In this document: one piece after another, positions 1 to 64,000 of the stretch
How positions within the stretch are numbered: position 1 is the stretch's first letter
Layout of the letters: each line of letters starts with the position of its first letter
Assembly: GCF_016650035.1 (NCBI RefSeq)
Contig: NZ_JAENWM010000004.1
Coordinates: forward strand, 5,896-69,895
Length of the DNA stretch: 64,000 bases
Reading direction: 5' to 3'
From: Clostridium sp.
Lineage (GTDB): Bacteria; Bacillota; Clostridia; Clostridiales; Clostridiaceae
Notes under the pieces: generated by a model
Told to the model about the DNA's origin: nothing
Database searches by the model: none
Seen by the model: the letters and a program-made list of their open reading frames with translations, nothing else
Program-made: the position numbers and the translations under genes

Positions 1-2719
1 ATCCACTTACCAATTTTACAAGATCTGAGCCATCAGTTTTCATTCTATAAATCCCAAGCTTGTCATCCGGCTGTGAGTATGTGTAATTGCTAAAGTAGAC
101 ATAGCCATTTGAAGCATTTAAGCCGTATAAAGCGTAATTGGAATCTGGAATTGTATAAAGTACTTCCTCACTGCTGCCGTCAACTTTAGCTTTCTTTATC
201 TTTTGGTAAGTATCATCACTATAGTATATCCATCCATCTTCAATAGAAAAGAACCTTGGGCTGCTAGTTGATACCCTTTGGGCGGTGCTTCCATCTGTCT
301 TTATACGATAAAGCCCAATGTTATTGTCTGCTTTGTTGAGTAAAGATAAATATACCCAATTTTCAATTACAACTATAGCTTGAGGCTCGATACAAACAAG
401 AGAATTTTTAGTTTCAAAATCAATTTTTTTCTTACTTGTTCCATCGGTTTTTATTTTATATAAAAAATTCTCTTGTGATTCAGAAGCGCCTTTTTCCAAA
501 TAATAAATCCAATCATTAACCACAGCGATACCCATGGTTTGAGAATTAACTATAAGGGTTTTAGAGGAACCATCTTTTTTTATTTTGTATATGCCTTTAC
601 CCACCATGAAATCCGAATAGTAAATCCAATCTCCAATTGTATTGAGGGAACTGCATACTGATTCACTAATCTTTGACTTTGATGATCCATCCGGCTTGCT
701 CTTGTATAGCTTGTACCCGTCACTTGAATTCAGGTAATAATTGTATTGTCCGTCGCTAACTACATTTCCCCCATTTGTCAGATTTCCAGAAGTGTTTCCA
801 TAAGTATAACTAATTGGTTGTTTTAGTGAAGTTACTATATCATTACTTATTACACCTTCTCCACCGAATACAATTATAGTTGTTATATTTTGTGTATATA
901 GCAACTCTTTCTGCTCCGTTATATTCTTATTGTCCACGAGTAGCACACTACAATTCTTTCTTGCAGCGAGTACTGATCCACTTAAAGCATCTGGGAAATC
1001 TATTCCGGTAGCTACAGTTATAGTATCTGTAGTTAGATTAAAATACTCTATTATCTTCATTGAGGTTTCATATCTATCTTTTCCACCTAACCTAACTATA
1101 GTTATGTTAGCATTTAGGAGCTTAATTTGTGCTTCAATATTAGTGCTAAGCACTCCTGTTCCACCAATTATATAGACAGTTGTTGGTTGTATATTAGTTA
1201 TATCACTACTAACGCTAGCTAATAAATTTTCTTTACCATTTAATAATATTGGATACCCCTTTATATCAGCTATACTTGATATACTAAGTGCATCTGCAAA
1301 GCTACTTCCTGTTGTGATAACAATACTTGTACCTTTAGGTACCTTTAGATAATCGACTATTCTTTGGTTTGTTTCATAACGATCCTTACCACCAAGTCTA
1401 ATTATATTATAACCATTTATAGTTAGATAATCTGAAATCTCACTACTAACTGCACCAGTACCACCTAATATATAGATGTCTTTTTCTTTGCTTAAGTTTG
1501 TTGTAATATATTCTAATACCGTTTTGCTGTTACTAACAGTCTTATTAACTAATAAAAGTGGTGCATTATACTTATAAGCAAGCCCTGAACCAGCTAAGGC
1601 ATCCGCAAAATTATTTGCTGTAGCTAGTACAATTGCATCTGGTGCTTTATCAGTATATTGTTCTTTCGCTATAGCTATAGAAGTTTCTATTCTATTAACT
1701 CCAGCTAATCTTTGTACGGTTGTTACTGGTATTTGAGTTGTCCACTTTGCGTAAAGTGTTGTGTCTACAGTTACTCTATCTGCTGTAAAGTTCCAGGCAT
1801 TTATACACCCCGCTTCTTTATACCAGCCTCCAAATGTATAACCTGTCTTTGTTGGTCCTGCAGGTTTAGATACTTTTTCATTGTAATTAACAGATTGATT
1901 TACTACTATTTGTCCCCCGTTTGGAATAAAATTTACTATATATTTTTTTGAGATAATTTTTACATTAAATGTAGTTGTCTTATCATTAATCCTCATCGTT
2001 ACTACTTGTCCGATAACTGGATCACTGCTATCAAACCCACTTATGGAAAGCATAGAATTAGCTATTATTCCTGTTGTTCCATCATTGTAATATCCCGTAA
2101 CAACAAGTCCATTAAGATCTAAGCTCTCTCCTACTACATAATCTGTCTTTGTTGGCGGAGTTGTAACTTCTATGCCAATTTTCAATGTTATCTGCCCATA
2201 CCAAGGATTTTTAAACCCTGTATTTCCACAAAGGTAGTAGAATTTCAAATTGGAAGAGCAACCGTAAAACACAAATTCACCTATAGTTGGAGCATTTCCT
2301 AAGAATTGAACTTCAACCAAATTTCCACAGCCATTAAACGCACTATTACCAATGTTGATTACACTACTTGGGATAGTTACGCTCTTTAAACTACTACCTG
2401 CAAATACATAATTGCCGATGCTGGTTACACTATTTGGTATGGTTATGCTCATCAGACTGGTGGAACCAGAAAAAGCACCGTCACCAATACTAGTAACGGT
2501 ATAATCAAACACGCCATTGTTAATTATATTGGGAACTGTTAAGTTACTTCCTGAACCTGTATAATCAGTAATCGATGCTGTGATACCTGAAACACTATAT
2601 TCATAACCATCAGATGTAACAGCAGCAGATGCTATTTGTGGTTGTATTATTGGTATTACTAGCAATATAAATGAAATAGCTATAATACATAATAATGACT
2701 TAAATATTGGTTTTTTCAT
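1..2719 (-). CDS. Secreted cell-wall-binding surface protein (signal peptide, BspA-type LRR, Ig-like, InlB B-repeat, 3x CW_binding_2, DUF5050-like propeller); 3' end runs off the window
   Basis: Translated by hand from ATG 2719 (RBS GGGGGA): MKKPIFKSLLCIIAISFILL..; TIPNSVTSIG/TIPSSVINIG LRRs; PTKTDYVVGESLDLNG Ig-like; PTKTGYTFGGWY..TLYAKW B-repeat; three (L)AG/GG.(N/D)R.ET..FADALS/FPDALS repeats; DWIYY..YKIKKDGS propeller repeats. No stop found before base 1, consistent with its absence from the ORF track. Confidence 0.85.
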   Translation of the reverse strand, partial: MKKPIFKSLLCIIAISFILLVIPIIQPQIASAAVTSDGYEYSVSGITASITDYTGSGSNLTVPNIINNGVFDYTVTSIGDGAFSGSTSLMSITIPNSVTSIGNYVFAGSSLKSVTIPSSVINIGNSAFNGCGNLVEVQFLGNAPTIGEFVFYGCSSNLKFYYLCGNTGFKNPWYGQITLKIGIEVTTPPTKTDYVVGESLDLNGLVVTGYYNDGTTGIIANSMLSISGFDSSDPVIGQVVTMRINDKTTTFNVKIISKKYIVNFIPNGGQIVVNQSVNYNEKVSKPAGPTKTGYTFGGWYKEAGCINAWNFTADRVTVDTTLYAKWTTQIPVTTVQRLAGVNRIETSIAIAKEQYTDKAPDAIVLATANNFADALAGSGLAYKYNAPLLLVNKTVSNSKTVLEYITTNLSKEKDIYILGGTGAVSSEISDYLTINGYNIIRLGGKDRYETNQRIVDYLKVPKGTSIVITTGSSFADALSISSIADIKGYPILLNGKENLLASVSSDITNIQPTTVYIIGGTGVLSTNIEAQIKLLNANITIVRLGGKDRYETSMKIIEYFNLTTDTITVATGIDFPDALSGSVLAARKNCSVLLVDNKNITEQKELLYTQNITTIIVFGGEGVISNDIVTSLKQPISYTYGNTSGNLTNGGNVVSDGQYNYYLNSSDGYKLYKSKPDGSSKSKISESVCSSLNTIGDWIYYSDFMVGKGIYKIKKDGSSKTLIVNSQTMGIAVVNDWIYYLEKGASESQENFLYKIKTDGTSKKKIDFETKNSLVCIEPQAIVVIENWVYLSLLNKADNNIGLYRIKTDGSTAQRVSTSSPRFFSIEDGWIYYSDDTYQKIKKAKVDGSSEEVLYTIPDSNYALYGLNASNGYVYFSNYTYSQPDDKLGIYRMKTDGSDLVKLVSG

Positions 2720-2786
2720 TATTATCCCCCCTTGTTTTTATGTACTATAATTTTAACTTTTTGTAAACAAACTATCAACAATCAAA

Positions 2787-3165
2787 TTATGGTATAAATT
2801 TTATACATATAAAATTTCCTATTTGTGCCTTCAGCATTCTCTTTTGAAAAATTCGAGTAATGGCATAAATAATAGGCAGTAGTAGGAAAGTAATAATTCC
2901 AAGCCTTGCACTGAATATCCAGATAGAAACAACAATTCCTATAACTTTTAAGCAGTCTATCATCATTCCGATAATACCACCTGTAAACATGGAACTTATT
3001 GCATCCACATCATTAGTAAACCTTGAAACAATTGTGCCTGTATCATTTGAGGAGGAATTAAGCTTGCTATAACAACACCACAAACAGCAAAACTAGTATT
3101 ACATCAATTCTTATATTTTTTTTAATCACGCGAGTAATTGAGTTTTTTACTAGACTACTGCTCAT
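2787..3165 (-). pseudogene. ABC exporter permease/ATPase subunit 2, N-terminal fragment
   Basis: ATG 3165 after RBS; early stop or frameshift; DTGTIVSRFTNDVDAISSMFTGG is typical of an ABC transmembrane domain; breaks off after KRMLKAQIGN, with no NBD. Confidence 0.75.
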
Positions 3166-4565
3166 AACTATCTCCCCCCGTAGATTGTAGATTTATTATT
3201 GTTCTATAAACTTCAGAACTTTTCAGCGGCTCATCATGTGTACCATAATCTACTGTTTTATCATTGTTCAGACACACAATGTGGTCCACTTCCTTAAAAA
3301 TAGTTAAGCGGTGTGAAATTAATATAATCAAGCTATCTTTATAATTATTTTTAAGATTTTTAATGATTTCTTCTTCTGTTTTCATATCAACTGCAGAGAA
3401 TGGATCATCTAAAACCATAATTTTATTTTTCTTTAAAAGGGTTCTTGCCAGAGATATCCTTGCCTGTTGACCCTCACTCAATTTCATTCCGTTGTTACCG
3501 ACAAGTGTATTTTCGCCAAGAGGCATTGCTTCTAAATCAGTATAGAAACAAACATCCTTTAAAACAGAAGTAATGTCCTCATCACTCCCAAGTGTAATAT
3601 TTTTATAAATGCTATCAGAAAGCAATTGAGGCTTATGACCTAGGTAAGAAATCATCTAGCTTCTGTCATATTCAGAGTAGTCCTTAATCTCCTTACCATC
3701 TATCTTAATACTACCTATATAAGGATAAAATCCAAGAAAACATAATCCAAGTGTAGATTTTCCAGAGGCAATAGAACCGGTTACCCCTATTATTTCCTCT
3801 TGCCTTCCCTTAAAACTTATATTTTCAATTATATTCTCTTTGCCGTTAGGGTAGGAAAAGCTAAGATTCTCTACTGAAAGTATTGCACTATCCTTAATGT
3901 CCAGGGAAGTGGTAACTTTGCTTTGGTATTCCGTAAAATAAGGTTTAATACGTTTCCAGGATATCTGTGATTTTTGCATAGAATTAAATAACTTTGCTGC
4001 CTTAGTTGCCATAGCAGCAAACATAATTAGATAGGTAGAAAGATTACCTACAGTCCAATCACCATTAATAACCTTTGTCCCTCCAAGGTAAATTACTATA
4101 ATTATTCCAAGCATTGCAATAACATTATAAATTGGTTGCATTGAATTTTCTAGAATGTTCGCTTTAATTACTTTGTTTTGTAAGTCTTCTAATTCAAAAT
4201 TATAACTTGCTATATTTTGATCTTCCATCCCAGTTGATCTATAGATCATGGCATTTTCAATAGCATCATAGGTAATATCCGTCACATAACTACTTTTTAT
4301 GCGATAGGCAATGGTGTACTTGTAAATAATACTTTTTAATTTTTCAGCAAGCACCATGGCAACAGGAATAAAAGCACAGGAGAGAATAGTTATTTTAACA
4401 TCATAAAACAGCATTGATATAAAATAAGCCTCATGGTAGCGCTTGTACTATTAGCAAAGCGCCTTATGTAGAAACGCTTAAAGTAGCGCATCAATTGAAT
4501 TATTGCTATAAGAGCAACAAAAGTAGAGACCAGTATTACTACCGAGGATAGTTTATAACCGCCAA
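3155..4565 (-). pseudogene. ABC exporter permease/ATPase subunit 1, disrupted
   Basis: ORFs 3656..4414 and 3155..3655 are in one frame, split by TAG at 3656-3658. Walker A GSIASGKS, signature LSEGQ (G>E), Walker B MVLDD. Frameshift near 4400; 5' end missing. Confidence 0.85.
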
Positions 4566-4566
4566 T

Positions 4567-4908
4567 AATGGAATAGAAGTTTGTAGAAGAATACGACAAT
4601 CATCTGGAGTACCTATTATTACGCTTACTGCCAAAAGTGATATATCGGACAAAGTTTTAGGACTAGATGTAGGTGCAAATGATTATCTTACGAAACCATT
4701 TGCAATAGAGGAACTCTTAGCAATGATAAGGGTGTATGAAAGAAATAAATCCATAAGTAATAAGTCAGATGAAATTAAGGTAAAGGATATTGTGCTTTCA
4801 AGGGAGCATTTAATTGAAATAGTATGGTGTTATGACTATACTGGGGATACCAATATAGTCGATGTATTTATAAGGCATTTGCGAATTAAAATTGAAGAAC
4901 CTTTTGAT
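4567..4908 (+). pseudogene. OmpR/ArlR-like response regulator remnant
   Basis: In-frame translation NGIEVCRRIRQSSGVPIITLTAKSDISDKVLGLDVGANDYLTKPFAIEELLA..NIVDVFIRHLRIKIEEPFD; N-terminus absent, internal deletion in the winged helix. Confidence 0.85.
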
Positions 4909-5358
4909 ACAATAATTAAGGCCGTCGACAATATTAGTATTAATAATTTAAAGAAAAAAAATTGAAGTTACTGGTCCTGATGATGAGCTCAAAAGATTAG
5001 GTAATACTTTTAACAATAGAATAGATAGACTTCAGGGGGCTTTTGACAGACAAATTCAGTTTGTATCCGATGCTTCACATGAACTTAGAACTCCTATTGC
5101 AGTTATACAAGGGTATGCAAACCTACTTGATAGATGGGGAAAAGATGATAGAGAAGCCCTTGAAAAATCTATTTATGCTATTAAGCTCGAAACTAGTAAT
5201 ATGGTAAAATTAGTTGAAAATTTATTGTTTATAGCAAAAGGTGATCAGGACTTGGATTATCTATCGCTAAATTAATTGTGGATATACATAAAGTAAGCAT
5301 AAATGTAGAAAGTCAAGAAGGTATTGGCACAAAAATAATTGTTATATTGAACACCTAG
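4909..5358 (+). pseudogene. HAMP-histidine kinase remnant
   Basis: DDELKRLGNTFN..QFVSDASHELRTPIAVIQGYANLLDRWGK (H-box), then a jump to the C-terminal VESQEGIGTKIIVILNT*; sensor domain and most of the ATPase domain deleted. Confidence 0.85.
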
Positions 5359-5392
5359 ATCTCAGAATTGTCTGTTTTCTAGGTGTTTTTTT
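5350..5392 (+). terminator. Intrinsic terminator after the kinase remnant
   Basis: AACACCTAGA..TCTAGGTGTT 10 bp stem followed by a T-run. Confidence 0.7.
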
Positions 5393-5408
5393 ATAAAATC
5401 ATCTAATT

Positions 5409-5463
5409 TTTAAGCGAATCCTAAGACTATTTTAATCTATTTTTAATATTACAAATATATAAT
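5409..5463 (+). promoter_or_regulatory. Four 11-bp-phased hexamers (CiaR-box-like) plus -10 element upstream of uppP
   Basis: TTTAAG-N5-CCTAAG-N5-TTTAAT-N5-TTTAAT-N10-TATAAT. Confidence 0.65.
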
Positions 5464-5540
5464 ATGATTATTGGAAAGTATATAAAAAGTTTTTTTGAAA
5501 TTTTCAATTCATTGAATATCGTATAAGGGGTGTATATTAC

Positions 5541-6368
5541 ATGGATTTAAACATTATATTTGTATTAAAAGCTATAATAATATCTATAGTAGAAGGGATA
5601 ACAGAATTTATTCCCATTTCCTCTACTGGTCATATGATTATTGTAGGAGATATTATCAATTTTAAAGGGGGGTTTGCAACTAGTTTTGAGGTAGTCATTC
5701 AGTTAGGTGCTATTCTTGCAATTATAGTTTTATATTGGAATACGATATGGTCCTCAGTTGTGGAGTTCTTTCAGACGAAACCATCAGGAGTTAAATTCTG
5801 GACTAATATTATCGTTGCATTTATACCAGCGGCATTTTTCGGTTTTCTTCTAAATGATAAAATAGATGAATACCTTTTTAATTCAGGAACTGTTGCAGTA
5901 GGGTTAATAGTTGGTGGAATTCTAATGATTATTGTAGAAAATAAATTTAGGAATAAGTACACAACTGATAGTATAGAAAAAATAAATATTAAACAATCAT
6001 TTAAAATTGGTTTTTTCCAATGCCTTGCATTATGGCCAGGTATGTCTAGGTCCGCTTCAACAATAATGGGAGGTTGGATTTGTGGTGTTTCTACAGTTGC
6101 TGCAACTGAGTTTTCATTTTTCCTCGCTATACCAACTATGCTTGGAGCTACAACATTAACTTTATTAAAAACGGGTATGAGTTTTACTGGGGGAGAAATT
6201 ATTACTTTAGTTATTGGATTCATTGTAGCTTTTTTAGTTGCATTGGTAGTAGTAGAAAAATTTGTTACTTATTTAAAGAAAAAGCCTATGAAAATTTTCG
6301 CTATTTATAGAATAATAGTAGGTTTAACCTTGCTATTATTAATTCAAATAGGTACTATTTCATTATAA
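5541..6368 (+). CDS. uppP: Undecaprenyl-diphosphate phosphatase
   Basis: VEGITEFIPISSTGH, FEVVIQLGAILA, PGMSRSASTI motifs; 275 aa, hydrophobic. Confidence 0.97.
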   Translation: MDLNIIFVLKAIIISIVEGITEFIPISSTGHMIIVGDIINFKGGFATSFEVVIQLGAILAIIVLYWNTIWSSVVEFFQTKPSGVKFWTNIIVAFIPAAFFGFLLNDKIDEYLFNSGTVAVGLIVGGILMIIVENKFRNKYTTDSIEKINIKQSFKIGFFQCLALWPGMSRSASTIMGGWICGVSTVAATEFSFFLAIPTMLGATTLTLLKTGMSFTGGEIITLVIGFIVAFLVALVVVEKFVTYLKKKPMKIFAIYRIIVGLTLLLLIQIGTISL

Positions 6369-6389
6369 ATAATAAAAAAACATCTAATA

Positions 6390-7164
6390 TTATAGGTAAG
6401 TTACCTCTAATGGATTTCTATTCACTAACTTCTTATTGCTATACTTAGGATATCCAACCATAACAGCAGCTGTTATGGTTTTTCCGTCTGGAATATTAAA
6501 CAATTTAATCAGTGGTGAATCCTTAGTGATGCACAACACTCAAAATATCCAGCCCAACAAGTTCCAAGTCCTAGTGAAGGCGCAAATAATTCTAGATAAG
6601 TTAAAGAAGAAATAGAATTACCCCTTCCACCTAAAAAATCTTTGTCCCGAGTAGTCATAATTAAGTTTGGGGCACCACGTAAAATCGGGTCAATTCCGGT
6701 TTCTCTATACACACTAATTAACCCTTTGAATGCGTTATTTGGCGATTTTTCAAGCATTTCAATTATAAGTTCAACAGTTTTTTAACTAATTGAGTATCCT
6801 CAACTACCACATATGATACACCTTGACTATTACTTCCAGTAGGTGCTAACCTTGCAATATCAACTGATTTAGTTGATTTTTCTCGTGAAACAGACTTATC
6901 TTGATAATTTCTTATAGAACGACGTAACCTTAGAAAATGCTCTGCCTGCCCTGCATTTAATTTTGGAAACTCTTTCCCATCAACTTGCTTTGAAATCGGT
7001 GTTTTTTTATTATCTATAGCTCCAGTAGAGCATATAGCAATGCAATGTCCACAGGCAATGCAATTGGTGTTTGATACCTCTTCTGGAACATTTTCTCCCA
7101 TCATTAGAACAAATGCTGGATATGACTTAATACATTTTTCTTCAGTTACTGTTATAAAATCCGT
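6390..7164 (-). pseudogene. 4Fe-4S/nitroreductase family protein, disrupted
   Basis: Start codon appears as ACG after RBS AAGGGG; CIACGHCIAIC ferredoxin motif; RRSIRNY and APTGSNSQ nitroreductase motifs; LGLGTCWAG; frameshifts near 6760 and 6525; C-terminus ..VMVGYPKY..RNPLEVTYL* ends at 6390. Confidence 0.85.
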
Positions 7165-7271
7165 TTTTTTTAATCCCCTTGCTAAAATTTATTATTTCTA
7201 ACGTTCTTATCCTTGTCTATGCATGAGTTTAGCATATTGTATTTAAAACACAAGTACGCACATTTCTATTT

Positions 7272-7326
7272 GTAAGCGTAAAATAGCTCAGGCCTTAGTT
7301 TAAGGTGTGGTCTATTTTACGCTTAC
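7272..7326. terminator. Long hairpin (probable terminator)
   Basis: GTAAGCGTAAAATAG / CTATTTTACGCTTAC perfect 15 bp arms, with an inner GCCTTA-GTT-TAAGGT stem. Confidence 0.55.
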
Positions 7327-7548
7327 GGTTTTCTCTATATTCTTTTTTTTCAATTCTTAGCTGATTACGACTCACACGTATTCTCCAACCACCATAAGGT
7401 TTTCGACTTCCATATTATAATACACTCTTGTGTGATATAATATGGAATTTTATTTGGGGTGTTTTTTCCTATCCCCCGAAAAACGGAGTAAGCAAAAACC
7501 CTAATTGGCAATCCATAATAAGAAAACAAGGTATTATTTACCACCCTA

Positions 7549-7810
7549 TTATTGATTAATAAATTTATAGAATGTAGTTTTCTTTAAATCTAATATTTTC
7601 ATAACATCAACACCACTTATATCACCATCTTGCATCATTTTATAATATCCTTCCCATAGCTTAGGATACCCTATAGGCTTACGTTCTTTGTACTTCCTTC
7701 TGTTACCGCAAAGTTATACCTTTCATTTGTCTGTCCTTTAAGTAGTCACGTTCAAGTTGTGCAACTGCTCCAAATACTGTGAGCATGAATAGCATATTCG
7801 CTACATTTAG
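7549..7810 (-). pseudogene. Serine recombinase (resolvase) C-terminal remnant
   Basis: MLTVFGAVAQLERDYLKDRQMKGI, frameshift, then KPIGYPKLWEGYYKMMQDGDISGVDVMKILDLKKTTFYK*; resembles resolvase helix E plus HTH (recalled, not searched). Confidence 0.65.
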
Positions 7811-7959
7811 TTGGTGCCTTTTTATCAGTAGTAGGGTTAATACTTCTAATTAAATTTTCTCTAGCTGCTTCAAATTGGTACAATACCATTATACTTGAAG
7901 TTTACGTAATTTTATACTTATCTTCAAATATGTAGTATACTTTAACTGATTTGCAATAA

Positions 7960-8421
7960 TTATTAGCTTATTTAGAACTATCAAAGCTTAAATATGGTGA
8001 TGTTCAATTTACTGCTTATAATTCTACTAATCTATCTTTAGTCACTAAACAATCTCTAAAAATTTTAAATTGTACTGTTAATGTAGCAGTCTTTTCTGAA
8101 GGATACTATCCTGATTGCATTGTTACCCTACCCTTCATTAAGATAATGGCAGCTGAAAACAATAACATAAACTTATTTTGTTTCCCCAAAGCTGAAAATG
8201 AATTTTTTTTAGAGGAATGCACTGGCGATGCCAGAATTCCGACTATTTTAACCTTCGATAGTGAAATGAATCCAAAGGGCGCTTACGTAGAGTTCCCGAA
8301 GAATATGTTAGATAAAATGGCTCCATTGAAAATTGAAGAAAAGAAAAACTTAATTAATGATTATAGGCAAGAAAAATATAACTGCATGATTGAAGAAGAA
8401 CTCTTAGATATACTACTTTAA
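7960..8421 (+). pseudogene. Thioredoxin-family protein, 5'-truncated
   Basis: Frame extends upstream of ORF 8146 to a TAA near 7957 without a start codon; VAVFSEGYYPDCIVTLP (YPDC where CPDC is expected) and RIPTIL cis-Pro motif. Confidence 0.55.
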
Positions 8422-8433
8422 ATCATCTTCAAA

Positions 8434-8477
8434 AAATAAACACCCCTAATATTTTAAAATATTAAGGGTGTTTATTT
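8434..8477. terminator. Bidirectional terminator between convergent genes
   Basis: AAATAAACACCC..GGGTGTTTATTT inverted repeat. Confidence 0.7.
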
Positions 8478-8497
8478 ATTAATCCCCAAACTTTGAA

Positions 8498-9175
8498 CTA
8501 AACACTAGCGGGTCTAGGCTTAATCTTCGGGGTTTTATTAAAATTGCTTTTACCATTTAAAAATTCACAATAAGGGGCTATAGGACACTCCTGGCAATTA
8601 GGTTTCCTAGCTTTACATATTTTTCGCCCATACCATATAATATAATGATTAGCATCACTCCATATTTTTTTAGGAATATTTTTCATAAGCTCCTATTCTA
8701 CCTCTTCTACGTTTTTCCCTGCGGCAAACCCAATTCTTTTTGAAACTCTAAAAACGTGGGTATCTACAGCTATTGCAGGTATTCAGAAAGCATTAGATAG
8801 TACAACATTAGCGGTTTTTCTCTCTACACCGTTAAGCTCTGTTAATTCTTCCATAGTGCTAGGTACTTCTCCATTATGCTTTTCTAATATAAGTTTTGTA
8901 GCAGCTAAGATATTTTTACTCTTATTATTATAAAAACCACAACTTTTAATTTTTTCTCCTAGTTCCACCTGGGATAATATAATCATAGTTCCTGGCGTAT
9001 TGTACTTCGTGTATAGCTCTTTTGTAACAATATTTACTCGCTCATCTGTGCATTGTGCTGATAGTATGGTAGAAACTAAAAGTTCGTAATGATTTGTAAA
9101 ATCAAGTCCGCACTTCGCTCCAGCATATGTCTCATTAAGAATTTCTAGCACTGCTTTGATGTTTTTTTTATTCAT
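8498..9175 (-). pseudogene. nth: Endonuclease III with two in-frame nonsense codons
   Basis: LLVSTILSAQCTDERVN, HhH GVERKTANVVL (G>E), TGA at 8783-8785, AVDTHVFRV, TAG at 8693-8695, then C-X6-C-X2-C-X5-C; both ORF pieces are in the same frame. Confidence 0.92.
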
Positions 9176-10131
9176 TTAGTACCTATTCCTTTAGCCCTTA
9201 ATTTTTGGAGCATATCAGTAGTCATTTTTGCTAAATCATATTTAGCATCAAAGCCCCACTCATCCTTAGCACACGTTGGATCAATTGAATTTGGCCATGA
9301 ATCAGCAATTCCTTGTCTAGCTAGATCCACATCATATTCCATTTTAAATTCTGGTATATGTTTTTTTATTTCAGCGGCTATTTCTTCTGGTTCAAAACTC
9401 ATAGCTGCTATATTAAATGCATTTCTATGGATTAATTTTGATCCATCATCTTCCATTAAATCAATTATTGCGTTTATTGCATCTGGCATATACATCATAT
9501 CCATCTTAGTTCCTTTATCAATAAAGGAAGTGTAATTACCTGACTTTAATGCTTCATAATATATATCCACAGCATAATCAGTAGTTCCTCCACCTGGAAG
9601 AACTTCATAAGAAATTAACCCTGGAAAACGTACTCCTCTTGTGTCAACTCCAAACTTCTTAAAGTAATAATCACATAATAATTCTCCCGCAACTTTGTTT
9701 ACACCATACATAGTTGTAGGCCTTTGTATTGTATCCTGAGGAGTATTATCTTTAGGAGTGGTTGGTCCAAATGCACCTATGGAACTTGGTGTAAAGAACG
9801 AAAGCTTAAGTTCTCTAGCAACTTCTAGAGCATTTACAAGCCCACCCATATTTATAGTCCAAGCAAGTAGTGGCTTTGTTTCAGCTGTTGCTGATAATAA
9901 AGCTGCTAAATGTATGAGAGTGTCTACTTTATGTTTTTTACAAAGAAAGAGCATAGTTTTATGATCAGTTACATCTAGTAGCTCAAAAGGCCCACTTGTA
10001 ACTACTGGGCTCTCCTCTAGTTTCCTTAAATCTGTAGCTATTACATTGTCACTACCATAAACCTCTCTCATCTTCATTACTAGTTCTGAACCTATTTGTC
10101 CCAAGGCTCCTGTTACCAATATTTTTTTCAT
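9172..10131 (-). CDS. tdh: L-threonine 3-dehydrogenase (SDR/NAD-dependent epimerase type)
   Basis: [29 protein letters not shown]; directly downstream of kbl. Confidence 0.88.
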
Positions 10132-10188
10132 CCTATTCCCTCCATATATAATAAATGTCTTATAATTTTGAATAGCCCAATAACGTTT

Positions 10189-11382
10189 TTATTTTATTAT
10201 TTGCATTTCTCTACCAACTTTTGCATAAATAGATAATGATTCATCTAACATTTCCTTTGTATGAGCTGCCGTAGGCATATTTCTTACTCTTCCAGTTCCT
10301 TTTCTAACAGTTGGGAATACTATTGATTTTGCATAAACGCCTTCTTCAAAAAGTCTTTTACTAAACTCTTGAGTTTTAACTTCGTCTCCTATTATACATG
10401 GAGTAATCGGAGTTTCACTGTTTCCAATATCAAACCCAAGTTCTTTTAGGCCCTTCTTCAAATAATTAGCATTATCCCAAAGTTTATCATTAAGCTCAGT
10501 ACTTTCTGTAAGGATGTTAATAGCTTCAATAGCTGCACCTGCAGCTCCAGGAGTTAATGATGTTGAGAATAGGAACGGTCTTGCCCGAACCATAAGCCAA
10601 TCAATTAAATCCTTTGTTCCAGCTACATATCCGCCTACAGCTCCAATTGCCTTTGATAATGTTCCAATTTGGAAATCTATTTTATCTGATAAATTAAAGT
10701 GATGTACTGTACCTACCCCACCCCCGAGTACTCCTGAACCATGCGCATCATCTACATATGTTATTAAGTCAAATTCTTCTGCTATCTTAACAATTTCCGG
10801 AAGTTTTGCTATGTCACCGTCCATAGAAAATACACCATCAGTAATTACCATGATTTTTTCATATAAACCTGATTCTACTGCTTCTTTTGCCTTATTTCTT
10901 AAATCTACCATATCAGAGTGCTCCACTCTTATAATTTTCGCACCTGATAATCTACATCCATCTATTATTGATGCATGATTTAGTGAATCCGAGAGAATTG
11001 CGTCTTTTTTGCTCATTACTGCTGAGATAGCACCCATATTACAATTGAATCCTGACTGGAATGCAATAGCTGCTTCAGTGTGTTTAAATTTGGCAAGTTT
11101 TTGTTCTAAGTCTGTGTGAATTTCCAAAGTACCATTAATTGTTCTAACAGCACCTGCACCTGCACCATATTTCTTAGTTGCGGAAGTGGTAGCTTCAATA
11201 AGTCTAGAATTAGTTGCAAGACCTAAATAATTATTTGAAGAAAGGTTTATTAATTTTTTATCTCCTATTGTAATAACAGGCCCATTTGAACTTTTTAAAA
11301 CATTTATTTCATTATACAAACCTTTACTTTTTAAATCTTCTAAATTTTCTTTCAAGTATTTTCCTAGCATTTTACTTCCCAT
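10189..11382 (-). CDS. kbl: Glycine C-acetyltransferase (2-amino-3-ketobutyrate CoA ligase)
   Basis: [27 protein letters not shown] (PLP lysine); start set at ATG 11382 after a GGAGG RBS. Confidence 0.9.
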
Positions 11383-11747
11383 GGTAACATACCTCCAACC
11401 TTTTATTTTGTTAAAATAATAAATTTTCACCTTCGTTTTTTTAACAATTTCAGATTCTTAAATTCTAATAAAAAAACAAGATTTCAGCTTCCAAGCCAAA
11501 AACACTTTATACGGACCAGGATATAGCAGTAATGCTACAGGAAGTGGTTTTGAAAATGTGTATAGGGTTTGCAAGATAAAGTAGCTAACATAAACTTCCA
11601 GTTTATGTTAGGTCCTCAGAGATCATAGTAAAAATCGGAAGTTTTTACTTTCTATTTTTCATATTTATTATAGTAGTTGGATTAATTTTTACACAGTTTA
11701 TTTATAAGATATGGCTAAACAGCCTTAGCCCAATGGAATTTAGAGCT

Positions 11748-12665
11748 TTAGCCGTTTAAATTAATTTCATTATTTTCACAGTCTAACTGTGTTATCTTCA
11801 AAGGATTAACATGGACCATACAATGTTTAACCCTATTGTTCAGACCTTCTATATTATTATGAACACTCTCCGCAATATCATGACCTTCATAAACCGATAT
11901 ATCTCTATTAACACTTATTTCTACATCTACATATAATCTATTAGCACTTACTCTAGTCTTTAGCTCATCTAAAGTTATAACACCATTTGTATTTTCAATT
12001 GATTTTTTTATGTCAATAATGATATTTGTATCAGCGCTATGATCAACTAATTGATTAACAGCTTGTTTATAAATATCTATGGCTACTTTGGTTATTAAAA
12101 CACATATTAGTAATGCTGCAATTGGATCTAATATCGGATAACCCATTCTAGCTCCTGCAATTCCAACTACTGTTCCAATAGATGATAATGCATCGGATCT
12201 ATGATGCCAAGCTTCTGCCATAAGAGCTGAACTTTCAATTTTTTTAGCACCTTTAACAGTATATCTATACATCCACTCTTTAACTATTATAGAAAGTATA
12301 GCTGCATACAACGCAATTTTTTCCGGAATTATGGTTGTTCCATTTACAATGCTCTTAATACCATTGAATCCAATTAGTAGTGCTGTAATTAACAATATTG
12401 TTGCCACTATCTTAGCTACAACAGGCTCCATTTTTTCATGACCATATGGATGATCTTCATCGGCAGGTTTTTTAGCTAAATTCAACCCCAATATTACAAC
12501 TATTGAAGCTAGCACATCAGAAAGTGAGTGTATTCCATCAGCAATCATAGCTCCACTTCTACCTACAATACCTGCAAATAATTTAAATGTGGATAATAAA
12601 ACATTTAAAACTATTGATACCTTAGATATTTTGATACCAATCTTACATCTTTCTTCACTATTCAA
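11748..12665 (-). CDS. Cation diffusion facilitator metal exporter
   Basis: ADGIHSLSD (TM2 HxxxD), HPYGH, EAWHHRSD (TM5 HxxxD), C-terminal HVNP. Confidence 0.93.
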   Translation of the reverse strand: MNSEERCKIGIKISKVSIVLNVLLSTFKLFAGIVGRSGAMIADGIHSLSDVLASIVVILGLNLAKKPADEDHPYGHEKMEPVVAKIVATILLITALLIGFNGIKSIVNGTTIIPEKIALYAAILSIIVKEWMYRYTVKGAKKIESSALMAEAWHHRSDALSSIGTVVGIAGARMGYPILDPIAALLICVLITKVAIDIYKQAVNQLVDHSADTNIIIDIKKSIENTNGVITLDELKTRVSANRLYVDVEISVNRDISVYEGHDIAESVHNNIEGLNNRVKHCMVHVNPLKITQLDCENNEINLNG

Positions 12666-12711
12666 TTAACACACCTCTGCTTTAAATTGATATTTAATTT
12701 ATTTTTATACA

Positions 12712-12826
12712 AAGAAAACCCGTAGAACATTAAACTGTCCCACAGGTATATAATTCACCCTGTTGCAATTAAGGTCCAGCATCATGCACCTTTTTATAAG
12801 TTCACCAACTGCTTAGTTTGTACTGT
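12712..12826 (-). ncRNA. NiCo (czcD) riboswitch with terminator
   Basis: Minus strand reads AAACUAAGCAG..CAUGAUGCUGGAC..GCAACAG..CUGUGGGACAGUU, matching the recalled NiCo pattern; followed by hairpin CCUGUGGGAC/GUUCUACGGG and a U-run; lies upstream of a CDF gene. Confidence 0.8.
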
Positions 12827-12977
12827 AGGTATCAATGCGCTCAAAGAATATGGCGACATATTAACATATATAGTATTATATTTTAATGTTGTTTTTCTTT
12901 TTCAACGCTAAACTATTATTTTTTTGACAACTAATTTGATAATATTTCTTTTTTAATATTGCAGTAAAGTAATCGTC

Positions 12978-14759
12978 TTATATCACTGAGCTAATATATT
13001 TTGCATTGTCCTCATTAGAGTTGTTATTATTAACTACCTGTTTTTCAAAAATATCCCAATTTGGAATAAATGGCATAGAGACATCCTTTAACTCTGAACT
13101 CATTGAAGCAATTATTGTAGGCTTTAGCTTTAGGTCATCTAATTCGTTGTAATGATTTCCAAATATTTCATCAGGATTCCCATTAAGAACTACATTTCCA
13201 TGATTTACAACTATTACTCTTGTAGCATACTTGGCTACAACTTCCATATCATGGGTTACCATAATAAGAGTTCCTCCAAAATTATAAATAATCTCCTGCA
13301 TCAACTTCAACAAACTAGCAAGATTTTTTTCATCCAAACCTGTAGTGGGTTCATCGAGCATTATTATTTTCGGATTTGCAACTAACATTGTTGCTACAGC
13401 CAATCTTTGCCTTTGACCACGGCTTAGGGAGAATGGATGATCATTTTCTTTTGCTTTAAGTTCTACAATATCAAGGGCCTTATCTGCTTCCTTTCTAATT
13501 ACATCCTCTGGTAAATTTTTATCTCTTAACCCAAACTCAATTTCTTCTCTGACAGTATTACAAAACAGCTGATTATCTGGGTTTTGGAATACATATCCAA
13601 TATCTAATATTAATTTTGAAATATCAATATCTTTTGTATTTTTCCCATTTATAAATACATCGCCAGAGGTTGGTTTTAACAGCCCAAGTATGTTTTTCAT
13701 TATAGTGGATTTTCCGGAGCCGTTATGTCCAACTATTCCGAAGAATTCACCCTTATAAATATCAAAATTGACATCAAATAATGTTTGTTTTTTTGCTTCA
13801 GGATAAGTAAAGTTTACATGTTTAATTTCTGCAACCTTTTCAGTGCTTTTAATTGTATAATCCTTATACTTTATATCAGGTATTATCAACGATCTATTAA
13901 GAATAGCTTTCCTTGTAAGTTTCTTTAGAGTTTCCTTTTTTATCGGATAACCATCCTTTGCAGATATAATTCCTTGTTCTATGAGATATTTACCAAGTCT
14001 TATATGATCCGGAATTCTGACACCAATTTTATCAAGAAGTAAAAATTGCTCATAGAATATCTGGTCTGGCTTGCCATTTAGTATTATTTCTCCGTCATGC
14101 ATTACAATGACTCTGTCTGCAAATTCCAATAAATCCGTTAAATCATGTTCAATTACTATAAATGTAACATCGACTTCATTTTTAAGTTCCTGGAGTATAT
14201 CCATTACCTCTTGCTTACTTATAGGATCCAAATCCGTTGTAGGGTCATCTAGAATTATAATTGAAGGAAGCATAGCCAGATTACTGGCTATGGACACCTT
14301 TTGTTTTTGTCCTCCTGAAAGAGAAAATGTTAGATGTCTGCTGATATCCTCTATTCTAAGCTTCTTTAACGCATATTTAACCCTTTTAACAATCTCATCT
14401 CGTTTATAGCCCTGACATTCAACTCCAAATGCAACTTCATCATCCACTCTAATGGAGAATATCTGATCCTCCGGATTTTGAAATACCATGCCTATTTCCG
14501 ATGAAATCTCATGCATTTTTACATCCTGAGTGTTTTTTCCGTTAACTATTACATCGCCTTCTATATTGCCATTCGCAAGATGAGGTATAATTCCATTTAG
14601 GCACTTTGCAAGAGTAGTTTTCCCACTTCCACTCGAACCACACATCAATACAAATTCACCTTTGTTTATTTCAAAATTCAGATTATTTATAGCTTTTTTC
14701 TTCGCTAACGGATAGGTAAAACTAAGATTTTTAATATCTAATACTTTTTTAACTTCCAT
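12978..14759 (-). CDS. ECF transporter ATPase with two fused ABC domains (A-A')
   Basis: Two Walker A motifs (GSSGSGKT, GHNGSGKS), VFQNPEDQ/VFQNPDNQ Q-loops, LSGGQKQ and LSRGQRQ; start set at ATG 14759. Confidence 0.93.
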   Translation of the reverse strand: MEVKKVLDIKNLSFTYPLAKKKAINNLNFEINKGEFVLMCGSSGSGKTTLAKCLNGIIPHLANGNIEGDVIVNGKNTQDVKMHEISSEIGMVFQNPEDQIFSIRVDDEVAFGVECQGYKRDEIVKRVKYALKKLRIEDISRHLTFSLSGGQKQKVSIASNLAMLPSIIILDDPTTDLDPISKQEVMDILQELKNEVDVTFIVIEHDLTDLLEFADRVIVMHDGEIILNGKPDQIFYEQFLLLDKIGVRIPDHIRLGKYLIEQGIISAKDGYPIKKETLKKLTRKAILNRSLIIPDIKYKDYTIKSTEKVAEIKHVNFTYPEAKKQTLFDVNFDIYKGEFFGIVGHNGSGKSTIMKNILGLLKPTSGDVFINGKNTKDIDISKLILDIGYVFQNPDNQLFCNTVREEIEFGLRDKNLPEDVIRKEADKALDIVELKAKENDHPFSLSRGQRQRLAVATMLVANPKIIMLDEPTTGLDEKNLASLLKLMQEIIYNFGGTLIMVTHDMEVVAKYATRVIVVNHGNVVLNGNPDEIFGNHYNELDDLKLKPTIIASMSSELKDVSMPFIPNWDIFEKQVVNNNNSNEDNAKYISSVI

Positions 14760-14796
14760 GTAATATCCCCCCAATTTGAAACGATTAATCATTATC

Positions 14797-15606
14797 TTAT
14801 GGTACTACTAATGTGTTTATACCTAAACCTAGACCGTATCTTATATAGATTGATGCAACAATTAGAATAATTGTTACTACCAAAACTGTATAATCTATTT
14901 TATCTAATTTGAAAACCTGGTAATAATCTTTCCATGCTCTTTTACCAAATCCTTTGCTTTCAATTGCAAGTCCCATAGTTCTGCTCCTTCTGAGGGAGTT
15001 TATCATTAGAGGAAATGCTGCCATCTTAAAGGCTCTGAAGCTCCCTTTGAATCCCTTTTTATCTATTCCTCTGATTGTTTGGGCGGTTGAGATATTAGAC
15101 ATTTCCTCAGCAATCATCGGGAACATTCTTAAAGCTGCAAGCATCATAAAAGCCACTGTAAGAGGCATTTTCATTTTCATCATAGCCTTTGCAAGCTCAG
15201 CGGGGTCAGTAGTACATATTAATATCAAAACAACCAGAGATGGTAATGCAGATCTAAAACCAAGAGTTAAGCCTGAAATAAATCCAATATCAGTGGCTAT
15301 CAGTGGACCTAACTTAAAAAGTATTTTTTGACCAGGAATATTATAGTTATAGAAGGTAGCAAAAACAACTGCTGTGATACTAAAAACTAAAATTGCAATT
15401 AATAAGGGCAGTATAGACTTTATGTCTATACTGGCACTTATCCAAATAGGAGTAAGTATTAAAGCAATTGCAAGCAAGTACCTAATATCAGTAAATAAAA
15501 GTGGGATCATAACAAAAGATATTATAAATATCAATTTAACCCTTGGGTCCATTCTATGAATCCATTTATCTTTCTCATAATTTGATGCAAAATTCATTGT
15601 ATTCAT
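14797..15606 (-). CDS. ECF transporter T component
   Basis: MDPRVKL N-terminus, TTDPAEL, AQTIRG and AIESKG coupling motifs. Confidence 0.92.
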   Translation of the reverse strand: MNTMNFASNYEKDKWIHRMDPRVKLIFIISFVMIPLLFTDIRYLLAIALILTPIWISASIDIKSILPLLIAILVFSITAVVFATFYNYNIPGQKILFKLGPLIATDIGFISGLTLGFRSALPSLVVLILICTTDPAELAKAMMKMKMPLTVAFMMLAALRMFPMIAEEMSNISTAQTIRGIDKKGFKGSFRAFKMAAFPLMINSLRRSRTMGLAIESKGFGKRAWKDYYQVFKLDKIDYTVLVVTIILIVASIYIRYGLGLGINTLVVP

Positions 15607-15693
15607 AAGTTACCTCCAAATATATTTAAACAATTATTTTATATATCAAATAAATACTAAGGTGAGTTTTTAATATTTATTTTTTACTTAGAT

Positions 15694-16272
15694 TTAATTA
15701 ATAAGTGTGCTAATCTTTTTACCTATACCCAACCCCATCATAGTTCCAATTACCATACATACTACTCCTACTGCAAATGCAGCCATAACTAATGGCATTA
15801 CAACAGGAATCATAAATACGTATATTATCATAACAAAATTAAATACAAAGTATAAAACGTTATATATAACTGAATAGACAATCATATCAATAGTGCTGGT
15901 AAATATATCATCGGGATTGCTGAATGCCTTGCATCTAATAGCTAAATAAATTTCGGGTAATAGCGGAAGCAATACTATACATGCAAAGTAATGAGGTACT
16001 TCACCCTGCAGGAAGAAGTTAATGCAGACCCAGCCTATTGTAAAAAACACACCTGCATATTTTTTTCTAGTAACCACTAGACAAGAAACCAAACAGAATG
16101 AACTAAATAACATCATAAACGAGTGGTTAAATGGGAATACAACCCCAAATGTCTTAAATACTAAAAATAGAATTCTAATTAATGCAGCAAAAACAACGAC
16201 TGTTATTAAGTCAACAGCACTAAATGCTTTCCCCATTTTAACTCTGGTTTGATTTTTATTTGTTTGTTGCAT
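15694..16272 (-). CDS. Probable ECF S component (MptD-like)
   Basis: About 190 aa, about 6 hydrophobic helices, DLITVVVFAAL start of TM1; directly upstream of ecfT-ecfAA'; ATG 16272 after RBS GGAGGG. Confidence 0.7.
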   Translation of the reverse strand: MQQTNKNQTRVKMGKAFSAVDLITVVVFAALIRILFLVFKTFGVVFPFNHSFMMLFSSFCLVSCLVVTRKKYAGVFFTIGWVCINFFLQGEVPHYFACIVLLPLLPEIYLAIRCKAFSNPDDIFTSTIDMIVYSVIYNVLYFVFNFVMIIYVFMIPVVMPLVMAAFAVGVVCMVIGTMMGLGIGKKISTLIN

Positions 16273-16328
16273 TTTAAATCCCTCCATTTATTTATTTTAA
16301 CTCACCTTATTATTTACTTTTTCATTTA

Positions 16329-17441
16329 TTAGATATTTATTGTTGATTCAGAGTGACTATCCCCTACTGTTAAGGCATCATAGCAATTCCCATCTATTTC
16401 TTTTGAAGCAATTACATAATCCGATTTCGAGTAATTATCTGCAGCCCTTCTTACAGCGTAAAGGTTTTCATCTGCTGTCTTTGGGTCACATACACAGCCC
16501 GGTCCTATTATTAGGCCTTTTCCATCTACCATCTTAATTGCTTCAGTAACGTGTTTTTCAATCTGCTCTGGATTACTGTCCAACAGTATGCTGTTGTAAT
16601 GAAGTACTCCGTCAACAAAATAAGGAACTTCCTTGATTCCACCTAAAAAGCATTTACCGGTCAGCTGTCTTGCTTGTGCAAAGTCAGGTTTTGCATATCT
16701 GTCATGCCAATTAAGACAAGTACCGGGATAATTTTTTATTGTATTAAACATAATATTATCACCATGTATATGCATTGTATTAAAGTATGTCCTATCCTTA
16801 TAGGAATCAATTACCTTAAGGTCATAATACTCACAAAAGTTTTTATATGAAATATCATCCATTAAATCATAACTCGCAGTCTGTGTGGCTAAGAAAAATC
16901 CGTCCACACCTGCATTTATATTTTCTTTAATGAAGTTTTTAGTTGTCTGAGCTATTACTTCCAAAGCAGAACTTAATATTTTCGGATTTTCTTTCATATC
17001 ATTAAATATTCTATCTCCTGCAAGCTTTCTTGCTGTGCTAAAGGGACTGAATATAGTCTGTATTATAGGGGTATGTTTTTTTCTTAGTTTGGACACCTTT
17101 TGAGCCAACTGAAGCTGTTTCCCCCATGTTCCATACACAGCAGGCAATACTTCTAAATTATTCCAATCATTTATTGATTTAATAGGCCTATCCTCAACTA
17201 TTGGTTCCTTGTACTTGTCACAATATATCTTTATTTTTGCACCCCAATCCTGAATTGAATAGGTTCCGAATGGCATTAACTTTATAAAATCAAAATCGTA
17301 CCTTTCATTAAATGCCACCTGAGCTTCTGCTAAAGCCGTGGTATCTTGATCAACTTCAGAAAAATGCATCCATACACTGGCTGGAATTCTGTCAACTTCC
17401 TCAGAATTTAAAGCAGCTCTTATTCGTTCTTCTCTGTTCAT
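16329..17441 (-). CDS. URO-D/MtaA-fold protein of unknown reaction
   Basis: RIRAAL..DRIP N-terminus, IIQTIFSPFS, DGFF, MHIHG, C-terminal IIGPGC; lacks the UroD RQAGR motif. Confidence 0.8.
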   Translation of the reverse strand: MNREERIRAALNSEEVDRIPASVWMHFSEVDQDTTALAEAQVAFNERYDFDFIKLMPFGTYSIQDWGAKIKIYCDKYKEPIVEDRPIKSINDWNNLEVLPAVYGTWGKQLQLAQKVSKLRKKHTPIIQTIFSPFSTARKLAGDRIFNDMKENPKILSSALEVIAQTTKNFIKENINAGVDGFFLATQTASYDLMDDISYKNFCEYYDLKVIDSYKDRTYFNTMHIHGDNIMFNTIKNYPGTCLNWHDRYAKPDFAQARQLTGKCFLGGIKEVPYFVDGVLHYNSILLDSNPEQIEKHVTEAIKMVDGKGLIIGPGCVCDPKTADENLYAVRRAADNYSKSDYVIASKEIDGNCYDALTVGDSHSESTINI

Positions 17442-17475
17442 GATATATATCCTCCTTCTATACTAATTTTTATTT

Positions 17476-18501
17476 TTATGAAATAATATTTTCTTTAAAA
17501 ATGCTGACTCCAGCTTCTAAAAAGTTAATATTCAATACCAATCCAGCAAGCTTAACTAGTGCTTCTGAATACTTGGTGTCTATTCCAAGAACTTTACCAA
17601 GTTTCACTATTGGTACAATTCCATATGGTATATCCTCTGTTATATACCTATGTGACAAACTTGTTGGAGCCTTGCCTTTTATATAAATTTCATTTTTGTT
17701 AAGGGCATCATATAAATTGTCATATTTAATATCGAAAAAACTGTTAATTGATTCAAGAATTGATGGACAAGTAAATCCAATTCTTTCTGCAATTGATATT
17801 CTCTCTTTGTCTATGCCCTCAATATACGCTATTTCAGATTTGGATACCCCCTCACCATAAAAAGAAAAGTCCTGCCCCTCCTCTATTCTTGCAAGATTAA
17901 ATATCGTTAAAGGAACATGAATTACTGGATTTGTGGTGCTAATTGAAGTTTCATATATGCTGCTTACCTTTTTAAATTGTGGGAATATATTCTTTAAATC
18001 ATTTAATACAATATCCACATCATTAGAATTAATTGTACTTATTGTAATCTGTTTCTTAATTCCAAGAATATTAACCTTTCCAATCTCATATGCCTTTGCC
18101 ATAAAAAGCATAGCACCTGTTTCAGCTACTATTATTTCATTATCCTTTAAAAAATTCTTGTAATATTCCTTAGCTTCAAAAGCACCCCAATTACCATTAA
18201 AAATAATTATTTTTTGTCCCTTTTCCAAATAAGGCTTTATTGCTTTAAAAACATCCAGATGATTGTTTGCAAGAGTAGTAATTAAAATATATTCTGCATC
18301 TGCAAGCGCATCCTTATAATTGCTATAGGCATTTAAGTTAAAATGTCCTTCAATTTTCCCCTCGGAATATAGGCCCTCAGATCTTAATTTCACAGCTTTT
18401 CTCTCATCTCTTGTATATACTGTTATATCACATCCAAGCTCTGAAAGATATGCACCTGTTGCCATACCAATATTACCTGCTCCTATGACCGTAGCCTTCA
18501 T
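17476..18501 (-). CDS. NAD(P)-dependent opine/octopine dehydrogenase family
   Basis: VIGAGNIG Rossmann fold, VAETG, NPVIHVP, HRYITEDIPYGI. Confidence 0.88.
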   Translation of the reverse strand: MKATVIGAGNIGMATGAYLSELGCDITVYTRDERKAVKLRSEGLYSEGKIEGHFNLNAYSNYKDALADAEYILITTLANNHLDVFKAIKPYLEKGQKIIIFNGNWGAFEAKEYYKNFLKDNEIIVAETGAMLFMAKAYEIGKVNILGIKKQITISTINSNDVDIVLNDLKNIFPQFKKVSSIYETSISTTNPVIHVPLTIFNLARIEEGQDFSFYGEGVSKSEIAYIEGIDKERISIAERIGFTCPSILESINSFFDIKYDNLYDALNKNEIYIKGKAPTSLSHRYITEDIPYGIVPIVKLGKVLGIDTKYSEALVKLAGLVLNINFLEAGVSIFKENIIS

Positions 18502-18628
18502 TTTTTACCTCCCCAGCTCCAATATTTTTATTTATTCATATTAAAAAAATAAATTATACAAAACTACTGATTGTAATTAATAAATTACAATCGTTTTCAT
18601 TAAAAATTATTAAGAACATTAACAAATT

Positions 18629-18650
18629 TGTACTGTTGTCTTTACAACTT
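18629..18650. promoter_or_regulatory. Palindromic operator A upstream of the opine dehydrogenase operon
   Basis: TGTACTGTTGTCTTTACAACTT, core GTTGT-CTTT-ACAAC; 21/22 identical to 21998..22019. Confidence 0.7.
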
Positions 18651-18725
18651 ATGCATTTTTTATGACTAATATATCAAAATGGTATAAATATAAATTATTT
18701 TTGTAATTAAGTTAAAATATAATTA

Positions 18726-20027
18726 TCAAATTATATAATAATCCACTACACTTGGTTGCTCCTCAACCATTATTTCTATGATTTGTCCATCTATGTCCCC
18801 CATGCCTTTCATACATAATTCACCTAAGTTCTTTATTGAGGTTTCTGCATCATTTCCAACTATTCCATCAAAATCAGATATGATTGTATTATTTTTTGCC
18901 AGTTCTGCCTGTAAGATAGCTTCGGAAGATGCAGTTGATAGCTTAAATGCACATCCGCCTTTAGCACCATCACAAACCATTCCGGTAATATTGCCAACCA
19001 TATTTTTAATAGCTCCTACAATTTGTATATCATTGCATCCAATAAGCCAGGCCACTGATACACAGGCTCCAATTCCTGCTGCAACACTACACCCACAGAT
19101 TGGTGATAATTTACCTGTATATTCTTTGATATAAATAGTTATTAGATGACTAAATGCCAAAGCTCTTGCAAGTTTTTCATCATCGTATCCCAAATGCCTG
19201 CATATTATGCATGGCGGGATAATTGCTGTAATTCCATGATTTCCGCTTCCCGCACTACTCATTACCGGCCTATTTACACCTGCCATTCTTGCATCTGCTG
19301 CAGCTGCTGTGGCTGAACGTACTTCATTGAGTATTCCCTTATCTAAAATCCCACTATCCATAAGATCCTTAATTCCTGAACCTAAACCTGCGCCTGACTT
19401 ATTTTTAAGACCTATTTCAGCCATCTTCATATTAAGTTTTACACCTTCAAGTAGGAACTCAATATTTTCAAAAGGGACTGTTTCTATAAAATTTCTAAGT
19501 TCTTTAATAGTTAAATTTCCTATTTTACCTAAATCTACATTTTGTATTGTTTCATTTTTTTCAAATACCACTAAGCTGTTTTTTTCAACATATACAATAT
19601 TTGTATGTGAATCTTTAATAATACATTTCGCTTCCCCACGGTCACTGATTACTACAGCTTCTATGAAAAATTTCCCCTTATTTTCTTCAATTTTAATTTT
19701 TACTTTATTATCACCTACAATTCTCTTGGCAGTCGCTATAAAAATATCGTTTACATTTTTTAAAACTTCAAATTCCGATTCCGGTTCTCCACAGACAACA
19801 GCCAATGCAGCCACAAAAGTTATCCCTTTTTCCGTTGTCCCTGGGATTCCAACCCGCATACCATTTTTGTAAATATTCGGGCTTATCTTAACTTCAATAC
19901 TTTTAACTTCACCTCCTATTTGCTTATAAGCTTTAGAAACTGCTATAGCTACTGCCACTGGTTCCGTACAACCAAGTGCTGGTTTTACCTGATTCCTTAA
20001 GACATCTACAATTTTATTGAAATCCAC
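18726..20027 (-). CDS. cdsB: Fe-S L-cysteine desulfidase (CdsB/CyuA, serine dehydratase alpha-like)
   Basis: KPALGCTEP, SSAGSGNHGI, LSPICGC, GMVCDGAKGGCAFK motifs; GTG start. Confidence 0.85.
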   Translation of the reverse strand: MDFNKIVDVLRNQVKPALGCTEPVAVAIAVSKAYKQIGGEVKSIEVKISPNIYKNGMRVGIPGTTEKGITFVAALAVVCGEPESEFEVLKNVNDIFIATAKRIVGDNKVKIKIEENKGKFFIEAVVISDRGEAKCIIKDSHTNIVYVEKNSLVVFEKNETIQNVDLGKIGNLTIKELRNFIETVPFENIEFLLEGVKLNMKMAEIGLKNKSGAGLGSGIKDLMDSGILDKGILNEVRSATAAAADARMAGVNRPVMSSAGSGNHGITAIIPPCIICRHLGYDDEKLARALAFSHLITIYIKEYTGKLSPICGCSVAAGIGACVSVAWLIGCNDIQIVGAIKNMVGNITGMVCDGAKGGCAFKLSTASSEAILQAELAKNNTIISDFDGIVGNDAETSIKNLGELCMKGMGDIDGQIIEIMVEEQPSVVDYYII

Positions 20028-20057
20028 ATTATCACTCCTTTGCTTATATATTCATAT

Positions 20058-20074
20058 AGCAATTATAATGCCAA
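20058..20074 (-). promoter_or_regulatory. Sigma54 -24/-12 promoter of cdsB
   Basis: Minus strand TTGGCATTATAATTGCT (GG-N10-GC), about 30 nt upstream of the start codon. Confidence 0.9.
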
Positions 20075-20110
20075 CTATAAATTAGCGTATTGCTCATTTT
20101 TTGTTTCTAA

Positions 20111-20150
20111 AGTTTTCAATTTTGAAAATATATAATCAAAATTGAAAACT
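20111..20150. promoter_or_regulatory. Candidate enhancer (UAS) for the sigma54 activator
   Basis: AGTTTTCAATTTTGA-N10-TCAAAATTGAAAACT perfect 15 bp inverted repeat; the left arm is itself part of the dyad TTTTCAA-TT-TTGAAAA. Confidence 0.6.
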
Positions 20151-21927
20151 ATGAATCATATTCGTTCATTCTTCTATATAATGTGGTTAAACTTATACCA
20201 AGTTTTTTTGAAGTTTCCTTTTTCCCTTCAATAGTTCTTCCATATCGTTTGAGATACTGTTCTATAATATTTCTCTGAAATATATTTGTGATTTCTTCAA
20301 GATTTCCCTTTATAATTGATTCTTCACAGTAAAATTTATTTGTTTTTGGTTCATCTAACATAAAATAATCAGGCATATCATTAATTTCAATTACTTCATT
20401 TTCGGAAAAAATTACTGCATATTCCAGAACATTTTCAAGTTCACGAATATTTCCCGGCCAATTATATAATAAAAATTTTCTTTCAACTTCTGTTGATATT
20501 ATTTTATGGGTTATCCCCATTTTTTCACATATATTATTGAGAATATACCCACAGCATAACAGAACATCCTCTTCTCTTTCAGCAAGCGTAGGAATACACA
20601 ATGGTATAACGTTCAATCTATAATATAAATCTTGCCTAAACTTTTGATCTTTCACGAGCTCTAAAAGGTCTTTGTGAGTTGCCGTAATTATTCTTACATC
20701 AACTTTTATTGGATAGTTACCACCTACCCTTACTATTTCTCTTTGTTGAAGAACTCTTAATAATTTGGGTTGAAGATGCAATGGAAAATCTCCAATTTCG
20801 TCTAAAAATAATGTACCCTTGTTTGCTAACTCAAATTTCCCTATTTTCCCCTGAGGGTTTGCTCCTGTGAAAGCACCCTTCTCATAGCCAAAAAGCTCGG
20901 ATTCTAAAAGATTTTCAGGTATGGTTGAACAATTTAATGCAATAAATGGCCTGTTTTTTCTAGGACTTGAATTATGAATAGACATGGCAACTAATTCTTT
21001 TCCTGTTCCACTATCCCCTTGAATTAAAATTGTCGCAGAAGTTTGGGCTGAAACCTTAGCTTTCTCAATAACATTCACTAATTTTTTACTTTTGCCTACT
21101 ATATTATTAAAATTTATTTGGGAGTCACCCTTTGCATTCAGTGCTCTATCCAATATTTCTTCTATTTCATCAAAGCTTATCAGAATTGATATTCTTTTAT
21201 CATTCAATACCATATTACTTATTTTATATAATACTTTTAGCTTTTTCCCATTTACTTCCCATTCTCCCATAGTTTCAATGTCATTTGTCCCTTTTGTTAT
21301 AATATTTTTTATTACGTTTTCCACAGATTTATAAAGTACTTTCTCATAACTAAGATTTAAACCTAATATATTTATAGATTTTGCATTAACATGGGTTATT
21401 TCCTTTTCGGAATTTAAAATAATAATTCCCTTGTCTATTGAGTTAATAATTACGTCAACTTCTGCAATTTCAACATTGAGACTATTTAAAATTCTGATGT
21501 TTTCTATTTCCTTTTGAATTTGTTCAACAATCTGAGATAAAATATAGAAGTATTCATTCTGTTTATTAATCATTAGATTCTTTTGTTCAGACTTAAATGC
21601 GATAAATCCTATTACTCCCAGAATGCTGTTTCCTATAATAATGGGATAAGCCATGCTACAAATTTCCTTGCATTCAACGTATGCATAACAATCTCTGCAT
21701 ATGTTACTATCCAGCTTACTAACGTTAATTTCAGATTTACCGGAATTTAATATCTTAGAGAAAATGGAATTCTTAGGGCTATCTTTATTTACCTGCTCAT
21801 AATAGTCTCCTGTACCAACTATCCTTACAAGATTTTGATCTACAACGGTAACGTCAACATTTAATCTTAAACATACATCATCTGCAAACTGTTGAATTTT
21901 ATCCTGTATTAACCTCAAATAAGACAT
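20149..21927 (-). CDS. Sigma54-dependent enhancer-binding protein (CdsR-like)
   Basis: GDSGTGKE Walker A, ESELFGYEKGAFTGA, LFLDEIG, WPGNIREL, C-terminal HTH LGISLTTLYRR. Confidence 0.93.
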   Translation of the reverse strand: MSYLRLIQDKIQQFADDVCLRLNVDVTVVDQNLVRIVGTGDYYEQVNKDSPKNSIFSKILNSGKSEINVSKLDSNICRDCYAYVECKEICSMAYPIIIGNSILGVIGFIAFKSEQKNLMINKQNEYFYILSQIVEQIQKEIENIRILNSLNVEIAEVDVIINSIDKGIIILNSEKEITHVNAKSINILGLNLSYEKVLYKSVENVIKNIITKGTNDIETMGEWEVNGKKLKVLYKISNMVLNDKRISILISFDEIEEILDRALNAKGDSQINFNNIVGKSKKLVNVIEKAKVSAQTSATILIQGDSGTGKELVAMSIHNSSPRKNRPFIALNCSTIPENLLESELFGYEKGAFTGANPQGKIGKFELANKGTLFLDEIGDFPLHLQPKLLRVLQQREIVRVGGNYPIKVDVRIITATHKDLLELVKDQKFRQDLYYRLNVIPLCIPTLAEREEDVLLCCGYILNNICEKMGITHKIISTEVERKFLLYNWPGNIRELENVLEYAVIFSENEVIEINDMPDYFMLDEPKTNKFYCEESIIKGNLEEITNIFQRNIIEQYLKRYGRTIEGKKETSKKLGISLTTLYRRMNEYDS

Positions 21928-21997
21928 ATTACCCCCCCCTAGTGTAATTGTAATTATTTTTAGTTCACTAGTACTATTGTATCTATGAATTATTAAC

Positions 21998-22019
21998 TGT
22001 ATTGTTGTCTTTACAACTT
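21998..22019. promoter_or_regulatory. Palindromic operator B upstream of the sigma54 activator gene
   Basis: TGTATTGTTGTCTTTACAACTT; near-identical to 18629..18650. Confidence 0.7.
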
Positions 22020-22187
22020 CTTAATTCTAGTTTATAATTTTTTTAACCAAAAGTCAACCAATATTTGTTATTTTAGTAAAATATTATAAAATATATTTTG
22101 TTGATTTGTCATAACTAATTACTCCCATTTTTTCTTATATAAATCATATTAGTATAACTCTGTATCATTCAATTCTTAATAAATGTT

Positions 22188-22319
22188 CTATAATTGGGCA
22201 TAAAAAGACCCGGAGAACATTAAACTGTACCACGGGTATATAATTATATAAATTTGCCTATTTTCATAAGATGGTGATATCCCACCATTGCTTTCCGCTT
22301 GTAATAATGCTATGTTCAA
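22188..22319 (-). CDS. Possible 43 aa ORF or chimeric gene stump
   Basis: AAGGAGG-N5-TTG; MNIALLQAESNGGISPSYENRQIYIIIYPWYSLMFSGSFYAQL*; reads through the NiCo-like repeat. Confidence 0.25.
   Translation of the reverse strand: MNIALLQAESNGGISPSYENRQIYIIIYPWYSLMFSGSFYAQL
22208..22245 (-). repeat. Degenerate copy of the NiCo riboswitch 3' end and terminator
   Basis: 35/38 ungapped identity to 12718..12755, same orientation. Confidence 0.85.
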
Positions 22320-22483
22320 ATTAGCCTCCTTAATTTTTGATGCTTTTGCCTATCTCTATTTATTTTACAATACAGGTAAAACATCCTTGTTTCACTATGG
22401 TTTCTATACATATGAAAATAAATTATATTAAGTTGTAAATTTCTGTTATGTTACTACACATACCCCTTCAGCAGTACTGTGTA

Positions 22484-23215
22484 TTACGTTAACTCAAAAT
22501 TAATAAATGGTTTATATTTATCTGCTTTTGCTATGGTTACGGTATAGGCTATGATTTCATTTTTTTCACCTATTATGTTCGATTCCCAGGATATAAGTGG
22601 TCTATCTTTTGGAACATTTAACATATTCATTTCAAATTTGCTAGGAAACTTGGCATCAATGTGTATGTGAAGGTACTTCGGATTCAAATTTAAAATATTT
22701 TTAAGATATTCATGTAGATAATAATTCGACAAATTCTCTTCATTATGTATACTACCATTAATTATTGATGCTGGGATATAAGAGTAGTCAATAGCTATAG
22801 TCTCCTTTAAATCAACCATTTCCCTTGTGATTTTACATACCTCTTCCCCCTCTTTAAGATTAAGTTTTTTAATTATACTTTCATTTGCATTCATAAATTC
22901 AATACTTACTACTTTATGGTTTCTAAATTCAGAAATTTCAGATGAAATTTTAGATGATTTAGAAAGTGTATGTTTCATACCTAGAAAATCCTCATTTGTA
23001 AATTTCACAAATGTACCCTTTCCTCTGATCCTTTCTACTATGCCAAGTATATTTAATTCCGAAACAGCCTTATTTGAGGTAACTCTGCTTACATTAAACA
23101 TAACAGAAAGCTCATTTTCTGATGGTAATTTATCTCCTATGACAAAATCACCCTGGCTTATCTTATCAATAATATAGTTTTGAATTATTACATATTTCGG
23201 TGTAAAATCATTCAC
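22484..23215 (-). CDS. GntR-family regulator, HutC/UTRA subfamily
   Basis: GDKLPSENEL..FNVSRVT..RIRGKGTFV wHTH plus a UTRA-length C-terminal domain; 243 aa. Confidence 0.92.
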   Translation of the reverse strand: MNDFTPKYVIIQNYIIDKISQGDFVIGDKLPSENELSVMFNVSRVTSNKAVSELNILGIVERIRGKGTFVKFTNEDFLGMKHTLSKSSKISSEISEFRNHKVVSIEFMNANESIIKKLNLKEGEEVCKITREMVDLKETIAIDYSYIPASIINGSIHNEENLSNYYLHEYLKNILNLNPKYLHIHIDAKFPSKFEMNMLNVPKDRPLISWESNIIGEKNEIIAYTVTIAKADKYKPFINFELT

Positions 23216-23416
23216 TTTATATCTCTCCTTAATTACTTATTATATTATTATTATCATAAGCTATTACTAAAATAAAGACAATAATACATATACAAATATA
23301 TTTATTCTCATGAGAATTGATTTCCCACTAATTTAGATAATATAAGATTTTATGAGGATCAGTATATATAGCCTACTAGCCACTTTTTATTTTCGTTCTT
23401 AACTTACCAAGTGCCA

Positions 23417-24322
23417 TCACATATTTAGCAAAACAACTGCTACAACTATAAAGCCTATAGATATAAATTGACGTGTAGTCAGTTTTTCTTTGAAGAATAG
23501 CAAGTTAATAATATTAACTACTAGGATTACACCTACTGAAAATAAGGGGAATACAACGAATGCAGGAATTGATGTAAGAGCGCGCAGTAAGAACTGGGAT
23601 ATAAATTGAGAAGGGATTCCTGCTATAAGACCAAAGATAATATCCGTACGCTTTATCCTACGATCCTTAACCAACATGAATATTCCTGTAACTATAAATG
23701 AGAACAGAAATGTGAAAAAGATAAACAAACTTTGAAATTCTTCTGTTCCATATATCTGGTATATCTTAGAAGTAAAGTCACAAAACCCTCCAAGAAAGAA
23801 TGTACCAAATAGTGCGAATTTTAAGGTTACAATATTATTTTCCTCTTTTTTAAAGTAAATAACCAATATTGCTGACATTGCAACTAATACACCCACAATC
23901 TGCAATAACTTAGGGATTTCATGAAAGAAGATAACAGATAAAATAGCCGGCACCATGACGCCAATCTTATTGAATGTAGCCGTCATTGCACTGCCATTAT
24001 GTGCAGTACTTATTTGTAATAAATAAAATGCACCAAAATAGATAAAACCATTAAATAAAGCAAGAAGCAATGTGAATATAGATGGCGTAATCCGAATTAA
24101 ATTACTGCCTTGAGCTGTTCTTTGTCCTAATTCAGATATGAATAAAGTAACCCATTGAGGGTCAGATATCATTTGTGTAAAAGCAAGCATCAGGCTGAAG
24201 ATAGTTGCTCCTAGAAAACTGAAAAAACAGACTGCTAAACGGTTAGAATTGCTTTTTTCAGTAAACTTAAATAAGACATTTAAACTTGAAGAGAAAAGTA
24301 TTGCAAAAATAAGAAATATCAT
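23417..24322 (-). CDS. DMT/EamA-family transporter
   Basis: 301 aa, about 10 hydrophobic segments in two similar halves, C-terminal FFKEKLT..GF. Confidence 0.8.
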   Translation of the reverse strand: MIFLIFAILFSSSLNVLFKFTEKSNSNRLAVCFFSFLGATIFSLMLAFTQMISDPQWVTLFISELGQRTAQGSNLIRITPSIFTLLLALFNGFIYFGAFYLLQISTAHNGSAMTATFNKIGVMVPAILSVIFFHEIPKLLQIVGVLVAMSAILVIYFKKEENNIVTLKFALFGTFFLGGFCDFTSKIYQIYGTEEFQSLFIFFTFLFSFIVTGIFMLVKDRRIKRTDIIFGLIAGIPSQFISQFLLRALTSIPAFVVFPLFSVGVILVVNIINLLFFKEKLTTRQFISIGFIVVAVVLLNM

Positions 24323-24671
24323 ATTATTTTCTCCTTTTCATAATTATTGTTCAATTGCTACTAATGTAACATCTATTTCATTTATATCTAATATCAATTG
24401 CCTTTGCATTTTTACCTTCCATTTCATCCTATTAGTATGTAATTTATTTTTTAATTTAATTACATAATATTATATCATATTTATATTTATATCTCTAATT
24501 CAATTAACATATGCTTAAATCACTAATAGGGGACTCGCCAACATTTCTCTGAATCACACCAATAGGGTAAAAAACAACCTAAAGCTAACTAATACCTATA
24601 AATAGGCTAATCCAAAATATCTATTGAAAAAGAAGTTTATCATCAATCATTCTGCCTAGTTTGTGCATACC

Positions 24672-25170
24672 AATTGCTTTTATAACAGAAAAATATCCTT
24701 GCTGAACCATGTCCTCAAACTCATAGCTTTCTATATAGTATTTTAAAGTTTCTTTTAAAACCAAATATTTTCTCTACCTTTAAATCCTGTACCTCCCACT
24801 TTCGGTAAAGTATCTCTATAAACTTGAAGTTTTTCACTTTACTTAATTCTTTATTTACGCATTTAATTGCATTGCTGTTATTTGTCAGATTAAATTTTAT
24901 CTAGTTTAAAATCATAATTTCTTTTGTTTCATCACAATAAACTATCTTATTGTACTCACAGAACCTATTAAGAAGCTTGTCTATAGTTTCTCTATTATAT
25001 CCAGTCTCAATAACTATGATTTGTTTAGTAAGTTCATAAATACCACACTGACTCAGAGTCTAGTGTTAATGATATAAACTATACTTATATAGAAATTCAG
25101 GAGGACGATGCTCATGGCAAGTAGTTATATAAGGAAAAGAAACAAGAAACATAGTGCAATTCTAAAGTAG
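24672..25170. mobile_element. Mosaic of phage-like gene fragments
   Basis: Minus strand 25053->~24760: SQCGIYELTKQIIVIETGYNRETIDKLLNRFCEYNKIVYCDETKEIMILN*IKFN..KCVNKELSKVKN (replication/DnaD-type). ~24757->24672: YYIESYEFEDMVQQGYFSVIK (sigma region 2-like). Plus strand 25114..25170: RBS plus MASSYIRKRNKKHSAILK* (integrase arm-domain-like). Confidence 0.55.
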
Positions 25171-25457
25171 GAAGTTAATGCTAATAACTCATTTCTTCAC
25201 ATAAGACACATATAAAATAAGCATGACATATGCAAATTCTCATTCTAACCACATATAATATTTATTCTTATGTCGTATTACCTATCTACCTAACTATGTC
25301 TTACAACTATTATATAAGGCATTATTCCCCCTATTGACCATTAGCTTGAATAGTAACTTAGTTTATAGATAAAAAAAGCACGGTTTTTCATTCTAAAATG
25401 ATTCCCGTACTTTTTATTTGTTTTTCTCCGTGCCTTTTGAATCTTATAAAAATATAA

Positions 25458-26936
25458 TTATAGTATAATGCAGATTAAACTGCCATTACCCTCATTAATA
25501 ATTCTTTGAAGAGTCTTCTGAATTTTTACTTGCACATCATCAGGCATCTTAAATAATTTATTTTGAAGGCCCTCTTTAACTAATACTTCCAAAGATTTAC
25601 CAAACATATTACTCTGCCAAATTTGAGATTTATCATTTTCAAACTGATCTAAGATGGATTTATAGAACTCTTCACTTTGCTTTTCCGTACCCATAATAGG
25701 GGACACTTCAGTCTGTATATCTGCCCTTATAAAATGAAGTGAAGGTGCCGAGGCCCTTAATTTAACTCCATATCTGCCACCATGTTGTACTATTTCAGGT
25801 TCTTCTAAAGTCATTTCTGAAAGTTGTGGTGCTACAAGTCCATATCCTTTTTCTTTAACATCTCTTAAAGCATCTGCAATTTTATCATATTCGGTTTTAG
25901 CTCTAGAGAACTCTCCCATTAATGTTAACAGATCATTTTCTCCCTTTATTTCACAAGCACAAGTTTCACCTAGTATTTTGTAAAATAATTCTTGCCTAGG
26001 AATTAAATTAACTCTGGCAGTACCTTCTCCCATATTCATTTCATCAAGTCTTGCAGAATCTAAAAAATCAACTTCTTTAAAGCTTAGTAAAGATTTATTT
26101 ATATCTCTAACTTTAAATATATCCTTACACATATCTTTTAAGAATTTCATAAAGCTAATTTTTACCCAATGCTTAGAACTTAAATTTTCAATCCACTCTG
26201 GCATATCTATGTTAATTTCTTTAACTGGGAATTCTTTAAGAACCCTTTGGAATATATTGGCTATATCTCCCTCATTCATATTTAGTACATCCATAACTTG
26301 AACTGGCACATCATATTTTTCTTCTAATTCCGTTGCTAAGGCTGCTGTTTCAGGTGTAGATGCATTTTTGGAATTTAACACCATTATAAAAGGTTTATTA
26401 ATGGCCTTAAGCTCATTAACCACCCTTTCTTCAGCTTCTACATATTCCATTCGTTCTATGCCTGTGATAGAACCATCTGTAGTGATCAAAAGTCCAATAG
26501 TTGAATGTTCATTTATTACCTTCTTTGTTCCAAGTTCTGCCGCTTCTTCAAATGGAATTTCATAGTCGTACCAAGGAGTTGTAACCATTTTAGGTGTTTC
26601 TCCTTCAGCATATCCTAGCGCTCCTTTAACAATGTACCCAACACAATCAACCATTCTTACTTTGAATTTAGTGCCACCCTCAAATTCAATTTCTACTGCT
26701 TCGTTGGGTACAAATTTAGGTTCAGTAGTATGAATTGATTTCCCTGAACCACTTTGAGGTAGTTCATCTATGGCTCTTTCTTTTTTATGGGGATTGTCTA
26801 TTTTAGGAATTACCAAAAGCTCCATAAATCTCTTTATAAATGTCGATTTTCCAGTTCTTACGGGACCTACAACACCTACGTAAATATCCCCTTGAGTTCT
26901 CTCTGCTATATCCTTGTATATATCAAAATTATCCAA
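25458..26936 (-). CDS. spoIVA: Stage IV sporulation protein A
   Basis: DIAERTQGDIYVGVVGPVRTGKSTFIKRF; C-terminal LICIIL; TTG start at 26936. Confidence 0.98.
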   Translation of the reverse strand: MDNFDIYKDIAERTQGDIYVGVVGPVRTGKSTFIKRFMELLVIPKIDNPHKKERAIDELPQSGSGKSIHTTEPKFVPNEAVEIEFEGGTKFKVRMVDCVGYIVKGALGYAEGETPKMVTTPWYDYEIPFEEAAELGTKKVINEHSTIGLLITTDGSITGIERMEYVEAEERVVNELKAINKPFIMVLNSKNASTPETAALATELEEKYDVPVQVMDVLNMNEGDIANIFQRVLKEFPVKEINIDMPEWIENLSSKHWVKISFMKFLKDMCKDIFKVRDINKSLLSFKEVDFLDSARLDEMNMGEGTARVNLIPRQELFYKILGETCACEIKGENDLLTLMGEFSRAKTEYDKIADALRDVKEKGYGLVAPQLSEMTLEEPEIVQHGGRYGVKLRASAPSLHFIRADIQTEVSPIMGTEKQSEEFYKSILDQFENDKSQIWQSNMFGKSLEVLVKEGLQNKLFKMPDDVQVKIQKTLQRIINEGNGSLICIIL

Positions 26937-27092
26937 GATATACCCTCCCAATTCTTATTATTAACATTATAATTATATTTTAGATAACAATGAATTATTA
27001 CTACTGATTAAAAAAATATAAAAAAAACCAATTTTTCATTAATTACTTAGTGAAAAATTGGTTTTTTATATTAAAATTCTTATTTATAATCT

Positions 27093-28085
27093 TTAGAATT
27101 CATTTTTTTTATTTCTTGACATCAATTCATATACCGCATATTTACATTCTTTACCTTCAAATAATACTTTGTACAGTGCATCTGTTATTGGCATAGACAC
27201 CTGCTGTTTTTCTTTAAGTTCATAGAAGGCTCTTGTAGCTTTTATACCCTCGACTACCATTCCGATGTCCTCGCAAGCCTTATCCATAGGAATACCCTTG
27301 CCAATTAGAATCCCTGCCCTTCTATTTCTACTATGCATACTAGTACAAGTTACAATAAGATCTCCCATACCCGTTAAGCCATAGAAGGTTTCAGTTTTAC
27401 CTCCAAGTACAGTGCCTATCCTTATAATTTCACTCATTCCTCTTGTCATAAGTGCAGCCTTTGAATTGTCCCCGTAGCCTATACCATCTGACACTCCTGC
27501 AGCTAGTGCAATAATGTTTTTAACAGCGCCGCCTATCTCCACACCAATAATGTCTTCATTAGTGTAGACTCTAAATTTATTGGTCATGAATACATCTTGA
27601 ACAATCTTTGCATACTCCATTTTTTTAGATGAAACTACTACTGTTGTAGGAATATCTAAAGCAACCTCTTCGGCATGACTAGGGCCTGATAGTATTACTA
27701 TAGGATTATTTGGAATTTCTTCTTCTATTACCTGTGATATTCTTTTTAATGAATGCTCTTCGATTCCTTTTGCAATACTAACCACAATTTGATTCTGTTT
27801 TAAATAAGGTGCTATCTTCTTACTTAGCTCTCTTATTACATGTGAAGGCACCGCCAGAACTATTATATCACTCTCACTTATAACCAATTCTAAATCAGTG
27901 AATGCTGTTACTCCTGCTGGTATGATAACACTCGGTAAATATTTGATATTTTCTCGTTTAATATTAATGTCATTAATAACAGCAAGTTTTCTATCCCATA
28001 TATTAACTTTTGTTCCTTTTTTGGCAAGCATAATGGATAATGCAGTACCAAAACTCCCACCACCTAAAAAAGCAACTTTTAGCAT
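27093..28085 (-). CDS. gpsA: NAD(P)H-dependent glycerol-3-phosphate dehydrogenase
   Basis: [40 protein letters not shown]. Confidence 0.97.
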
Positions 28086-28086
28086 T

Positions 28087-29403
28087 CTATTCCTTCCTTT
28101 CCCTAAATATAAGCCTTATTCCTGTTCCGTTAAATTCAAAGCTACTTCTCAATTGATTTTCTAAATATCTTTGATATGAGAAATGCAATAAATTCGAATT
28201 ATTTACAAAGAACACGAATGTTGGCGGTTTAGAGTCTACTTGAGTAACATAGAATATTTTAAGTCTCTTATTCGCCACTGTTGGAGGTTCTTGCATAAGA
28301 ACCGCTTTATTAACAACCTCGTTAAGTATCCCTGTAGAAATTCTTTTTGAATAATTATCAAAACATTCTTTAACTGTAGATAATACCTTATGTACTCTTT
28401 GACCTGTTTTTGCAGATATAAATAAATAAGGTGCATATGCCATAAAGTTTAATCCAGCTTGTAATTTTCTCTTATACTCAAGCATAGTTTTATCATCTTT
28501 TTCAATAAGATCCCACTTATTCACTATAATTAATATTGCTTTTTTCATTTCATGAGCATACCCTATAATTTTCTCATCTTGATCACTTAATTCATCTGTA
28601 GCATCAATGATAAGTATTACTACATCAGCTCTCTCAACGGCAGCTAGCGATCTAATAACACTATATCTCTCAATCCCATCATTAACTTTACTTTTTCTTC
28701 TTATTCCTGCAGTATCTATAAGAACAAATTTACCATCTGCAGTTTCCAGTTTACTATCAATAGCATCTCTTGTAGTACCTGCAATATCAGTGACTATATT
28801 TCTATCTTCACCAAGCATTTTATTTATTAGTGATGATTTACCAACATTTGGCTTACCTACAACTGCAACTTGAATATATTCTTCGTTTTCTGTACTTGAA
28901 TATACGCTTTCAAAATGTGCTACTACCTCATCTAACATATCACCCAGTCCAAGTCCTTGGGTAGCTGAAATAGCTACTGGATTCCCTATACCTAAATTAT
29001 AAAATTCAAAAGCATTAGCTTCTAGTTCTAGATGATCTATTTTGTTTACAACTAGTACTATTGGTTTTTTACTTGACCTAAGCATTTGTGCAACTTCAGT
29101 ATCTGCACCTGTAAGTCCTTGTTTACCATCTACTATAAATATTATAACATCCGCTGTTTCTATAGCTATTTGTGCCTGTCTTCTCATTTGAGCTAAAATA
29201 ATATCTTGACTTTCAACTTCAATACCACCTGTATCAATTATTGTGAAATTATGTCTAAGCCAATCTGCATCAGCGTACACCCTGTCTCTTGTTACACCTG
29301 GTTTATCATCAACTATGGATATTCTTTTACCTGCTAACTTATTGAATAAAGTAGATTTCCCTACATTGGGTCTTCCTACTATTGCTACGATTGGTTTTGC
29401 CAT
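28087..29403 (-). CDS. der: Ribosome biogenesis GTPase Der
   Basis: Two GTPase domains ([16 protein letters not shown]; DTGG/DTAG; NKID/NKWD). Confidence 0.98.
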
Positions 29404-29405
29404 TA

Positions 29406-30740
29406 TTATTCCTCCTGACTATATTCGTTTATTATATGGATTAAGTCTTCTCCTGAATAATCACATATTAAAACTTTTGTCCTTAAGCTTTTTTCTAAAT
29501 CACTTACCGTAATATTATCTAAGAATATTTGCTTCTCATTGTTTCCCAGTTCGTATCCGCTTTTAAACATATTACTAGGTATTATTAAATATTCCCCTAG
29601 CTTTTCATCCACAAGTTGCTGAATTATGTCTTTTCCTGTTAAAAGTCCTGCTACTGTAATCATTTCTCCAAAAAAATTATTATGTATTTTTTTTACCTGA
29701 ATTTTGATTTTATCATTAATTAAAGTTATTTTTTTGGATACACTCAACATTTCTGCATAAGCCGAATGACCTGTAACAAATGTAAAACTCCCACTATTAT
29801 CTAGTTTTAGGTTAGCTACATCTTCGTCAATAACACTTCTAAGTAGTCTAATCATACCAATGCCATCTTCTAATTGTTCATAACCATTATAGAACTCTTC
29901 GCACGGAACATCAACCCCTGCTACAACATAGAATTCATCAGACAACCTTACAAAAGGCGATCCTATTTCACTAGTGTATTTTTCTTGTAATTCTTTTACA
30001 CTTTGAATTTCTTTTAACGCAGTTGCTTTATCGTATAATGTTAAATTGAATAATCCTTCTCTATATTTGGTTATCCCAACTGGCACTACTGCTAAATTTT
30101 CTATATTGGGGTAAAGTTTATATAAATCCTCAATGGTTTTTAAAAGCTCTTTTCCATTGTTAATTCCAGGACACGAAACCACTTGGCAATTAATTTTTAT
30201 ATCGCCTTCAGAAAGTCTCTTTAATCTATCATAAACATTCCCAGCAAATTTATTGTTTAACATTAACTTTCTAAGCTCTACATCAGTAGTGTGGACTGAA
30301 ACATTAATAGGACTTATCTTATATCTAATTATCCTATCTATGTCCTCCTCCTTCATATTAGTTAGTGTTACAAAATTACCTTGAAAAAAGGATAATCTAG
30401 AATCATCATCTTTAAAATAGAGTGTTTCTCTCATTCCAGGAGGTAATTGATCAATAAAACAGAATATACATTTATTATGACAGCTCTTTGGCTTATCCAA
30501 CATGGGATCAATAAACTCAATCCCTAAATCTTCATCATAGTCCTTCTCAACTTCAATTTCCCAAACTTCCCCATCTGTCTTTTCAATTTCAATGTTAATA
30601 AGTTCATCTGTAATCAAAAATTTATAATCTATAATGTCTATTACAGCATTGCCGTTTATACTAATTAATCGATCTCCCACTTGAAGCTTAATTTCTTCTG
30701 CAATACTTTCCGGGAGAATCTTAGCTATTTGGTTTTTCAT
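29406..30740 (-). CDS. PDZ / radical-SAM-like DUF512 protein
   Basis: N-terminal PDZ-like [23 protein letters not shown] (CxxxCxxC), DDDSRLSF; usual position upstream of der. Confidence 0.88.
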
Positions 30741-31032
30741 TTTTACCTCCTACTCAACCATAACCTTTTATTTAAAAGGTTTTATGAGGAATTAGTAATA
30801 TTATATTAAAATTAAATTCCACTTTTAAATATATAATATTCTATTCATAATAGTAGATAATACAATAATAAATTATAGTATTCCATTAAATATATTACAT
30901 GAATTAACTACCTAAGTCAACGATATTAACATTTAAAAGGAGAAAAAAGCATATATCGACAGTATTCGTTTTTTAGTATACTTTAAATGTACCATTTACT
31001 GCAGACTAAAAATACCTCCTAAGAAGGAGGTA

Positions 31033-31863
31033 TTAAGATGCTTCGATACAATGTTTTCTAATAATTTCAATGCCATCTTCACTTTCTAAATACTGAAAAA
31101 AATCTTTCAAATTATCTTTTTTATCTTTAGAGTAATATGCTTTTATTGGAAAACTCAGTGGATAAAGTTTATTTTTCAGATTTGAAAGAGTAAGTTCAAT
31201 ACCACTTAGTTTTATAAATACACTTTCTTTATTATACCACTGTCCCGGTATAAATCCTATAGCGTTTTTATTCTGAGCAATGAAATTTTTCATTTCTTCT
31301 ACACTTGATACATACTTCATACTGCTACTCATTTGTTCTTTTATAGGAGTATTCATTATTTTTATATCGAATTGCTGTTGCACTGAACTTACAGAATCTT
31401 TAAATGACACAGGTATTATGGTTTGAGATTCGCCATTTAACTCTACCCAATTTACTATTTTCCCTATATATATTTTTTTTAATTCCTGAGTTCCCACACT
31501 ATTTACTTTATTACTAGCATTAACAATAATTCCTATACCATCAGAAGCTAGTATTTTAAACTCAGTTTTCTCATTATTCGGCTGAACATATCCGATTAGT
31601 ATGTCCACCTCAGAATTGCTTAGTTTAGTAAAAGCATTTTCTCTCTCGAGAATTTCTACAGTAATTGCGGTTTCATTATTTAAATTGTAATCACGTGCTA
31701 AATCATTCACCATGGGATAAACTGTTTCTTCACAAATTATTTTAATGATTTTAGGTTGTTGCTCTTCAGTCTTTGCATCTTTTTTACACCCTGTGACTAA
31801 AATTATTATACTCATACAGATAATTGTGGCCAACGTTTTTAAACTCATTTTTTTCATAATCAC
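31033..31863 (-). CDS. PstS-like substrate-binding lipoprotein, divergent
   Basis: Lipobox VTGC; DGIGIIVN..LKKIYIGKIVNWVELNG is PstS/PBP_like; phosphate-binding Ser/Thr motifs not evident. Confidence 0.7.
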   Translation of the reverse strand: MIMKKMSLKTLATIICMSIIILVTGCKKDAKTEEQQPKIIKIICEETVYPMVNDLARDYNLNNETAITVEILERENAFTKLSNSEVDILIGYVQPNNEKTEFKILASDGIGIIVNASNKVNSVGTQELKKIYIGKIVNWVELNGESQTIIPVSFKDSVSSVQQQFDIKIMNTPIKEQMSSSMKYVSSVEEMKNFIAQNKNAIGFIPGQWYNKESVFIKLSGIELTLSNLKNKLYPLSFPIKAYYSKDKKDNLKDFFQYLESEDGIEIIRKHCIEAS

Positions 31864-31928
31864 TACTCCACTACAATATTTTAAATATATATTTATTGTA
31901 ATTGTAGTTTCCGTATTTTTTCTAAAAA

Positions 31929-32585
31929 CTATTCGTTTAAATCAACTCTTTCTCCAGTAACTAGATAAATCGTCCATTCACATATGTTTGTCGTATGGTC
32001 TGCAATCCGTTCTAGGAACTTACATACAAATAAAAATTGAGTTGCTTGTTTTATTGTGCTTGGGTCTTTAGCCATTAATTGCAAAAGTTCACTAAATACT
32101 TCATAATATATATTGTCTACTTCATCATCTCGTTTTCCAACCGCGTATGCCTTTTCAACATCTCCTTCTACATATGCATCCAAGGAATCTTTTATCATAA
32201 GTATTACTAATTCAGCCATTCTAGGTATATCAATTAGCTCTTTTATATATTTTTCATCTTTTAATCTTAATGTAATTTTGGCTATGTCCACAGCATGGTC
32301 GGCCATTCTCTCAAGGTCAGTTACTATCTTTGTTGTAGTGAAAATATTTCTTAAATCTATGGCTAAAGGTTGTTGCATGGCAATGAGTCTTATTGCTTTG
32401 TCTTCTATTTCATTCTCCATTAAATCAACAATGTCATCATCCTTCATTATTTTCCCTGCCTTTTCAATATCTTGATGTACTAAGGCATTGATGCAGTCAT
32501 GAATTTGTTTTTCTACTATACTACCCATTTTAATTAAATCATTATGAAGCTCTTGAAGATTCATTTCAAATACTTTCCTTGCCAT
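31929..32585 (-). CDS. phoU: Phosphate signaling protein PhoU
   Basis: QQPLAIDLR, DLERMADHAVDIA, FLERIADHTTNICE. Confidence 0.97.
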   Translation of the reverse strand: MARKVFEMNLQELHNDLIKMGSIVEKQIHDCINALVHQDIEKAGKIMKDDDIVDLMENEIEDKAIRLIAMQQPLAIDLRNIFTTTKIVTDLERMADHAVDIAKITLRLKDEKYIKELIDIPRMAELVILMIKDSLDAYVEGDVEKAYAVGKRDDEVDNIYYEVFSELLQLMAKDPSTIKQATQFLFVCKFLERIADHTTNICEWTIYLVTGERVDLNE

Positions 32586-32659
32586 ATTATCACCTTCCCT
32601 TTTATATTTTAGCCAAATTAAATTGTATTATAACATATTATTCGTTTATTTTAATATTT

Positions 32660-34363
32660 CTATTTACTATATGGAATTTCAATTATGAATTTGCTGCCTA
32701 TTCCAAGCTGACTTTCCACAGAAATCTTGCCGTCAAATTTAAGTACTATATGCTTAACAATAGCAAGTCCTAGTCCAGTACCACCTTTTGATCTAGAACG
32801 AGCCTTATCTACTCTGTAGAACCTCTCAAAGATACGTGACGTTTGTTCCTCAGCTATTCCAACACCAGTGTCTTTAACCCATAATATAAGCCCGTCAGCT
32901 TTGCCCTCTGTGCCAATATAAACACTATCTCCTGTTTCTGAGTAGTTTAGCGCATTATCGACTAAATTAATTAACATTTGTTTAAACCTATCAGCATCAC
33001 CTATCAATGTTTTTAGGTTATCCTGCTGTATTGATAAATGAATTCCTTTTACTTCTGCCGTGTTCTTCATTAAATTGTAAACATCTTCTACCATTCTATT
33101 AACATCAATTTTTTCCTTTTTAAGCTCCTTTTGTTGTTCTATATGAGAAAGTATTAAAATATCTGTAATAAGTCTAGTTAATCTTTCAGCTTCTTCATTT
33201 ATTATATTTAAGAACTTTTCCTTGGTATCAGCATCATCAACATATTTTAGGGTTTCTGCAAACCCTTTAATAGATGTTAGAGGAGTTTTTAATTCATGTG
33301 AAACATTTGCAACAAATTGTGTTCTCATATTCTCTAATTTTTTTACTTCTGTAATATCTTGGACAACAGCTACAGTACCAATATGCTCGCTTCTGTTAAT
33401 TATATCCGCAGTCTTTATCCTAAGTTCTCTTTCCTGTGGCCAAACTATCTTTATTTCTCTATAATCATCATCACTTTGATGGAAGATACTTTCTAATTCA
33501 AAATCTCTAATATTGTCAAGGAGATTTTGTCCTATAATATCTTTTGTTATTCCAAATATTTTTTTAGCATATGGATTAATCATTATGACTTTATTGTTTC
33601 TATCCACTGCAATGACACCACTGTCCATACTTTGAAGAATAGCCTCTAACCTATTTTGCTTATCTGTAACTTCATTCAATGTAAACTCTAGTTTATCTGC
33701 CATCTCATTGAAATTCTTGGCTAGGTCTCCTATTTCGCCATTTGTTAATATCTTAACTCTTCTACTAAATTCACCCTTAGTAATCCTTGAAGTAATAAAG
33801 ATTAAATCCTCAATAGGTTTAACTATAATATATGATAATTTATAAGAAAACCAAATTGCCATCATTCCTGAAAAAATTATAGCAATGATGTAAAACTTAA
33901 AATATTTACTGCTAAGGCTATTTACTATTTTAACAGGCATAGAACTTCTAATAATAAACCCGTCATCAAAAGCCGTAGCAAAATACATCATATTCTTCTC
34001 AGTAGTGTTACTATATCTAACTATATATCCACTACTGCTTTTTCTTGCTGCCATTATTTCTTCCCTGCTATTATGATTATCCATAGTTTCCATATCTATA
34101 TTTGAATCATAAATAACTTTGCCATTCTTATTAATGTATGTAACTCTAAATTCTGAACCTGATAAATCAACAGTAAAAAATTTTTCTTGATCTATTAAAT
34201 TATTACTACGTAATAAGCTACTTATCATATTATTATTCATTTCAAGCTTATCTTTCATGTTTTGTTGGTATTCATAATTAAAAATAGAAACAAATAACGT
34301 AGTTACTACTATAAATATAAAAATCACAGTGCTTAATAAATATATCATTAATTTTTTCCTCAT
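32660..34363 (-). CDS. phoR: Phosphate regulon sensor kinase
   Basis: HAMP, PAS, ANVSHELKTPLTSI, ERFYRVDKARSR..GGTGLGLAIVKH; next to phoU. Confidence 0.88.
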   Translation of the reverse strand: MRKKLMIYLLSTVIFIFIVVTTLFVSIFNYEYQQNMKDKLEMNNNMISSLLRSNNLIDQEKFFTVDLSGSEFRVTYINKNGKVIYDSNIDMETMDNHNSREEIMAARKSSSGYIVRYSNTTEKNMMYFATAFDDGFIIRSSMPVKIVNSLSSKYFKFYIIAIIFSGMMAIWFSYKLSYIIVKPIEDLIFITSRITKGEFSRRVKILTNGEIGDLAKNFNEMADKLEFTLNEVTDKQNRLEAILQSMDSGVIAVDRNNKVIMINPYAKKIFGITKDIIGQNLLDNIRDFELESIFHQSDDDYREIKIVWPQERELRIKTADIINRSEHIGTVAVVQDITEVKKLENMRTQFVANVSHELKTPLTSIKGFAETLKYVDDADTKEKFLNIINEEAERLTRLITDILILSHIEQQKELKKEKIDVNRMVEDVYNLMKNTAEVKGIHLSIQQDNLKTLIGDADRFKQMLINLVDNALNYSETGDSVYIGTEGKADGLILWVKDTGVGIAEEQTSRIFERFYRVDKARSRSKGGTGLGLAIVKHIVLKFDGKISVESQLGIGSKFIIEIPYSK

Positions 34364-34365
34364 AA

Positions 34366-35061
34366 TTATTCTCCAAAATTAAATCTATATCCTATACCCC
34401 TAATAGTCTGGATATATATTGGATTTTTATCATCATCTTCAATTTTTTGTCTTAGATGCCTTATGTGAACATCTACAGTTCTTGTCTCTCCTACGTATTC
34501 GTAACCCCATATTTTATCTAGTAAGAAGTCCCTAGTCATAACTCTCCCTTTATTAGTTATTAGAATTTCCAGAAGTTCAAATTCCTTTAATGTTAAGTCG
34601 ATTTTTATTTCACTTTTAAGAACCTCATGCTTACCAAAGTCAATATCCAAATTGCCAACTTTAAATGTTTTTTCAACTATTTGCATAGTACTTCTTCTAA
34701 GTATAGCTTTAATTCTTGCAATTAATTCTCTCACAGAAAATGGCTTTGTAATATAGTCATCTGCGCCTAGCTCAAGTCCTATTATTTTGTCTATCTCTTC
34801 TCCTTTTGCCGTTATCATTATAATGGGCATATTTGACATAGATGAATCTTTTCTAATTTCCTTGCACACATCCAATCCATCCATTCCTGGCAACATAAGG
34901 TCTAGTAACATAAGTTGCGGCAAGTGTTCTTTCGCAAGATTTATAGCATCGATACCATTATCAGCAAGTATAACCCTATACCCATTTTTCTCTAAATTAA
35001 ATTTAATTAACTCCTGTATATGTTCTTCATCATCCACAACTAATATTTTTTCATCAGCCAA
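34366..35061 (-). CDS. phoP: Phosphate regulon response regulator
   Basis: VVDDE, LLDLMLPG, GADDYITKPF, RTVDVHIRHLRQK. Confidence 0.88.
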   Translation of the reverse strand: MADEKILVVDDEEHIQELIKFNLEKNGYRVILADNGIDAINLAKEHLPQLMLLDLMLPGMDGLDVCKEIRKDSSMSNMPIIMITAKGEEIDKIIGLELGADDYITKPFSVRELIARIKAILRRSTMQIVEKTFKVGNLDIDFGKHEVLKSEIKIDLTLKEFELLEILITNKGRVMTRDFLLDKIWGYEYVGETRTVDVHIRHLRQKIEDDDKNPIYIQTIRGIGYRFNFGE

Positions 35062-35092
35062 TTTAACCCCTCCTTATCTTTTTATCGGTTTA

Positions 35093-35809
35093 TTACTTTA
35101 AATAAACAAAAGAAAACATTCTACCTAACTTATTTTCACTAAATCTATAGGAATACAATTCATAGTGTTTATTACAAGCAGTACAAATATTGGTAGTGAT
35201 AATATTAGTTTTTTTAATACCCTTCTGTGCAAGTTCTGTCAAAATACACTTTTGCAAATCTAGTTTATTATTATTACTTATTTTAATATTGTTATAAATC
35301 TCTTTACTGGTAAACTCTTCTATTAAGTCACCACTAACTTCATAGCAACATTCGCCGATATGAGGTCCAATAAAAACCCTTATATCCTTAGGTATTGAGC
35401 CATACGTATCTTGCAGTCTTTCAATTGTTTTAGTTACAATTAAAGCCTTTGTACCTTTCCAACCACTATGTATTGCGGCGATTACTCCCTTACTAACATC
35501 TACTAAAATAACAGGTACACAATCTGCTGTAAAAACACCTACAGCTGTTTTTGTTATATCTGTTATTAGTGCATCCCCATCCTTAGTATTAATATCAACA
35601 TCAAAATCTAAAATTATGTCACTGTGAATTTGATTTAGATAACCAACAGATTGTAACTTATAATGCTCTTTTATCCTTTTAAGATTTAGTAATCCGCACT
35701 CAGTATTTTTATTAAAGTTTAGGCCATCTTTTGCTGTTGAAAATAAAACCACTGCATTACCATATTCGAATTTTATAAACTCATAATTATTGATAGTTTC
35801 AATTTCCAC
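35093..35809 (-). CDS. pgeF: Laccase-domain / peptidoglycan editing factor (YlmD/YfiH)
   Basis: QIHSD, TADCVPV, AIHSGWKG, GPHIGECCYEV. Confidence 0.93.
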   Translation of the reverse strand: MEIETINNYEFIKFEYGNAVVLFSTAKDGLNFNKNTECGLLNLKRIKEHYKLQSVGYLNQIHSDIILDFDVDINTKDGDALITDITKTAVGVFTADCVPVILVDVSKGVIAAIHSGWKGTKALIVTKTIERLQDTYGSIPKDIRVFIGPHIGECCYEVSGDLIEEFTSKEIYNNIKISNNNKLDLQKCILTELAQKGIKKTNIITTNICTACNKHYELYSYRFSENKLGRMFSFVYLK

Positions 35810-35885
35810 TACTTCACCTCATTTAATAGATTCACTAAGACTGTTGTTTTTTTAAAATTATAAAAAAAATGCCAGAACGGCATTT

Positions 35886-36341
35886 TTATTCATTACACAT
35901 TAATTTCCTTATCTCTTCCATAAACGTATTAATATCTTTAAATTGTCTATATACTGAAGCAAACCTAACATAAGAAACCTCATCTACATTTTTTAATATA
36001 CTCATGATTATTTCTCCAATATAGTCAGATTTCACTTCAGTTAGCATTTCATTATTCAACTGTTTTTCCACTTCATCACAAATAGTTTCAATTTGCATTC
36101 TAGAAACTGGTCTCTTTTGACATGCCTTCATTAGACCATTCAATATTTTTGTTCTATCAAAATATTCTCTGTTAAAATCTTTTTTAATCACTAAAATAGG
36201 TATGTCTTCTACTTTTTCATAAGTAGTATATCTTTTTAAACAACTTAGGCACTCTCTTCTTCTTCTAATTGCAATATTATCCTCCGTTGATCTAGAATCA
36301 ACTACTTTACTTTCTTCGCAGCTACAAAATGGACATTTCAA
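35886..36341 (-). CDS. nrdR: Transcriptional repressor NrdR
   Basis: MKCPFC..IRRRRECLSC zinc ribbon, ATP cone, YVRFASVYRQF. Confidence 0.98.
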   Translation of the reverse strand: MKCPFCSCEESKVVDSRSTEDNIAIRRRRECLSCLKRYTTYEKVEDIPILVIKKDFNREYFDRTKILNGLMKACQKRPVSRMQIETICDEVEKQLNNEMLTEVKSDYIGEIIMSILKNVDEVSYVRFASVYRQFKDINTFMEEIRKLMCNE

Positions 36342-36420
36342 TGCTCCTCACGCTCTTTTCTTAGTATAATTAGCAAGTATAATATCATTATACACTTTTT
36401 CATATTAAATTAAATAGTTA

Positions 36421-36681
36421 TTACTCATTTTCCATATTTACCTCACTACCGTCTACAAGGATAACGTCTACACCAATTTTTTTCACTTTTTCCCAAGGTA
36501 TCTCAATACTATTATTCTTATTAAACCAGGATGACTTTATACTTGGGAGTAATATTGAAATAATTCTATAGTCTTCACAGTCAACTCTTAAATCTTTGAT
36601 ATATCCCATTTTAGAACCTGAATTTATATCTATTATTTCCATCTGCCTTAAATTATTAATTGAGTACATTAAGCTTTCCAT
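36421..36681 (-). CDS. ylmC: YlmC/YmxH sporulation PRC-barrel protein
   Basis: EIIDINSG..IPWEKVKKIGVDVILV; downstream of the sigG position. Confidence 0.9.
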   Translation of the reverse strand: MESLMYSINNLRQMEIIDINSGSKMGYIKDLRVDCEDYRIISILLPSIKSSWFNKNNSIEIPWEKVKKIGVDVILVDGSEVNMENE

Positions 36682-36905
36682 TTTTTTCCCTCCTTGTACA
36701 TTTTTATAAAATTGCTTTTCTAAAACAACTAGTCATTAGGCTAGTCTATTTTTTAGTTGGTTATACTATATATTATTTATATTCAATAGCATCTAAAAAT
36801 ATCATTTTAAAATTGAACTTTTTTTTTAAATTGTGTAGCTTAAAACTATAAATTTAGTATTATAAAATAAGTTTACAGAAAAAAAAAGCCCATTTAGAGG
36901 GCCCT

Positions 36906-37451
36906 TTACACACTTCCTAATGAGTTTCGATTAATTCTTTCTACTGTATACCTTCGTTCTTGCAGTGCATCTAAAGCAAATACAATATCTTCTCTAGATA
37001 AGTCTAATTCTTTTGCTATTTGAGATATAGTAGGTTCTTTAGTACTCTTAGCTACTAACATATCTCTAACTTGTAATGCTTTATATGCAATAGTCTTTAA
37101 TGAACTACTTACTCTTATTGGGTTAGTAACTCTTAAATATCTTCTTATTTCGTTAATTATTATAGGAGCTGCATATGTTGGAAACCTAACACTTAGACTT
37201 AAATTGAATTTATAAGCAGCATTCATCACACTAATACAAGCTATCTTAAATAAATCATTTGTGTTTTCTCCCCCGTCATCAAAGCGCTGTATTGCATTTA
37301 AAATAAGTTTTGTATTTGCTTTTATAAATGTTTCTTTACATTCAAAATCACCATGTTGCAATTTAAATAATAACTCATTCATTTCCTCATCTTTTAATAC
37401 TGGCAAATTTGAAGAATTGATTCTACATAATTCTACTTCACTTATCATCAT
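36906..37451 (-). CDS. sigG: Divergent, C-terminally truncated SigG-like sigma factor (no region 4)
   Basis: sigE-adjacent position; SNLPVLK, EIRRYLR, IAYKALQVRD, KEPTISQIAKEL..EDIVFALDA are SigG-like; ends at 181 aa with unrelated RRYTVERINRNSLGSV*. Confidence 0.85.
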   Translation of the reverse strand: MMISEVELCRINSSNLPVLKDEEMNELLFKLQHGDFECKETFIKANTKLILNAIQRFDDGGENTNDLFKIACISVMNAAYKFNLSLSVRFPTYAAPIIINEIRRYLRVTNPIRVSSSLKTIAYKALQVRDMLVAKSTKEPTISQIAKELDLSREDIVFALDALQERRYTVERINRNSLGSV

Positions 37452-37485
37452 AAGGTCATCATCCCCTTCAAAATAATTACATTTA

Positions 37486-37515
37486 AATTATGGCCTTATG
37501 ATTTAATTTTTATAC
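37486..37515 (-). promoter_or_regulatory. SigF/SigG-type forespore promoter of the sigG-like gene
   Basis: GTATA-N15-GGCCATAATT on the minus strand. Confidence 0.65.
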
Positions 37516-37526
37516 TAAAGACAACC

Positions 37527-38234
37527 TTATACCATTTTATTAATTTCTTTTTTCAATCTTTTTATAATTCTTTTTTCAAGTCTTGAGATATAGGATTGTG
37601 ATATTCCAAGAATGTCTGCAACTTCTTTTTGTGTTTTTTCTATGGCTCCATTTAAACCAAATCTTAGTTGAACAATTTCCTTTTCCCTTGAATTTAATCT
37701 CTGCATAGCAAGGCAAAGTAATTGTTTATCTACATCATCTTCAATAACGTTGTAAACCACATCACTATCCGTTCCAAGAATATCTGAAAGTAATAATTCA
37801 TTACCATCCCAATCAACATTTAACGGCTCATAAAAAGAAATTTCTGTCTTGATTTTGCTATTTCGCCTAAGATACATTAAAATTTCGTTTTCAATACATC
37901 TAGAAGCGTATGTAGCTAGTTTGATTTTTTTTTCGGGATCAAATGTATTAACAGCTTTTATAAGCCCTATAGTTCCTACAGAAATCAAGTCTTCAACATT
38001 TACACCTGTATTTTCAAACTTTCTAGCTATATATACCACTAGCCTTAAATTTCTTTCAATTAAGGTGGCTCTAACCTTTTTGTCACCTGTATCTAGTCTA
38101 ACTACTAATTCATCCTCTTCATCCTTAGTTAAAGGAGGCGGTAGTGCATCATTCCCCCCAATATAAAACAAATTTTTTGAAAACATTTTGAGCTTAACAA
38201 ATAACTTGTTTAACACTACATTAAAATTAAACAT
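37527..38234 (-). CDS. sigE: Sporulation sigma factor SigE (pro-form)
   Basis: [47 protein letters not shown]. Confidence 0.97.
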
Positions 38235-38288
38235 AATTTCCTCCTTATCGCTATTATTAAGAGGTACTAATTAGCTTTACTGATTGTA

Positions 38289-39092
38289 TTAACTAAGTAT
38301 ACCTATAGACATAAGACCATTATAGTCATTGTCTTTGCTTAGTTTATACTCACAAAAGGCTATAATTACATCTCTTGTTTCAATATTTTTATCAATATGA
38401 ATATTGATATACTGGGGTTTAAACCCTATAAGTTTTCCGCTCATTCCATTTACTACATTATATGGAATGTGGTAGGTGTTATTTTTCTCTAGAATTATCT
38501 CACTTAACATTTCACGTTCAACAATTAATACTGGCAAATTAGTGGCAGGCTCACGAAGCTCATTTCCTGTGTCTAAAAATGCCTTAATTGTTTTTTTATA
38601 ACTCTTATTCACTATATCTATGGTATATATAAGGGTTGATATTTTTTTTCTATCCCCAATAAAAATAACCATTCTATATATGAATATATAAATTATCATT
38701 ACTGAAAGCATTAATTTTTCATAAGGAAAATTAATTACAATTACATTAAATGATGTGTTACTTGAGTTACTCATCGCAATATAAAAACACATTCCTGCTA
38801 AAAGAATAGAATAAAATATAAAGATTAGTGAAGCCTTAATATTGAATAATACATTTTTTTCTCTGAAAACAACTAAAATCATTACAATGACTATTAATAT
38901 TTTAAAAGGTATATATGACAAGTATTTAAGCTTTGGATACACTACTGTTAAAACATATAAGCTGCCTAAAAAACTTGAAAGGCACATCCACATAATGTTT
39001 ACCCTTTTTCTTAATGTTTGAACAGTGATATGCAATATGAATAGATTAACTATAAAATTAACTAGTATAAGAACATCTATATATATTATCAC
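38289..39092 (-). CDS. spoIIGA: Pro-sigmaE processing aspartic protease
   Basis: N-terminal TM helices, AFLDTGNELREP; upstream of sigE. Confidence 0.95.
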   Translation of the reverse strand: MIIYIDVLILVNFIVNLFILHITVQTLRKRVNIMWMCLSSFLGSLYVLTVVYPKLKYLSYIPFKILIVIVMILVVFREKNVLFNIKASLIFIFYSILLAGMCFYIAMSNSSNTSFNVIVINFPYEKLMLSVMIIYIFIYRMVIFIGDRKKISTLIYTIDIVNKSYKKTIKAFLDTGNELREPATNLPVLIVEREMLSEIILEKNNTYHIPYNVVNGMSGKLIGFKPQYINIHIDKNIETRDVIIAFCEYKLSKDNDYNGLMSIGILS

Positions 39093-39400
39093 TTGTCCTT
39101 CCTCCTTTAAAATATATTATATAACTTATATAATCAAAATTTTGTCATTTTTTACCACAAAAATATATTTTTATTCTTTTATAAACCGCCACTAATTTCC
39201 ATATTATTTTAAGTACATCATTAAAAAAAACGACCTATATTCTCTAAATTTCACTAACTAGCACTATAGAATGCCTATAGTTAAATTGTTATTGTCATAA
39301 ATGTAATATTGTCCATTGTAAAACTAAAGTTGTATTAAACGCAAATAAAGTGCCATATAGGCACTTTATTGTTTATTGATCATATTAAAATAAATATGGC

Positions 39401-40492
39401 TTACTTGTTTTGTCTTCTCAAAAAAGCAGGAATTTCTAAATCTGAAGTTTCATAATCCTTAGTATATGCAACTTCTTCAATAGGCTTAATAGTATCTTTT
39501 CCTTTAGACCTAAGTACAGTTTTATTTTGCATTACTTTGTCGCTTTCGAACCCAGTTGCAATAACTGTTATTCTTATTTCGTCTTTTAGACTTTCATCTA
39601 TAACTGCACCAAATATGATATTTGCATCAGGATCTGCTGCTTCTTGTACAATCTCTGCAGCTTCATTTATTTCAAGAAGGCCTAAGTCTAAACCACCGGT
39701 TATATTTAATAGTACACCCGTAGCCCCAACTATAGAAGTTTCAAGTAGTGGGCTTGAAATAGCCTGTTTTGCTGCTTCTTGTGCTCTATTATCACCAGAA
39801 GCCCTGCCAACACCCATATGTGCAAGACCTTTAGCTAACATAATTGTTCTAACATCTGCAAAATCTAGATTTACAAGACCTGGTATAGTAATTAAATCAG
39901 ATATACCTTGGATACCTTGTCTTAAAACATCATCCGCCATTTTGAAAGAATCCATTAAGGTAGTTTTCTTATCGACCATAGTTAGTAATCTTTCATTAGG
40001 AATTGTTACTAATGTATCTACAGTATCTTTAAGAGTTTTTATTCCCATCTCAGCATTAATCATTCTTTTTCTGCCTTCAAAAGGAAAAGGTTTTGTTACA
40101 ACTCCTACAGTAAGTATTCCCATTGATTTAGCAATTTCTGCAACCACTGGTGCAGCCCCAGTACCTGTACCGCCTCCCATGCCTGCGGTAATAAATACCA
40201 TATCTGCTCCTTTTATTGCTTGTGAAATTTCATCTCTACTTTCTTCAGCTGCTTTCATACCAATTTCTGGATTAGCACCTGCTCCAAGCCCCTTAGTTAA
40301 TTTATCACCAATTTGAATTTTTTGAACAGCCTGAGAAAGAATTAGGGCCTGTTTATCTGTATTTATAGCTATAAACTCCACGTTTTTAAGTCCCTCGATA
40401 ATCATTCTGTTTATAGCATTGTTTCCTCCGCCACCACACCCAATTACTTTAATTTGAGCAAATTCTTGAATATCAACATCAAAATCTAGCAC
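39401..40492 (-). CDS. ftsZ: Cell division protein FtsZ
   Basis: GGGTGTG tubulin signature, C-terminal LEIPAFLRR. Confidence 0.99.
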
Positions 40493-40507
40493 AACAATAC
40501 CTCCTTT

Positions 40508-41749
40508 TTAGAAAAAATCCGCAAAAAAATCTTTTACTTTTGATGCAAATTTATTATTTTCCTTTTTATTTTGGTTTTTTGACATTTTGAGCTCATCTGA
40601 CTTCTCAGATAAACTATTATTAAATTTAATATTATTTGCAGCTTGGACAACTATTCCCACTGCGGTAACATATATAGGGCTAGCCGCTCCTACATACTCT
40701 GGTGAGCCTATCCTAACTGGTTTATCCAATATGAATTTACTTAGTTCACTAGTACCTCTAAACAAGGATATTCCCCCACCAACTATAACAGCGCCAGAAA
40801 GATCTTTATAATATCCACTATTTATTAAGTTTCTTTTAATTAAATGTAATATTTCTTCTACCCTAGCCTGAATTATATCAACTAATAAATTGTTATCAAT
40901 TTCCATTACATTACTGTAAGAATCCTTAACTCTAATTTTCTCCTCCTCAGTTTCTTTGTCTTTAATTAAACTCCCAAATTTAAGTTTTAATCTTTCACCT
41001 TCGCTAAAAGGAACTTTAAGACAAACTGAGATATCATTGGTTATGTTATCTCCACCTAAAGGAACAATAGAAGTATGTTTTAATTTCCCACTCTCGTAAA
41101 TAGATATATCAACAGTTGCTGATCCAACATCTACTAGTGCTAAACCCATGTCTTTCTCTTCTTTTTTTAACACAGCCTCTGATATAGCTGAAGGCCCCAG
41201 TACTATACCGTTAATTTTAATCCCAGCCCTTTGGACACTTTTTAATAAATTTCTAACTACCGTAGATTTTGCCATTACAACTTGTGCTTCAACTTCAAGT
41301 CTTAATCCACTCATTCCTCTAGGGTCTTTAATATTGTCATATCCATCAACAATATATTGTTCAGGCTCAACACCTACTACTTCTTTATCGGATGGAATTG
41401 AAATAAGTTTAGCTGCTTCAATTACTCTGTCAATATCACTCTGTTTAATTTCCTTGTCTTCAGAAGATATTGCAATCATTCCTGTATTTCTTATTAGTTC
41501 ACAAATACCTCCAGGTAATGATATATATCCTTCACTGATTTGCGTATCTGTCATACGCTCGAGTTGTGTTACACATTGTTTTATAGCTTCAGCTGTATTA
41601 TCAATATCAATTACAACTGATTTATTTAAACCACTACATACAACTGATGTAATGCCTATAATCTGAAGTTGTCCATTACTACTAATTTTACCAACGGCTC
41701 CACATATTTTTGAAGATCCTAAATCAATTCCTACTATATGTTCATTCAT
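40508..41749 (-). CDS. ftsA: Cell division protein FtsA
   Basis: VGIDLGSSK, VDVGSATVD, C-terminal amphipathic KVKDFFADFF. Confidence 0.97.
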   Translation of the reverse strand: MNEHIVGIDLGSSKICGAVGKISSNGQLQIIGITSVVCSGLNKSVVIDIDNTAEAIKQCVTQLERMTDTQISEGYISLPGGICELIRNTGMIAISSEDKEIKQSDIDRVIEAAKLISIPSDKEVVGVEPEQYIVDGYDNIKDPRGMSGLRLEVEAQVVMAKSTVVRNLLKSVQRAGIKINGIVLGPSAISEAVLKKEEKDMGLALVDVGSATVDISIYESGKLKHTSIVPLGGDNITNDISVCLKVPFSEGERLKLKFGSLIKDKETEEEKIRVKDSYSNVMEIDNNLLVDIIQARVEEILHLIKRNLINSGYYKDLSGAVIVGGGISLFRGTSELSKFILDKPVRIGSPEYVGAASPIYVTAVGIVVQAANNIKFNNSLSEKSDELKMSKNQNKKENNKFASKVKDFFADFF

Positions 41750-41789
41750 TAAGTCTATCCTCCTCTCCTAAGAGAAACCTTAAGTTTAT

Positions 41790-41818
41790 ATATTCAACAA
41801 AAAAATAAATTCTCCTCT
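41790..41818 (-). promoter_or_regulatory. SigH-type promoter of ftsA
   Basis: AGAGGAGAA-N11-GTTGAATAT. Confidence 0.7.
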
Positions 41819-42110
41819 TATTTAAATCAATTATTTAAAATGTTTATTAAAAATTTAAATATTTCTCACATTTATAAGCTTTTTTAGTAATATATATAAT
41901 TTCAATTTGTAATTAGTAAATTATATTAAATTTATGATTAAAGAGTTGAATTGCTCCTATACGTAATTATAGTAGCAATATATAAATTATGCAATCTTTT
42001 GTTCAGTAATTTTATTGAACTTTTGCAACCTTTATAATTTATGATTATTATTGAAAATAAAGCTAAAAGCTATAGTCTATCTATGCTTATAGCTTTATTT
42101 AAATTTTGCA

Positions 42111-43166
42111 CTAAAGTGATAACATTCTTACCATCATTTCAGTATCTACTGAGTAAGTCATTGCATCATCTTTAGATATAATTCCTTTTTTAAATAAATC
42201 TGCAACTGACGTGTCCATAGTTTTCATACCATATTTTCCTCCAGTCTGAACACAGGACTGTAGTTGATGAGTCTTACCTTCTCGAATAAGGTTTTGGATT
42301 GCTGGAGTAGATATCATAATCTCAAGAGCTGCGGCTCTCCCTCCATCATTAATTTTAGGGATTAATTGTTGAGAAACGATTCCTTGCATTACTGAAGCTA
42401 ATTGAACTTTAATTTGTTGCTGCTGATACGGAGGAAAAACATCTACTATTCTATCTACGGTTTTTGCAGCACCTATGGTATGTAACGTAGAAAAAACTAA
42501 ATGCCCAGTTTCAGCAGCAGTAATAGCAATGGAAATAGTTTCAAGATCTCTCATTTCGCCTACTAATATAACATCCGGATCTTCTCTAAGTATAGCTTTT
42601 AGTGCATTTTTGTAATTCTTACTGTCTTTTCCAATTTCTCTTTGATTAATAATAGATTTATTGTGTTTATGCAAATATTCAATAGGATCTTCGAGTGTTA
42701 TAATATTACAGGCCCTAGTAGTATTTATTTCATTAACCATAGCCGCTAGTGTAGTACTTTTACCACTTCCCGTAGGACCTGTTACTAAAACTAATCCTCT
42801 TTGTTTTGTAGTAAGGTTCCTAACAACCTCTGGGAAATCTAGCTGTTTCAAAGTAGGTATTTTTAACGAAACTACTCTAATTGCTATAGTATCGCTTCCT
42901 CTTTGCTTGTAAACATTAACTCTAAATCTTCCAAGACCGAAAATGGAGTAAGAAGTATCAATTTCTCCTATTTCACAGTATTCCTTATAGGCATCCTCTA
43001 AAATTTCTCTCGAGTAATTTTCAGTATCATCTGGAGTTAATTTATCTTTTCCTACTTGTATTAGATGACCATTAACTCTAATAACCGGAACAGAACCAAC
43101 TGTTAGGTGCAGATCCGATGCATTTTCTTCCGTTGTTTTTTCTAGTAATTCACTAAGTGATATCAT
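42111..43166 (-). CDS. pilT: Type IV pilus retraction ATPase PilT
   Basis: GPTGSGKSTT, TLEDPIE, LREDPDVILVGEMRD, ETGHLVFSTLH, AIQNLIRE. Confidence 0.95.
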   Translation of the reverse strand: MISLSELLEKTTEENASDLHLTVGSVPVIRVNGHLIQVGKDKLTPDDTENYSREILEDAYKEYCEIGEIDTSYSIFGLGRFRVNVYKQRGSDTIAIRVVSLKIPTLKQLDFPEVVRNLTTKQRGLVLVTGPTGSGKSTTLAAMVNEINTTRACNIITLEDPIEYLHKHNKSIINQREIGKDSKNYKNALKAILREDPDVILVGEMRDLETISIAITAAETGHLVFSTLHTIGAAKTVDRIVDVFPPYQQQQIKVQLASVMQGIVSQQLIPKINDGGRAAALEIMISTPAIQNLIREGKTHQLQSCVQTGGKYGMKTMDTSVADLFKKGIISKDDAMTYSVDTEMMVRMLSL

Positions 43167-43208
43167 TATTTTTCCCCCTGTTCAGTTAATGAAACTTCTT
43201 AAATTTAT

Positions 43209-43238
43209 ATATTCGACAAAATTATATGATTATCCTTT
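43209..43238 (-). promoter_or_regulatory. SigH-type promoter of pilT (the -10 overlaps a TGTCGAA 0A-box-like heptamer)
   Basis: AAAGGATAA-N12-GTCGAATAT. Confidence 0.65.
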
Positions 43239-43250
43239 TTTTACTACTTA

Positions 43251-43979
43251 TTATAATTTATTAGTACTATTTATCCTAGTTTTATTGGTATTATTCAATT
43301 CTCTATAAAGCTTTTTCAAAGCCCTTTTTTCAATTCTAGACACATAGGATCTAGAAATTCCTAGAATCAATGCAATTTCTCTTTGAGTTCTAGGGTTACC
43401 ATCGAGTAACCCATAGCGCATTTGAATTATTATTTTTTCCCTATCCATTAACGCTACGTTTATCTTATTATAGAGTTTTTTAATTTGTATCTTATTTTCT
43501 ACTATCTCAATGATAGAATCCTCATCACTACTTAATACATCCATAAGGGATATTTCGTTGCCCTCTTTATCAATTCCAATAGGATCCTGAAGGTAAACTT
43601 CACCTTTAGTTTTCTTATTATTACGAATAAGCATAAGTATCTCATTTTCTATACACCTTGCAGCATAGGTAGCAAGCCTTGTTCCCTTATTTGTATCAAA
43701 GGAATCGATAGCCTTAATAAGCCCCACAGTTCCAATAGATATAAGGTCATCTACATCCTTTCCTGGGTAGGAATATTTTTTAACTATATGTGCAACTAGT
43801 CTTAAATTTCGTTCAACAAGTATTCCTTTAGCTAGTAAATCGCCTTCTTTTAGCTTTGTCAAATATAATTTCTCTTCTTCTTCACATAGGGGCTGTGGGA
43901 ATGAACTACTACCCGTTATATAAGCTGTTAAAAATGTAACATTGGAAAGCATATCTAATAAACAATTCATGAAAAACAC
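43251..43979 (-). CDS. sigK: Sporulation sigma factor SigK, uninterrupted
   Basis: SFPQPL, ERNLRLVAHIVKKY, TQREIALILGISRSYVSRIEK; continuous ORF. Confidence 0.96.
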   Translation of the reverse strand: MFFMNCLLDMLSNVTFLTAYITGSSSFPQPLCEEEEKLYLTKLKEGDLLAKGILVERNLRLVAHIVKKYSYPGKDVDDLISIGTVGLIKAIDSFDTNKGTRLATYAARCIENEILMLIRNNKKTKGEVYLQDPIGIDKEGNEISLMDVLSSDEDSIIEIVENKIQIKKLYNKINVALMDREKIIIQMRYGLLDGNPRTQREIALILGISRSYVSRIEKRALKKLYRELNNTNKTRINSTNKL

Positions 43980-44069
43980 GGATGTTCCTCCTAATAGTGC
44001 TTATAATATAATATGATTTATTTTAACAATATTGCATGTACCTAAAATTTATTTTTATTTTCCAACTTA

Positions 44070-45743
44070 TTATTTAATATTTTTAAGTGTTTTAAACGAC
44101 TCAATTATTTCCTTAAAAATTGGGGCAGCTGTTGTCCCTCCCTCCTCGTCATTTTTACCTTCAATATTTATATCAATATCAGGCACAAATACAACCATAG
44201 AATAATTTTTACCATTCAAATTAAAAAAGCCAACAAACCACCCATCAGAACATTCTTCACCATTATCAATATACTCAGTGGTTCCAGTTTTTCCACCTAT
44301 ATCCATACCTTCAATGTATGCCTGTTTCCCTGTGCCCTTGGTTACTACATCCATCATAAAATATTTCATTGTTTCTGCTGTTTCAGATTTTAATACCTGT
44401 GAAGTTTTATAAGCAATTCCCTCTAAAACTTCATTAGTATCATTTACATATGCTTCTATTATGCTTGGCTGAACATATATCCCCTTGTTTATAATAGTAT
44501 TAGGAATGTTAATAGCTTGAAGGGGTGTTATTCTATCAGTTTGGCCAATAACAGACTGACTTATATTTCCATCATCCGCTGATAAATTCACCTTAACACT
44601 ATTCTCATAATGCAGGTTTAATATCTTACTTAATAGTCCTTGTTTTTCTGCATAATCATATATATTTTCAAGGCCTACCTTCGAACCTATTTGAGCATAT
44701 ATGTCGTTAGAAGAATCATAATAAGCCTCTCCATGTGTATATTCATATCCATTTCCATGCTTATCTAGTTTCTCAAATGATTTACCATCCACTGTAAATA
44801 TTTCATTCTTGTCTATTATATCTAGGTCTAGCCCAGCTTCTGACACAATGGTTTTAAATATAGATCCTGGATAGGCTATTCCTAAATTCACATTATTCAG
44901 CGTATCATCCTTTTGTGCCATTGCTCTTATTTTCCCAGTCTGACTTTCCATTAGAACAACGCCAATTTGTTTATATTTTTTTTCGTGAAGAATAGCTTCA
45001 ACTTTGTCTTGAATTTCTTTATCTAAAGTAAGTCTTACATTAACATTGTTTTCTGGATAAATAATTTTGCCTTCAGATATTTCACCATCCACTTCTTTAT
45101 CAAACCTAATTTTTTCGAATTGATTGTTTTTAGTTTTATTATATATTTGCATTTCTAAAGATTCAGCATCTTTGAATACAGGATATTCAACGTCTTTCTT
45201 ATTGTATTTGGGATTAGTCAATAAATTTTCTATTTTCCAATATCCATCACTAATGAACTCATTTACAGCATAAGTATAAAAGCCTTTTACACCTTCGATA
45301 TCTTTAATCTTATCATAAGTTATTTTATCAATTTTATATCTTACCTTTTCAAAACTACCATTTCCTTCAATATTGTCTAAATCATAGTTCTTATTATAGT
45401 TTCTTAAAGTAATAGTTAAAGCTTCCATATCGTATTTGCTAGTGTATTCATTAAATCTGAAATAATCCACTGGATCAATAACTGCAGTGTAGTTCATTTC
45501 ATAATTTAAAAGATTGTTTCCATTACGGTCAAGTAATTTATAGGATGTGCCATATTTTTCATCTATTGTATATTGTGCATTAAACATCGCCTTTAAAGGC
45601 TCGGCTTTAAAATACATGTGATTTGAAATTTTCCAGATTAATAAACAAAAGAAAAGTATAAAGATAATCATCGTTATCCAAATTCTTTTTCGAATTTCAG
45701 TCTTATGATTTGAATTCCCAAAGATATCATTTCCACTATACAT
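44070..45743 (-). CDS. Class B penicillin-binding protein
   Basis: N-terminal TM helix; SIFK (SxxK), SSN (SxN), KTG motifs. Confidence 0.9.
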   Translation of the reverse strand: MYSGNDIFGNSNHKTEIRKRIWITMIIFILFFCLLIWKISNHMYFKAEPLKAMFNAQYTIDEKYGTSYKLLDRNGNNLLNYEMNYTAVIDPVDYFRFNEYTSKYDMEALTITLRNYNKNYDLDNIEGNGSFEKVRYKIDKITYDKIKDIEGVKGFYTYAVNEFISDGYWKIENLLTNPKYNKKDVEYPVFKDAESLEMQIYNKTKNNQFEKIRFDKEVDGEISEGKIIYPENNVNVRLTLDKEIQDKVEAILHEKKYKQIGVVLMESQTGKIRAMAQKDDTLNNVNLGIAYPGSIFKTIVSEAGLDLDIIDKNEIFTVDGKSFEKLDKHGNGYEYTHGEAYYDSSNDIYAQIGSKVGLENIYDYAEKQGLLSKILNLHYENSVKVNLSADDGNISQSVIGQTDRITPLQAINIPNTIINKGIYVQPSIIEAYVNDTNEVLEGIAYKTSQVLKSETAETMKYFMMDVVTKGTGKQAYIEGMDIGGKTGTTEYIDNGEECSDGWFVGFFNLNGKNYSMVVFVPDIDINIEGKNDEEGGTTAAPIFKEIIESFKTLKNIK

Positions 45744-45825
45744 AAAAACACCTCACCTAGACTAATTCTCGCCTATAATGAGATGTTATATACTTTATAT
45801 TTGGTAATATATTTATATTCATTTT

Positions 45826-46455
45826 TTATTTTTGATGTTTTTGAAGTATTTGACTTATGTTTGCGGTAATTATATCGATAGCTACTTTATTCTGTCCACC
45901 TTCTGGTATTATAATATCAGCGTGCCGTTTAGTAGGTTCAGTAAATTGTTCGTGCATTGGTTTAACAACTTTTAAATATTGATTTATAACAGATTCTGTT
46001 GTTCTACCTCTCTCATTAATATCCCTCACAAGTCTTCTTATAAATCTCACATCTGCATCAGTATCTACATATATTTTAATATCTAGCATATCACGAAGAA
46101 TTTTTTCCTGAAGTATAAGAATTCCTTCAACTATAATAATTTCTCTTGACTGCACAATTTGTGTTTCTTGTATTCTATTATGAATTTCAAAATCATATAT
46201 GGGTTTTTCGACAGTTTGTCCTTCTAAAAGAAGATTTAACTGAGAAACCAAAAGTGTAGTATCAAAAGCATCTGGGTGGTCATAGTTGGTTTTGACTCTT
46301 TCTTCAAAAGAAAGGTTACTTTGATCCTTATAATAAGAATCCTGTTCAATCATAGCAATACATGTTGAATCAAAATGTTTATAAATTTCTCTTGCAATAG
46401 TGCTTTTTCCTGAACCTGTTCCCCCTGCTATGCCTATTAAAATCGGACGATGCAT
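45826..46455 (-). CDS. udk: Uridine kinase
   Basis: [33 protein letters not shown]. Confidence 0.97.
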
Positions 46456-47678
46456 TATTTTTCCTCCTTAGATTTTATAAGTATATCATTCTCGCAAAGA
46501 TTTTCACATGTATTTACAGTAAACAACATCTGAGCACTTGGAGCAGAAGCTATGCTCTCTCCTTTAGAATTTCTCATATCATTAAGCGAAATTGAAACAT
46601 TATCCCCCACAGGCCTTAATACCTCCACAGTATCACCCTGAAACACCTTATTTCTTTGCTCTATTAATGCAATATTGCTTTCTTTATTGTATCCCCTTAC
46701 AATTCCAATAATGTCATAGTTTCTAATATACGAAGAAGATTCATATATCTGCTTGTTTGGATCTCCAAAGTAGAACCCAGTATAAAATTGTCTATGGCTA
46801 GGTTTTAGGAGATTATCCATCCATTTTTGCTTAAATTTATAATTTATAGGATTAGCTATATAATTATCCACAGCGTCCCTATATGATTTACATACAGAAG
46901 CAACATAATATGAGCTTTTCATTCTTCCTTCTATCTTAAAGGACATTATACCTGATTCCATAAGTTCTGGTATATGTTCTATCATGCATAAGTCCTTTGA
47001 ATTCATTATATAAGTACCTTTATCATCTTCAATTATGGGAAAGTATTCCCCATCCCTTTTTTCTTCCACTAAAAAATATTTATATCTACATGGCTGAGCA
47101 CATTGTCCACGATTTGCATCTCTTCCTGTCATATAATTTGACATCAAACACCTTCCGGAATAGGACATGCACATAGACCCATGAACAAAAGCTTCAAGTT
47201 CACAAGTATCAGGTAACTTTTCTCTAATTTCTTTAATTTCTTTTAGCGATAATTCTCTTGCAAGGACAATTCTTTTCACACCTTGCTTATGCCAAAAAAT
47301 AGCAGATTTATAGTTTACATTATTAGCTTGTGTGCTTAAATGAATTTCTAAATTTGGTACAACTTCTCTAGCTGTCATAATAATACCCGGATCAGATACA
47401 ATGATAGCATCCGCACCTAATTCATATACTTCTTTTAAGTAATCCTCTAAACCATCTAAATCCTCATTATGAGCAAATACATTTAAAGTAACATACACCT
47501 TTTTTCCTCTTAAATGTGCAAAATCTATACCTTCTTTTAAGTCTTCATTACTAAAATTATCTGCAAAAGCTCTCAAATTCAATTTACTTCCACCTAAATA
47601 AACTGCATCTGCGCCAAAATTTATAGCTGCTTTTAATTTTTCTAAATTACCTGCAGGTGCTAGTATTTCTGGTTCCAT
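46455..47678 (-). CDS. U32-family protein (probable tRNA wobble-U hydroxylase, TrhP-like)
   Basis: [36 protein letters not shown]; sits between an O-methyltransferase and udk. Confidence 0.88.
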
Positions 47679-48352
47679 TAGCTCAATTCCTCCTCTTTGC
47701 TAGCTGTACTTTTTCTCACAGTAACTGAGATTCCATCTCCCATTGGTATTACAGAAGTTATAAGTTCATCATTATTAGATACTAATTCTAAATAACTTTG
47801 CATACGTTTTATTATAGTGATTTTTCTACGCTCAAAAAGTGCTTTAGACGCAACCATCCCCCTAAAAAGGACATTATCTGCAATAAGGACACCTTCTTTG
47901 CTTAATAGCCTAAGACAGTGAGGCAGAAAATGATTATAGTGACCTTTACCTGCATCTATAAAAATTATATCATATTCACCTTTGTGATTTTCTAAAATTT
48001 CAAGGCAATCTCCCTTAAGAACAGTAATTTTATTTCCCAGTCTGTATTTTTCTATGTTAGCTTTTGCAATCTCTATCATTTTTTCGTCTCTTTCAATAGT
48101 CGTAATTTCACATGTGCCACCAGAAGCTAGATTCATTAAAATAGATGAATATCCTATAGCAGTACCAAGTTCTAAAATCTTTTTAGGTCTATTTATGGTT
48201 ATCATAAGTTCTAAAAATTTGGCTGTTTCCTTTTGAACTATAGGAACTCTGTTTTCCATAGCAAAATTTTCAAGCTCTTCTAAAATGCCATTACTGCTTG
48301 GAATTAATTCTCTTAAATATTGTTCCATATAATCATATGTTATCCCACTCAT
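47678..48352 (-). CDS. O-methyltransferase (TrmR/YrrM-like)
   Basis: ILELGTAIGYS, IFIDAGK, ADNVLFRG. Confidence 0.88.
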   Translation of the reverse strand: MSGITYDYMEQYLRELIPSSNGILEELENFAMENRVPIVQKETAKFLELMITINRPKKILELGTAIGYSSILMNLASGGTCEITTIERDEKMIEIAKANIEKYRLGNKITVLKGDCLEILENHKGEYDIIFIDAGKGHYNHFLPHCLRLLSKEGVLIADNVLFRGMVASKALFERRKITIIKRMQSYLELVSNNDELITSVIPMGDGISVTVRKSTASKEEELS

Positions 48353-48381
48353 TTAATTCCCTCCAAAAATTCATTAAAACA

Positions 48382-48439
48382 CATGCAAATAAATAACAAG
48401 TCAAAAAACAATTTTCTTGACTTGTTATTTATTTGCATG
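48382..48439. terminator. Terminator after mltG
   Basis: Perfect 23 bp arms CATGCAAATAAATAACAAGTCAA / TTGACTTGTTATTTATTTGCATG with a 12 nt loop. Confidence 0.75.
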
Positions 48440-48455
48440 AGACTAAAACACAGCA

Positions 48456-49451
48456 TTAAAATCCTTGTGTTATACCTTTTTCCTTCATGAATTTTTTATA
48501 GTCATCTGTAAAATAATGTTTTCCATCATTAGTGGAAACAAAATACAAATAGTTTGTTGTAGCAGGAGACAAGGCTGCTTTAATAGATTCTTTCCCTGGG
48601 TTACAAATTGGTCCTACGGGAAACCCTTTTACTATGTAGGTGTTATAAGGTGATTCTATTTCTAAATCTTTATTTAGTAGTTTATCCTTGTGTATACCTA
48701 GTGAATATAAAACTGTAGCACAAGATTGTAACTTCATGTCTATTTTTAATCTATTATAAAAAACAGATGCTACATTAACTCGTTCATTCTTATCTCTAGT
48801 TTCATTTTCAACGATAGATGCCATTATTATTAAATCATCTAATTTCTTCATATCTATAGTTTTTTCTTTGTTTAATTCAATTATTGTAGTATCAAATTTA
48901 TCCAACATGGATTTTATTATTTCATTTCCACTCATACCAACTTTAAAATCATAGGTAGCTGGAAAAAGAAAACCCTCCAAATTATATCTTCGGTTTTCTT
49001 TTTCAACAATATAAGTTGGTAGCTTATACGTTTTACAGCTGTCTATAAATTTTTCTTTACTAATTATGCCTTTTTCCTCTAGCAACTTTGCAATACTATT
49101 TATATCATATCCTTCTGGCACCGTTACTTTAACTATATCTTCATCATTTCCAGTTGATAAAATAGTTGTTAGCTCAGTAACTGTAGCATCTTTCGGAATA
49201 AAAAACCTTCCAGCGTGAACATTTGACACAATACTATTTGTTTTGATATAAAACTTTAAAACACTCGAATTTTTTATAACCCCATTTTGGTTTAAATCAT
49301 CTAATATACTATATAGAGTATCTCCACTTTTAACTGTAACATGGACATCTTTATCAGTTTTAATAGGATGCTGTATTATTTTTTTATATTGATAATTACC
49401 AAATAATATGCAAACTACTAAAACTACAATTAATATACCAATCTTTTTCAT
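48456..49451 (-). CDS. mltG: Endolytic transglycosylase MltG
   Basis: LEGFLFPATY, ASIVENE, VFYNRL, SPYNTY, GPICNPG. Confidence 0.95.
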   Translation of the reverse strand: MKKIGILIVVLVVCILFGNYQYKKIIQHPIKTDKDVHVTVKSGDTLYSILDDLNQNGVIKNSSVLKFYIKTNSIVSNVHAGRFFIPKDATVTELTTILSTGNDEDIVKVTVPEGYDINSIAKLLEEKGIISKEKFIDSCKTYKLPTYIVEKENRRYNLEGFLFPATYDFKVGMSGNEIIKSMLDKFDTTIIELNKEKTIDMKKLDDLIIMASIVENETRDKNERVNVASVFYNRLKIDMKLQSCATVLYSLGIHKDKLLNKDLEIESPYNTYIVKGFPVGPICNPGKESIKAALSPATTNYLYFVSTNDGKHYFTDDYKKFMKEKGITQGF

Positions 49452-49472
49452 TAAACCACCCCATAGTTTAAA

Positions 49473-51296
49473 CTATTTGTTTGATTTACTGCTTGCTCTT
49501 TTTCTTTCTCCTGAGTCTAATAACCTTTTTCTCATTCTAATGTTTAGAGGAGTAATTTCAACTAACTCATCTATAGAAATAAATTCTAAGCACTGTTCTA
49601 GTGTCATTTGTCTTACTGGAACTAGTTTTGGTGATTCATCTGCTCCTGAAGATCTAGTATTTGTTAATTGTTTCTTTCTACAAATATTTATCTCCATATC
49701 TCCAGCTCTTGCACATTCCCCTGCAATCATTCCAGCATATACAGCTACTCCTGGAACTATGAAAAGAGTACCACGATCTTGAGCATTAAATAATCCGTAA
49801 GTTACTGACTCGCCACCTTCAAATACAATTAGTGATCCTCTACTTCTATCTGGAATCTCACCTTTATATTTATCATAACCATCTAGAACGTGATTCATTA
49901 TTCCATTACCCTTGGTATCAGTCATAAGTTCACTTCTAAACCCAATTAACCCTCTTGAAGGTATTTTAAATTCTAATCTAGTGTATCCATTTATAGCAGA
50001 AGTCATATTAACCATTTCTGCTTTTCTAGGTCCCATTTTTTCCATTACTACGCCCATAAATTCTTCTGGCACGTCAATTGTAAGAAGCTCTATTGGCTCT
50101 GTTTTATGACCATTTTCCTCTTTAAATATTACATTTGCTTTTGAAACTTGGAATTCATATCCTTCACGTCTCATAGTTTCAATTAGAACTGAAAGATGAA
50201 GTTCTCCTCTTCCACTTACTTCAAAACCATCATCAATTTCTTTTACTCTTAAACTAACATTAGTTTCAAGTTCTTTCATAAGTCTATCCCTTATGTGTCT
50301 TGATGTAACATAAGTCCCTTCTTGACCTGCAAAAGGAGAATTATTAACCATGAAATTCATAGTTAATGTAGGCTCATCAATTTCAATGAATGGAAGTGCC
50401 TCTGGTTCATTAATATCTGCTATTGTTTCTCCTATGTTTATGTCTGGAATACCAGAAACTGCTACGATATCGCCAAGCATTGCTTCTTCAGTTTCTTCTC
50501 TTTTAAGACCATTGTAAGTGAAAAGAGCTGAAACTTTAACATTGTTTATTGTGCCATCTTTTCTTATAAGTGCTATTTGTTGATTTCTTTTGATTGTTCC
50601 TCTTTCGATTTTACCGATTCCAATTTTACCAACATACTCATTATAATCAATAGTTGAAATAAGCAGTTGAAGTGGCATTTCTAAATAACCTTCTGGCGCT
50701 CTTACATTTTTTACTATAGATTCAAATAATGGTTCCATGTTGTCACTTACTTCATCAACTTCTAATTTAGCATACCCTTCTCTAGCAGAAGCATAAACCA
50801 CTGCAAAATCTAATTGTTCATCATCTGCTCCAAGTTCAACAAATAGGTCAAAGACTTCATCAAGTACTTCTGTTGGACGAGCATCTTTTCTATCAATTTT
50901 GTTTATAACAACTATTGGTTGAAGGTTTAATTCTAATGCCTTTTTCAAAACAAATTTAGTTTGTGGCATTGGACCTTCATATGCATCAACTACAAGAAGA
51001 ACACAATCAACCATCTTAAGTACTCGTTCAACCTCTCCGCCAAAGTCAGCGTGGCCAGGAGTATCAACTATATTTATTTTAATTCCATTATGCATTACTG
51101 CTGTATTCTTAGAAAGAATTGTTATTCCTCTTTCTTTTTCTAAATCATTTGAGTCCATTACTCTTTCTTGTACTTTTTCATTTTCTCTAAAAACATGACT
51201 TTGCTTAAGTAGGCAATCCACTATTGTTGTCTTGCCGTGATCTACGTGGGCAATTATTGCTATATTTCTAACGTCATTTCTTGTAAATAAATTCAT
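49473..51296 (-). CDS. typA: Translational GTPase TypA/BipA
   Basis: [30 protein letters not shown]; start set at ATG 51296. Confidence 0.98.
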
Positions 51297-51502
51297 ATTA
51301 ATTAATCCTCCAATTTTTTTTCGTGTGTTTAAAATTTTACACAAACGAAAATTGGATACGTCTTGCAGCATCCAATTTCCGCATTACTATACTTATTCTA
51401 ATATTATGTAACAAAAAAGTCAACTAGTCAGATTATTCATTATATTATTACCAAATGATAAATCTACTCTAGTTGAATTATTTAATATTTAACTAAACTA
51501 AA

Positions 51503-51955
51503 TTATTTTTCTAAACATTTATCACAAACCCCATAAAATTTCAAACTATGATCCTCAATTTTAAAATTGTACTGTTTTTCAACAATTGACTCTAGCTCGT
51601 CAAGTAAGTCTCCCTCAACTTCTATTACCCTACCACAGCGTTTGCAAATTAAGTGGTGATGTTGATGAATTTCCTCTTTATGGTTAAGTTCATACCTACT
51701 GCACCCATCGTCTAGGTCAAGCTTTCTGATTGTACCCATTTCTTCTAAAAGCTGAACTGTTCTATAAATTGTAGCAAGCCCAATTTCTGGGCAATCACTT
51801 TTAACCAAGTCATATAGTTCTTCAGCTGTAAGATGGCTACCTTCACTTTTAATTATGCCATTTAAAATAGCTCTTCTCTGTGGAGTAAGCTTATATCCTT
51901 CTTTTTTTAAATTTTCCTTTAAACTCTCAATGCTCTCTAGAGATAACTTTGGCAT
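51503..51955 (-). CDS. fur: Fur-family transcriptional regulator
   Basis: TPQRRAIL, GLATIYRT, HHHLICKRC, C-terminal CDKC. Confidence 0.9.
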   Translation of the reverse strand: MPKLSLESIESLKENLKKEGYKLTPQRRAILNGIIKSEGSHLTAEELYDLVKSDCPEIGLATIYRTVQLLEEMGTIRKLDLDDGCSRYELNHKEEIHQHHHLICKRCGRVIEVEGDLLDELESIVEKQYNFKIEDHSLKFYGVCDKCLEK

Positions 51956-52079
51956 AAATATCCCCCCTTTTTGTATAACAATTTACTTTCCCCATAAATT
52001 CAAATTACATTATTATAATTTAAGTTTAATACTTTATTAAGATATTGTCAATTGATAATCATTTAGATGCAAAACCAGC

Positions 52080-52337
52080 TTAAAGCTCTTCAGAAAAAAC
52101 TGCGTCATAAGCTTGTGAAATCATTTCAAACTCCTCGTCATCTTCTACTGTAACTAATATATCATTACCTTCTGCATCCTTATCAACTCTAAGTGCAACT
52201 GCATCAATATCCTCTTCTCCAGTTGGTGCAACTATAACATATTCTTTATCTTCGATATCTAATTTAGTTATAACATCAAATTCTATTTCATTACCTTCTT
52301 CATCGTTCAACATTATTGTTTCAACATTGTTATCCAT
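52080..52337 (-). CDS. DUF1292 family acidic protein
   Basis: LNDEEGNEIEF..VEDDEEFE; follows ruvX. Confidence 0.8.
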   Translation of the reverse strand: MDNNVETIMLNDEEGNEIEFDVITKLDIEDKEYVIVAPTGEEDIDAVALRVDKDAEGNDILVTVEDDEEFEMISQAYDAVFSEEL

Positions 52338-52395
52338 TTTAATTTCTCCTTTCAAATTGTATAATTAGTATTAATTCTATATTTTGAAAAAACAC

Positions 52396-52815
52396 TTATA
52401 GACGTGTTCCCAAACTATCTAAATATCCCTGCAAAATGAATGTAGCTGCAATTTTATCTACAATCTTCTTTCTTTTCGCTCTAGATAAATCACCCTCGAG
52501 CATTACTCTATTAGCAGCTACCGTTGTTAATCTTTCATCCCACATTTTTACTTCTAAATCCAATGTTTCTTTAAGTTTGTCACAAAAACGTTGAACTTTT
52601 TCCCCTTGTGGTCCTATAGTACCATTCATGTTTTTAGGAAGTCCAGATACAATAGTTTCTACATCATATTTCTTGCATATCTGTGCAATTTCTTCAATAT
52701 CTACAACTATACTTTTCCTTTTTATTGTTGTAATTCCTTGTGCTGTTAATCCTAAAGGATCACATACAGCTACCCCTATTGTTCTGTCTCCAATATCTAA
52801 GCTTAATATTCTCAT
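52396..52815 (-). CDS. ruvX: YqgF/RuvX nuclease
   Basis: [36 protein letters not shown]. Confidence 0.95.
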
Positions 52816-52889
52816 TCACATACTCCTTTAATAATAACTAATTAATCTACAACATTAACATTAAAAAATAAAATGCCCCTAAGGACATT

Positions 52890-53147
52890 TTATTTTTTAA
52901 TGTCTAGATAAGATTTTAAAACCTCTTCTAATATTTCATCCCTCTCTAGCTTTCTTACAAGCGCTCTTGCTCCATTATAGTTCGTTATATATGTTGGATC
53001 CCCAGAAATTAAATATCCTACCATTTGATTTACCGGATTATAACCCTTTTTTATAAGCGAATTATAAACGTCAGTCAAAATAGTTTTTGTTAAATCTTTT
53101 TTATCTTTTACAAAATCAAATTGGACTGTATTTTCATTAGTATCCAT
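52890..53147 (-). CDS. ireB: IreB/ReoM (UPF0297) regulatory phosphoprotein
   Basis: [32 protein letters not shown]. Confidence 0.92.
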
Positions 53148-53308
53148 TCTATACACCCCTTCCCTTATTATGCACTAACTATTGTAAAATGCACCATTAT
53201 GCGATTTATACAGTTTCTTAGTTACAATAAGTTCCATACTTATATTCTAACATGGATTGAATTATATCTTATTAGTTATATTATAAAACAATTCTTACAA
53301 AAAGTATA

Positions 53309-55954
53309 CTATTTTACCATTGTTTCAATTATAGATGGTACATTATTTATGGCTTCTTCTAATTTTTCAGGAAGTTTTCCACCTGCCTGTGCCATATCCG
53401 GTCTACCACCGCCACCGCCACCAGCTATTTTAGCAACTTCTTTAATTATTTTCCCGCAATGGATCCCACTATCTATTGCGGATTTAGATGCCATAGCAAC
53501 AAAGTGAACTTTATCATTTGTGGTACTTCCAAGGACAACTACGCCGCTTGCAAGTTTATCTCTAAGTTTATCTGCTAAATCTCTTAAGGCATCCACTTCT
53601 GTATCTTTTACGATACCGCAAATAACTTTAACACCTTTAACATTTTTGATATCATCTAAGATTTCTTCACCTGAAGAAGAAGCTAATTTACCTTTTAGTA
53701 ATATTATTGCCTTTTCTTTATCTTTTAATTCTGTCAATTGAACTTGTAGCTTATTTAATATATCTTTTTCTGTACATTTAAGTATATTCGCAATGTTTTT
53801 TATTAAATAGTTTTTATCTTCTATATATTGGATTGATTTATTACCTGTTATAGCTTCAATTCTTCTAACACCAGCGGCAACTCCAGCTTCAGTTAAAATT
53901 TTAAACAGCCCAATTTCTCCTGAGTTTTTCACATGAGTACCACCACATAATTCCATGCTAAAATCCCCTACAGAAATCACTCTAACATCCTCTTGATACT
54001 TTTCGTCAAAGAGTGCTATAGCACCACTTGTTTTAGCCTTTTCTATAGTCATAACATTCGTTTCAACTTTATATACTTGCATAATATTATGATTTACAAT
54101 CATTTCAACTTCATTAATTTCCTCCTGAGTTAATGCAGAAAAATGAGTAAAGTCAAATCTTAATCTGTCTTCATCCACATAAGAACCTGATTGATGAACG
54201 TGATCACCTAGAACTCTTTTCAGTGCTTCTTGAAGCATATGAGTTGCAGTATGGTTTTTACAAACTGCAGATCTTTTATCCTTATCAACCACAAGTGTTA
54301 CTAATTCATCCTGCTTAAGTGAGCCTTCCATCATCTTTATAAAGTGAACTACTTTACCAGAAGCATTCTTTTGACAATCGTAAACTTCTGCTTTGAAATT
54401 CTCATTAAAAATAATTCCACTATCAAAAGTTTGTCCTCCCATTTCAGCATAGAAAGGAGTAACATCTGTTACAATAATGCCCTTTGCTCCCTCTGAAAGT
54501 TCTAAAACAAGTTCTTCTCCGCTAATTAAAACTTTAGCTATAGATTGGAGCTCTGTTTTATCATATCCATCAAATTTTGTTACAATATTTTTAGGAATTA
54601 TATTTAATTTACTTTCTCCACTACCCATATAATTCGAATGAGACCTAGCATTTCTTGCTCTTTGCTTTTGACTTTGCATTTCGCTGTTAAAGTCCTCTAA
54701 ATTAATTTCAATACCTGCCTCATCTAATATCTCTTCCGTAAGTTCATATGGAAATCCAAAAGTGTCGTATAATTTAAAAGCTTTTTCTCCACTTAAAATA
54801 TTAATATTATTGTTTTTAAGTTCTTCTATATAACCTCTTAAAATATCCATACCAGAATCTAAAGTTTCTGAAAATCTTTCCTCTTCAAGCTTTATAATCT
54901 TTTTAATATATGAAGCTTTTTCTTGTAATTCCGGGTATGCTACAAAAGAATTTTCAATAGCAGTGCTACAAAGCTCATATAAAAAATTATTTTTAACTCC
55001 AAGTAATCTACCATGTCTTGCTGCACGCCTTAGTAAACGCCTAAGAACGTAACCTCTCCCTTCATTAGATGGAAGTACACCATCGCTTATCATAAAGGTT
55101 GTGCTTCTAACGTGATCTGTTATAACACGAAGGGATACATCATCTTTATGGGTTACTCCATATTTAACCCCTGAAATTCTTGAAACTTCTTGTAGTATGT
55201 TTTTTATAGTATCTACTTCGAAGATACTATTTTTACCTTGCATTATAGCAGCGATTCTCTCAAGACCCATTCCCGTGTCTATGTTAGTATTTTTTAATAT
55301 GTTATATTTACATTGTGCATCTTTATCAAATTGAGTAAATACTAAATTCCAAAATTCTATTACTCTATCTTCATTACCTGCTTTAACAAATTCTTCAGCA
55401 GTTTTTATTTGTCCTAGTTCTGTATTTCGATCAAAGTGTATTTCAGAATTTGGTCCACAAGGCCCTTGACCTATTTCCCAAAAGTTGTCTTCTTTTCCAA
55501 GTCTAAAAATCCTTGTAGCATCAATATCAGTGCTTTTACTCCATATATCAAAAGCTTCATCATCCTCTATGTATATAGTTACATATAAATTTTCTTTTGG
55601 TATATTTAAAACCTCTGTTACATATTCCCATGCCCATGGAATAATCTCCTCTTTAAAATAATCTCCAAATGAAAAATTTCCAAGCATTTCAAAGAAAGTA
55701 CCATGTCTTGATGTTTTTCCTACATTCTCAATGTCTCCTGTTCTAATACACTTTTGACAATTAGTTATTCTAGTACTAGGCGGTGTTTGAATTCCAGTAA
55801 AATACGGTTTAAGTGGTTGCATTCCTGCGTTTACAAGCAACAAACTATTATCATTCTTAGGTACTAGAGGAAAACTCTCTAGTCTAAGATGACCCTTGCT
55901 TTCAAAAAAATTTAGAAAGGATTCTCTGATTTCATTTAGCCCTAAATTATCCAT
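53309..55954 (-). CDS. alaS: Alanine--tRNA ligase
   Basis: [52 protein letters not shown]; start at ATG 55954 (the longer ORF extends into the T-box). Confidence 0.99.
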
Positions 55955-56019
55955 AATATCTCCTCCATTTATCACGTTTTCGCACGTGTAATTTAAAAAA
56001 TCGCGATTTTTTATATATA

Positions 56020-56240
56020 AAAAAAACCTCACTCCCCCAATCCAAGGGACGAAAGTTTTCCGCGTTACCACCCTAATTATATAACTATATAATTAATATA
56101 AACTAATTATATTGCAATATCTCTCAAGTAAATATGGTTCAAAGATAGCTTCAATATATTTAACAAGAAGTTTTCACCATACACTTCCTCTCTAAATGTT
56201 ACAATTTATTTACTAGTTCTCATCATTACCAAATATTAAA
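56020..56240 (-). ncRNA. T-box riboswitch (Ala specifier)
   Basis: AGAGAG and GGTGAAA stem I motifs, GAA-GCT specifier (56147-56149), AGGGTGGTAACGCGG T-box (56060-56074), terminator plus U-run. Confidence 0.92.
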
Positions 56241-56389
56241 TTTCATTTATATATTATAGCATATTTAACCATGATTCATCAATAAATCCAATTTATATTT
56301 TAAAATATATTTGTTATAGATATTTAAGTTGCAGATATTTATATTTTTAATTATCACAAATAAAACAACTAATATTTTATTTGTGATAA

Positions 56390-57424
56390 TTAAAATAAGT
56401 AGTAGTTTAAGTCCTCGTACACGACTTTAATCATTACTCCTAGAGGCACTGCAAGTATCATACCTAAAATACCTCCAACCTTTCCCCCTATAAGCAATAA
56501 TAATATTACTGTTAAAGGGTGCATACTTATACTATCTCCAATTATTTTTGGTGATAGTATATCCCCTTCAATTTGTTGAAGTATAAAAAAACACACCACT
56601 ACGTATAAAGCTGTTTTAGGCGAAATCAATAGCCCTATTAAAATAGCAGGAATCACCCCAAATATGGGTCCAAAATAAGGTATTATATTTGAGATTCCAT
56701 TTATCAAAGAAAGTATTAGTGGAAAATCAACTTTCAGAAATATTAAAATGAAAAAAGTAGCAACAGTTATGAATCCACATAAGAACAGTTGACTTATAAT
56801 ATATTTCCCAAGGACCTTATCAATGTCCTCTATAATTTTCTTTATTACATTTCTGCTCTCAGGAGGAAAAATTATTAAAGCTTTATTTATCATATTTTCA
56901 CTATCACATAAAAAGTAATATATTATTAAAGGCGAAACCATGTAAGTTATTATATTTTCAGAAAGGCCCATGATAGAATTTAATCCACTATCAATTATTA
57001 TAATTATCTGTCCATTTGCTTTGTTGTATATGGTGGTTATAATACCACTCATAATTTTATTTTTGTTTAGCACCTTTATCTTGGAATTTGCATGGGTCAA
57101 GTACTTTCCTAAATCGTTTATTGACTTATATAGGTTAGAACCTTCTCTAAATATAGATGGAATAACCAATATAAAAGTTAATGATATTATACCTACTAAC
57201 CCCAATATTATTAAAGAAGCAGCTATTCTTTTATTTATACCTTTGTTAATTAAAACCATATATATAGGTTTTAGTAAATAAGCCACAACAAAGGAAATAA
57301 AGGTTAAATTTATTAATTGTTTAATAATAGGTATTCTAATAGCCCTATTAATTAGCAATATAAAAAGAGTAATCCCGATAATAGTAATAACCAGTTTTCT
57401 TTTATTAATTTTTTTCATTTGCAT
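56390..57424 (-). CDS. AI-2E family transporter
   Basis: AYLLKP, IPYFGPIFG, QQIEGDILSPKIIG, MHPLTVI. Confidence 0.9.
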   Translation of the reverse strand: MQMKKINKRKLVITIIGITLFILLINRAIRIPIIKQLINLTFISFVVAYLLKPIYMVLINKGINKRIAASLIILGLVGIISLTFILVIPSIFREGSNLYKSINDLGKYLTHANSKIKVLNKNKIMSGIITTIYNKANGQIIIIIDSGLNSIMGLSENIITYMVSPLIIYYFLCDSENMINKALIIFPPESRNVIKKIIEDIDKVLGKYIISQLFLCGFITVATFFILIFLKVDFPLILSLINGISNIIPYFGPIFGVIPAILIGLLISPKTALYVVVCFFILQQIEGDILSPKIIGDSISMHPLTVILLLLIGGKVGGILGMILAVPLGVMIKVVYEDLNYYLF

Positions 57425-57935
57425 TTACCTTTACAAAGAAGTTATGTGGCATGCTTTTAAAGGAATATTCCTCGCAATTTGGAAGGTATAAAAGATTTTC
57501 TTCTCCGAGTATAAGTTCATTTATTAGCATTATTCTTTTCCCTCTAATTAAATTCGGGATAAATCCTGAAGAAACTATAACCCCTTTTATTTCAAAGGTA
57601 TCATATGTAAAAGTAATATCCTCAACCATACCAAATATATTGCTACATTTATCTATTACATCCATATTAATAAAGCTATGTAAACATAAACATTTATTAG
57701 ACTCTACTTTTTTAACTACCATATGCTTATTAAAATATATTATGTCTTCCTTTAACACGCTTACATTCTTGCGGAAAAATTGATATGGAGATACCAAGAA
57801 TCCAATTACCTTTCCACAATTAAAATCTATTAACAGATCTTTAATAAATCCGATTCTCTTACCCTCAACAGTTACCACATCCATGAATTTAAAATCTTTA
57901 CTTTTAAACATACTATCTCCTATATTAAACATCAT
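57405..57935 (-). CDS. Tandem PRC-barrel protein
   Basis: Two PRC-like halves (EGKRIGFIKDLLID; FGMVEDITF..G). Confidence 0.8.
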   Translation of the reverse strand: MMFNIGDSMFKSKDFKFMDVVTVEGKRIGFIKDLLIDFNCGKVIGFLVSPYQFFRKNVSVLKEDIIYFNKHMVVKKVESNKCLCLHSFINMDVIDKCSNIFGMVEDITFTYDTFEIKGVIVSSGFIPNLIRGKRIMLINELILGEENLLYLPNCEEYSFKSMPHNFFVKVNANEKN

Positions 57936-58094
57936 ATTTTTTTTTAGATATAGTTATGATTTACAATTAGTTTAAAAGTTATTACATAAATTAATATTAT
58001 TTTAAGTTATCACTCTTTTTCCTACGATTATAGAGGGATACCTAGTTTTACAACTAGACATCCCTCTATAATCGTAGCTTTATTTATATTTAGT

Positions 58095-59171
58095 CTATAA
58101 AATTTCTTCTATTATTCCTCCACCAACTACTTTGTTTTCTAAATAGAATACCACTGATTGACCCTTGGTTATAGCCCTTTGTTTTTCATCAAATACAACT
58201 TTCATCCTATTGTTTTCTAGCGGAATTAAAGTAGCGAGTTGTGGTTTTGCAGAATATCGAATCTTAGCTGTAACTCTTAACTCCGATTCAACCTTATCAA
58301 ACATTATAAAATTCAGATCTTTTGCTACTAGTGTAGTTTTAAAAATATCTTCTTCGTCTCCTAAAATCACTTGATTAGTTAGAGGATTAATATCAGTTAC
58401 AAAAATAGGTTTGCCTAGAGCTATCCCTAGTCCTTTTCTTTGTCCTATAGTATAGTACACTATCCCCTTATGTTTTCCTAAAACCTTCCCTTGCTTATCA
58501 ACAAAGTTACCTGGCTTAATTTCCCTACCACTATATTTCACAATATAAGCTCCATGGTCATTATCAGGTATGAAGCAGATTTCTTGACTATCTTTTTTTC
58601 TATAAACTTCTAGTCCGATTTTCTCTGCAATCTTTCTTATCTCTGGCTTAGTATAGTCCCCACAAGGCATCAAAGTGTGACTTAATTGCTCCTGAGTTAA
58701 ACTATATAGCGCATAGGTTTGATCTTTTTTATCATCGTCCGATTTTTCAAGTAAATATCTACCATCAATTTTTTCAATTTTAGCATAGTGGCCTGTGGCT
58801 ATATAATCAGCTCCAAGTCCCTTTGCTTTCCTTAAGAATTCATCAAATTTAATAACTTTATTACATACAATACATGGGTTAGGTGTTCTACCTTCCATGT
58901 ATTCATCAATAAAATTATCAATAACATTTGTCTTGAAAACATCCTTAAAATTCATAACATAAAAAGGTATGTCTAGTACATCCGCAACTCGTCTTGCATC
59001 ATTAGCCGCGGAAATAGAGCAACATCCACTTTCATTTTCTTCATAATCAGGATTATCTGGAGAGAGTTTCATCATAATCCCTATAACTTCATAGCCTTCT
59101 TCTTTTAAAAGATAGGCAGCTACAGAACTATCTACTCCCCCACTCATTCCAATAACTACTTTTTTTCTCAT
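58095..59171 (-). CDS. mnmA: tRNA 2-thiouridylase MnmA
   Basis: [39 protein letters not shown]. Confidence 0.98.
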
Positions 59172-59181
59172 TTAATATCCC

Positions 59182-59607
59182 CTATTCTCCGTGCACCTGT
59201 GCGTGTATGTCATCGTGTGCTTTGTAATCCCATACTTCAAGTCCAGCTTTACTTCTATAGTCATTAATTGCTTTGTGAATAGCTTCTTCAGCAAGAACCG
59301 AACAATGCATTTTTATTGGTGGCAGACCATCTAATGCTTCAGCTACAGCTTTATTTGTAAGTGTCCATGCCTCATCTACAGATTTGCCTTTAATAAGTTC
59401 TGTAGCCATGCTTGAAGATGCTATAGCAGATCCACAACCAAAAGTTTTAAATTTTGCATCTATTACTATATTATCTTCTACCTTCAAATAAACTTTCATA
59501 ATATCTCCACATCTAGCGTTACCAACTTCACCAATTCCATCAGCATTTTGAATTTCTCCTACATTTCTTGGGTTATTAAAATGATCCATAACTTTATCAC
59601 TATACAT
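59182..59607 (-). CDS. iscU: Fe-S scaffold IscU/NifU
   Basis: HFNNPRN, CGD, FGCGSAIASSS, KMHCSVLA. Confidence 0.97.
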   Translation of the reverse strand: MYSDKVMDHFNNPRNVGEIQNADGIGEVGNARCGDIMKVYLKVEDNIVIDAKFKTFGCGSAIASSSMATELIKGKSVDEAWTLTNKAVAEALDGLPPIKMHCSVLAEEAIHKAINDYRSKAGLEVWDYKAHDDIHAQVHGE

Positions 59608-59608
59608 A

Positions 59609-60790
59609 TTATTTTTCCTCCTTCAAAAAGTCATCCCATAATGGCGACATATCTCTTAGTCTTTTTACAATTTTTGGTACTGTTTCTATTACAAAGTCTA
59701 CTTCTTCTTCAGTAGTAGCATCTCCTAAACTAAGTCTTAAAGAACCATGGGCTATTTCAATTGGAACCCCTATGGCTAGCAAAACATGAGATGGATCTAA
59801 AGATCCAGATGTACAAGCACTCCCGCTTGAACCTGCAATACCATTCGCATCTAAGAGTAATAGTATAGATTCGCCTTCTATAAATTTAAAACAAATATTA
59901 GAATTACCTGGAAGTCTATTTTCGGATATAGGTCCATTTAATTTTGAATATGGTATTTCTAATAATCCATTAATAAGCTTATCTCTTAAATAAACTAGTT
60001 TTTTATTGTTGTCATCCATGTTTTGGGTAGCAAGTTCAAGAGCTTTACCAAGGCCTACTATGCCTGCCACGTTTTCAGTACCTGCTCTTTTATTCCTTTC
60101 TTGGCCACCACCATGTATTAAATTCTCTACCTTAATACCTTTTCTTACATATAGTGCTCCCACTCCCTTAGGTCCATAGAATTTATGAGCGGCTAAGGAT
60201 AATAAATCTATATTCATTTCCTTTACGTCTACTGGAATATGACCTACTGCTTGAACTGCATCTGTATGGAATAATATTTTTTTACTTCTACATAATGCTC
60301 CAATTTCTTTTATTGGCTCTATTGTTCCAATTTCATTGTTAGCAAACATTATTGACACTAAAATAGTTTTATCTGTCATAGCATTTTCTAAATCCTTAAT
60401 ATTAATAAATCCATATTCATCTACAGGTAAATAGGTAATTTCAAATCCGTTTTTAGCTAAGTATTCACAAGTATGTAGCACAGCATGATGTTCAATAACT
60501 GTTGTTATTATATGATTTCCCTTTTGCTTATAAGCAGACGCAATGCCCTTTATTGCAAAATTGTCTGCTTCCGAACCTCCTCCGGTAAAGTAAATTTCAT
60601 TTTCATTAGAATTTATAGCTTTTGCTACCTTATCTCTAGCAATATCAATTGCTTTTTTAGTTTCTCTTGATAGAGAGTAAATTGATGAAGGATTACCAAA
60701 ATATGTTGTAAAATAAGGAATCATCTCTTCTAAAACTTCTGGTTTAGTATAAGTGGTTGCAGCGTGGTCCATGTAAATTGATTTATTCAT
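59609..60790 (-). CDS. iscS: Cysteine desulfurase IscS/NifS
   Basis: HTDAVQ, AHKFYGPKG, SGSACTSGS. Confidence 0.97.
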   Translation of the reverse strand: MNKSIYMDHAATTYTKPEVLEEMIPYFTTYFGNPSSIYSLSRETKKAIDIARDKVAKAINSNENEIYFTGGGSEADNFAIKGIASAYKQKGNHIITTVIEHHAVLHTCEYLAKNGFEITYLPVDEYGFINIKDLENAMTDKTILVSIMFANNEIGTIEPIKEIGALCRSKKILFHTDAVQAVGHIPVDVKEMNIDLLSLAAHKFYGPKGVGALYVRKGIKVENLIHGGGQERNKRAGTENVAGIVGLGKALELATQNMDDNNKKLVYLRDKLINGLLEIPYSKLNGPISENRLPGNSNICFKFIEGESILLLLDANGIAGSSGSACTSGSLDPSHVLLAIGVPIEIAHGSLRLSLGDATTEEEVDFVIETVPKIVKRLRDMSPLWDDFLKEEK

Positions 60791-61223
60791 TATTTTTCAC
60801 TCCTTTTATTAGTGCTATTTCATTGTAATCATCCACAATATCTTTTAAAGTTATTGTGGATGTTACACTATCTATGCTAACTTGAATTTTTTTCCACAAT
60901 AATCTAGTTGCACAACAGTCAATATTATTGCATGCTCCGTCTTCTAGGCAATTTGACACTTCAATCGGACCTTCAAGTACGTTAATAACATCTTGTATAG
61001 TTATTTTCTCCGGCGCTCTATTTAGAATATAACCGCCTTGAGCTCCCCTTATACTTTTAATAAGTTTGGCCTTTTTAAGAGAAGAAAATAATTGCTCTAA
61101 ATAATATTCTGAAATATTTTGCCTTTGGGATATGTTTTTAATAGATACCGGTTGCTCTCCATAATTTATTGCTAAATCTACCATGGCTTTAACCCCATAT
61201 CTTCCCTTAGTAGATAATTTCAT
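60783..61223 (-). CDS. iscR: Rrf2 regulator IscR
   Basis: STKGRYG, YLEQLF, RGAQGGY, Cys cluster CLEDGACNNIDCC; heads the isc operon. Confidence 0.88.
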   Translation of the reverse strand: MKLSTKGRYGVKAMVDLAINYGEQPVSIKNISQRQNISEYYLEQLFSSLKKAKLIKSIRGAQGGYILNRAPEKITIQDVINVLEGPIEVSNCLEDGACNNIDCCATRLLWKKIQVSIDSVTSTITLKDIVDDYNEIALIKGVKNNE

Positions 61224-61237
61224 TTAACCACCCCTTT

Positions 61238-61303
61238 AAAGTAGAGTGTTTTACTATACTTTATAAATACATAATATCAAACCCCAGTAATCTTGTCAAC
61301 TAT
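61238..61303 (-). promoter_or_regulatory. Two IscR type-1-like operators overlapping the TTGACA -35
   Basis: ATAGTTGACAAGATTACTGGGGTTT (61303-61279) and imperfect dyad AAAGTATAGT-N5-ACTCTACTTT (61262-61238). Confidence 0.6.
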
Positions 61304-61400
61304 AAATATGATCTTTTTAATTATTATTTTCAAAGGCAATCAATTATTGAAAGATTTGATTATATATAGTATAATTTTAAAAAAGCTTTGGAGGTAAAAT

Positions 61401-61614
61401 ATGAAAAACTTATGAGAGCTTCGGATTTTTGCCTATAGATACACCAGTAATAGAGAAATCCGAGATTTTACTAGCAAAAGGAGGCGGAGAGACTGAAAAA
61501 CAAATTTACAGATTTACTAAGGGTAATACTGATTTATCCTTAAGATTTGATTTAACCGTGCCCTTAGCTAGGTATGTGGCCCAAAATTACATTAAAATAA
61601 GGTGTCTGTTTTGA
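61401..61614 (+). pseudogene. hisS: Histidyl-tRNA synthetase N-terminal fragment
   Basis: RBS GGAGG plus ATG 61401, then [53 protein letters not shown] in another frame; ends abruptly. Confidence 0.88.
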
Positions 61615-61630
61615 ATATATTATTAATATA

Positions 61631-61674
61631 AAAGACTCACAAAGCCACTCATGATCATGGCTTTGTGAGTCTTT
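61631..61674. terminator. Bidirectional terminator
   Basis: AAAGACTCACAAAGCCA / TGGCTTTGTGAGTCTTT perfect 17 bp stem. Confidence 0.8.
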
Positions 61675-61745
61675 ATTAGAAAAAGTGTAACTGCAATTTA
61701 TATAATGCACACTAGGAAATTCTTATATTGATCTATTTGTGTTTT

Positions 61746-62246
61746 CTACTTAATGTAAGTTGTTACTATTTCTCCATAATACAAAGTATGGTAATCACCA
61801 TCTGCATAGGAGCTTTCTACAATATCTCTTGAAAGAAGCTTAGGATTCATATCCTGTTTATATACAATTTTACACTCATAATGAAGTTCACATTCACCAA
61901 TTATCGGAGTAGCAACATTTCTACTATCATCTAAGGTTAATTTACATTCCTTAAATTTATCAATGTCTCGGCCTGATTTACTTCCACAAACTGCTAATGC
62001 ATTCTTTAGATCTTTACTTAAGGGTATACTCACAGTAAAGTCATCTGAATTTTCTATAAGATCATGAGTATATCTCGATTTTCTTACCAAAACAGTAAAG
62101 ATAGGTCTATTCCATTCATATCCCACATTTCCCCAACTTATAGTCATAGTATTAATTTTCCCACCAGATTTCACTGTTAAAAACGCGCCCTGAGTATGTA
62201 AAAAGTTCATACCTTTTTCTAAATTTTCCGTAAAATTAATTTTCAT
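61746..62246 (-). CDS. Flavin reductase-like FMN-binding protein
   Basis: NTMTISWG, CGSKSGRDIDK, YECK, YHTLYYGEI. Confidence 0.88.
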   Translation of the reverse strand: MKINFTENLEKGMNFLHTQGAFLTVKSGGKINTMTISWGNVGYEWNRPIFTVLVRKSRYTHDLIENSDDFTVSIPLSKDLKNALAVCGSKSGRDIDKFKECKLTLDDSRNVATPIIGECELHYECKIVYKQDMNPKLLSRDIVESSYADGDYHTLYYGEIVTTYIK

Positions 62247-62277
62247 TATAACCCTCCATTCTACAAATTCATTTCTT

Positions 62278-63186
62278 CTATAAAAATAGTATTATTATAG
62301 GTACCGTTATTCCTGATAGTATTGTAGTTATAAATATACACTGTGAAGCGAGCAAAGGATCCCCATTATATTTCTCTGCAATTATTGCAGCTGTTACTCC
62401 TGCTGGCATAGCCGCAAGTATAACACATATATTTAGTAACAACTCATCTACCTTTAGAAATTTCATTGCAACATAAATAATTAATGGAACTACTAATAGT
62501 CTAACCATTGTAGCATAATATATAGACAAATCAGAAAAAATACTTTTAACATTCATTTCCGCCAGCATTGACCCAATGATTATCATTGCTATTGGTGTAG
62601 TCGTAGCTCCCACTAGTTTAAACGAAGCTTCAATAGGGATCGGTAATTCAATTGAAAATATGAATAAAATCATACCAATAAATACTGCTATAAGAGCTGG
62701 ATTTAATACCGCTTTTCTGACTGATTTAAAATCCTTTTCTCCGGTGAAGATCATTACGCCTACTGTCCACACTAAAACATTGAAAGGAATATTGAATATT
62801 GCCACATAAAAAACGCCTACCCCTCCGTAAATTGATTCAATAACTGGGTAGCCCATAAATCCCACATTCGAAAAAATTGTTACAAATCTAAATACCTTTT
62901 GTTTATTTTCGGGAAACTTAAAGAATAACAATTTACTAATAAATATTAGACTTATGTGTATCAAAAACGAGTATAATAAAATCTTTTGAGCATTACTAAC
63001 CATCTGTGCTTCATATTTAATATTAAAAGATGTAATTATCATAAATGGTAATGTTATATTTAATAATAATTCCGACAAACCTCTATCAACTATGTTACTT
63101 AGAAATTTCTTTCTCTTAGCGTAAAATCCCACCATTATAATAATAAATAATACGATAACTTGATTAATTAATTGGCTATTTTCCAT
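62278..63186 (-). CDS. AEC (auxin efflux carrier) family transporter
   Basis: FSNVGFMGYP, LNPALIA, AMPAG; about 10 TM helices. Confidence 0.9.
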   Translation of the reverse strand: MENSQLINQVIVLFIIIMVGFYAKRKKFLSNIVDRGLSELLLNITLPFMIITSFNIKYEAQMVSNAQKILLYSFLIHISLIFISKLLFFKFPENKQKVFRFVTIFSNVGFMGYPVIESIYGGVGVFYVAIFNIPFNVLVWTVGVMIFTGEKDFKSVRKAVLNPALIAVFIGMILFIFSIELPIPIEASFKLVGATTTPIAMIIIGSMLAEMNVKSIFSDLSIYYATMVRLLVVPLIIYVAMKFLKVDELLLNICVILAAMPAGVTAAIIAEKYNGDPLLASQCIFITTILSGITVPIIILFL

Positions 63187-63220
63187 TTCTATTCTCCTCA
63201 AAAATACTAGTAAAGTAATA

Positions 63221-63985
63221 TTACATATATTCCATTTTTCTATTTTTAAAATATACTGGTTTAAGGTTACATATTTCGCATATGCTATTAGCTAGCTGAA
63301 AGTTTTGCCCAACTTGTTCTGCATGATGTGCATCGGAGCCTATAGTAACATATTCCCCGCCGTTTTGCTTGTACGCACTATAAATATGCATTAAATTATT
63401 ATATGCTTCTTTATTTCCCAGTCTTTTAGTGTTTAGTTCTATTACTTTTCCATTACTAACTATAGTATTTAACACTTCATCTATATATTCATTAAATTCT
63501 TCGTAATGTATTTCCTTATCGTAAAATGCAGCATATCTAGATATATAATCAATATGACCTAAACTATCAATAAAATCATACTGTTTCACGCAATCAATCA
63601 TACTCCCAAAATATTGTTCAAATGATTCTTTTTTAGTTTTACCTTCATAAAATTTAGGATCGTATATATCTTGTCCATCAGCTACATGTATGGACCCGAT
63701 TATATAATCAAAAGGATACTTACTTGCTATAGCTCTATTTTCCTCCAAGCAATTTAATTGCATGCCAATTTCAATTCCAAGCATAAATTTATTACTCTTA
63801 TACTTGTCATAGTCATTAAAATACTTATCTATATCAAAGGTGAAATTTTCTTCTGTTGGAAATTTTAAATCTAGATGCTCTGTAATAGTCATTCCTATGC
63901 CAATCTTTTCAGAGTGTTCCAGCCCATGCTGAATCTTCATTTGAGAGTCTAGTGAAAATTCTGTATGTATATGTGAATCAATCAT
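63221..63985 (-). CDS. PHP-family histidinol-phosphatase-like protein
   Basis: DSHIHT, ITEHLD, IGSIH, GHIDY, GSDAH. Confidence 0.85.
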   Translation of the reverse strand: MIDSHIHTEFSLDSQMKIQHGLEHSEKIGIGMTITEHLDLKFPTEENFTFDIDKYFNDYDKYKSNKFMLGIEIGMQLNCLEENRAIASKYPFDYIIGSIHVADGQDIYDPKFYEGKTKKESFEQYFGSMIDCVKQYDFIDSLGHIDYISRYAAFYDKEIHYEEFNEYIDEVLNTIVSNGKVIELNTKRLGNKEAYNNLMHIYSAYKQNGGEYVTIGSDAHHAEQVGQNFQLANSICEICNLKPVYFKNRKMEYM

Positions 63986-64000
63986 TTAATTACCCCCTTG

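Follow-up and report, generated by a model that had tools for sequence, protein, structure and literature searches.

The window, a stretch of 64,000 nucleotides of Clostridium sp. DNA, carries a genuine and uncharacterised gene island that was gained by horizontal transfer and that probably imports and degrades a metal-binding, cysteine-type amino-acid conjugate. Horizontal acquisition is indicated because the opine dehydrogenase (ODH) is missing in 18 congeners and the genome has its resident cdsR-cdsB pair on a different contig. No description of such a system was found in the literature searched. The interpretation we prefer, held with evenly balanced confidence, is an acquired uptake-and-breakdown system in which a thiol- or cysteine-type N-carboxyalkyl ligand would enter with a Ni/Co-class metal under two-tier control, HutC-type and then sigma54-dependent. 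It is built on gene content, regulatory sites and linkage across genomes, whereas the chemistry is what we infer.

Nine intact, co-oriented minus-strand open reading frames were identified at 12978-24322 by ORF inspection and Pfam and NCBIfam profiles (Table 1), rather than the eight genes counted in an earlier note on this DNA, whose gene families, intactness and shared strand were borne out. The unit runs on downstream of 12978 into a NiCo riboswitch and then a CDF gene, which reach 11748-12826. The last five genes had been proposed to form one transcript, which is plausible for odh-UROD-S-T-AA' because the gaps are only 34, 41, 87 and 4 bp. The cdsB-odh gap, at 224 bp, contains its own operator and promoter region.

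Table 1. Features of the island and their positions in the window.
Feature	Position	Strand	Basis
EamA/DMT membrane transporter, 301 aa	23417..24322	-	Pfam EamA 59 bits
GntR/UTRA regulator, HutC type, 243 aa	22484..23215	-	Pfam GntR HTH + UTRA
NiCo riboswitch partial copy (3' end + terminator hairpin)	22202..22245	-	direct repeat
Operator copy 1 AGTTGTAAAGACAACA	22003..22018	-	exact 16-mer; conserved palindrome
Sigma54 EBP, CdsR/PrdR-like, 592 aa	20149..21927	-	Sigma54_activat 238 bits, AAA_lid_14, HTH_8
Inverted repeat with TTTTCAAAATTGAAAA, presumed UAS for EBP	20113..20148	-	direct reading of sequence
Sigma54 -24/-12 promoter TGGCATTATAATTGC	20059..20073	-	pattern match
CyuA/CdsB-like [4Fe-4S] lyase, SDH_alpha family, 433 aa	18726..20027	-	Pfam SDH_alpha 186 bits
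Operator copy 2 AGTTGTAAAGACAACA	18634..18649	-	exact 16-mer
NAD(P)-dependent opine dehydrogenase, CENDH type, 341 aa	17476..18501	-	Octopine_DH 137 bits
URO-D-fold MtaA-like metalloenzyme, 370 aa, H-x-H...H...C site	16329..17441	-	Pfam URO-D 98 bits
Putative ECF S component, 197 aa	15694..16287	-	weak Trep_Strep match only
ECF T component, CbiQ type, 269 aa	14797..15606	-	Pfam CbiQ 131 bits
Fused ECF A/A' ATPase, 604 aa	12978..14792	-	ECF_ATPase_1 490 bits + ECF_ATPase_2 468 bits
NiCo (czcD-type) riboswitch aptamer before CDF gene	12733..12826	-	Rfam RF02683
CDF divalent-metal efflux protein, 305 aa	11748..12665	-	Cation_efflux + ZT_dimer

The ODH-(URO-D-like)-ECF S/T/AA' cassette recurs in 16 ODH-seeded loci besides the window, drawn from Bacillota, Anaerolineae, Synergistota and Desulfobacterota, and is adjoined by a CDF gene in 11 of these, across four phyla, and by a GntR/UTRA gene in 10, with UROD present in 4 and EamA in 2. 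Two further S/T/AA' loci were reached through the S component: L074, which has an ODH, and L075, which has a URO-D-like gene and a related S/T/AA' set but, in place of the ODH, a SufS-like cysteine desulfurase. SDH_alpha is not adjacent in 15 of the 16 other ECF-ODH loci and UROD is missing from 12; therefore the cysteine branch is optional, and the core ligand may be sulfur-free. The cysteine step is thus accessory to the cassette and not part of its core. URO-D-like and CyuA-like genes are, nonetheless, near-obligate neighbours, SDH_alpha lying alongside the URO-D-like subfamily in all four of the class-level genomes that possess it (4/4). Genes for the CyuA-like, URO-D-like and ODH enzymes are grouped with importers of ECF, TRAP, TTT, AbgT or DcuC type. 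In Lawsonibacter and Acidaminococcus the importers beside the trio are of TTT or AbgT type; the three enzyme genes are contiguous in Lawsonibacter-type loci and share one cluster in Acidaminococcus. A different SDH_alpha clade follows the CDF of the cassette in Desulfobacter (L018), so that CyuA-like genes of two clades have joined the ODH-UROD-ECF-CDF cassette independently. Co-occurrence across genomes, in the 16 ODH-seeded loci and the other locus surveys, is far beyond chance, and the functional linkage of enzyme and transporter families that the earlier note had proposed is upheld by the conserved ODH-(UROD)-ECF cassette.

The importer is of ECF type, both ATPase halves exceeding their cut-offs (ECF_ATPase_1 and ECF_ATPase_2, Table 1) and the T component scoring 105 against TIGR02454, for which the cut-off is 112. 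The S component belongs to a small and distinct family, matched by only 91 clusters among 5.8 billion proteins, some of them carrying the name 'MptD family putative ECF transporter S component'. Its 14 homologues share invariant VFPFNH, FFLQGE, C69, E112 and D127, and no relative of it was found in the PDB.

The ODH family profile matches the Arthrobacter N-(1-D-carboxyethyl)-L-norvaline dehydrogenase 1bg6 with an E-value of 1e-70; a CntM-type identity was rejected, the match to CntM being weaker at 6e-5. GxGxxG, H195, R285 and D290 are invariant, the last three lining up with 1bg6 at its NAVMHP and TRYFFED segments. This ODH family of anaerobes adjoins importers, which favours a catabolic direction for the predicted reaction. 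The best NCBIfam models of the URO-D-like protein are MtaA/CmuA, at scores far below cut-off. All 13 homologues keep H224, H226, H246 and C316, and the profile matches MtaA 4ay7 (E 2e-14), with HIHG aligned to the MtaA HICG and PGC to PGC. The best structural match to its AF2 model (pLDDT 84.8) is again 4ay7, with TM-scores of 0.74/0.81. As judged from alignment, catalytic residues are retained in the ODH, the CyuA-like lyase and the MtaA-like metal site.

In the window, the riboswitch matches RF02683 over its full length at 39.2 bits (E 6e-6), just above the gathering score of 37; the same element precedes the cassette-adjacent CDF in L007, L011 and L015, at 53-73 bits. Its 3' end recurs as a direct repeat, 22202..22245 matching 12712-12755 over 44 nt at 89% identity. 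The repeat occurs in two copies only in the whole genome, and a full riboswitch is called at 12733-12826 alone. In L004 and L006 the CDF and ATPase genes overlap or abut, further CDF genes occur in the TTT-type cluster L071 and in L075, and L003 and L075 have CsoR/RcnR-like regulators and P-type ATPases as neighbours. No metal-specific equivalog model is reached by the CDFs, MamB and FieF being the nearest models, and a scan of 11000-27000 gave no cobalamin, SAM, TPP or T-box element. The CDF, which the earlier note had not mentioned, accompanies the cassette more consistently than any other partner and is often riboswitch-controlled. As a result, the reading shifts toward a metal-loaded ligand. 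A nickel-adaptation island of serpentine-soil Mesorhizobium likewise pairs an opine dehydrogenase and a CDF with an importer, in that case an amino-acid/opine ABC importer (PMC5315480).

The HutC-type GntR/UTRA protein is the presumed repressor of the cassette. In L001 and L002, orthologues at 57-59% identity are transcribed divergently from odh, and a 16-bp palindrome, AGTTGTAAAGACAACW, is kept before odh across taxa. An identical copy lies before the sigma54 activator gene of the window, the exact 16-mer being present at these two sites only in the 64 kb, 76-91 bp upstream of the EBP start codon and 133-148 bp upstream of that of odh. Sites with two mismatches or fewer precede odh in L001 (two sites), L002, L007 and L012; the L003 site has 4 mismatches with the core kept, and palindromic variants occur in L004, L011, L014, L018 and L036. 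The copy before the EBP gene counts in favour of the earlier interpretation. The duplicate may have arisen through the rearrangement that copied the riboswitch end rather than by selection; it is an exact 16-mer although its flanks have already diverged. Control of the importer by a HutC-type regulator rather than a metal sensor is unusual for metal acquisition.

The best NCBIfam model of the EBP is PrdR, with a score below its cut-off. The protein shares 50% identity with its counterparts in the EBP-SDH_alpha-UROD-TRAP loci L059 and L061 and in the TTT cluster L071, compared with only 38% with the resident CdsR-like EBP on contig C97. A -24/-12 element, TTGGCATTATAATTGC, was located by pattern matching 32 bp upstream of the SDH_alpha start codon. 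L059 and L061 carry equivalent elements (TTGGCAT-N5-TTGCA) with TTTTCA-N4/5-TGAAAA palindromes upstream, the architecture of the presumed UAS in the window resembles that of the published CdsR2 UAS, and sigma54 itself is encoded on contig C149. The SDH_alpha protein aligns end to end with the solved L-cysteine desulfidase CyuA 9fsl (E 4e-34), keeping the GCTE, Arg, SGN, CGC and CDG-K-GC motifs, and, with every CyuA active-site residue (named in PMC12647591) present, it could be a plain cysteine desulfidase. In the tree it falls into a 100/99 clade with the UROD-linked proteins of L059, L061, L070 and L071, apart from the resident CdsB clade, although L060, another member, has no adjoining UROD. 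Elsewhere the clade of this pair forms EBP-CyuA-like-URO-D-like-TRAP/TTT operons. The EBP-SDH_alpha-UROD-DctPQM operons of Natronincola and Abyssisolibacter share the UAS and sigma54 promoter with the window and are 50% (EBP), 60-62% (SDH_alpha) and 51-53% (UROD) identical to it. The genus-typical cdsR-cdsB pair resides on contig C97, and the window pair, a second and divergent copy, falls into a different clade and has a UAS of its own. Thus, while the linkage of enzyme and transporter families in the earlier interpretation stands, its CdsR/CdsB orthology does not.

The island can be pictured as two recurrent modules: module A, comprising the HutC-type repressor with its 16-bp operator, the CENDH-type ODH, the MtaA-like enzyme, the dedicated ECF, the riboswitch-controlled CDF and EamA, and module B, in which the CdsR-like sigma54 activator would act through its UAS and -24/-12 promoter on the CyuA-like Fe-S lyase. 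The ECF would bring in a scarce N-(carboxyalkyl) amino-acid ligand bearing a thiol or a cysteine-type group; some or all of it would enter as a chelate of a Ni/Co-class metal (possibly Fe(II)). The ODH would then oxidatively cleave the secondary amine to a 2-oxo acid and an amino acid, the His/His/(His)/Cys metal site of the MtaA-like enzyme would bind sulfur and free a cysteine-like product, and the lyase would convert this to pyruvate, ammonia and sulfide, the CDF expelling released metal once the riboswitch senses excess. The repressor would gate the odh-ECF operon as well as the EBP gene, and activation of the sigma54 promoter by the EBP would require a separate signal, so that lyase would be made only with substrate present and downstream product accumulating. 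A thiol or cysteine flavour is reinforced by the MtaA-like metal site, the SufS-like replacement in L075 and the EamA partners. EamA is an accessory cassette member and a candidate exporter of product or ligand; in L001 and L008, homologues at 66% and 63% identity directly follow the ODH-ECF(-CDF) cassette, and an EamA gene lies within the UROD-DcuC-SDH_alpha operon of L069.

A self-contained sigma54 pair for cysteine (or serine-type) degradation, a CdsR/CdsB paralogue, may instead have landed beside an unrelated ODH-ECF-CDF cassette, the operator being a rearrangement scar. The pair's own UAS and promoter, its complete set of CyuA catalytic residues, the 15 of 16 other loci in which SDH_alpha is not adjacent, the UROD-free neighbourhood of L060 and the rearrangement documented by the duplicated riboswitch end all fit this account. 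We nevertheless consider it unlikely, as the window SDH_alpha clade otherwise occurs with URO-D-like genes and importers, and in the window it is the cassette that supplies the URO-D-like gene; in Desulfobacter the same cassette independently gained an SDH_alpha of another clade; the enzyme trio is contiguous or clustered in Lawsonibacter-type loci and Acidaminococcus; the operator is exact between diverged flanks; and the genome already had a resident cdsR-cdsB pair.

Metal linkage could also reflect biosynthesis, the ODH reductively making an opine-type, possibly thiol, metallophore that EamA exports and whose metal complex the ECF recaptures, with the CDF guarding against overload, a Cnt-like cycle assembled from other parts. 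CntM-type opine dehydrogenases produce staphylopine-class metallophores and Pseudomonas uses the EamA-family exporter CntI, both of which lend this scheme precedent. The EamA genes of the window, L001 and L008, the strong association with metal export and the nickel tolerance tied to the Mesorhizobium ODH-CDF island also speak for it. The scheme is still less likely, however, because the genome has no nicotianamine-synthase-like CntL/NAS gene, the ODH resembles CENDH far more than CntM, a HutC-type small-molecule repressor is in charge and searching the evidence turned up no Zur, Fur or Nur box, ODH relatives lie mostly beside importers, as in catabolic loci, and the accessory CyuA-like and SufS-like enzymes are degradative. 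Least likely of all is salvage of a metal-free opine-like or vitamin-like compound, with the CDF an independent neighbour or serving the metal cofactor balance of the enzymes. Vitamins or their precursors are the usual ligands of ECF S components, L002, L009, L010, L016 and L074 have the cassette without a CDF, and in 4 loci the CDF is preceded by a riboswitch of its own and is thus separately regulable; against this stand the 11 CDF-adjoined loci in four phyla, with gene overlap or abutment in two, the additional metal-homeostasis genes beside L003 and L075 and the lack of cobalamin, SAM, TPP and T-box elements in the region searched. The sequence runs that contain this DNA are of permafrost metagenome DNA only.

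The nine open reading frames described in the earlier note are all present, intact and on the minus strand, and the unit runs beyond them through a NiCo riboswitch into the gene of a CDF divalent-metal efflux protein, a partner that had been overlooked. Gaps of 34, 41, 87 and 4 bp separate the genes for an opine dehydrogenase (ODH), a URO-D-like, MtaA-like enzyme (UROD) and the S, T and fused A/A' (AA') components of an ECF importer, and 224 bp lie between odh and the preceding SDH_alpha gene, coding for a CyuA/CdsB-like lyase. Housekeeping genes border the island: on the upstream side spoIVA, gpsA and der, on the downstream side those for a Kbl/BioF-like acyltransferase and for an epimerase. 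Its GC content resembles that of the flanks. ODH is absent from all 18 same-genus genomes examined, indicating that the cassette, ODH-(UROD)-S-T-AA', is a sporadic, horizontally acquired element. The window sequence was found in four permafrost metagenome DNA runs only, with no RNA run carrying it. The gene-poor spacer at 24322-25458 holds a 47-aa ORF, MVLKETLKYYIESYEFEDMVQQGYFSVIKAIGMHKLGRMIDDKLLFQ, which looks like a fragment of sigma-70 region 2; this suggests that a sigma-factor gene has decayed between spoIVA and the island, possibly leaving the scar of an insertion.

Genes, regulatory elements and minor features of the island, in the order in which the minus strand is read
Feature	Position	Strand	Basis or location
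47-aa ORF	24621-24764	-	within gene-poor spacer
EamA	24322..23417	-	Pfam/NCBIfam
GntR + UTRA	23215..22484	-	Pfam/NCBIfam; GntR 58 bits, UTRA 63 bits
~25-aa ORF	22245-22320	-	between GntR stop codon and riboswitch-derived terminator fragment
44-nt direct repeat, copy	22202-22245		after GntR gene
AGTTGTAAAGACAACA copy	22018..22003	-	upstream of EBP gene
Sigma54 EBP	21927..20149	-	Pfam/NCBIfam
Inverted repeat with TTTTCAAAATTGAAAA	about 20148..20113		immediately upstream of sigma54 element
Sigma54 -24/-12 element TTGGCATTATAATTGC	20073..20059		32 bp ahead of SDH_alpha start codon
SDH_alpha	20027..18726	-	Pfam/NCBIfam
AGTTGTAAAGACAACA copy	18649..18634	-	upstream of odh
Inverted repeat GATTGTAATT-tatt-AATTACAATC	18569-18592	-	between HutC-type operator (predicted) and odh ribosome-binding site
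Octopine_DH (odh)	18501..17476	-	Pfam, 137 bits against cut-off 30
URO-D	17441..16329	-	Pfam, 98 bits
Membrane protein, weakly Trep_Strep-like (S component)	16287..15694	-	Pfam/NCBIfam
CbiQ-type T component	15606..14797	-	CbiQ 131 bits
Fused ECF A/A' ATPase	14792..12978	-	ECF_ATPase_1 and _2 both above cut-off
NiCo riboswitch RF02683	12826..12733	-	39.2 bits against gathering score 37; model positions 1-96
44-nt direct repeat, copy	12712-12755		within the real riboswitch
CDF efflux gene	12665..11748	-	directly downstream of NiCo riboswitch

The genes of the cassette occur together well beyond this genome. A survey of ODH-homologue neighbourhoods, covering six loci from protein lookup and 38 genome loci, places ODH-(UROD)-S-T-AA' in 16 loci from Clostridia, Anaerolineae, Synergistota and Desulfobacterota. 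A CDF gene is adjacent in 11 of the 16, a GntR/UTRA regulator gene in 10, a URO-D-like gene in four, EamA in two and SDH_alpha in one; importer, dehydrogenase, exporter and regulator constitute a conserved cassette. In two loci (L004, L006) the CDF gene directly adjoins the ATPase gene or overlaps it, and in three (L007, L011, L015) it is a separate unit with a NiCo riboswitch 5' of it. The closest relative, in a Clostridiaceae MAG (L001; ODH and ATPase 72% and 81% identical to those of the window), has the window's gene set minus the genes for SDH_alpha and the sigma54 enhancer-binding protein (EBP), arranged as GntR, then ODH-UROD-S-T-AA'-CDF-EamA, and a Desulfobacter locus (L018) reads GntR, then ODH-UROD-S-T-AA'-CDF-SDH_alpha. 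Two clusters of the S-component profile were checked for gene context: one, from Cytobacillus (L074), is GntR(FCD)-ODH-S-T-AA', and in the other (L075) GntR(FCD) is followed by a SufS-like cysteine desulfurase, by UROD and S-T-AA', and then by a split aminotransferase, CDF, a regulator resembling CsoR/RcnR and a P-type ATPase.

The CDF proteins reached no metal-specific (equivalog) model and hence give no metal specificity from sequence. The island's riboswitch scores above the RF02683 gathering threshold and stands 5' of a metal exporter gene, as expected of a NiCo element; a response to Fe(II) has also been argued for the czcD/NiCo riboswitch, so that the metal class is Ni/Co, possibly Fe(II). 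A CDF paralogue elsewhere in the genome (contig C9:30065-30922) is 79% identical to that of the window, and its upstream region has no similarity to the NiCo riboswitch. A comparable grouping is present in the nickel-adaptation island of serpentine-soil Mesorhizobium, where an opine dehydrogenase stands together with a CDF and an ABC importer for amino acids/opines, genes that show a statistical association with growth in nickel (Porter et al. 2017, PMC5315480). The two islands are alike in gene content, in that ODH, CDF and an amino-acid/opine importer stand together; the Mesorhizobium island differs in having an ABC rather than an ECF importer, in belonging to an aerobic alphaproteobacterium and in lacking URO-D-like and CyuA-like genes, and no mechanism has been proposed for it.

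The dehydrogenase belongs to the Octopine_DH family, with the helical Octopine_DH domain at its C-terminus, ApbA and NAD_Gly3P_dh_N matches at the N-terminus and, in its N-terminal Rossmann fold, an invariant GxGxxG motif (G7, G9, G12). Its family profile shows full-length homology (E 1e-70) to the Arthrobacter N-(1-D-carboxyethyl)-L-norvaline dehydrogenase (CENDH; PDB 1bg6), whose catalytic residues are His202, Arg292 and Asp297; H195, R285 and D290 of the window protein, invariant in 23 homologues, fall in the alignment on its NAVMHP and TRYFFED segments. These features mark a CENDH-type opine dehydrogenase, which is predicted to join an amino acid reversibly to a 2-oxo acid with NAD(P) as cofactor. 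CENDH comes from an aerobe and we know of no transporter or metal context for it, whereas in the window odh is the first gene of an operon that includes a dedicated ECF importer and a CDF.

The URO-D-like enzyme is predicted to adopt the URO-D (beta/alpha)8 fold, the best Foldseek match of its structural model (pLDDT 84.8) being MtaA (4ay7; TM 0.74/0.81). It is nearer to MtaA than to UroD or MetE, and its profile matches 4ay7 with E 2e-14 as against 2e-3 to 4e-3 for UroD PDB entries. The zinc motif of MtaA is H-x-C...C, whereas the URO-D-like enzyme carries H-x-H...H...C, invariant in 13 homologues. The metal-site positions of MtaA, MtbA and CmuA are retained, HIHG aligning with HICG and PGC with PGC, but His takes the place of the first Cys ligand and there is an extra invariant His. 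With the NCBIfam MtaA/CmuA models the enzyme reaches 58-88 bits, where the cut-offs are 235-600, and no corrinoid or B12-binding family was detected by Pfam or NCBIfam among the nine cluster proteins; the motif, the scores and the lack of partners led to the rejection of a role as corrinoid:thiol methyltransferase. True uroporphyrinogen decarboxylase was likewise rejected, as the HemE model is absent from the NCBIfam matches and the UroD E-values are weak compared with that of MtaA.

This subfamily is present in four genomes of a balanced class sample of 400, and an SDH_alpha gene adjoins it in all four; the URO-D-like enzyme with altered metal site is nearly always accompanied by a CyuA-like Fe-S lyase. 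The pair is conserved and repeatedly physically associated with the cassette. Other arrangements are TctCBA-UROD-SDH_alpha-ODH-SDR (Lawsonibacter type), UROD-M24-SDH_alpha-AbgT-?-ODH with LysR regulators (Acidaminococcus type) and, in L069, AraC, then UROD-DcuC-SDH_alpha-M20-EamA plus a dehydrogenase of beta-hydroxyacid/imine-reductase type. An unexplained sigma54 regulon of Dehalobacterium and Desulfosporosinus, 'YcbP: phyL-uroD-eamA', which places a URO-D-family gene and EamA under an EBP (PMC6615313, Table 1), may belong to the same network.

The SDH_alpha protein aligns full-length with CyuA (9fsl), the cysteines of the cluster and the residues of the active site being retained in GCTE, R-M, SGN, CGC and CDG-K-GC, the roles of the corresponding Cys/Glu, Arg, Asn and Lys residues having been described (PMC12647591); it may be a plain cysteine desulfidase. 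As in the CdsR/CdsB (CyuA) system of Clostridioides difficile and Clostridium, the EBP gene lies directly upstream of the SDH_alpha-family gene (PMC5767170, PMC6615313), the promoter is of the form TTGGCAT-N5-TTGC and the palindromic UAS, the presumed EBP site, resembles the published CdsR2 site architecture; the CdsR1 and CdsR2 sites are of related design but have different half-sites (TTTGCA or TCTCA, versus TTTTCA in the window). The earlier note had taken the pair for CdsR/CdsB itself, an orthology that does not hold. A second EBP-SDH_alpha pair, 38% (EBP) and 43% (SDH_alpha) identical to that of the window, lies on another contig of the genome (C97:82045-85255); it is the copy common to same-genus genomes and probably the organism's true cdsR-cdsB. 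In a maximum-likelihood tree, the resident CdsB proteins, with the C97 copy as reference, form a separate 100/100 clade, the window SDH_alpha belongs to a 100/99 clade with proteins of L059, L061, L070, L071 and L060, and a third 100/100 clade, a distant one, comprises the ODH-adjacent SDH_alpha proteins of L018, L024, L035 and L031/32/38.

The window SDH_alpha is 58-62% identical to its counterparts in L059, L061, L070 and L071. Natronincola ferrireducens (L059) and Abyssisolibacter fermentans (L061) have the order EBP, SDH_alpha, URO-D-like, DctPQM, their EBPs are 50% identical to that of the window, and the TTGGCAT-N5-TTGCA promoter and TTTTCA-N4/5-TGAAAA palindromes are common to all three. 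SDH_alpha is divergent from TctC-TctA-UROD in L070 and L071, the latter also with an EBP (50% identical) and a CDF. Unlike CdsR/CdsB, the window pair is a second copy, its clade members share operons with genes for a URO-D-like enzyme and for TRAP/TTT importers, and its EBP gene carries a predicted HutC-type operator. Given the SDH_alpha arrangements across loci, that of Desulfobacter included, CyuA-like genes were recruited to the enzyme set at least twice. The binding proteins of the TRAP/TTT importers have distant, uninformative PDB matches that give no clue to the ligand. The nearest tree neighbour of the window SDH_alpha (L060:6545-9142) has no URO-D-like gene beside it; a RidA-like gene lies upstream and an AP_endonuc_2 gene (xylose-isomerase-like TIM barrel) downstream. 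A distant SDH_alpha homologue (33-35% identity) in four same-genus genomes (G001, G005, G008, G012) and one of the same order (G023) contains, in several cases, one in-frame stop codon, TAA or, in G023, TGA, and may represent a two-ORF (beta + alpha) serine dehydratase, its stop codon passed over by the search, rather than a pseudogene.

The importer is a group I ECF system, its S, T and A/A' genes lying in one operon. NCBI names homologues of the S component as MptD-family; it adjoins T and belongs to no family of known substrate, with no NCBIfam match and no PDB relative at E<=1. Its profile recovers only 91 clusters in a collection of 5.8 billion proteins. The invariant polar residues, including N54, H55, C69, E96, E112, D127, R38, K45 and K75, would suit an anionic ligand, possibly a metal-bearing one.

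Regulatory elements link the two parts of the island. The exact 16-mer AGTTGTAAAGACAACA occurs twice in 64 kb, and the sequences flanking the two copies diverge within about 29 nt. The palindrome is conserved 5' of odh in at least 10 loci, with two or fewer mismatches in L001 (two sites), L002, L007 and L012, four mismatches with the core kept in L003, and variants in L004, L011, L014, L018 and L036, and is therefore the predicted site of the cassette's HutC-type regulator. HutC operators are palindromic with a GT-N4-AC core; a GntR winged HTH, a UTRA domain and the conserved 16-bp palindrome, as predicted operator, place the regulator in that subfamily. In this genome, the EBP gene is placed under the cassette's predicted operator, the SDH_alpha gene is preceded by a sigma54 element and the sigma54 gene is present. 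The HutC repressor would act on both P_ebp and P_odh, and EBP with sigma54 on the lyase gene, a two-tier control in which the lyase would be made only with substrate present and a downstream signal accumulating.

Consensus scans for promoters and terminators gave matches not above shuffled background. The coding strand of the SDH_alpha-odh interval has no visible terminator-like hairpin, so that read-through may be possible. The 44-nt direct repeat (89% identity) consists of the 3' end of the NiCo riboswitch plus a hairpin, has no third copy in the genome and documents a past rearrangement bracketing the EBP-to-ATPase block; the duplicated operator could be a scar of this rearrangement. Ahead of odh, a TATAAT box is preceded at about 10 bp by a near-perfect inverted repeat. 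This repeat could serve a further regulator as a second operator or could form a weak AT-rich hairpin affecting SDH_alpha read-through. The ~25-aa ORF following the GntR gene has a good AGGAGG ribosome-binding site.

Combined, these results uphold the functional linkage claimed in the earlier note and leave its sulfur reading, now with metal, plausible. As the most likely function, the ECF importer would take up, in part at least as a metal chelate, an N-carboxyalkyl amino-acid ligand bearing a thiol or cysteine-type moiety; ODH would split the secondary amine, the MtaA-like enzyme would handle the sulfur and free a cysteine-like product, the CyuA-like lyase would convert this to pyruvate, NH3 and H2S, and CDF would remove excess metal. 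The involvement of sulfur is suggested by the descent of the URO-D-like metal site from a thiol-activating one, by the CyuA-like partners and by the SufS-like desulfurase at the ODH position in L075. Most ECF-ODH loci are without an adjacent UROD or SDH_alpha, suggesting that the sulfur branch is optional and that the core ligand may lack sulfur. This distribution also bears on the rather unlikely reading that two unrelated units merely lie side by side, to be set against the repeated association of the enzyme pair with the cassette.

A biosynthetic metallophore cycle is unlikely. Cnt systems (staphylopine, pseudopaline, yersinopine) combine CntL/CntM with an importer and an MFS or EamA exporter. 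As in the window, an opine dehydrogenase, an importer and an EamA-type transporter are clustered in them and connected with Ni/Co-class metal homeostasis. The window, however, has an ECF importer, a HutC-type regulator and degradative sulfur-lyase partners. Against Cnt-type biosynthesis, CntL/NAS (PF03059) is absent from the genome, a control genome giving a match, and the ODH profile is only remotely related to CntM structures (E 6e-5 to 4e-4), so that a staphylopine-type system was rejected. Relatives of ODH outside ECF loci adjoin ABC amino-acid, DcuC, TRAP and TTT importers, which favours the catabolic direction. Salvage independent of metal is very unlikely. An Rfam scan of 11000-27000 (E<=1) found the NiCo element alone and no SAM, T-box, cobalamin or TPP riboswitch, leaving a vitamin or methionine-salvage reading unsupported. 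As a tentative possibility, well short of probable, we propose a new route of thiophilic trace-metal (Ni/Co, perhaps Fe(II)) acquisition in sulfidic anoxic habitats, of which the island would be the first example. In it, the dedicated ECF importer would take up a small thiol-bearing opine-type chelate, the metal would be set free through destruction of the ligand by ODH, the MtaA-like enzyme and a cysteine-type C-S lyase in that order, and the co-encoded CDF would act as overflow valve. If true, both the metallophore class and the ECF substrate class would be new, as would this function of the URO-D fold.

Most parts are of known families, namely the CENDH-type ODH, CyuA-like lyase, group I ECF, HutC regulator, NiCo riboswitch and CDF; the URO-D-like enzyme lies outside both MtaA and HemE, and the S component is in no characterised family. 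In outline the system is like opine-catabolic and Cnt metallophore loci and is a member of neither. The literature searched yielded no description of the gene combination, and nothing on ODH with ECF and URO-D or on URO-D with cysteine desulfidase. The analysis yields a small, sharply defined S-component family and a conserved regulator with its predicted operator, and the link between opine dehydrogenase and Ni/Co-class efflux is a repeated one, seen in nickel-adapted rhizobia too. Solving the substrate would give a function to several "hypothetical" families together and could show by what means anaerobes acquire thiophilic metals or detoxify them, or consume cysteine-derived conjugates, of relevance to sulfur and metal cycling in gut, rumen, sediment and permafrost. 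Experiments are feasible since cultured carriers exist: Chakrabartyella piscis, Cytobacillus oceanisediminis, Natronincola ferrireducens, Abyssisolibacter fermentans, Lawsonibacter, Acidaminococcus massiliensis and Enterocloster citroniae.

What the first reader, a model, noticed from the sequence alone, without database searches (positions are those of the whole stretch)
18629..22019. One 22 bp operator in front of both the opine operon and the sigma54 activator: a two-tier cascade
Seen: TGTA(C/T)TGTTGTCTTTACAACTT occurs at 18629-18650 and 21998-22019 (21/22 identical). Its core dyad is GTTGT-N4-ACAAC, and on the coding strand it starts with a -35-like TTGTAA. A partial match (TAAAGACAATAATACA, near 23273-23288) lies upstream of the GntR gene itself. 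Established: HutC-subfamily GntR repressors bind GT-x-TA-x-AC-type dyads. Inference: GntR senses the imported compound and derepresses both uptake/cleavage and the CdsR-like activator, which then senses released cysteine and fires the sigma54 cdsB promoter. This feed-forward logic independently ties the cassette together.
Basis: partly seen in the sequence, partly recalled or inferred. Interest (0 to 1): 0.66.

Follow-up and report, generated by a model that had tools for sequence, protein, structure and literature searches.

The report
Shared GntR operator gating sigma54 module
A 22-base DNA site that occurs only twice in this Clostridium genome is most likely the binding site of the neighbouring GntR repressor; one copy sits on the promoter of a sigma-54 activator gene and the other before a transporter/enzyme operon, an ordinary kind of switch wired in an uncommon way.

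Summary
TGTAYTGTTGTCTTTACAACTT lies at 18629-18650 and 21998-22019 (21/22 identical). Its 14-nt core occurs nowhere else in the 3.97 Mb genome.

The GntR assignment is well supported by comparison. GntR orthologues (41-68% identity) lie in 12 other loci beside odh/uroD/transporter operons. None has a sigma-54 activator. Eleven carry the same GTTGT-N4-ACAAC dyad plus an extra half-site, usually just after a TTGACA-N17-TAnAAT promoter. A weight matrix built only from those loci ranks the two window sites first and second genome-wide, 10 bits above the next hit.

The activator-cdsB pair is a separate module with its own inverted-repeat UAS and its own TTGGCAT-N5-TTGCT promoter. The five closest odh relatives lack it. 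In the window it sits behind what is, by homology, the ancestral odh promoter-operator. The odh copy is an isolated operator with no recognisable promoter upstream and no terminator after cdsB.

The site before gntR is only the right part of an operator. Both ligand identities remain inference; nothing was tested biochemically. This is a new member of a known kind, of moderate interest.

The parts
21998..22019 (-). Operator O2. It reads AAGTTGTAAAGACAACAATACA on the coding strand: the dyad GTTGT-AAAG-ACAAC plus an extra half-site, AATACA. It begins 9 nt after the -10 of the activator promoter.
   Evidence: It scores 31.1 bits, the top hit in the genome, on a matrix built from other loci only. 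It is identical to the L014 site.
18629..18650 (-). Operator O1. It reads AAGTTGTAAAGACAACAGTACA and lies 128 nt upstream of the odh start codon and 75 nt after the cdsB stop codon.
   Evidence: It scores 30.4 bits, second in the genome. Its upstream flank is not homologous to the odh promoter of relatives. There is no terminator between cdsB and O1.
23273..23288 (+). Partial site O3, TAAAGACAATAATACA. It is the right arm plus tail only, inverted relative to gntR, and overlaps the predicted gntR -35 (TTGTCT, 23281-23276).
   Evidence: Eighteen nt (with the next two bases, 23273-23290) are identical to the L053 operator.
22029..22057 (-). Sigma-A promoter TTGACT-N17-TAAACT driving the activator gene. 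It is the orthologue of the odh promoter of the closest relatives.
   Evidence: It matches L053 at 30/37 ungapped positions (p=0.002) and 38/54 (p<0.0002).
22484..23215 (-). GntR-family regulator of the HutC subfamily: an N-terminal winged HTH plus a C-terminal UTRA domain.
   Evidence: Pfam PF00392 and PF07702. The nearest solved structures are NagR/YvoA and DasR.
20149..21927 (-). Sigma-54 enhancer-binding protein (CdsR-like): GAFTGA motif, AAA+ domain, HTH_8.
   Evidence: Pfam PF00158, PF25601 and PF02954. The best NCBIfam hit is PrdR, below its cut-off. Orthologues of 53-57% identity always sit before cdsB.
20111..20150 (-). Candidate UAS of the activator. It is a perfect 15-bp inverted repeat, AGTTTTCAATTTTGA-N10-TCAAAATTGAAAACT, overlapping the activator's stop codon.
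   Evidence: z = -5.5. TTCTCAATATTGA-type repeats lie at the same place in L035 and L036. The architecture resembles the published C. difficile CdsR2 UAS.
20058..20074 (-). Sigma-54 -24/-12 promoter TTGGCATTATAATTGCT in front of cdsB.
   Evidence: It matches the consensus TTGGCATNNNNNTTGCT given in PMC6615313.
18726..20027 (-). SDH_alpha-family (CdsB/CyuA-like) putative cysteine desulfidase.
   Evidence: Pfam PF03313. It is 60-62% identical to the cdsB genes that follow the orthologous activators.
12978..18501 (-). Target operon: odh (17476-18501), uroD-like (16329-17441), ECF S component (15694-16287), ECF T component (14797-15606) and fused ECF A/A' ATPase (12978-14792).
   Evidence: The same genes lie next to GntR orthologues in L012, L013, L014, L044, L045, L050 and L052.

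Best explanation
The 22-mer is the operator of the adjacent HutC-type GntR repressor. It consists of a GTTGT-N4-ACAAC dyad for a dimer plus a third, weaker half-site 8 nt further on.

In the ancestral layout, kept by the closest relatives, one sigma-A promoter (TTGACT-N17-TAAACT) followed at once by this operator drives odh, uroD where present, and the ECF importer. gntR lies alongside.

In this lineage a self-contained cdsR-like activator / cdsB module, with its own UAS and -24/-12 promoter, came to lie between that promoter-operator and odh. A second operator copy sits between cdsB and odh.

The predicted consequences are as follows.
- Without the GntR effector, GntR sits on O2 and blocks synthesis of the activator, so cdsB cannot fire even if the activator's own signal is present.
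- GntR also sits on O1. There it blocks either a weak local promoter or read-through from upstream into odh-ECF.
- With the effector, presumably the imported compound or a product of it, both sites clear. The activator is made, and cdsB then needs the activator's own signal as well. This is an AND gate.

Shown by sequence and comparison: the sites, their uniqueness, their co-occurrence with GntR orthologues, their position relative to promoters, the separate UAS and sigma-54 promoter, the presence of rpoN, and the derived state of the insertion. Inferred: binding itself, repression rather than activation, both ligands, and the role of O1.
For: Uniqueness
- The 22-mer matches only these two sites in the window and in the genome.
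- All other near-matches examined lie inside ORFs.

Co-occurrence with GntR orthologues
- Orthologues of 41-68% identity lie in L012, L013, L014, L038, L044, L045, L046, L047, L049, L050, L051, L052 and L053, beside odh, uroD, SDH_alpha, ECF, Tct or TRAP genes. No sigma-54 activator lies next to any of them.
- The dyad lies in the relevant intergenic region in 11 of these 12 distinct loci (L012 and L044 are near-duplicates of one locus type).
- I estimate about 0.05 chance hits in roughly 4.6 kb of intergenic DNA, from the genome rate of 46 hits with up to 2 mismatches per 3.97 Mb.
- L014 carries the identical 22-mer.
- L051 carries the canonical GTTGTATATACAAC.

Independent matrix
- A matrix trained without the window sites scores O2 at 31.1 bits and O1 at 30.4 bits. 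The next genome hit scores 20.4 bits.

Fit to the HutC rules
- GT-N4-AC spacing, NyGTMTAKACNy and extra half-sites 7-12 nt from the centre are described in PMC4494728.

Position
- TTGACA/T-N17-TAnAAT followed 7-21 nt later by the operator in L012, L013, L014, L045, L046, L050, L053 and at the window activator gene.

Separate activator module
- Orthologous activator-cdsB pairs in G047 and G055 have no GntR, no odh and no 22-mer.
- The window module has its own UAS and sigma-54 promoter.
- rpoN is present.

Derived insertion
- The odh relatives at 81, 75, 72, 71 and 66% identity all lack the module.
- The promoter in front of the activator is homologous to the odh promoter of L053.
Against: - No binding, transcript or expression data exist. 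No RNA runs hold this sequence.
- O1 has no recognisable promoter upstream of it. How odh is transcribed is therefore unclear, and so is what O1 blocks.
- Two 22-nt direct repeats flanking an inserted segment could be a by-product of the rearrangement. With a single genome carrying the insertion, purifying selection on O1 cannot be shown.
- L049 shows only a left half-site, and the L046 site is shifted.
- The centre of the window dyad (GTAAAGAC) deviates by one base from GTMTAKAC.
Confidence: 0.75

Rival explanations
1. The two copies are mainly a scar of the rearrangement that put the activator-cdsB module into the odh leader, through duplication or recombination at the operator. Only O2, which kept the promoter, matters for regulation. 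O1 is a passenger.
For: - The copies are direct repeats that flank the inserted 3.3 kb exactly, and similarity stops at 22-29 nt.
- O1 has no homologous promoter upstream of it.
- A third, truncated copy lies before gntR, and a 44-nt repeat of the NiCo riboswitch 3' end brackets the 9.5 kb block. Both show that the locus has been rearranged.
Against: - O1 is a full-score site (30.4 bits). Any GntR that binds O2 should bind it as well.
- O1 differs from O2 only in the weak tail half-site.
- It sits with no terminator between cdsB and odh, where a bound repressor would have an effect.
- Origin as a scar does not exclude present function.
Confidence: 0.12
2. The motif is bound by a different protein: the sigma-54 activator itself as a second UAS, or an unlinked global regulator.
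For: Activators of this class often autoregulate, and O2 lies before the activator gene. The palindrome is AT-rich, like many clostridial operators.
Against: - The motif occurs in 11 loci that have no activator nearby.
- It is absent from the orthologous activator loci.
- No -24/-12 element follows either copy. The only such element in the cassette is at 20059-20073.
- The activator has a different candidate UAS, conserved with its orthologues.
- Only two sites exist in the genome, which argues against a global regulator.
Confidence: 0.04
3. GntR binds both sites but acts differently at each. It represses at O2, and at O1 it acts as an activator or anti-terminator-like element for a downstream promoter (TATAAT at 18553-18558), given that O1 lies about 70-95 nt upstream of that -10.
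For: - O1 lies upstream of the only perfect TATAAT in the odh leader.
- A unique palindrome, TTGTAATT-N4-AATTACAA (18571-18590), lies between them.
- Some GntR-family proteins act as activators; this rests on general knowledge and was not tested here.
Against: - In every relative the same site lies downstream of the promoter, the classic repressor position.
- The TATAAT has a poor -35.
- The HutC-subfamily members with solved structures or mapped sites that came up here (NagR, DasR) are repressors.
Confidence: 0.07

Closest known systems
HutC-subfamily GntR repressors and their operators (NagR/YvoA dre sites, DasR, TreR, HutC)
   Same: - A winged-HTH plus UTRA protein. The nearest solved relatives are NagR/YvoA and DasR.
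- A palindromic operator with GT-N4-AC spacing and an AT-rich centre, often with an extra weaker half-site 7-12 nt away (PMC4494728).
- The regulator is encoded next to a catabolic or transport operon.
- The site overlaps the transcription start region.
   Different: - Sequence identity to characterised members is low (E about 1e-10 to NagR).
- The effector and pathway are unknown.
- The window dyad centre is AAAG (GTAAAGAC) rather than MTAK.
- The regulon includes a sigma-54 activator gene. I know of no HutC-type regulator for which this has been described; that statement rests on memory and on the negative literature searches.
CdsR-CdsB sigma-54 module of Clostridioides difficile and Clostridium (Gu et al. 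2018, PMC5767170; Nie et al. 2019, PMC6615313)
   Same: - A 592-aa activator with GAFTGA lies directly upstream of cdsB.
- There is a TTGGCAT-N5-TTGCT promoter.
- An inverted-repeat UAS has long arms and a spacer of about 10 nt, like the CdsR2 site GTCTCAAAATGA-N9-TCATTTTGAGAC.
   Different: - Here the activator gene lies behind a GntR operator.
- It is a second copy beside a resident pair (C97; 39% and 44% identity) whose UAS differs.
- Its closest orthologues are in another family of the same order.
- Its signal has not been tested.
Repressor-gated sigma-54 activators, such as CcpA acting on the acoR or levR systems of Bacillus subtilis (from memory, not checked here)
   Same: A sigma-A-level regulator sets the amount of a sigma-54 activator, so the target promoter needs two signals.
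   Different: There the upper tier is a global catabolite regulator. Here it is a local, pathway-specific repressor whose operator is shared with a transporter/enzyme operon.

Membership tests
GntR family, HutC subfamily regulator | N-terminal GntR winged-HTH domain (PF00392) | tested here: met
   PF00392 matches residues 11-70, E = 5.6e-16.
GntR family, HutC subfamily regulator | C-terminal UTRA (chorismate-lyase-fold) effector domain (PF07702) | tested here: met
   PF07702 matches residues 101-235, E = 3.4e-17. The best NCBIfam hits are HutC, TreR and PhnF, all below their cut-offs.
HutC-type operator | Palindrome with GT and AC 4 nt apart, consensus NyGTMTAKACNy (PMC4494728) | tested here: met
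   - The window site is TTGT-AAAG-ACAA. The spacing is met and the 8-mer GTAAAGAC matches 7/8.
- Orthologous loci show GTATATAC (L051), GTATAGAC (L052) and GTAAATAC (L038, L047).
HutC-type operator | The site co-occurs with the regulator gene across genomes and lies at its target promoters | tested here: met
   - Present in 11 of 12 orthologue loci, just after TTGACA-N17-TAnAAT in 7 of them.
- A matrix built from other loci ranks the window sites 1 and 2 in the genome.
HutC-type operator | The protein binds the site and an effector releases it | not testable with these tools
   This needs EMSA, footprinting or DAP-seq, plus a ligand screen.
Sigma-54 dependent activation (activator, UAS, -24/-12 promoter) | AAA+ sigma-54 interaction domain with GAFTGA, plus a DNA-binding HTH | tested here: met
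   PF00158 (E = 4.6e-71) and PF02954. GAFTGA is visible in the translation.
Sigma-54 dependent activation (activator, UAS, -24/-12 promoter) | GG-N10-GC promoter in front of the target gene, and rpoN in the genome | tested here: met
   TTGGCATTATAATTGCT at 20058-20074. A Sigma54_DBD hit at C149, 180 bits.
Sigma-54 dependent activation (activator, UAS, -24/-12 promoter) | Upstream activator sequence bound by the activator | tested here: inconclusive
   A perfect 15-bp inverted repeat lies at 20111-20150. It has related repeats in orthologous loci and resembles the CdsR2 UAS. Binding was not tested.
CdsR/CdsB cysteine-responsive system | The activator responds to cysteine and CdsB is a cysteine desulfidase | not testable with these tools
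   Only the gene order, the Pfam SDH_alpha hit and the promoter/UAS type are shared. The protein is a paralogue of the resident pair.

The most novel reading that the evidence does not exclude
An uncharacterised HutC-type regulon handles an opine-like or cysteine-linked compound imported by an ECF, Tct or TRAP system and processed by odh, uroD-like and CdsB-like enzymes. In this lineage it captured a dedicated cdsR/cdsB paralogue into the leader of its operon. That built a two-signal AND gate: the GntR effector licenses synthesis of the activator, and the activator's own signal then fires cdsB. The second operator acts as a roadblock that keeps sigma-54-driven transcription out of the uptake genes until GntR is released.
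Probability: 0.3. Interest if true: 0.55.

Novelty: new member of a known kind. Interest (0 to 1): 0.42.

Why it matters
- **A defined operator.** The work assigns a concrete operator, with a consensus, to a GntR orthologous group that has no described function. The group is spread over Clostridia-type metagenome contigs and MAGs (several labelled Clostridiaceae or Clostridia).
- **A handle on an unknown pathway.** The odh / uroD-like / CdsB-like / ECF-Tct-TRAP gene set it controls is probably one uncharacterised pathway linked to cysteine. SDH_alpha genes lie in two other orthologue loci, and cysK-cysE in a third.
- **A traceable rewiring.** Relatives that keep the ancestral state show how a ready-made sigma-54 module was placed under a local repressor by landing behind an existing promoter-operator.
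- **Easy to test.** The predictions are simple, but the regulatory principle itself is not new.

Tried and rejected
- **Activator UAS.** The 22-mer is not the activator's UAS. The motif is present in loci without an activator and absent from orthologous activator loci, and no -24/-12 element follows it.
- **Global regulator motif.** Rejected: two sites per genome, and all other near-matches examined lie inside ORFs.
- **Recent segmental duplication.** Rejected as the explanation for the similarity: the flanks are unrelated beyond 22-29 nt.
- **Assembly artefact.** Rejected: four runs give identical continuous contigs. The loose ends seen were chance low-complexity matches.
- **Transcript evidence.** None exists; only DNA runs hold the sequence.
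- **Relatives in the same genus.** The 29 same-genus genomes searched have no close odh (29% identity at most) and no close activator orthologue (about 41% at most), so they gave no comparison.
- **Other collections.** Scans of genome contigs and metagenome contigs with the GntR alignment gave only one useful locus, L038.
- **Horizontal transfer.** Base composition shows no anomaly across the insertion.
- **Literature.** No paper holds the motif or describes an odh-ECF-GntR cassette.
Full report
**1. Observation**

They differ only by C/T at position 5. No shuffle of the window gave a match with up to 3 mismatches.

The assembly is 3.97 Mb at 31% GC. Only these two places match the 22-mer with up to 2 mismatches, and the 14-nt core GTTGTCTTTACAAC is exact only twice. 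The few other near-matches that I examined lie inside ORFs.

The partial match at 23273-23288 is also real. It is 15/16 identical to the right part of the 21998 copy and is the only other hit with up to 2 mismatches in the window, where 0.16 hits are expected in total. It has no left arm and scores -1 bit as a full site.

Contigs from four independent permafrost metagenome runs are identical to the window and run unbroken across gntR, the activator, cdsB and the start of odh.

**2. Gene content**

All genes lie on the minus strand.

| Gene | Coordinates |
|---|---|
| EamA transporter | 23417-24322 |
| GntR/UTRA regulator | 22484-23215 |
| Sigma-54 activator with GAFTGA | 20149-21927 |
| SDH_alpha-family CdsB-like enzyme | 18726-20027 |
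| Octopine-dehydrogenase-family enzyme (odh) | 17476-18501 |
| URO-D-fold protein (uroD-like) | 16329-17441 |
| ECF S component | 15694-16287 |
| ECF T component | 14797-15606 |
| Fused ECF A/A' ATPase | 12978-14792 |
| NiCo riboswitch | 12733-12826 |
| CDF transporter | 11748-12665 |

**3. Whose site is it?**

The decisive evidence is comparative. Homologues of odh at 81, 75, 72, 71 and 66% identity (L053, L014, L012, L044, L013) all have a GntR/UTRA gene directly beside odh. None has a sigma-54 activator or cdsB in between.

In each of them the coding strand in front of odh carries AAGTTGTAAAGACAA(C/T), 7-10 nt after a TTGAC(A/T)-N17-TAnAnT promoter. L014 has the identical 22-mer. L012 and L044 have a second copy next to gntR.

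More distant GntR orthologues (41-62% identity) sit beside other gene sets.

| Locus | Neighbouring genes |
|---|---|
| L045, L050 | odh-ECF-CDF |
| L038, L046 | tctCBA-uroD |
| L047 | uroD-SDH_alpha-TRAP |
| L051 | SDH_alpha-tctCBA |
| L049 | ECF only |
| L052 | cysK-cysE-odh-ECF |

Variants of the same dyad lie in the relevant intergenic region of all but L049.

| Locus | Dyad variant |
|---|---|
| L038 | GATGTAAATACAAC |
| L045 | GTTGTCATAACAAC |
| L050 | GTTGTAATGGCAAC |
| L052 | GTTGTATAGACAAC |
| L051 | GTTGTATATACAAC |
| L047 | TATGTAAATACAAC |
| L046 | a shifted copy |

I built a weight matrix from 13 of these sites, leaving out the window. It scores the two window sites at 31.1 and 30.4 bits, first and second in the whole genome. 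The next hit scores 20.4 bits and lies inside a coding region.

The motif obeys the published HutC rules: GT and AC 4 nt apart, and NyGTMTAKACNy (PMC4494728). The asymmetric tail of the 22-mer (AATACA) lines up with an extra half-site 8 nt downstream of the right arm (ATGACAAC, ATTACAAC, TATACAAT in L045, L046, L050, L052 and L051). That paper describes such extra half-sites for GntR-family sites.

**4. The activator-cdsB pair is a separate module**

Between the activator gene and cdsB lies TTGGCATtataaTTGCT, a textbook -24/-12 element. Upstream of it, overlapping the activator's stop codon, is a perfect 15-bp inverted repeat, AGTTTTCAATTTTGA-N10-TCAAAATTGAAAACT.

The closest orthologues of the activator (53-57% identity) are in another family of the same order. 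There they are again followed by cdsB (60-62% identity), with TTCTCAATATTGA-type repeats and a TTGGCA-N5-TTGC promoter. They lie behind tRNA genes, with no GntR, no odh and no 22-mer.

The repeat has the same architecture as the published C. difficile CdsR2 UAS (supplement of PMC6615313). The cdsR-cdsB arrangement is that of Gu et al. (PMC5767170). rpoN is present in the genome.

The genome also has a resident activator-cdsB pair on another contig (39% and 44% identity) with a different UAS. The cassette copy is therefore an extra paralogue, and its signal need not be free cysteine.

**5. How the two modules were joined**

The 37 nt upstream of O2 (TTGACTTTTGGTTAAAAAAATTATAAACTAGAATTAA) align without gaps to the odh promoter of L053 at 30/37 positions (p = 0.002). 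Over 54 nt the match is 38/54 (p < 0.0002). The flank upstream of O1 shows no such homology (p = 0.15-0.73).

The activator gene therefore now sits behind the ancestral odh promoter-operator. O1 is an isolated second operator copy, 75 nt after the cdsB stop codon. No terminator lies in between.

The truncated copy in front of gntR shares 18 identical nt with the L053 operator. A 44-nt copy of the NiCo riboswitch 3' end at 22202-22245 brackets the whole 9.5 kb block. Both are further traces of rearrangement. Base composition gives no sign of recent foreign origin.

**6. Mechanism proposed**

GntR, as a dimer on the dyad possibly helped by the third half-site, occupies O2. That site spans roughly +3 to +24 of the TTGACT/TAAACT promoter, so the activator gene stays off.

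GntR also occupies O1. There it can block a weak local promoter or block transcripts reading through from the sigma-54 promoter or the activator promoter into odh-uroD-ECF.

An effector bound by the UTRA domain releases both sites. cdsB then still needs the activator's own signal and sigma-54.

The sites, their positions and their phylogenetic behaviour are shown. Binding, the direction of regulation, both ligands and the role of O1 are inferred.

One observation supports a functional tie between this GntR regulon and cysteine metabolism. SDH_alpha-family genes lie in the orthologue loci L047 and L051, and cysK-cysE in L052. The L047 enzyme is only 33% identical to the window CdsB, which points to separate recruitment rather than shared descent.

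**7. Rivals**

- **Pure rearrangement scar, with O1 functionless.** This cannot be excluded with one genome. However, O1 is a full-score site at a place where a bound protein would matter.
- **Binding by the activator or by a global regulator.** This is contradicted by the distribution of the motif.
- **A dual role of GntR at O1.** This is possible but goes against the conserved repressor position in the relatives.

**8. Verdict**

The cascade is plausible at the level of sequence, but its signals are unknown. The components are ordinary. The wiring, and the fact that its origin can be traced, are of moderate interest.

Noticed in passing
window 12733-12826 (-) and 22202-22245: A NiCo riboswitch (RF02683, 39 bits) precedes the CDF gene. 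Its 3' 44 nt, including the terminator stem, recur at 89% identity downstream of gntR. The two copies bracket the 9.49 kb block that runs from the activator to the ECF genes. The upstream copy folds poorly (z = -1).
   Followed up: partly
window 18571-18590 (-): A perfect palindrome, TTGTAATT-TATT-AATTACAA, lies between O1 and a TATAAT at 18553-18558 in the odh leader. It is unique in the genome and absent from the L053 leader. Its function is unknown; it could be a site for another regulator or a leader hairpin.
   Followed up: partly
G000 contig C97:82060-85255: A second, resident sigma-54 activator / cdsB pair (39% and 44% identity to the cassette copies). It has its own TTGGCATGGATATTGCT promoter and an ATCATAATGAGAATTAATTCTCATTATGAT inverted repeat.
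   Followed up: partly
L046 about 3895-3915: A perfect sigma-54-type element, TTGGCACATAAATTGCA, lies about 140 nt upstream of tctC in a GntR-orthologue locus that has no activator within the fetched 10 kb. It lies downstream of the GntR-type promoter-operator.
   Followed up: no
L047 4231-5514; L051 6650-7904; L052 754-2235: Other GntR-orthologue loci carry SDH_alpha (CdsB-like) genes or a cysK-cysE pair next to the uroD, odh and transporter genes. This hints that the pathway as a whole is linked to cysteine.
   Followed up: partly
window 39341-39355 (-): Another TGGCAC-N5-TTGC sigma-54-like element, TGGCACTTTATTTGC. Its context was not examined.
   Followed up: no
window 22190-22321 (-): A 43-codon ORF preceded by AAGGAGG lies in the 556-nt gap between gntR and the activator gene. 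It runs into the NiCo 3' fragment. It may be spurious.
   Followed up: no
window 14139-14184 and 24341-24386: A 46-nt direct repeat at 80% identity. One copy lies inside the ECF ATPase gene and the other just upstream of the EamA gene. It is unexplained.
   Followed up: no

Follow-up and report, generated by a model that had tools for sequence, protein, structure and literature searches.

In a sigma factor, it is the sigma4 domain that recognizes the -35 element and contacts the beta flap. The gene that stands at the sigG position of a Clostridium sp. genome encodes a protein that ends before this domain, which raises the question of whether such a gene is an error of assembly, a remnant on its way to being lost, or a derivative of SigG that is kept for something other than promoter recognition. 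The locus lies within a stretch of 64,000 nt, referred to here as the window (RefSeq GCF_016650035.1, contig NZ_JAENWM010000004.1, positions 5,896-69,895 of the forward strand); the genome to which the window belongs is labelled G000. A preliminary description of this DNA had noted intact sigE, spoIIGA, ylmC, and sigK genes around the short gene, a promoter and an RBS ahead of it, and a hairpin with a T run after its stop. Open reading frames and family models agree with that description on the neighbouring genes; the motifs GTATA, GGCCATAAT, and GAAGGGG are in place, and the hairpin is found at 36907-36883. The features of the locus, in window coordinates, are as follows.

36906..37451, minus strand: open reading frame of the truncated sigG paralog, 181 aa.
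36960..37451, minus strand: codons 1-164 of the truncated sigG, comprising region 1.2, sigma2 (regions 2.1-2.4), and sigma3 (regions 3.0-3.1), the selected part; from SigG models, orthologs, and the AF2 model.
36906..36959, minus strand: deletion junctions, non-homologous tail (codons 165-181), and stop; from DNA alignment with full-length sigG.
37486..37515, minus strand: SigF/SigG-type promoter, GTATA (37511-37515), 15-nt spacer, and GGCCATAAT (37487-37495); read from the sequence.
37461..37469, minus strand: RBS GAAGGGGAT, with GAAGGGG at ~37463-37469, before the ATG at 37451; read from the sequence and conserved in truncated and canonical loci.
36883..36907, minus strand: intrinsic terminator, 9-pair stem and T run, derived from the ancestral sigG; aligns with full-length sigG terminators.
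37527..38234, minus strand: sigE, 235 aa, directly upstream of the truncated sigG; NF006158, 425 bits against a cut-off of 339.
38289..39092, minus strand: spoIIGA (pro-SigE protease), upstream of sigE; open reading frame, with Peptidase_U4 (Pfam) in the orthologs at related loci.
36421..36681, minus strand: sporulation gene of the ylmC/ymxH family, directly downstream of the truncated sigG; TIGR02888, 76.9 bits against a cut-off of 44.2.
43251-43979, minus strand: sigK; NCBIfam and open reading frame evidence.

The promoter matches the SigF/SigG consensus. The order of the genes, spoIIGA-sigE-sigG-ylmC, is that of the SigG equivalog.

Since G000 is a permafrost MAG of 167 contigs, the missing region might be an artefact of assembly or binning. 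However, contigs from four separate permafrost run assemblies show 0 differences over window positions 36400-38144, a span that includes the deletion junctions, and nine further sequences, diverged from it and drawn from different projects, have the same architecture. Because the four independent run assemblies agree exactly across the locus, misassembly of the truncated sigG is ruled out, and an artefact of any other sort is hardly conceivable.

The short protein retains a recognizable sigma2 domain (Sigma70_r2, Pfam PF04542, 36 bits against a cut-off of 24). Its match to sigma3 is weak (Sigma70_r3, PF04539, 17.8 bits against 25.3); this region aligns to sigmaF residues 112-155 of 1L0O, and its helices are predicted at pLDDT ~87-91. 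Region 4 (sigma4, PF04545) gives no Pfam match in the short protein, and its coding DNA has been deleted. The NCBIfam SigG models cover the protein at model positions 1-171 of 258 only, and its description as a 181-aa sigma factor without region 4 holds. The protein does not reach the cut-offs of the SigG equivalog models (TIGR02850 and NF006071): it scores 213.3 bits where 457 are required and 213.9 where 372 are, so that its 213-214 bits are under half of the higher cut-off. The three region-2 motifs that had been reported as altered are present as quoted (GNLRLV to ANTKLI, DDLFQVGCIGL to NDLFKIACISV, and STYAVPMIIGE to PTYAAPIIINE). In the AF2 model, residues 20-165 are folded (pLDDT ~70-93) into the expected helical sigma2 and sigma3, with residues 20-110 of sigma2 spanning the same range of pLDDT (~70-93), and the tail, residues 165-181, is disordered (pLDDT <50). 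A structure search with the predicted fold returned sigmaS, SigA, and SigB, which are sigma chains of holoenzyme structures, at probability 1.0, and the closest solved relative is sigmaF in complex with SpoIIAB (1L0O).

A six-frame search of G000 with the SigG model revealed a canonical sigG at C115:2148-2921 (257 aa, 488 bits against the cut-off of 457). This copy carries the canonical GNLRLV, DDLFQVGCIGL, and STYAVPMIIGE, and its product shares 58% of residues 1-165 with the short protein. Upstream of the dispersed sigG is the same promoter cassette that is present at the sigE locus, down to the bases just past the stop codon of sigE, and the two genes have terminators of the same kind. The shared cassette, together with the bases from beyond the sigE stop, shows that the dispersed sigG arose by segmental duplication; in addition, the presence of the same cassette on both copies leads one to expect that the dispersed and the truncated sigG are co-transcribed. 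Purifying selection on the dispersed sigG is very strong, with an omega of 0-0.016 in G000, G020, and G022. The preliminary description had offered two alternatives, either that a full-length sigG lives elsewhere and the short copy has become a decoy or competitor, or that late sporulation has been rewired or is being lost. The premise of the first is confirmed by the C115 copy. The second is not supported, as the dispersed sigG has the same promoter and an omega of 0-0.016; with a canonical sigG under such strong constraint, the loss of late sporulation was rejected.

The way in which the short gene arose can be read from a DNA alignment of the sigE-to-ylmC interval with the corresponding interval of those genus members in which the sigG at this place is still full-length. 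Two gaps, of ~127 and ~99 nt, are common to G000, G020, and G022 and remove regions 3.2-4.2, and the same layout of relics is seen in four further metagenomic loci, which are those with alignable downstream DNA. What is left of the deleted part is ~18 nt of the start of region 4.1, ~35 nt of the sigG 3' end, and the original terminator. Consequently, the earlier statement that no region-4 remnant precedes ylmC has to be corrected at the DNA level, where the ~18-nt and ~35-nt relics exist. The residues after 164-165 (166-181) are translated from these relics, out of the ancestral frame, and the C-terminal tails vary by lineage: RRYTVERINRNSLGSV, TKVYSRKN, IKM, or none, with protein P0002 stopping right after Q164. 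A sigG gene split by an inserted element, in the style of sigK and skin, was also considered and rejected: ylmC is at its normal place, and the missing DNA has been deleted rather than displaced. A six-frame search of G000 found no orphan fragment of SigG region 4.

These events can be placed in order with a protein tree built from 66 SigG copies, taken from the genus and from metagenomes. The sigE-adjacent copies are basal, and those that are dispersed group in a clade of their own (99/92). Ten truncated proteins make up one clade (100/100) with a stem of 0.32 substitutions per site, and this clade nests among the sigE-adjacent copies, after the full-length but progressively divergent copies P0007, P0010, and that of G010. 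The truncated clade is inside the SigG clade and apart from SigF, whose branch has a length of 1.84. Since the divergent full-length copies precede the truncated clade, divergence began before the domain was lost. Taken together, the alignments and the tree show a history in which a segmental duplication was followed by divergence of the sigE-adjacent copy and then by two deletions that removed regions 3.2-4.2. Judged in this way, the short protein is SigG by descent, by locus, and by promoter, yet it fails the tests that define the family, namely the score and the sigma4 domain. NCBI and JGI annotation labels these short proteins "sporulation sigma factor SigG", and the sporulation gene content of such genomes is therefore misstated. 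Literature searches turned up no earlier description of a SigG that is truncated or lacks region 4.

Ten distinct truncated orthologs, 64-90% identical to the window's protein, have been identified: three (G000, G020, and G022) in a set of 30 species genomes that cover the genus and seven on metagenomic contigs. All are directly after sigE, with ylmC next wherever the contig reaches, and their carriers are uncultured or little-studied Clostridium lineages of permafrost and sediment or cold soil, sampled by different projects. (It should be noted that these seven were found as called proteins, so that broken copies may have been missed; in the six-frame genome search, which is free of this bias, three of three truncated copies are open. 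A scan of metagenome contig DNA with the clade alignment matched only canonical SigG genes, at <=64% identity, and thus did not enlarge the unbiased sample of truncated loci. G014, a close relative, was left out of the scoring, as its contig ends in the intergenic DNA upstream of ylmC.) Other species have dealt with the sigE-adjacent copy differently. In G041 and G045, this sigG has been cleanly deleted along with its promoter, such that sigE leads into ylmC after ~96 nt and a terminator-like relic is left.

L252, G041:C1:600827-600924: clean deletion locus in G041.
G045:C39:9067-9163: clean deletion locus in G045.

In G024 (L148, G024:C136), the sigE-adjacent sigG is broken by a 5' deletion of the -10 element and ~75 codons and by a 2-nt frameshift. 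A single genus therefore presents an evolutionary series of canonical, divergent full-length, truncated yet maintained, broken, and cleanly deleted genes. The genus can dispense with the sigE-adjacent copy, and because other species have deleted or broken it, dispensability stays a live rival to any function proposed for the short gene.

In all ten truncated genes, the 164 codons are open and contain 0 indels. The value of omega is 0.336 under MG+F3X4 (LRT against omega = 1, 69.4; p=8e-17) and 0.383 under GY+F1X4, where omega = 1 is again rejected (p=1e-12). When neutral evolution was simulated along the inferred tree, with substitutions held at or below the observed number, all ten frames remained open in 0 of 4000 runs, and ~1 of 10 was open on average. 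The 64 nt from promoter to RBS have a mean identity of 94.8%, and the promoter within them is near-invariant in the ten truncated and the canonical loci; third codon positions, the most variable of the three, are at 78.6% identity, and the relic and intergenic DNA downstream, with several indels, is at 74.3%. Selection on the truncated sigG falls far short of that on real sigma factors (omega ~0.35 versus 0.01-0.09), given values of 0.01-0.03 for sigE in G000, G020, and G022 and of 0.087 for the canonical sigE-adjacent sigG, and nonsynonymous evolution is ~20-fold faster than in the canonical copy. The marks of a pseudogene, which are stops or frameshifts in the retained part, a neutral omega, and decayed expression signals, are absent, and pseudogene-like behaviour is limited to the 3' relic past codon 164. 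By these measures of codon and promoter conservation, the short gene is evidently maintained by selection and is not freely decaying. It had been said to look maintained, and an omega of 0.34-0.38, ten open frames of ten, and a conserved promoter support that impression; strain-specific decay, which the preliminary description had named among the refuting outcomes, is contradicted by the deletions that the lineages share, by an omega well below 1, and by the lack of stops in ten lineages.

The same body of data bears on the idea that the gene is a functionless relic, slowly decaying en route to the deletion seen in other species, a reading that we regard as quite unlikely. The significance of omega <1 (p 1e-12 to 8e-17), the absence of any stop or indel in ten lineages, where ~9 of 10 should have been broken under neutrality, and the conservation of promoter and RBS while the adjacent relic DNA gains indels are all difficult to reconcile with it, as is a constraint that is unequal between the domains (see below). 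On the other hand, the sigE-adjacent copy has repeatedly been lost or broken after the duplication (G041, G045, and G024), the C-terminal tails are junk, and the rate of change is strongly raised, with a stem of 0.32 and truncated copies that are 58-70% identical where the neighbour genes are 97-99% identical. Furthermore, omega was already ~0.2-0.3 in the full-length intermediates, before the truncation, and is ~0.3 on the stem branch, where distance subtraction gave no sign of an adaptive burst.

It is also conceivable that the DNA or RNA is conserved rather than the protein, for example as a SigF/SigG transcript that reads through to ylmC or as a regulatory 5' region. The promoter and 5' UTR are the most conserved stretch (94.8%), and ylmC follows 225 nt downstream of the truncated sigG on the same strand; however, a strong terminator stands between the two genes (terminator-like hairpins were found at 2 sites, against a chance expectation of 0.2). 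Selection at the level of amino acids, evident from omega <1, from the variability of position 3, and from the lack of frameshifts, would have no explanation on this account, and G041 and G045 deleted the promoter along with the gene. Conservation of the nucleic acid alone is thus highly improbable.

If it is the protein that is selected, then the distribution of constraint along it should indicate what it is selected for. Omega is 0.20 for aa 2-40 (the N-terminus), 0.39 for aa 41-88 (regions 2.1-2.2), 0.63, which is not different from 1, for aa 89-120 (2.3-2.4 and the start of 3.0), and 0.32 for aa 121-164 (3.0-3.1, the sigma3 helix-turn-helix). Positions that are invariant in canonical SigG and variable in the truncated clade are mainly 100, 107-108, 114-120, and 127, which we assign to regions 2.4 and 3.0 by alignment to sigma70; on this alignment, the relaxed segment is presumably the one that reads the -10 element and its extended form. 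The residue that we take to be the equivalent of sigma70 Q437 is number 100, which is N, E, or G in the truncated copies. In contrast to these variable positions, IKANTKLIL (region 2.1) and EPTISQIAKEL..ED.VFALD (region 3.1) are invariant across the truncated clade, and 17 of its invariant residues are clade-specific replacements, which include fixed changes in regions 2.1-2.2. Such a distribution suggests that selection no longer acts on DNA recognition but does act on protein-protein surfaces and the fold.

The pattern also bears on whether the protein might still work as a sigma factor, either at -35-independent (extended -10) promoters or with a separate protein that supplies region 4. Such uses have precedents: extended -10 promoters reportedly support initiation by E. 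coli sigma70 without region 4.2, and SigO-RsoA is an example of a split sigma factor. The sigma2 and sigma3 domains of the short protein are folded in the AF2 model and are selected, and within them R103 is invariant and Y93 is kept in ten of ten truncated copies. However, constraint is lowest in the very segment that should contact the -10 and extended -10 elements, at an omega of 0.63 that is not different from 1, and the Q437-equivalent position varies among N, E, and G. A partner gene is likewise lacking nearby: the neighbours are sigE and ylmC, and in the genome the only short frames resembling region 4 are an ECF fragment, a start-less frame, and YlxM, and no split-sigma partner was found. 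Given the relaxed -10-reading segment and the failure to find a partner gene, a working sigma is disfavoured, and we consider it unlikely though deserving of mention.

The mechanism that we propose starts from a protein of ~165 aa that keeps sigma2 and sigma3 and has been preserved by selection in at least ten lineages. Because the SigF/SigG-type promoter has been retained, the short protein would be expected to be made in the forespore together with SigG; a search for RNA data from G000 and G020 returned DNA runs only. There it would no longer act as a promoter-specific sigma factor; rather, it would be a mimic of SigG that competes for the partners of SigG and SigF, the candidates being SpoIIAB, CsfB, and/or core RNA polymerase, and such competition would tune the timing or the level of SigG activity. 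That the gene encodes a maintained SigG mimic without sigma4, co-expressed in the forespore and competing for partners, is a reading in which our confidence and our doubt are about evenly balanced. With a normal sigG present at another place in the genome, the role of the short copy is probably to tune sporulation, not to direct transcription. The more specific proposal, that the mimic soaks up SpoIIAB and/or CsfB or blocks core RNA polymerase unproductively and so adds a new layer to the SigF-to-SigG switch, is put forward tentatively, as one that could well be wrong.

What is known of the candidate partners can be compared with what the short protein retains. The Gln of the DLFQ motif, a core-binding residue in region 2.2 of the sigma70 family, is K or E in the truncated clade; this change may weaken core binding, which would count against the version in which the mimic competes for core. 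For the anti-sigma factors, studies in Bacillus have shown that CsfB targets the first 77 residues of SigG, in region 2.1, and that the region 3.1 substitution E156K renders SigG refractory to SpoIIAB (PMC3174212, PMC5890618). In our alignment, E156 of B. subtilis SigG corresponds to D155 of the short protein, which is invariant, and the known Bacillus determinants for SpoIIAB and CsfB all map inside the retained part, within the stretches where its constraint is strongest. G000 encodes SpoIIAA, SpoIIAB (205 bits against a cut-off of 135), and SigF, as well as a homolog of Gin/CsfB (PF10764) at C142:60157-60291 on the minus strand (61 bits against 27), for which there was no matching NCBIfam model. 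Residue 44, the equivalent of Bacillus N45, is E in 33 of 43 dispersed canonical copies, K (9) or N (2) in the sigE-adjacent full-length copies, and K in all ten truncated copies. In Bacillus, CsfB sensitivity is set by N45/E39. Because the N45E substitution in Bacillus SigG lowers CsfB binding (PMC3174212), the dispersed and sigE-adjacent lineages may differ in their sensitivity to CsfB.

Comparison with known systems helps to define what kind of protein this would be. Like SigG itself (SpoIIIG; TIGR02850 / NF006071), it falls inside the SigG clade of the genus, occupies the position between spoIIGA-sigE and ylmC, has the same SigF/SigG-type promoter, RBS, and terminator, and is 58% identical in sigma2 and sigma3 to the genome's own SigG; unlike SigG, it is short, without regions 3.2-4.2, carries clade-specific changes in regions 2.1-2.2, and coexists with a canonical copy elsewhere. 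The sigma70 without region 4.2 that is said to have been engineered by Kumar et al. in 1993, and that reportedly binds core and initiates at extended -10 promoters, is likewise a sigma without its -35-reading domain. However, that protein is a laboratory construct of a housekeeping sigma, whereas here the truncation is natural, the 3.2 linker is also gone, and the expected -10 reader is under the weakest selection. SigO-RsoA of Bacillus subtilis, a split sigma that needs an adjacent, co-evolving partner gene, resembles the present case in that sigma functions are divided and one polypeptide is without a normally needed domain, but no adjacent partner gene was found at the truncated sigG locus.

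By analogy, the nearest known thing in working principle is the sigma-factor mimicry practised by PhyR. In the PhyR-NepR-EcfG system of the alphaproteobacterial general stress response, the sigma-derived PhyR binds the anti-sigma factor and frees the real sigma (PMC4551977, PMC4598750). The likeness extends only to this principle of a sigma-derived mimic; anti-sigma binding by the short protein is a candidate activity. PhyR consists of an ECF-like sigma2-sigma4 portion and a receiver domain and is switched by phosphorylation, whereas the short protein is a group-3 sigma2-sigma3 fragment; no receiver domain was found in it with Pfam or NCBIfam, and it is therefore not a member of the PhyR family. 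Extra SigF/SigG-like sigma genes carried by phages lower spore yield (PMC9429907), and they share with the truncated sigG that extra proteins of the SigF/SigG family are proposed or have been shown to perturb the sporulation sigma cascade. Those genes are phage-borne, in contrast to the short sigG, which is chromosomal, at its native locus, and vertically inherited, and neither truncated forms nor region 4 are mentioned in the text of that paper (PMC9429907).

It remains a matter of debate, particularly for Clostridia, how the forespore keeps SigG inactive and later releases it. If the proposed mechanism is correct, then a selected SigG derivative that is blind to the -35 element and shares the promoter of SigG would add a new kind of player to this switch, and it would provide a natural case in which a sigma factor becomes a regulator through the loss of a domain after gene duplication.

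Several other observations concern the sporulation sigma genes of this genus more generally. Many species have two to four sigG paralogs, for example G022 (C55, C88, and C210 in addition to the truncated copy), G023 (C42, C44, and C18), and G003 (C28, C43, and C40). The dispersed copies form one clade, the native promoter cassette has been kept in the four that were examined (G000, G020, G022, and G010), and several adjoin a sigK-like gene whose product is 44-48% identical to SigE. G000 itself has two SigK paralogs that are 83% identical, one in the window (43251-43979, minus strand) and one at C122:16797-17534 (plus strand), the latter just downstream of a gene for a Spo0A-like response regulator.

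Away from sigE, there is a further clade of divergent full-length SigG paralogs (100/100, stem 0.25) that are ~70% identical to canonical SigG; it comprises L140 (G019:C54), L141 (G015:C42), L142 (G003:C40), L144 (G005:C1:3666228-3666725), L145 (G008:C20), and L146 (G001:C3). The last of these is on a 45.7-kb contig of a four-contig assembly, and this contig may be a plasmid or phage. G013 has a second sigE-sigG-ylmC locus, L147 (G013:C24), with a SigE that is 68% identical to that of the window and a SigG at the base of the tree; since the estimated contamination of G013 is 6.5%, this locus is probably from another organism in the bin. Upstream of ylmC, at ~36764-36786 on the minus strand of the window, TTGAATATAAATAATATATAGT is near-invariant in truncated and canonical loci, in the midst of variable intergenic DNA, and is probably the ylmC promoter. 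Finally, the SigG of one genus member is identical, over the parts compared, to the SigG that NCBI names as that of Clostridium bowmanii.
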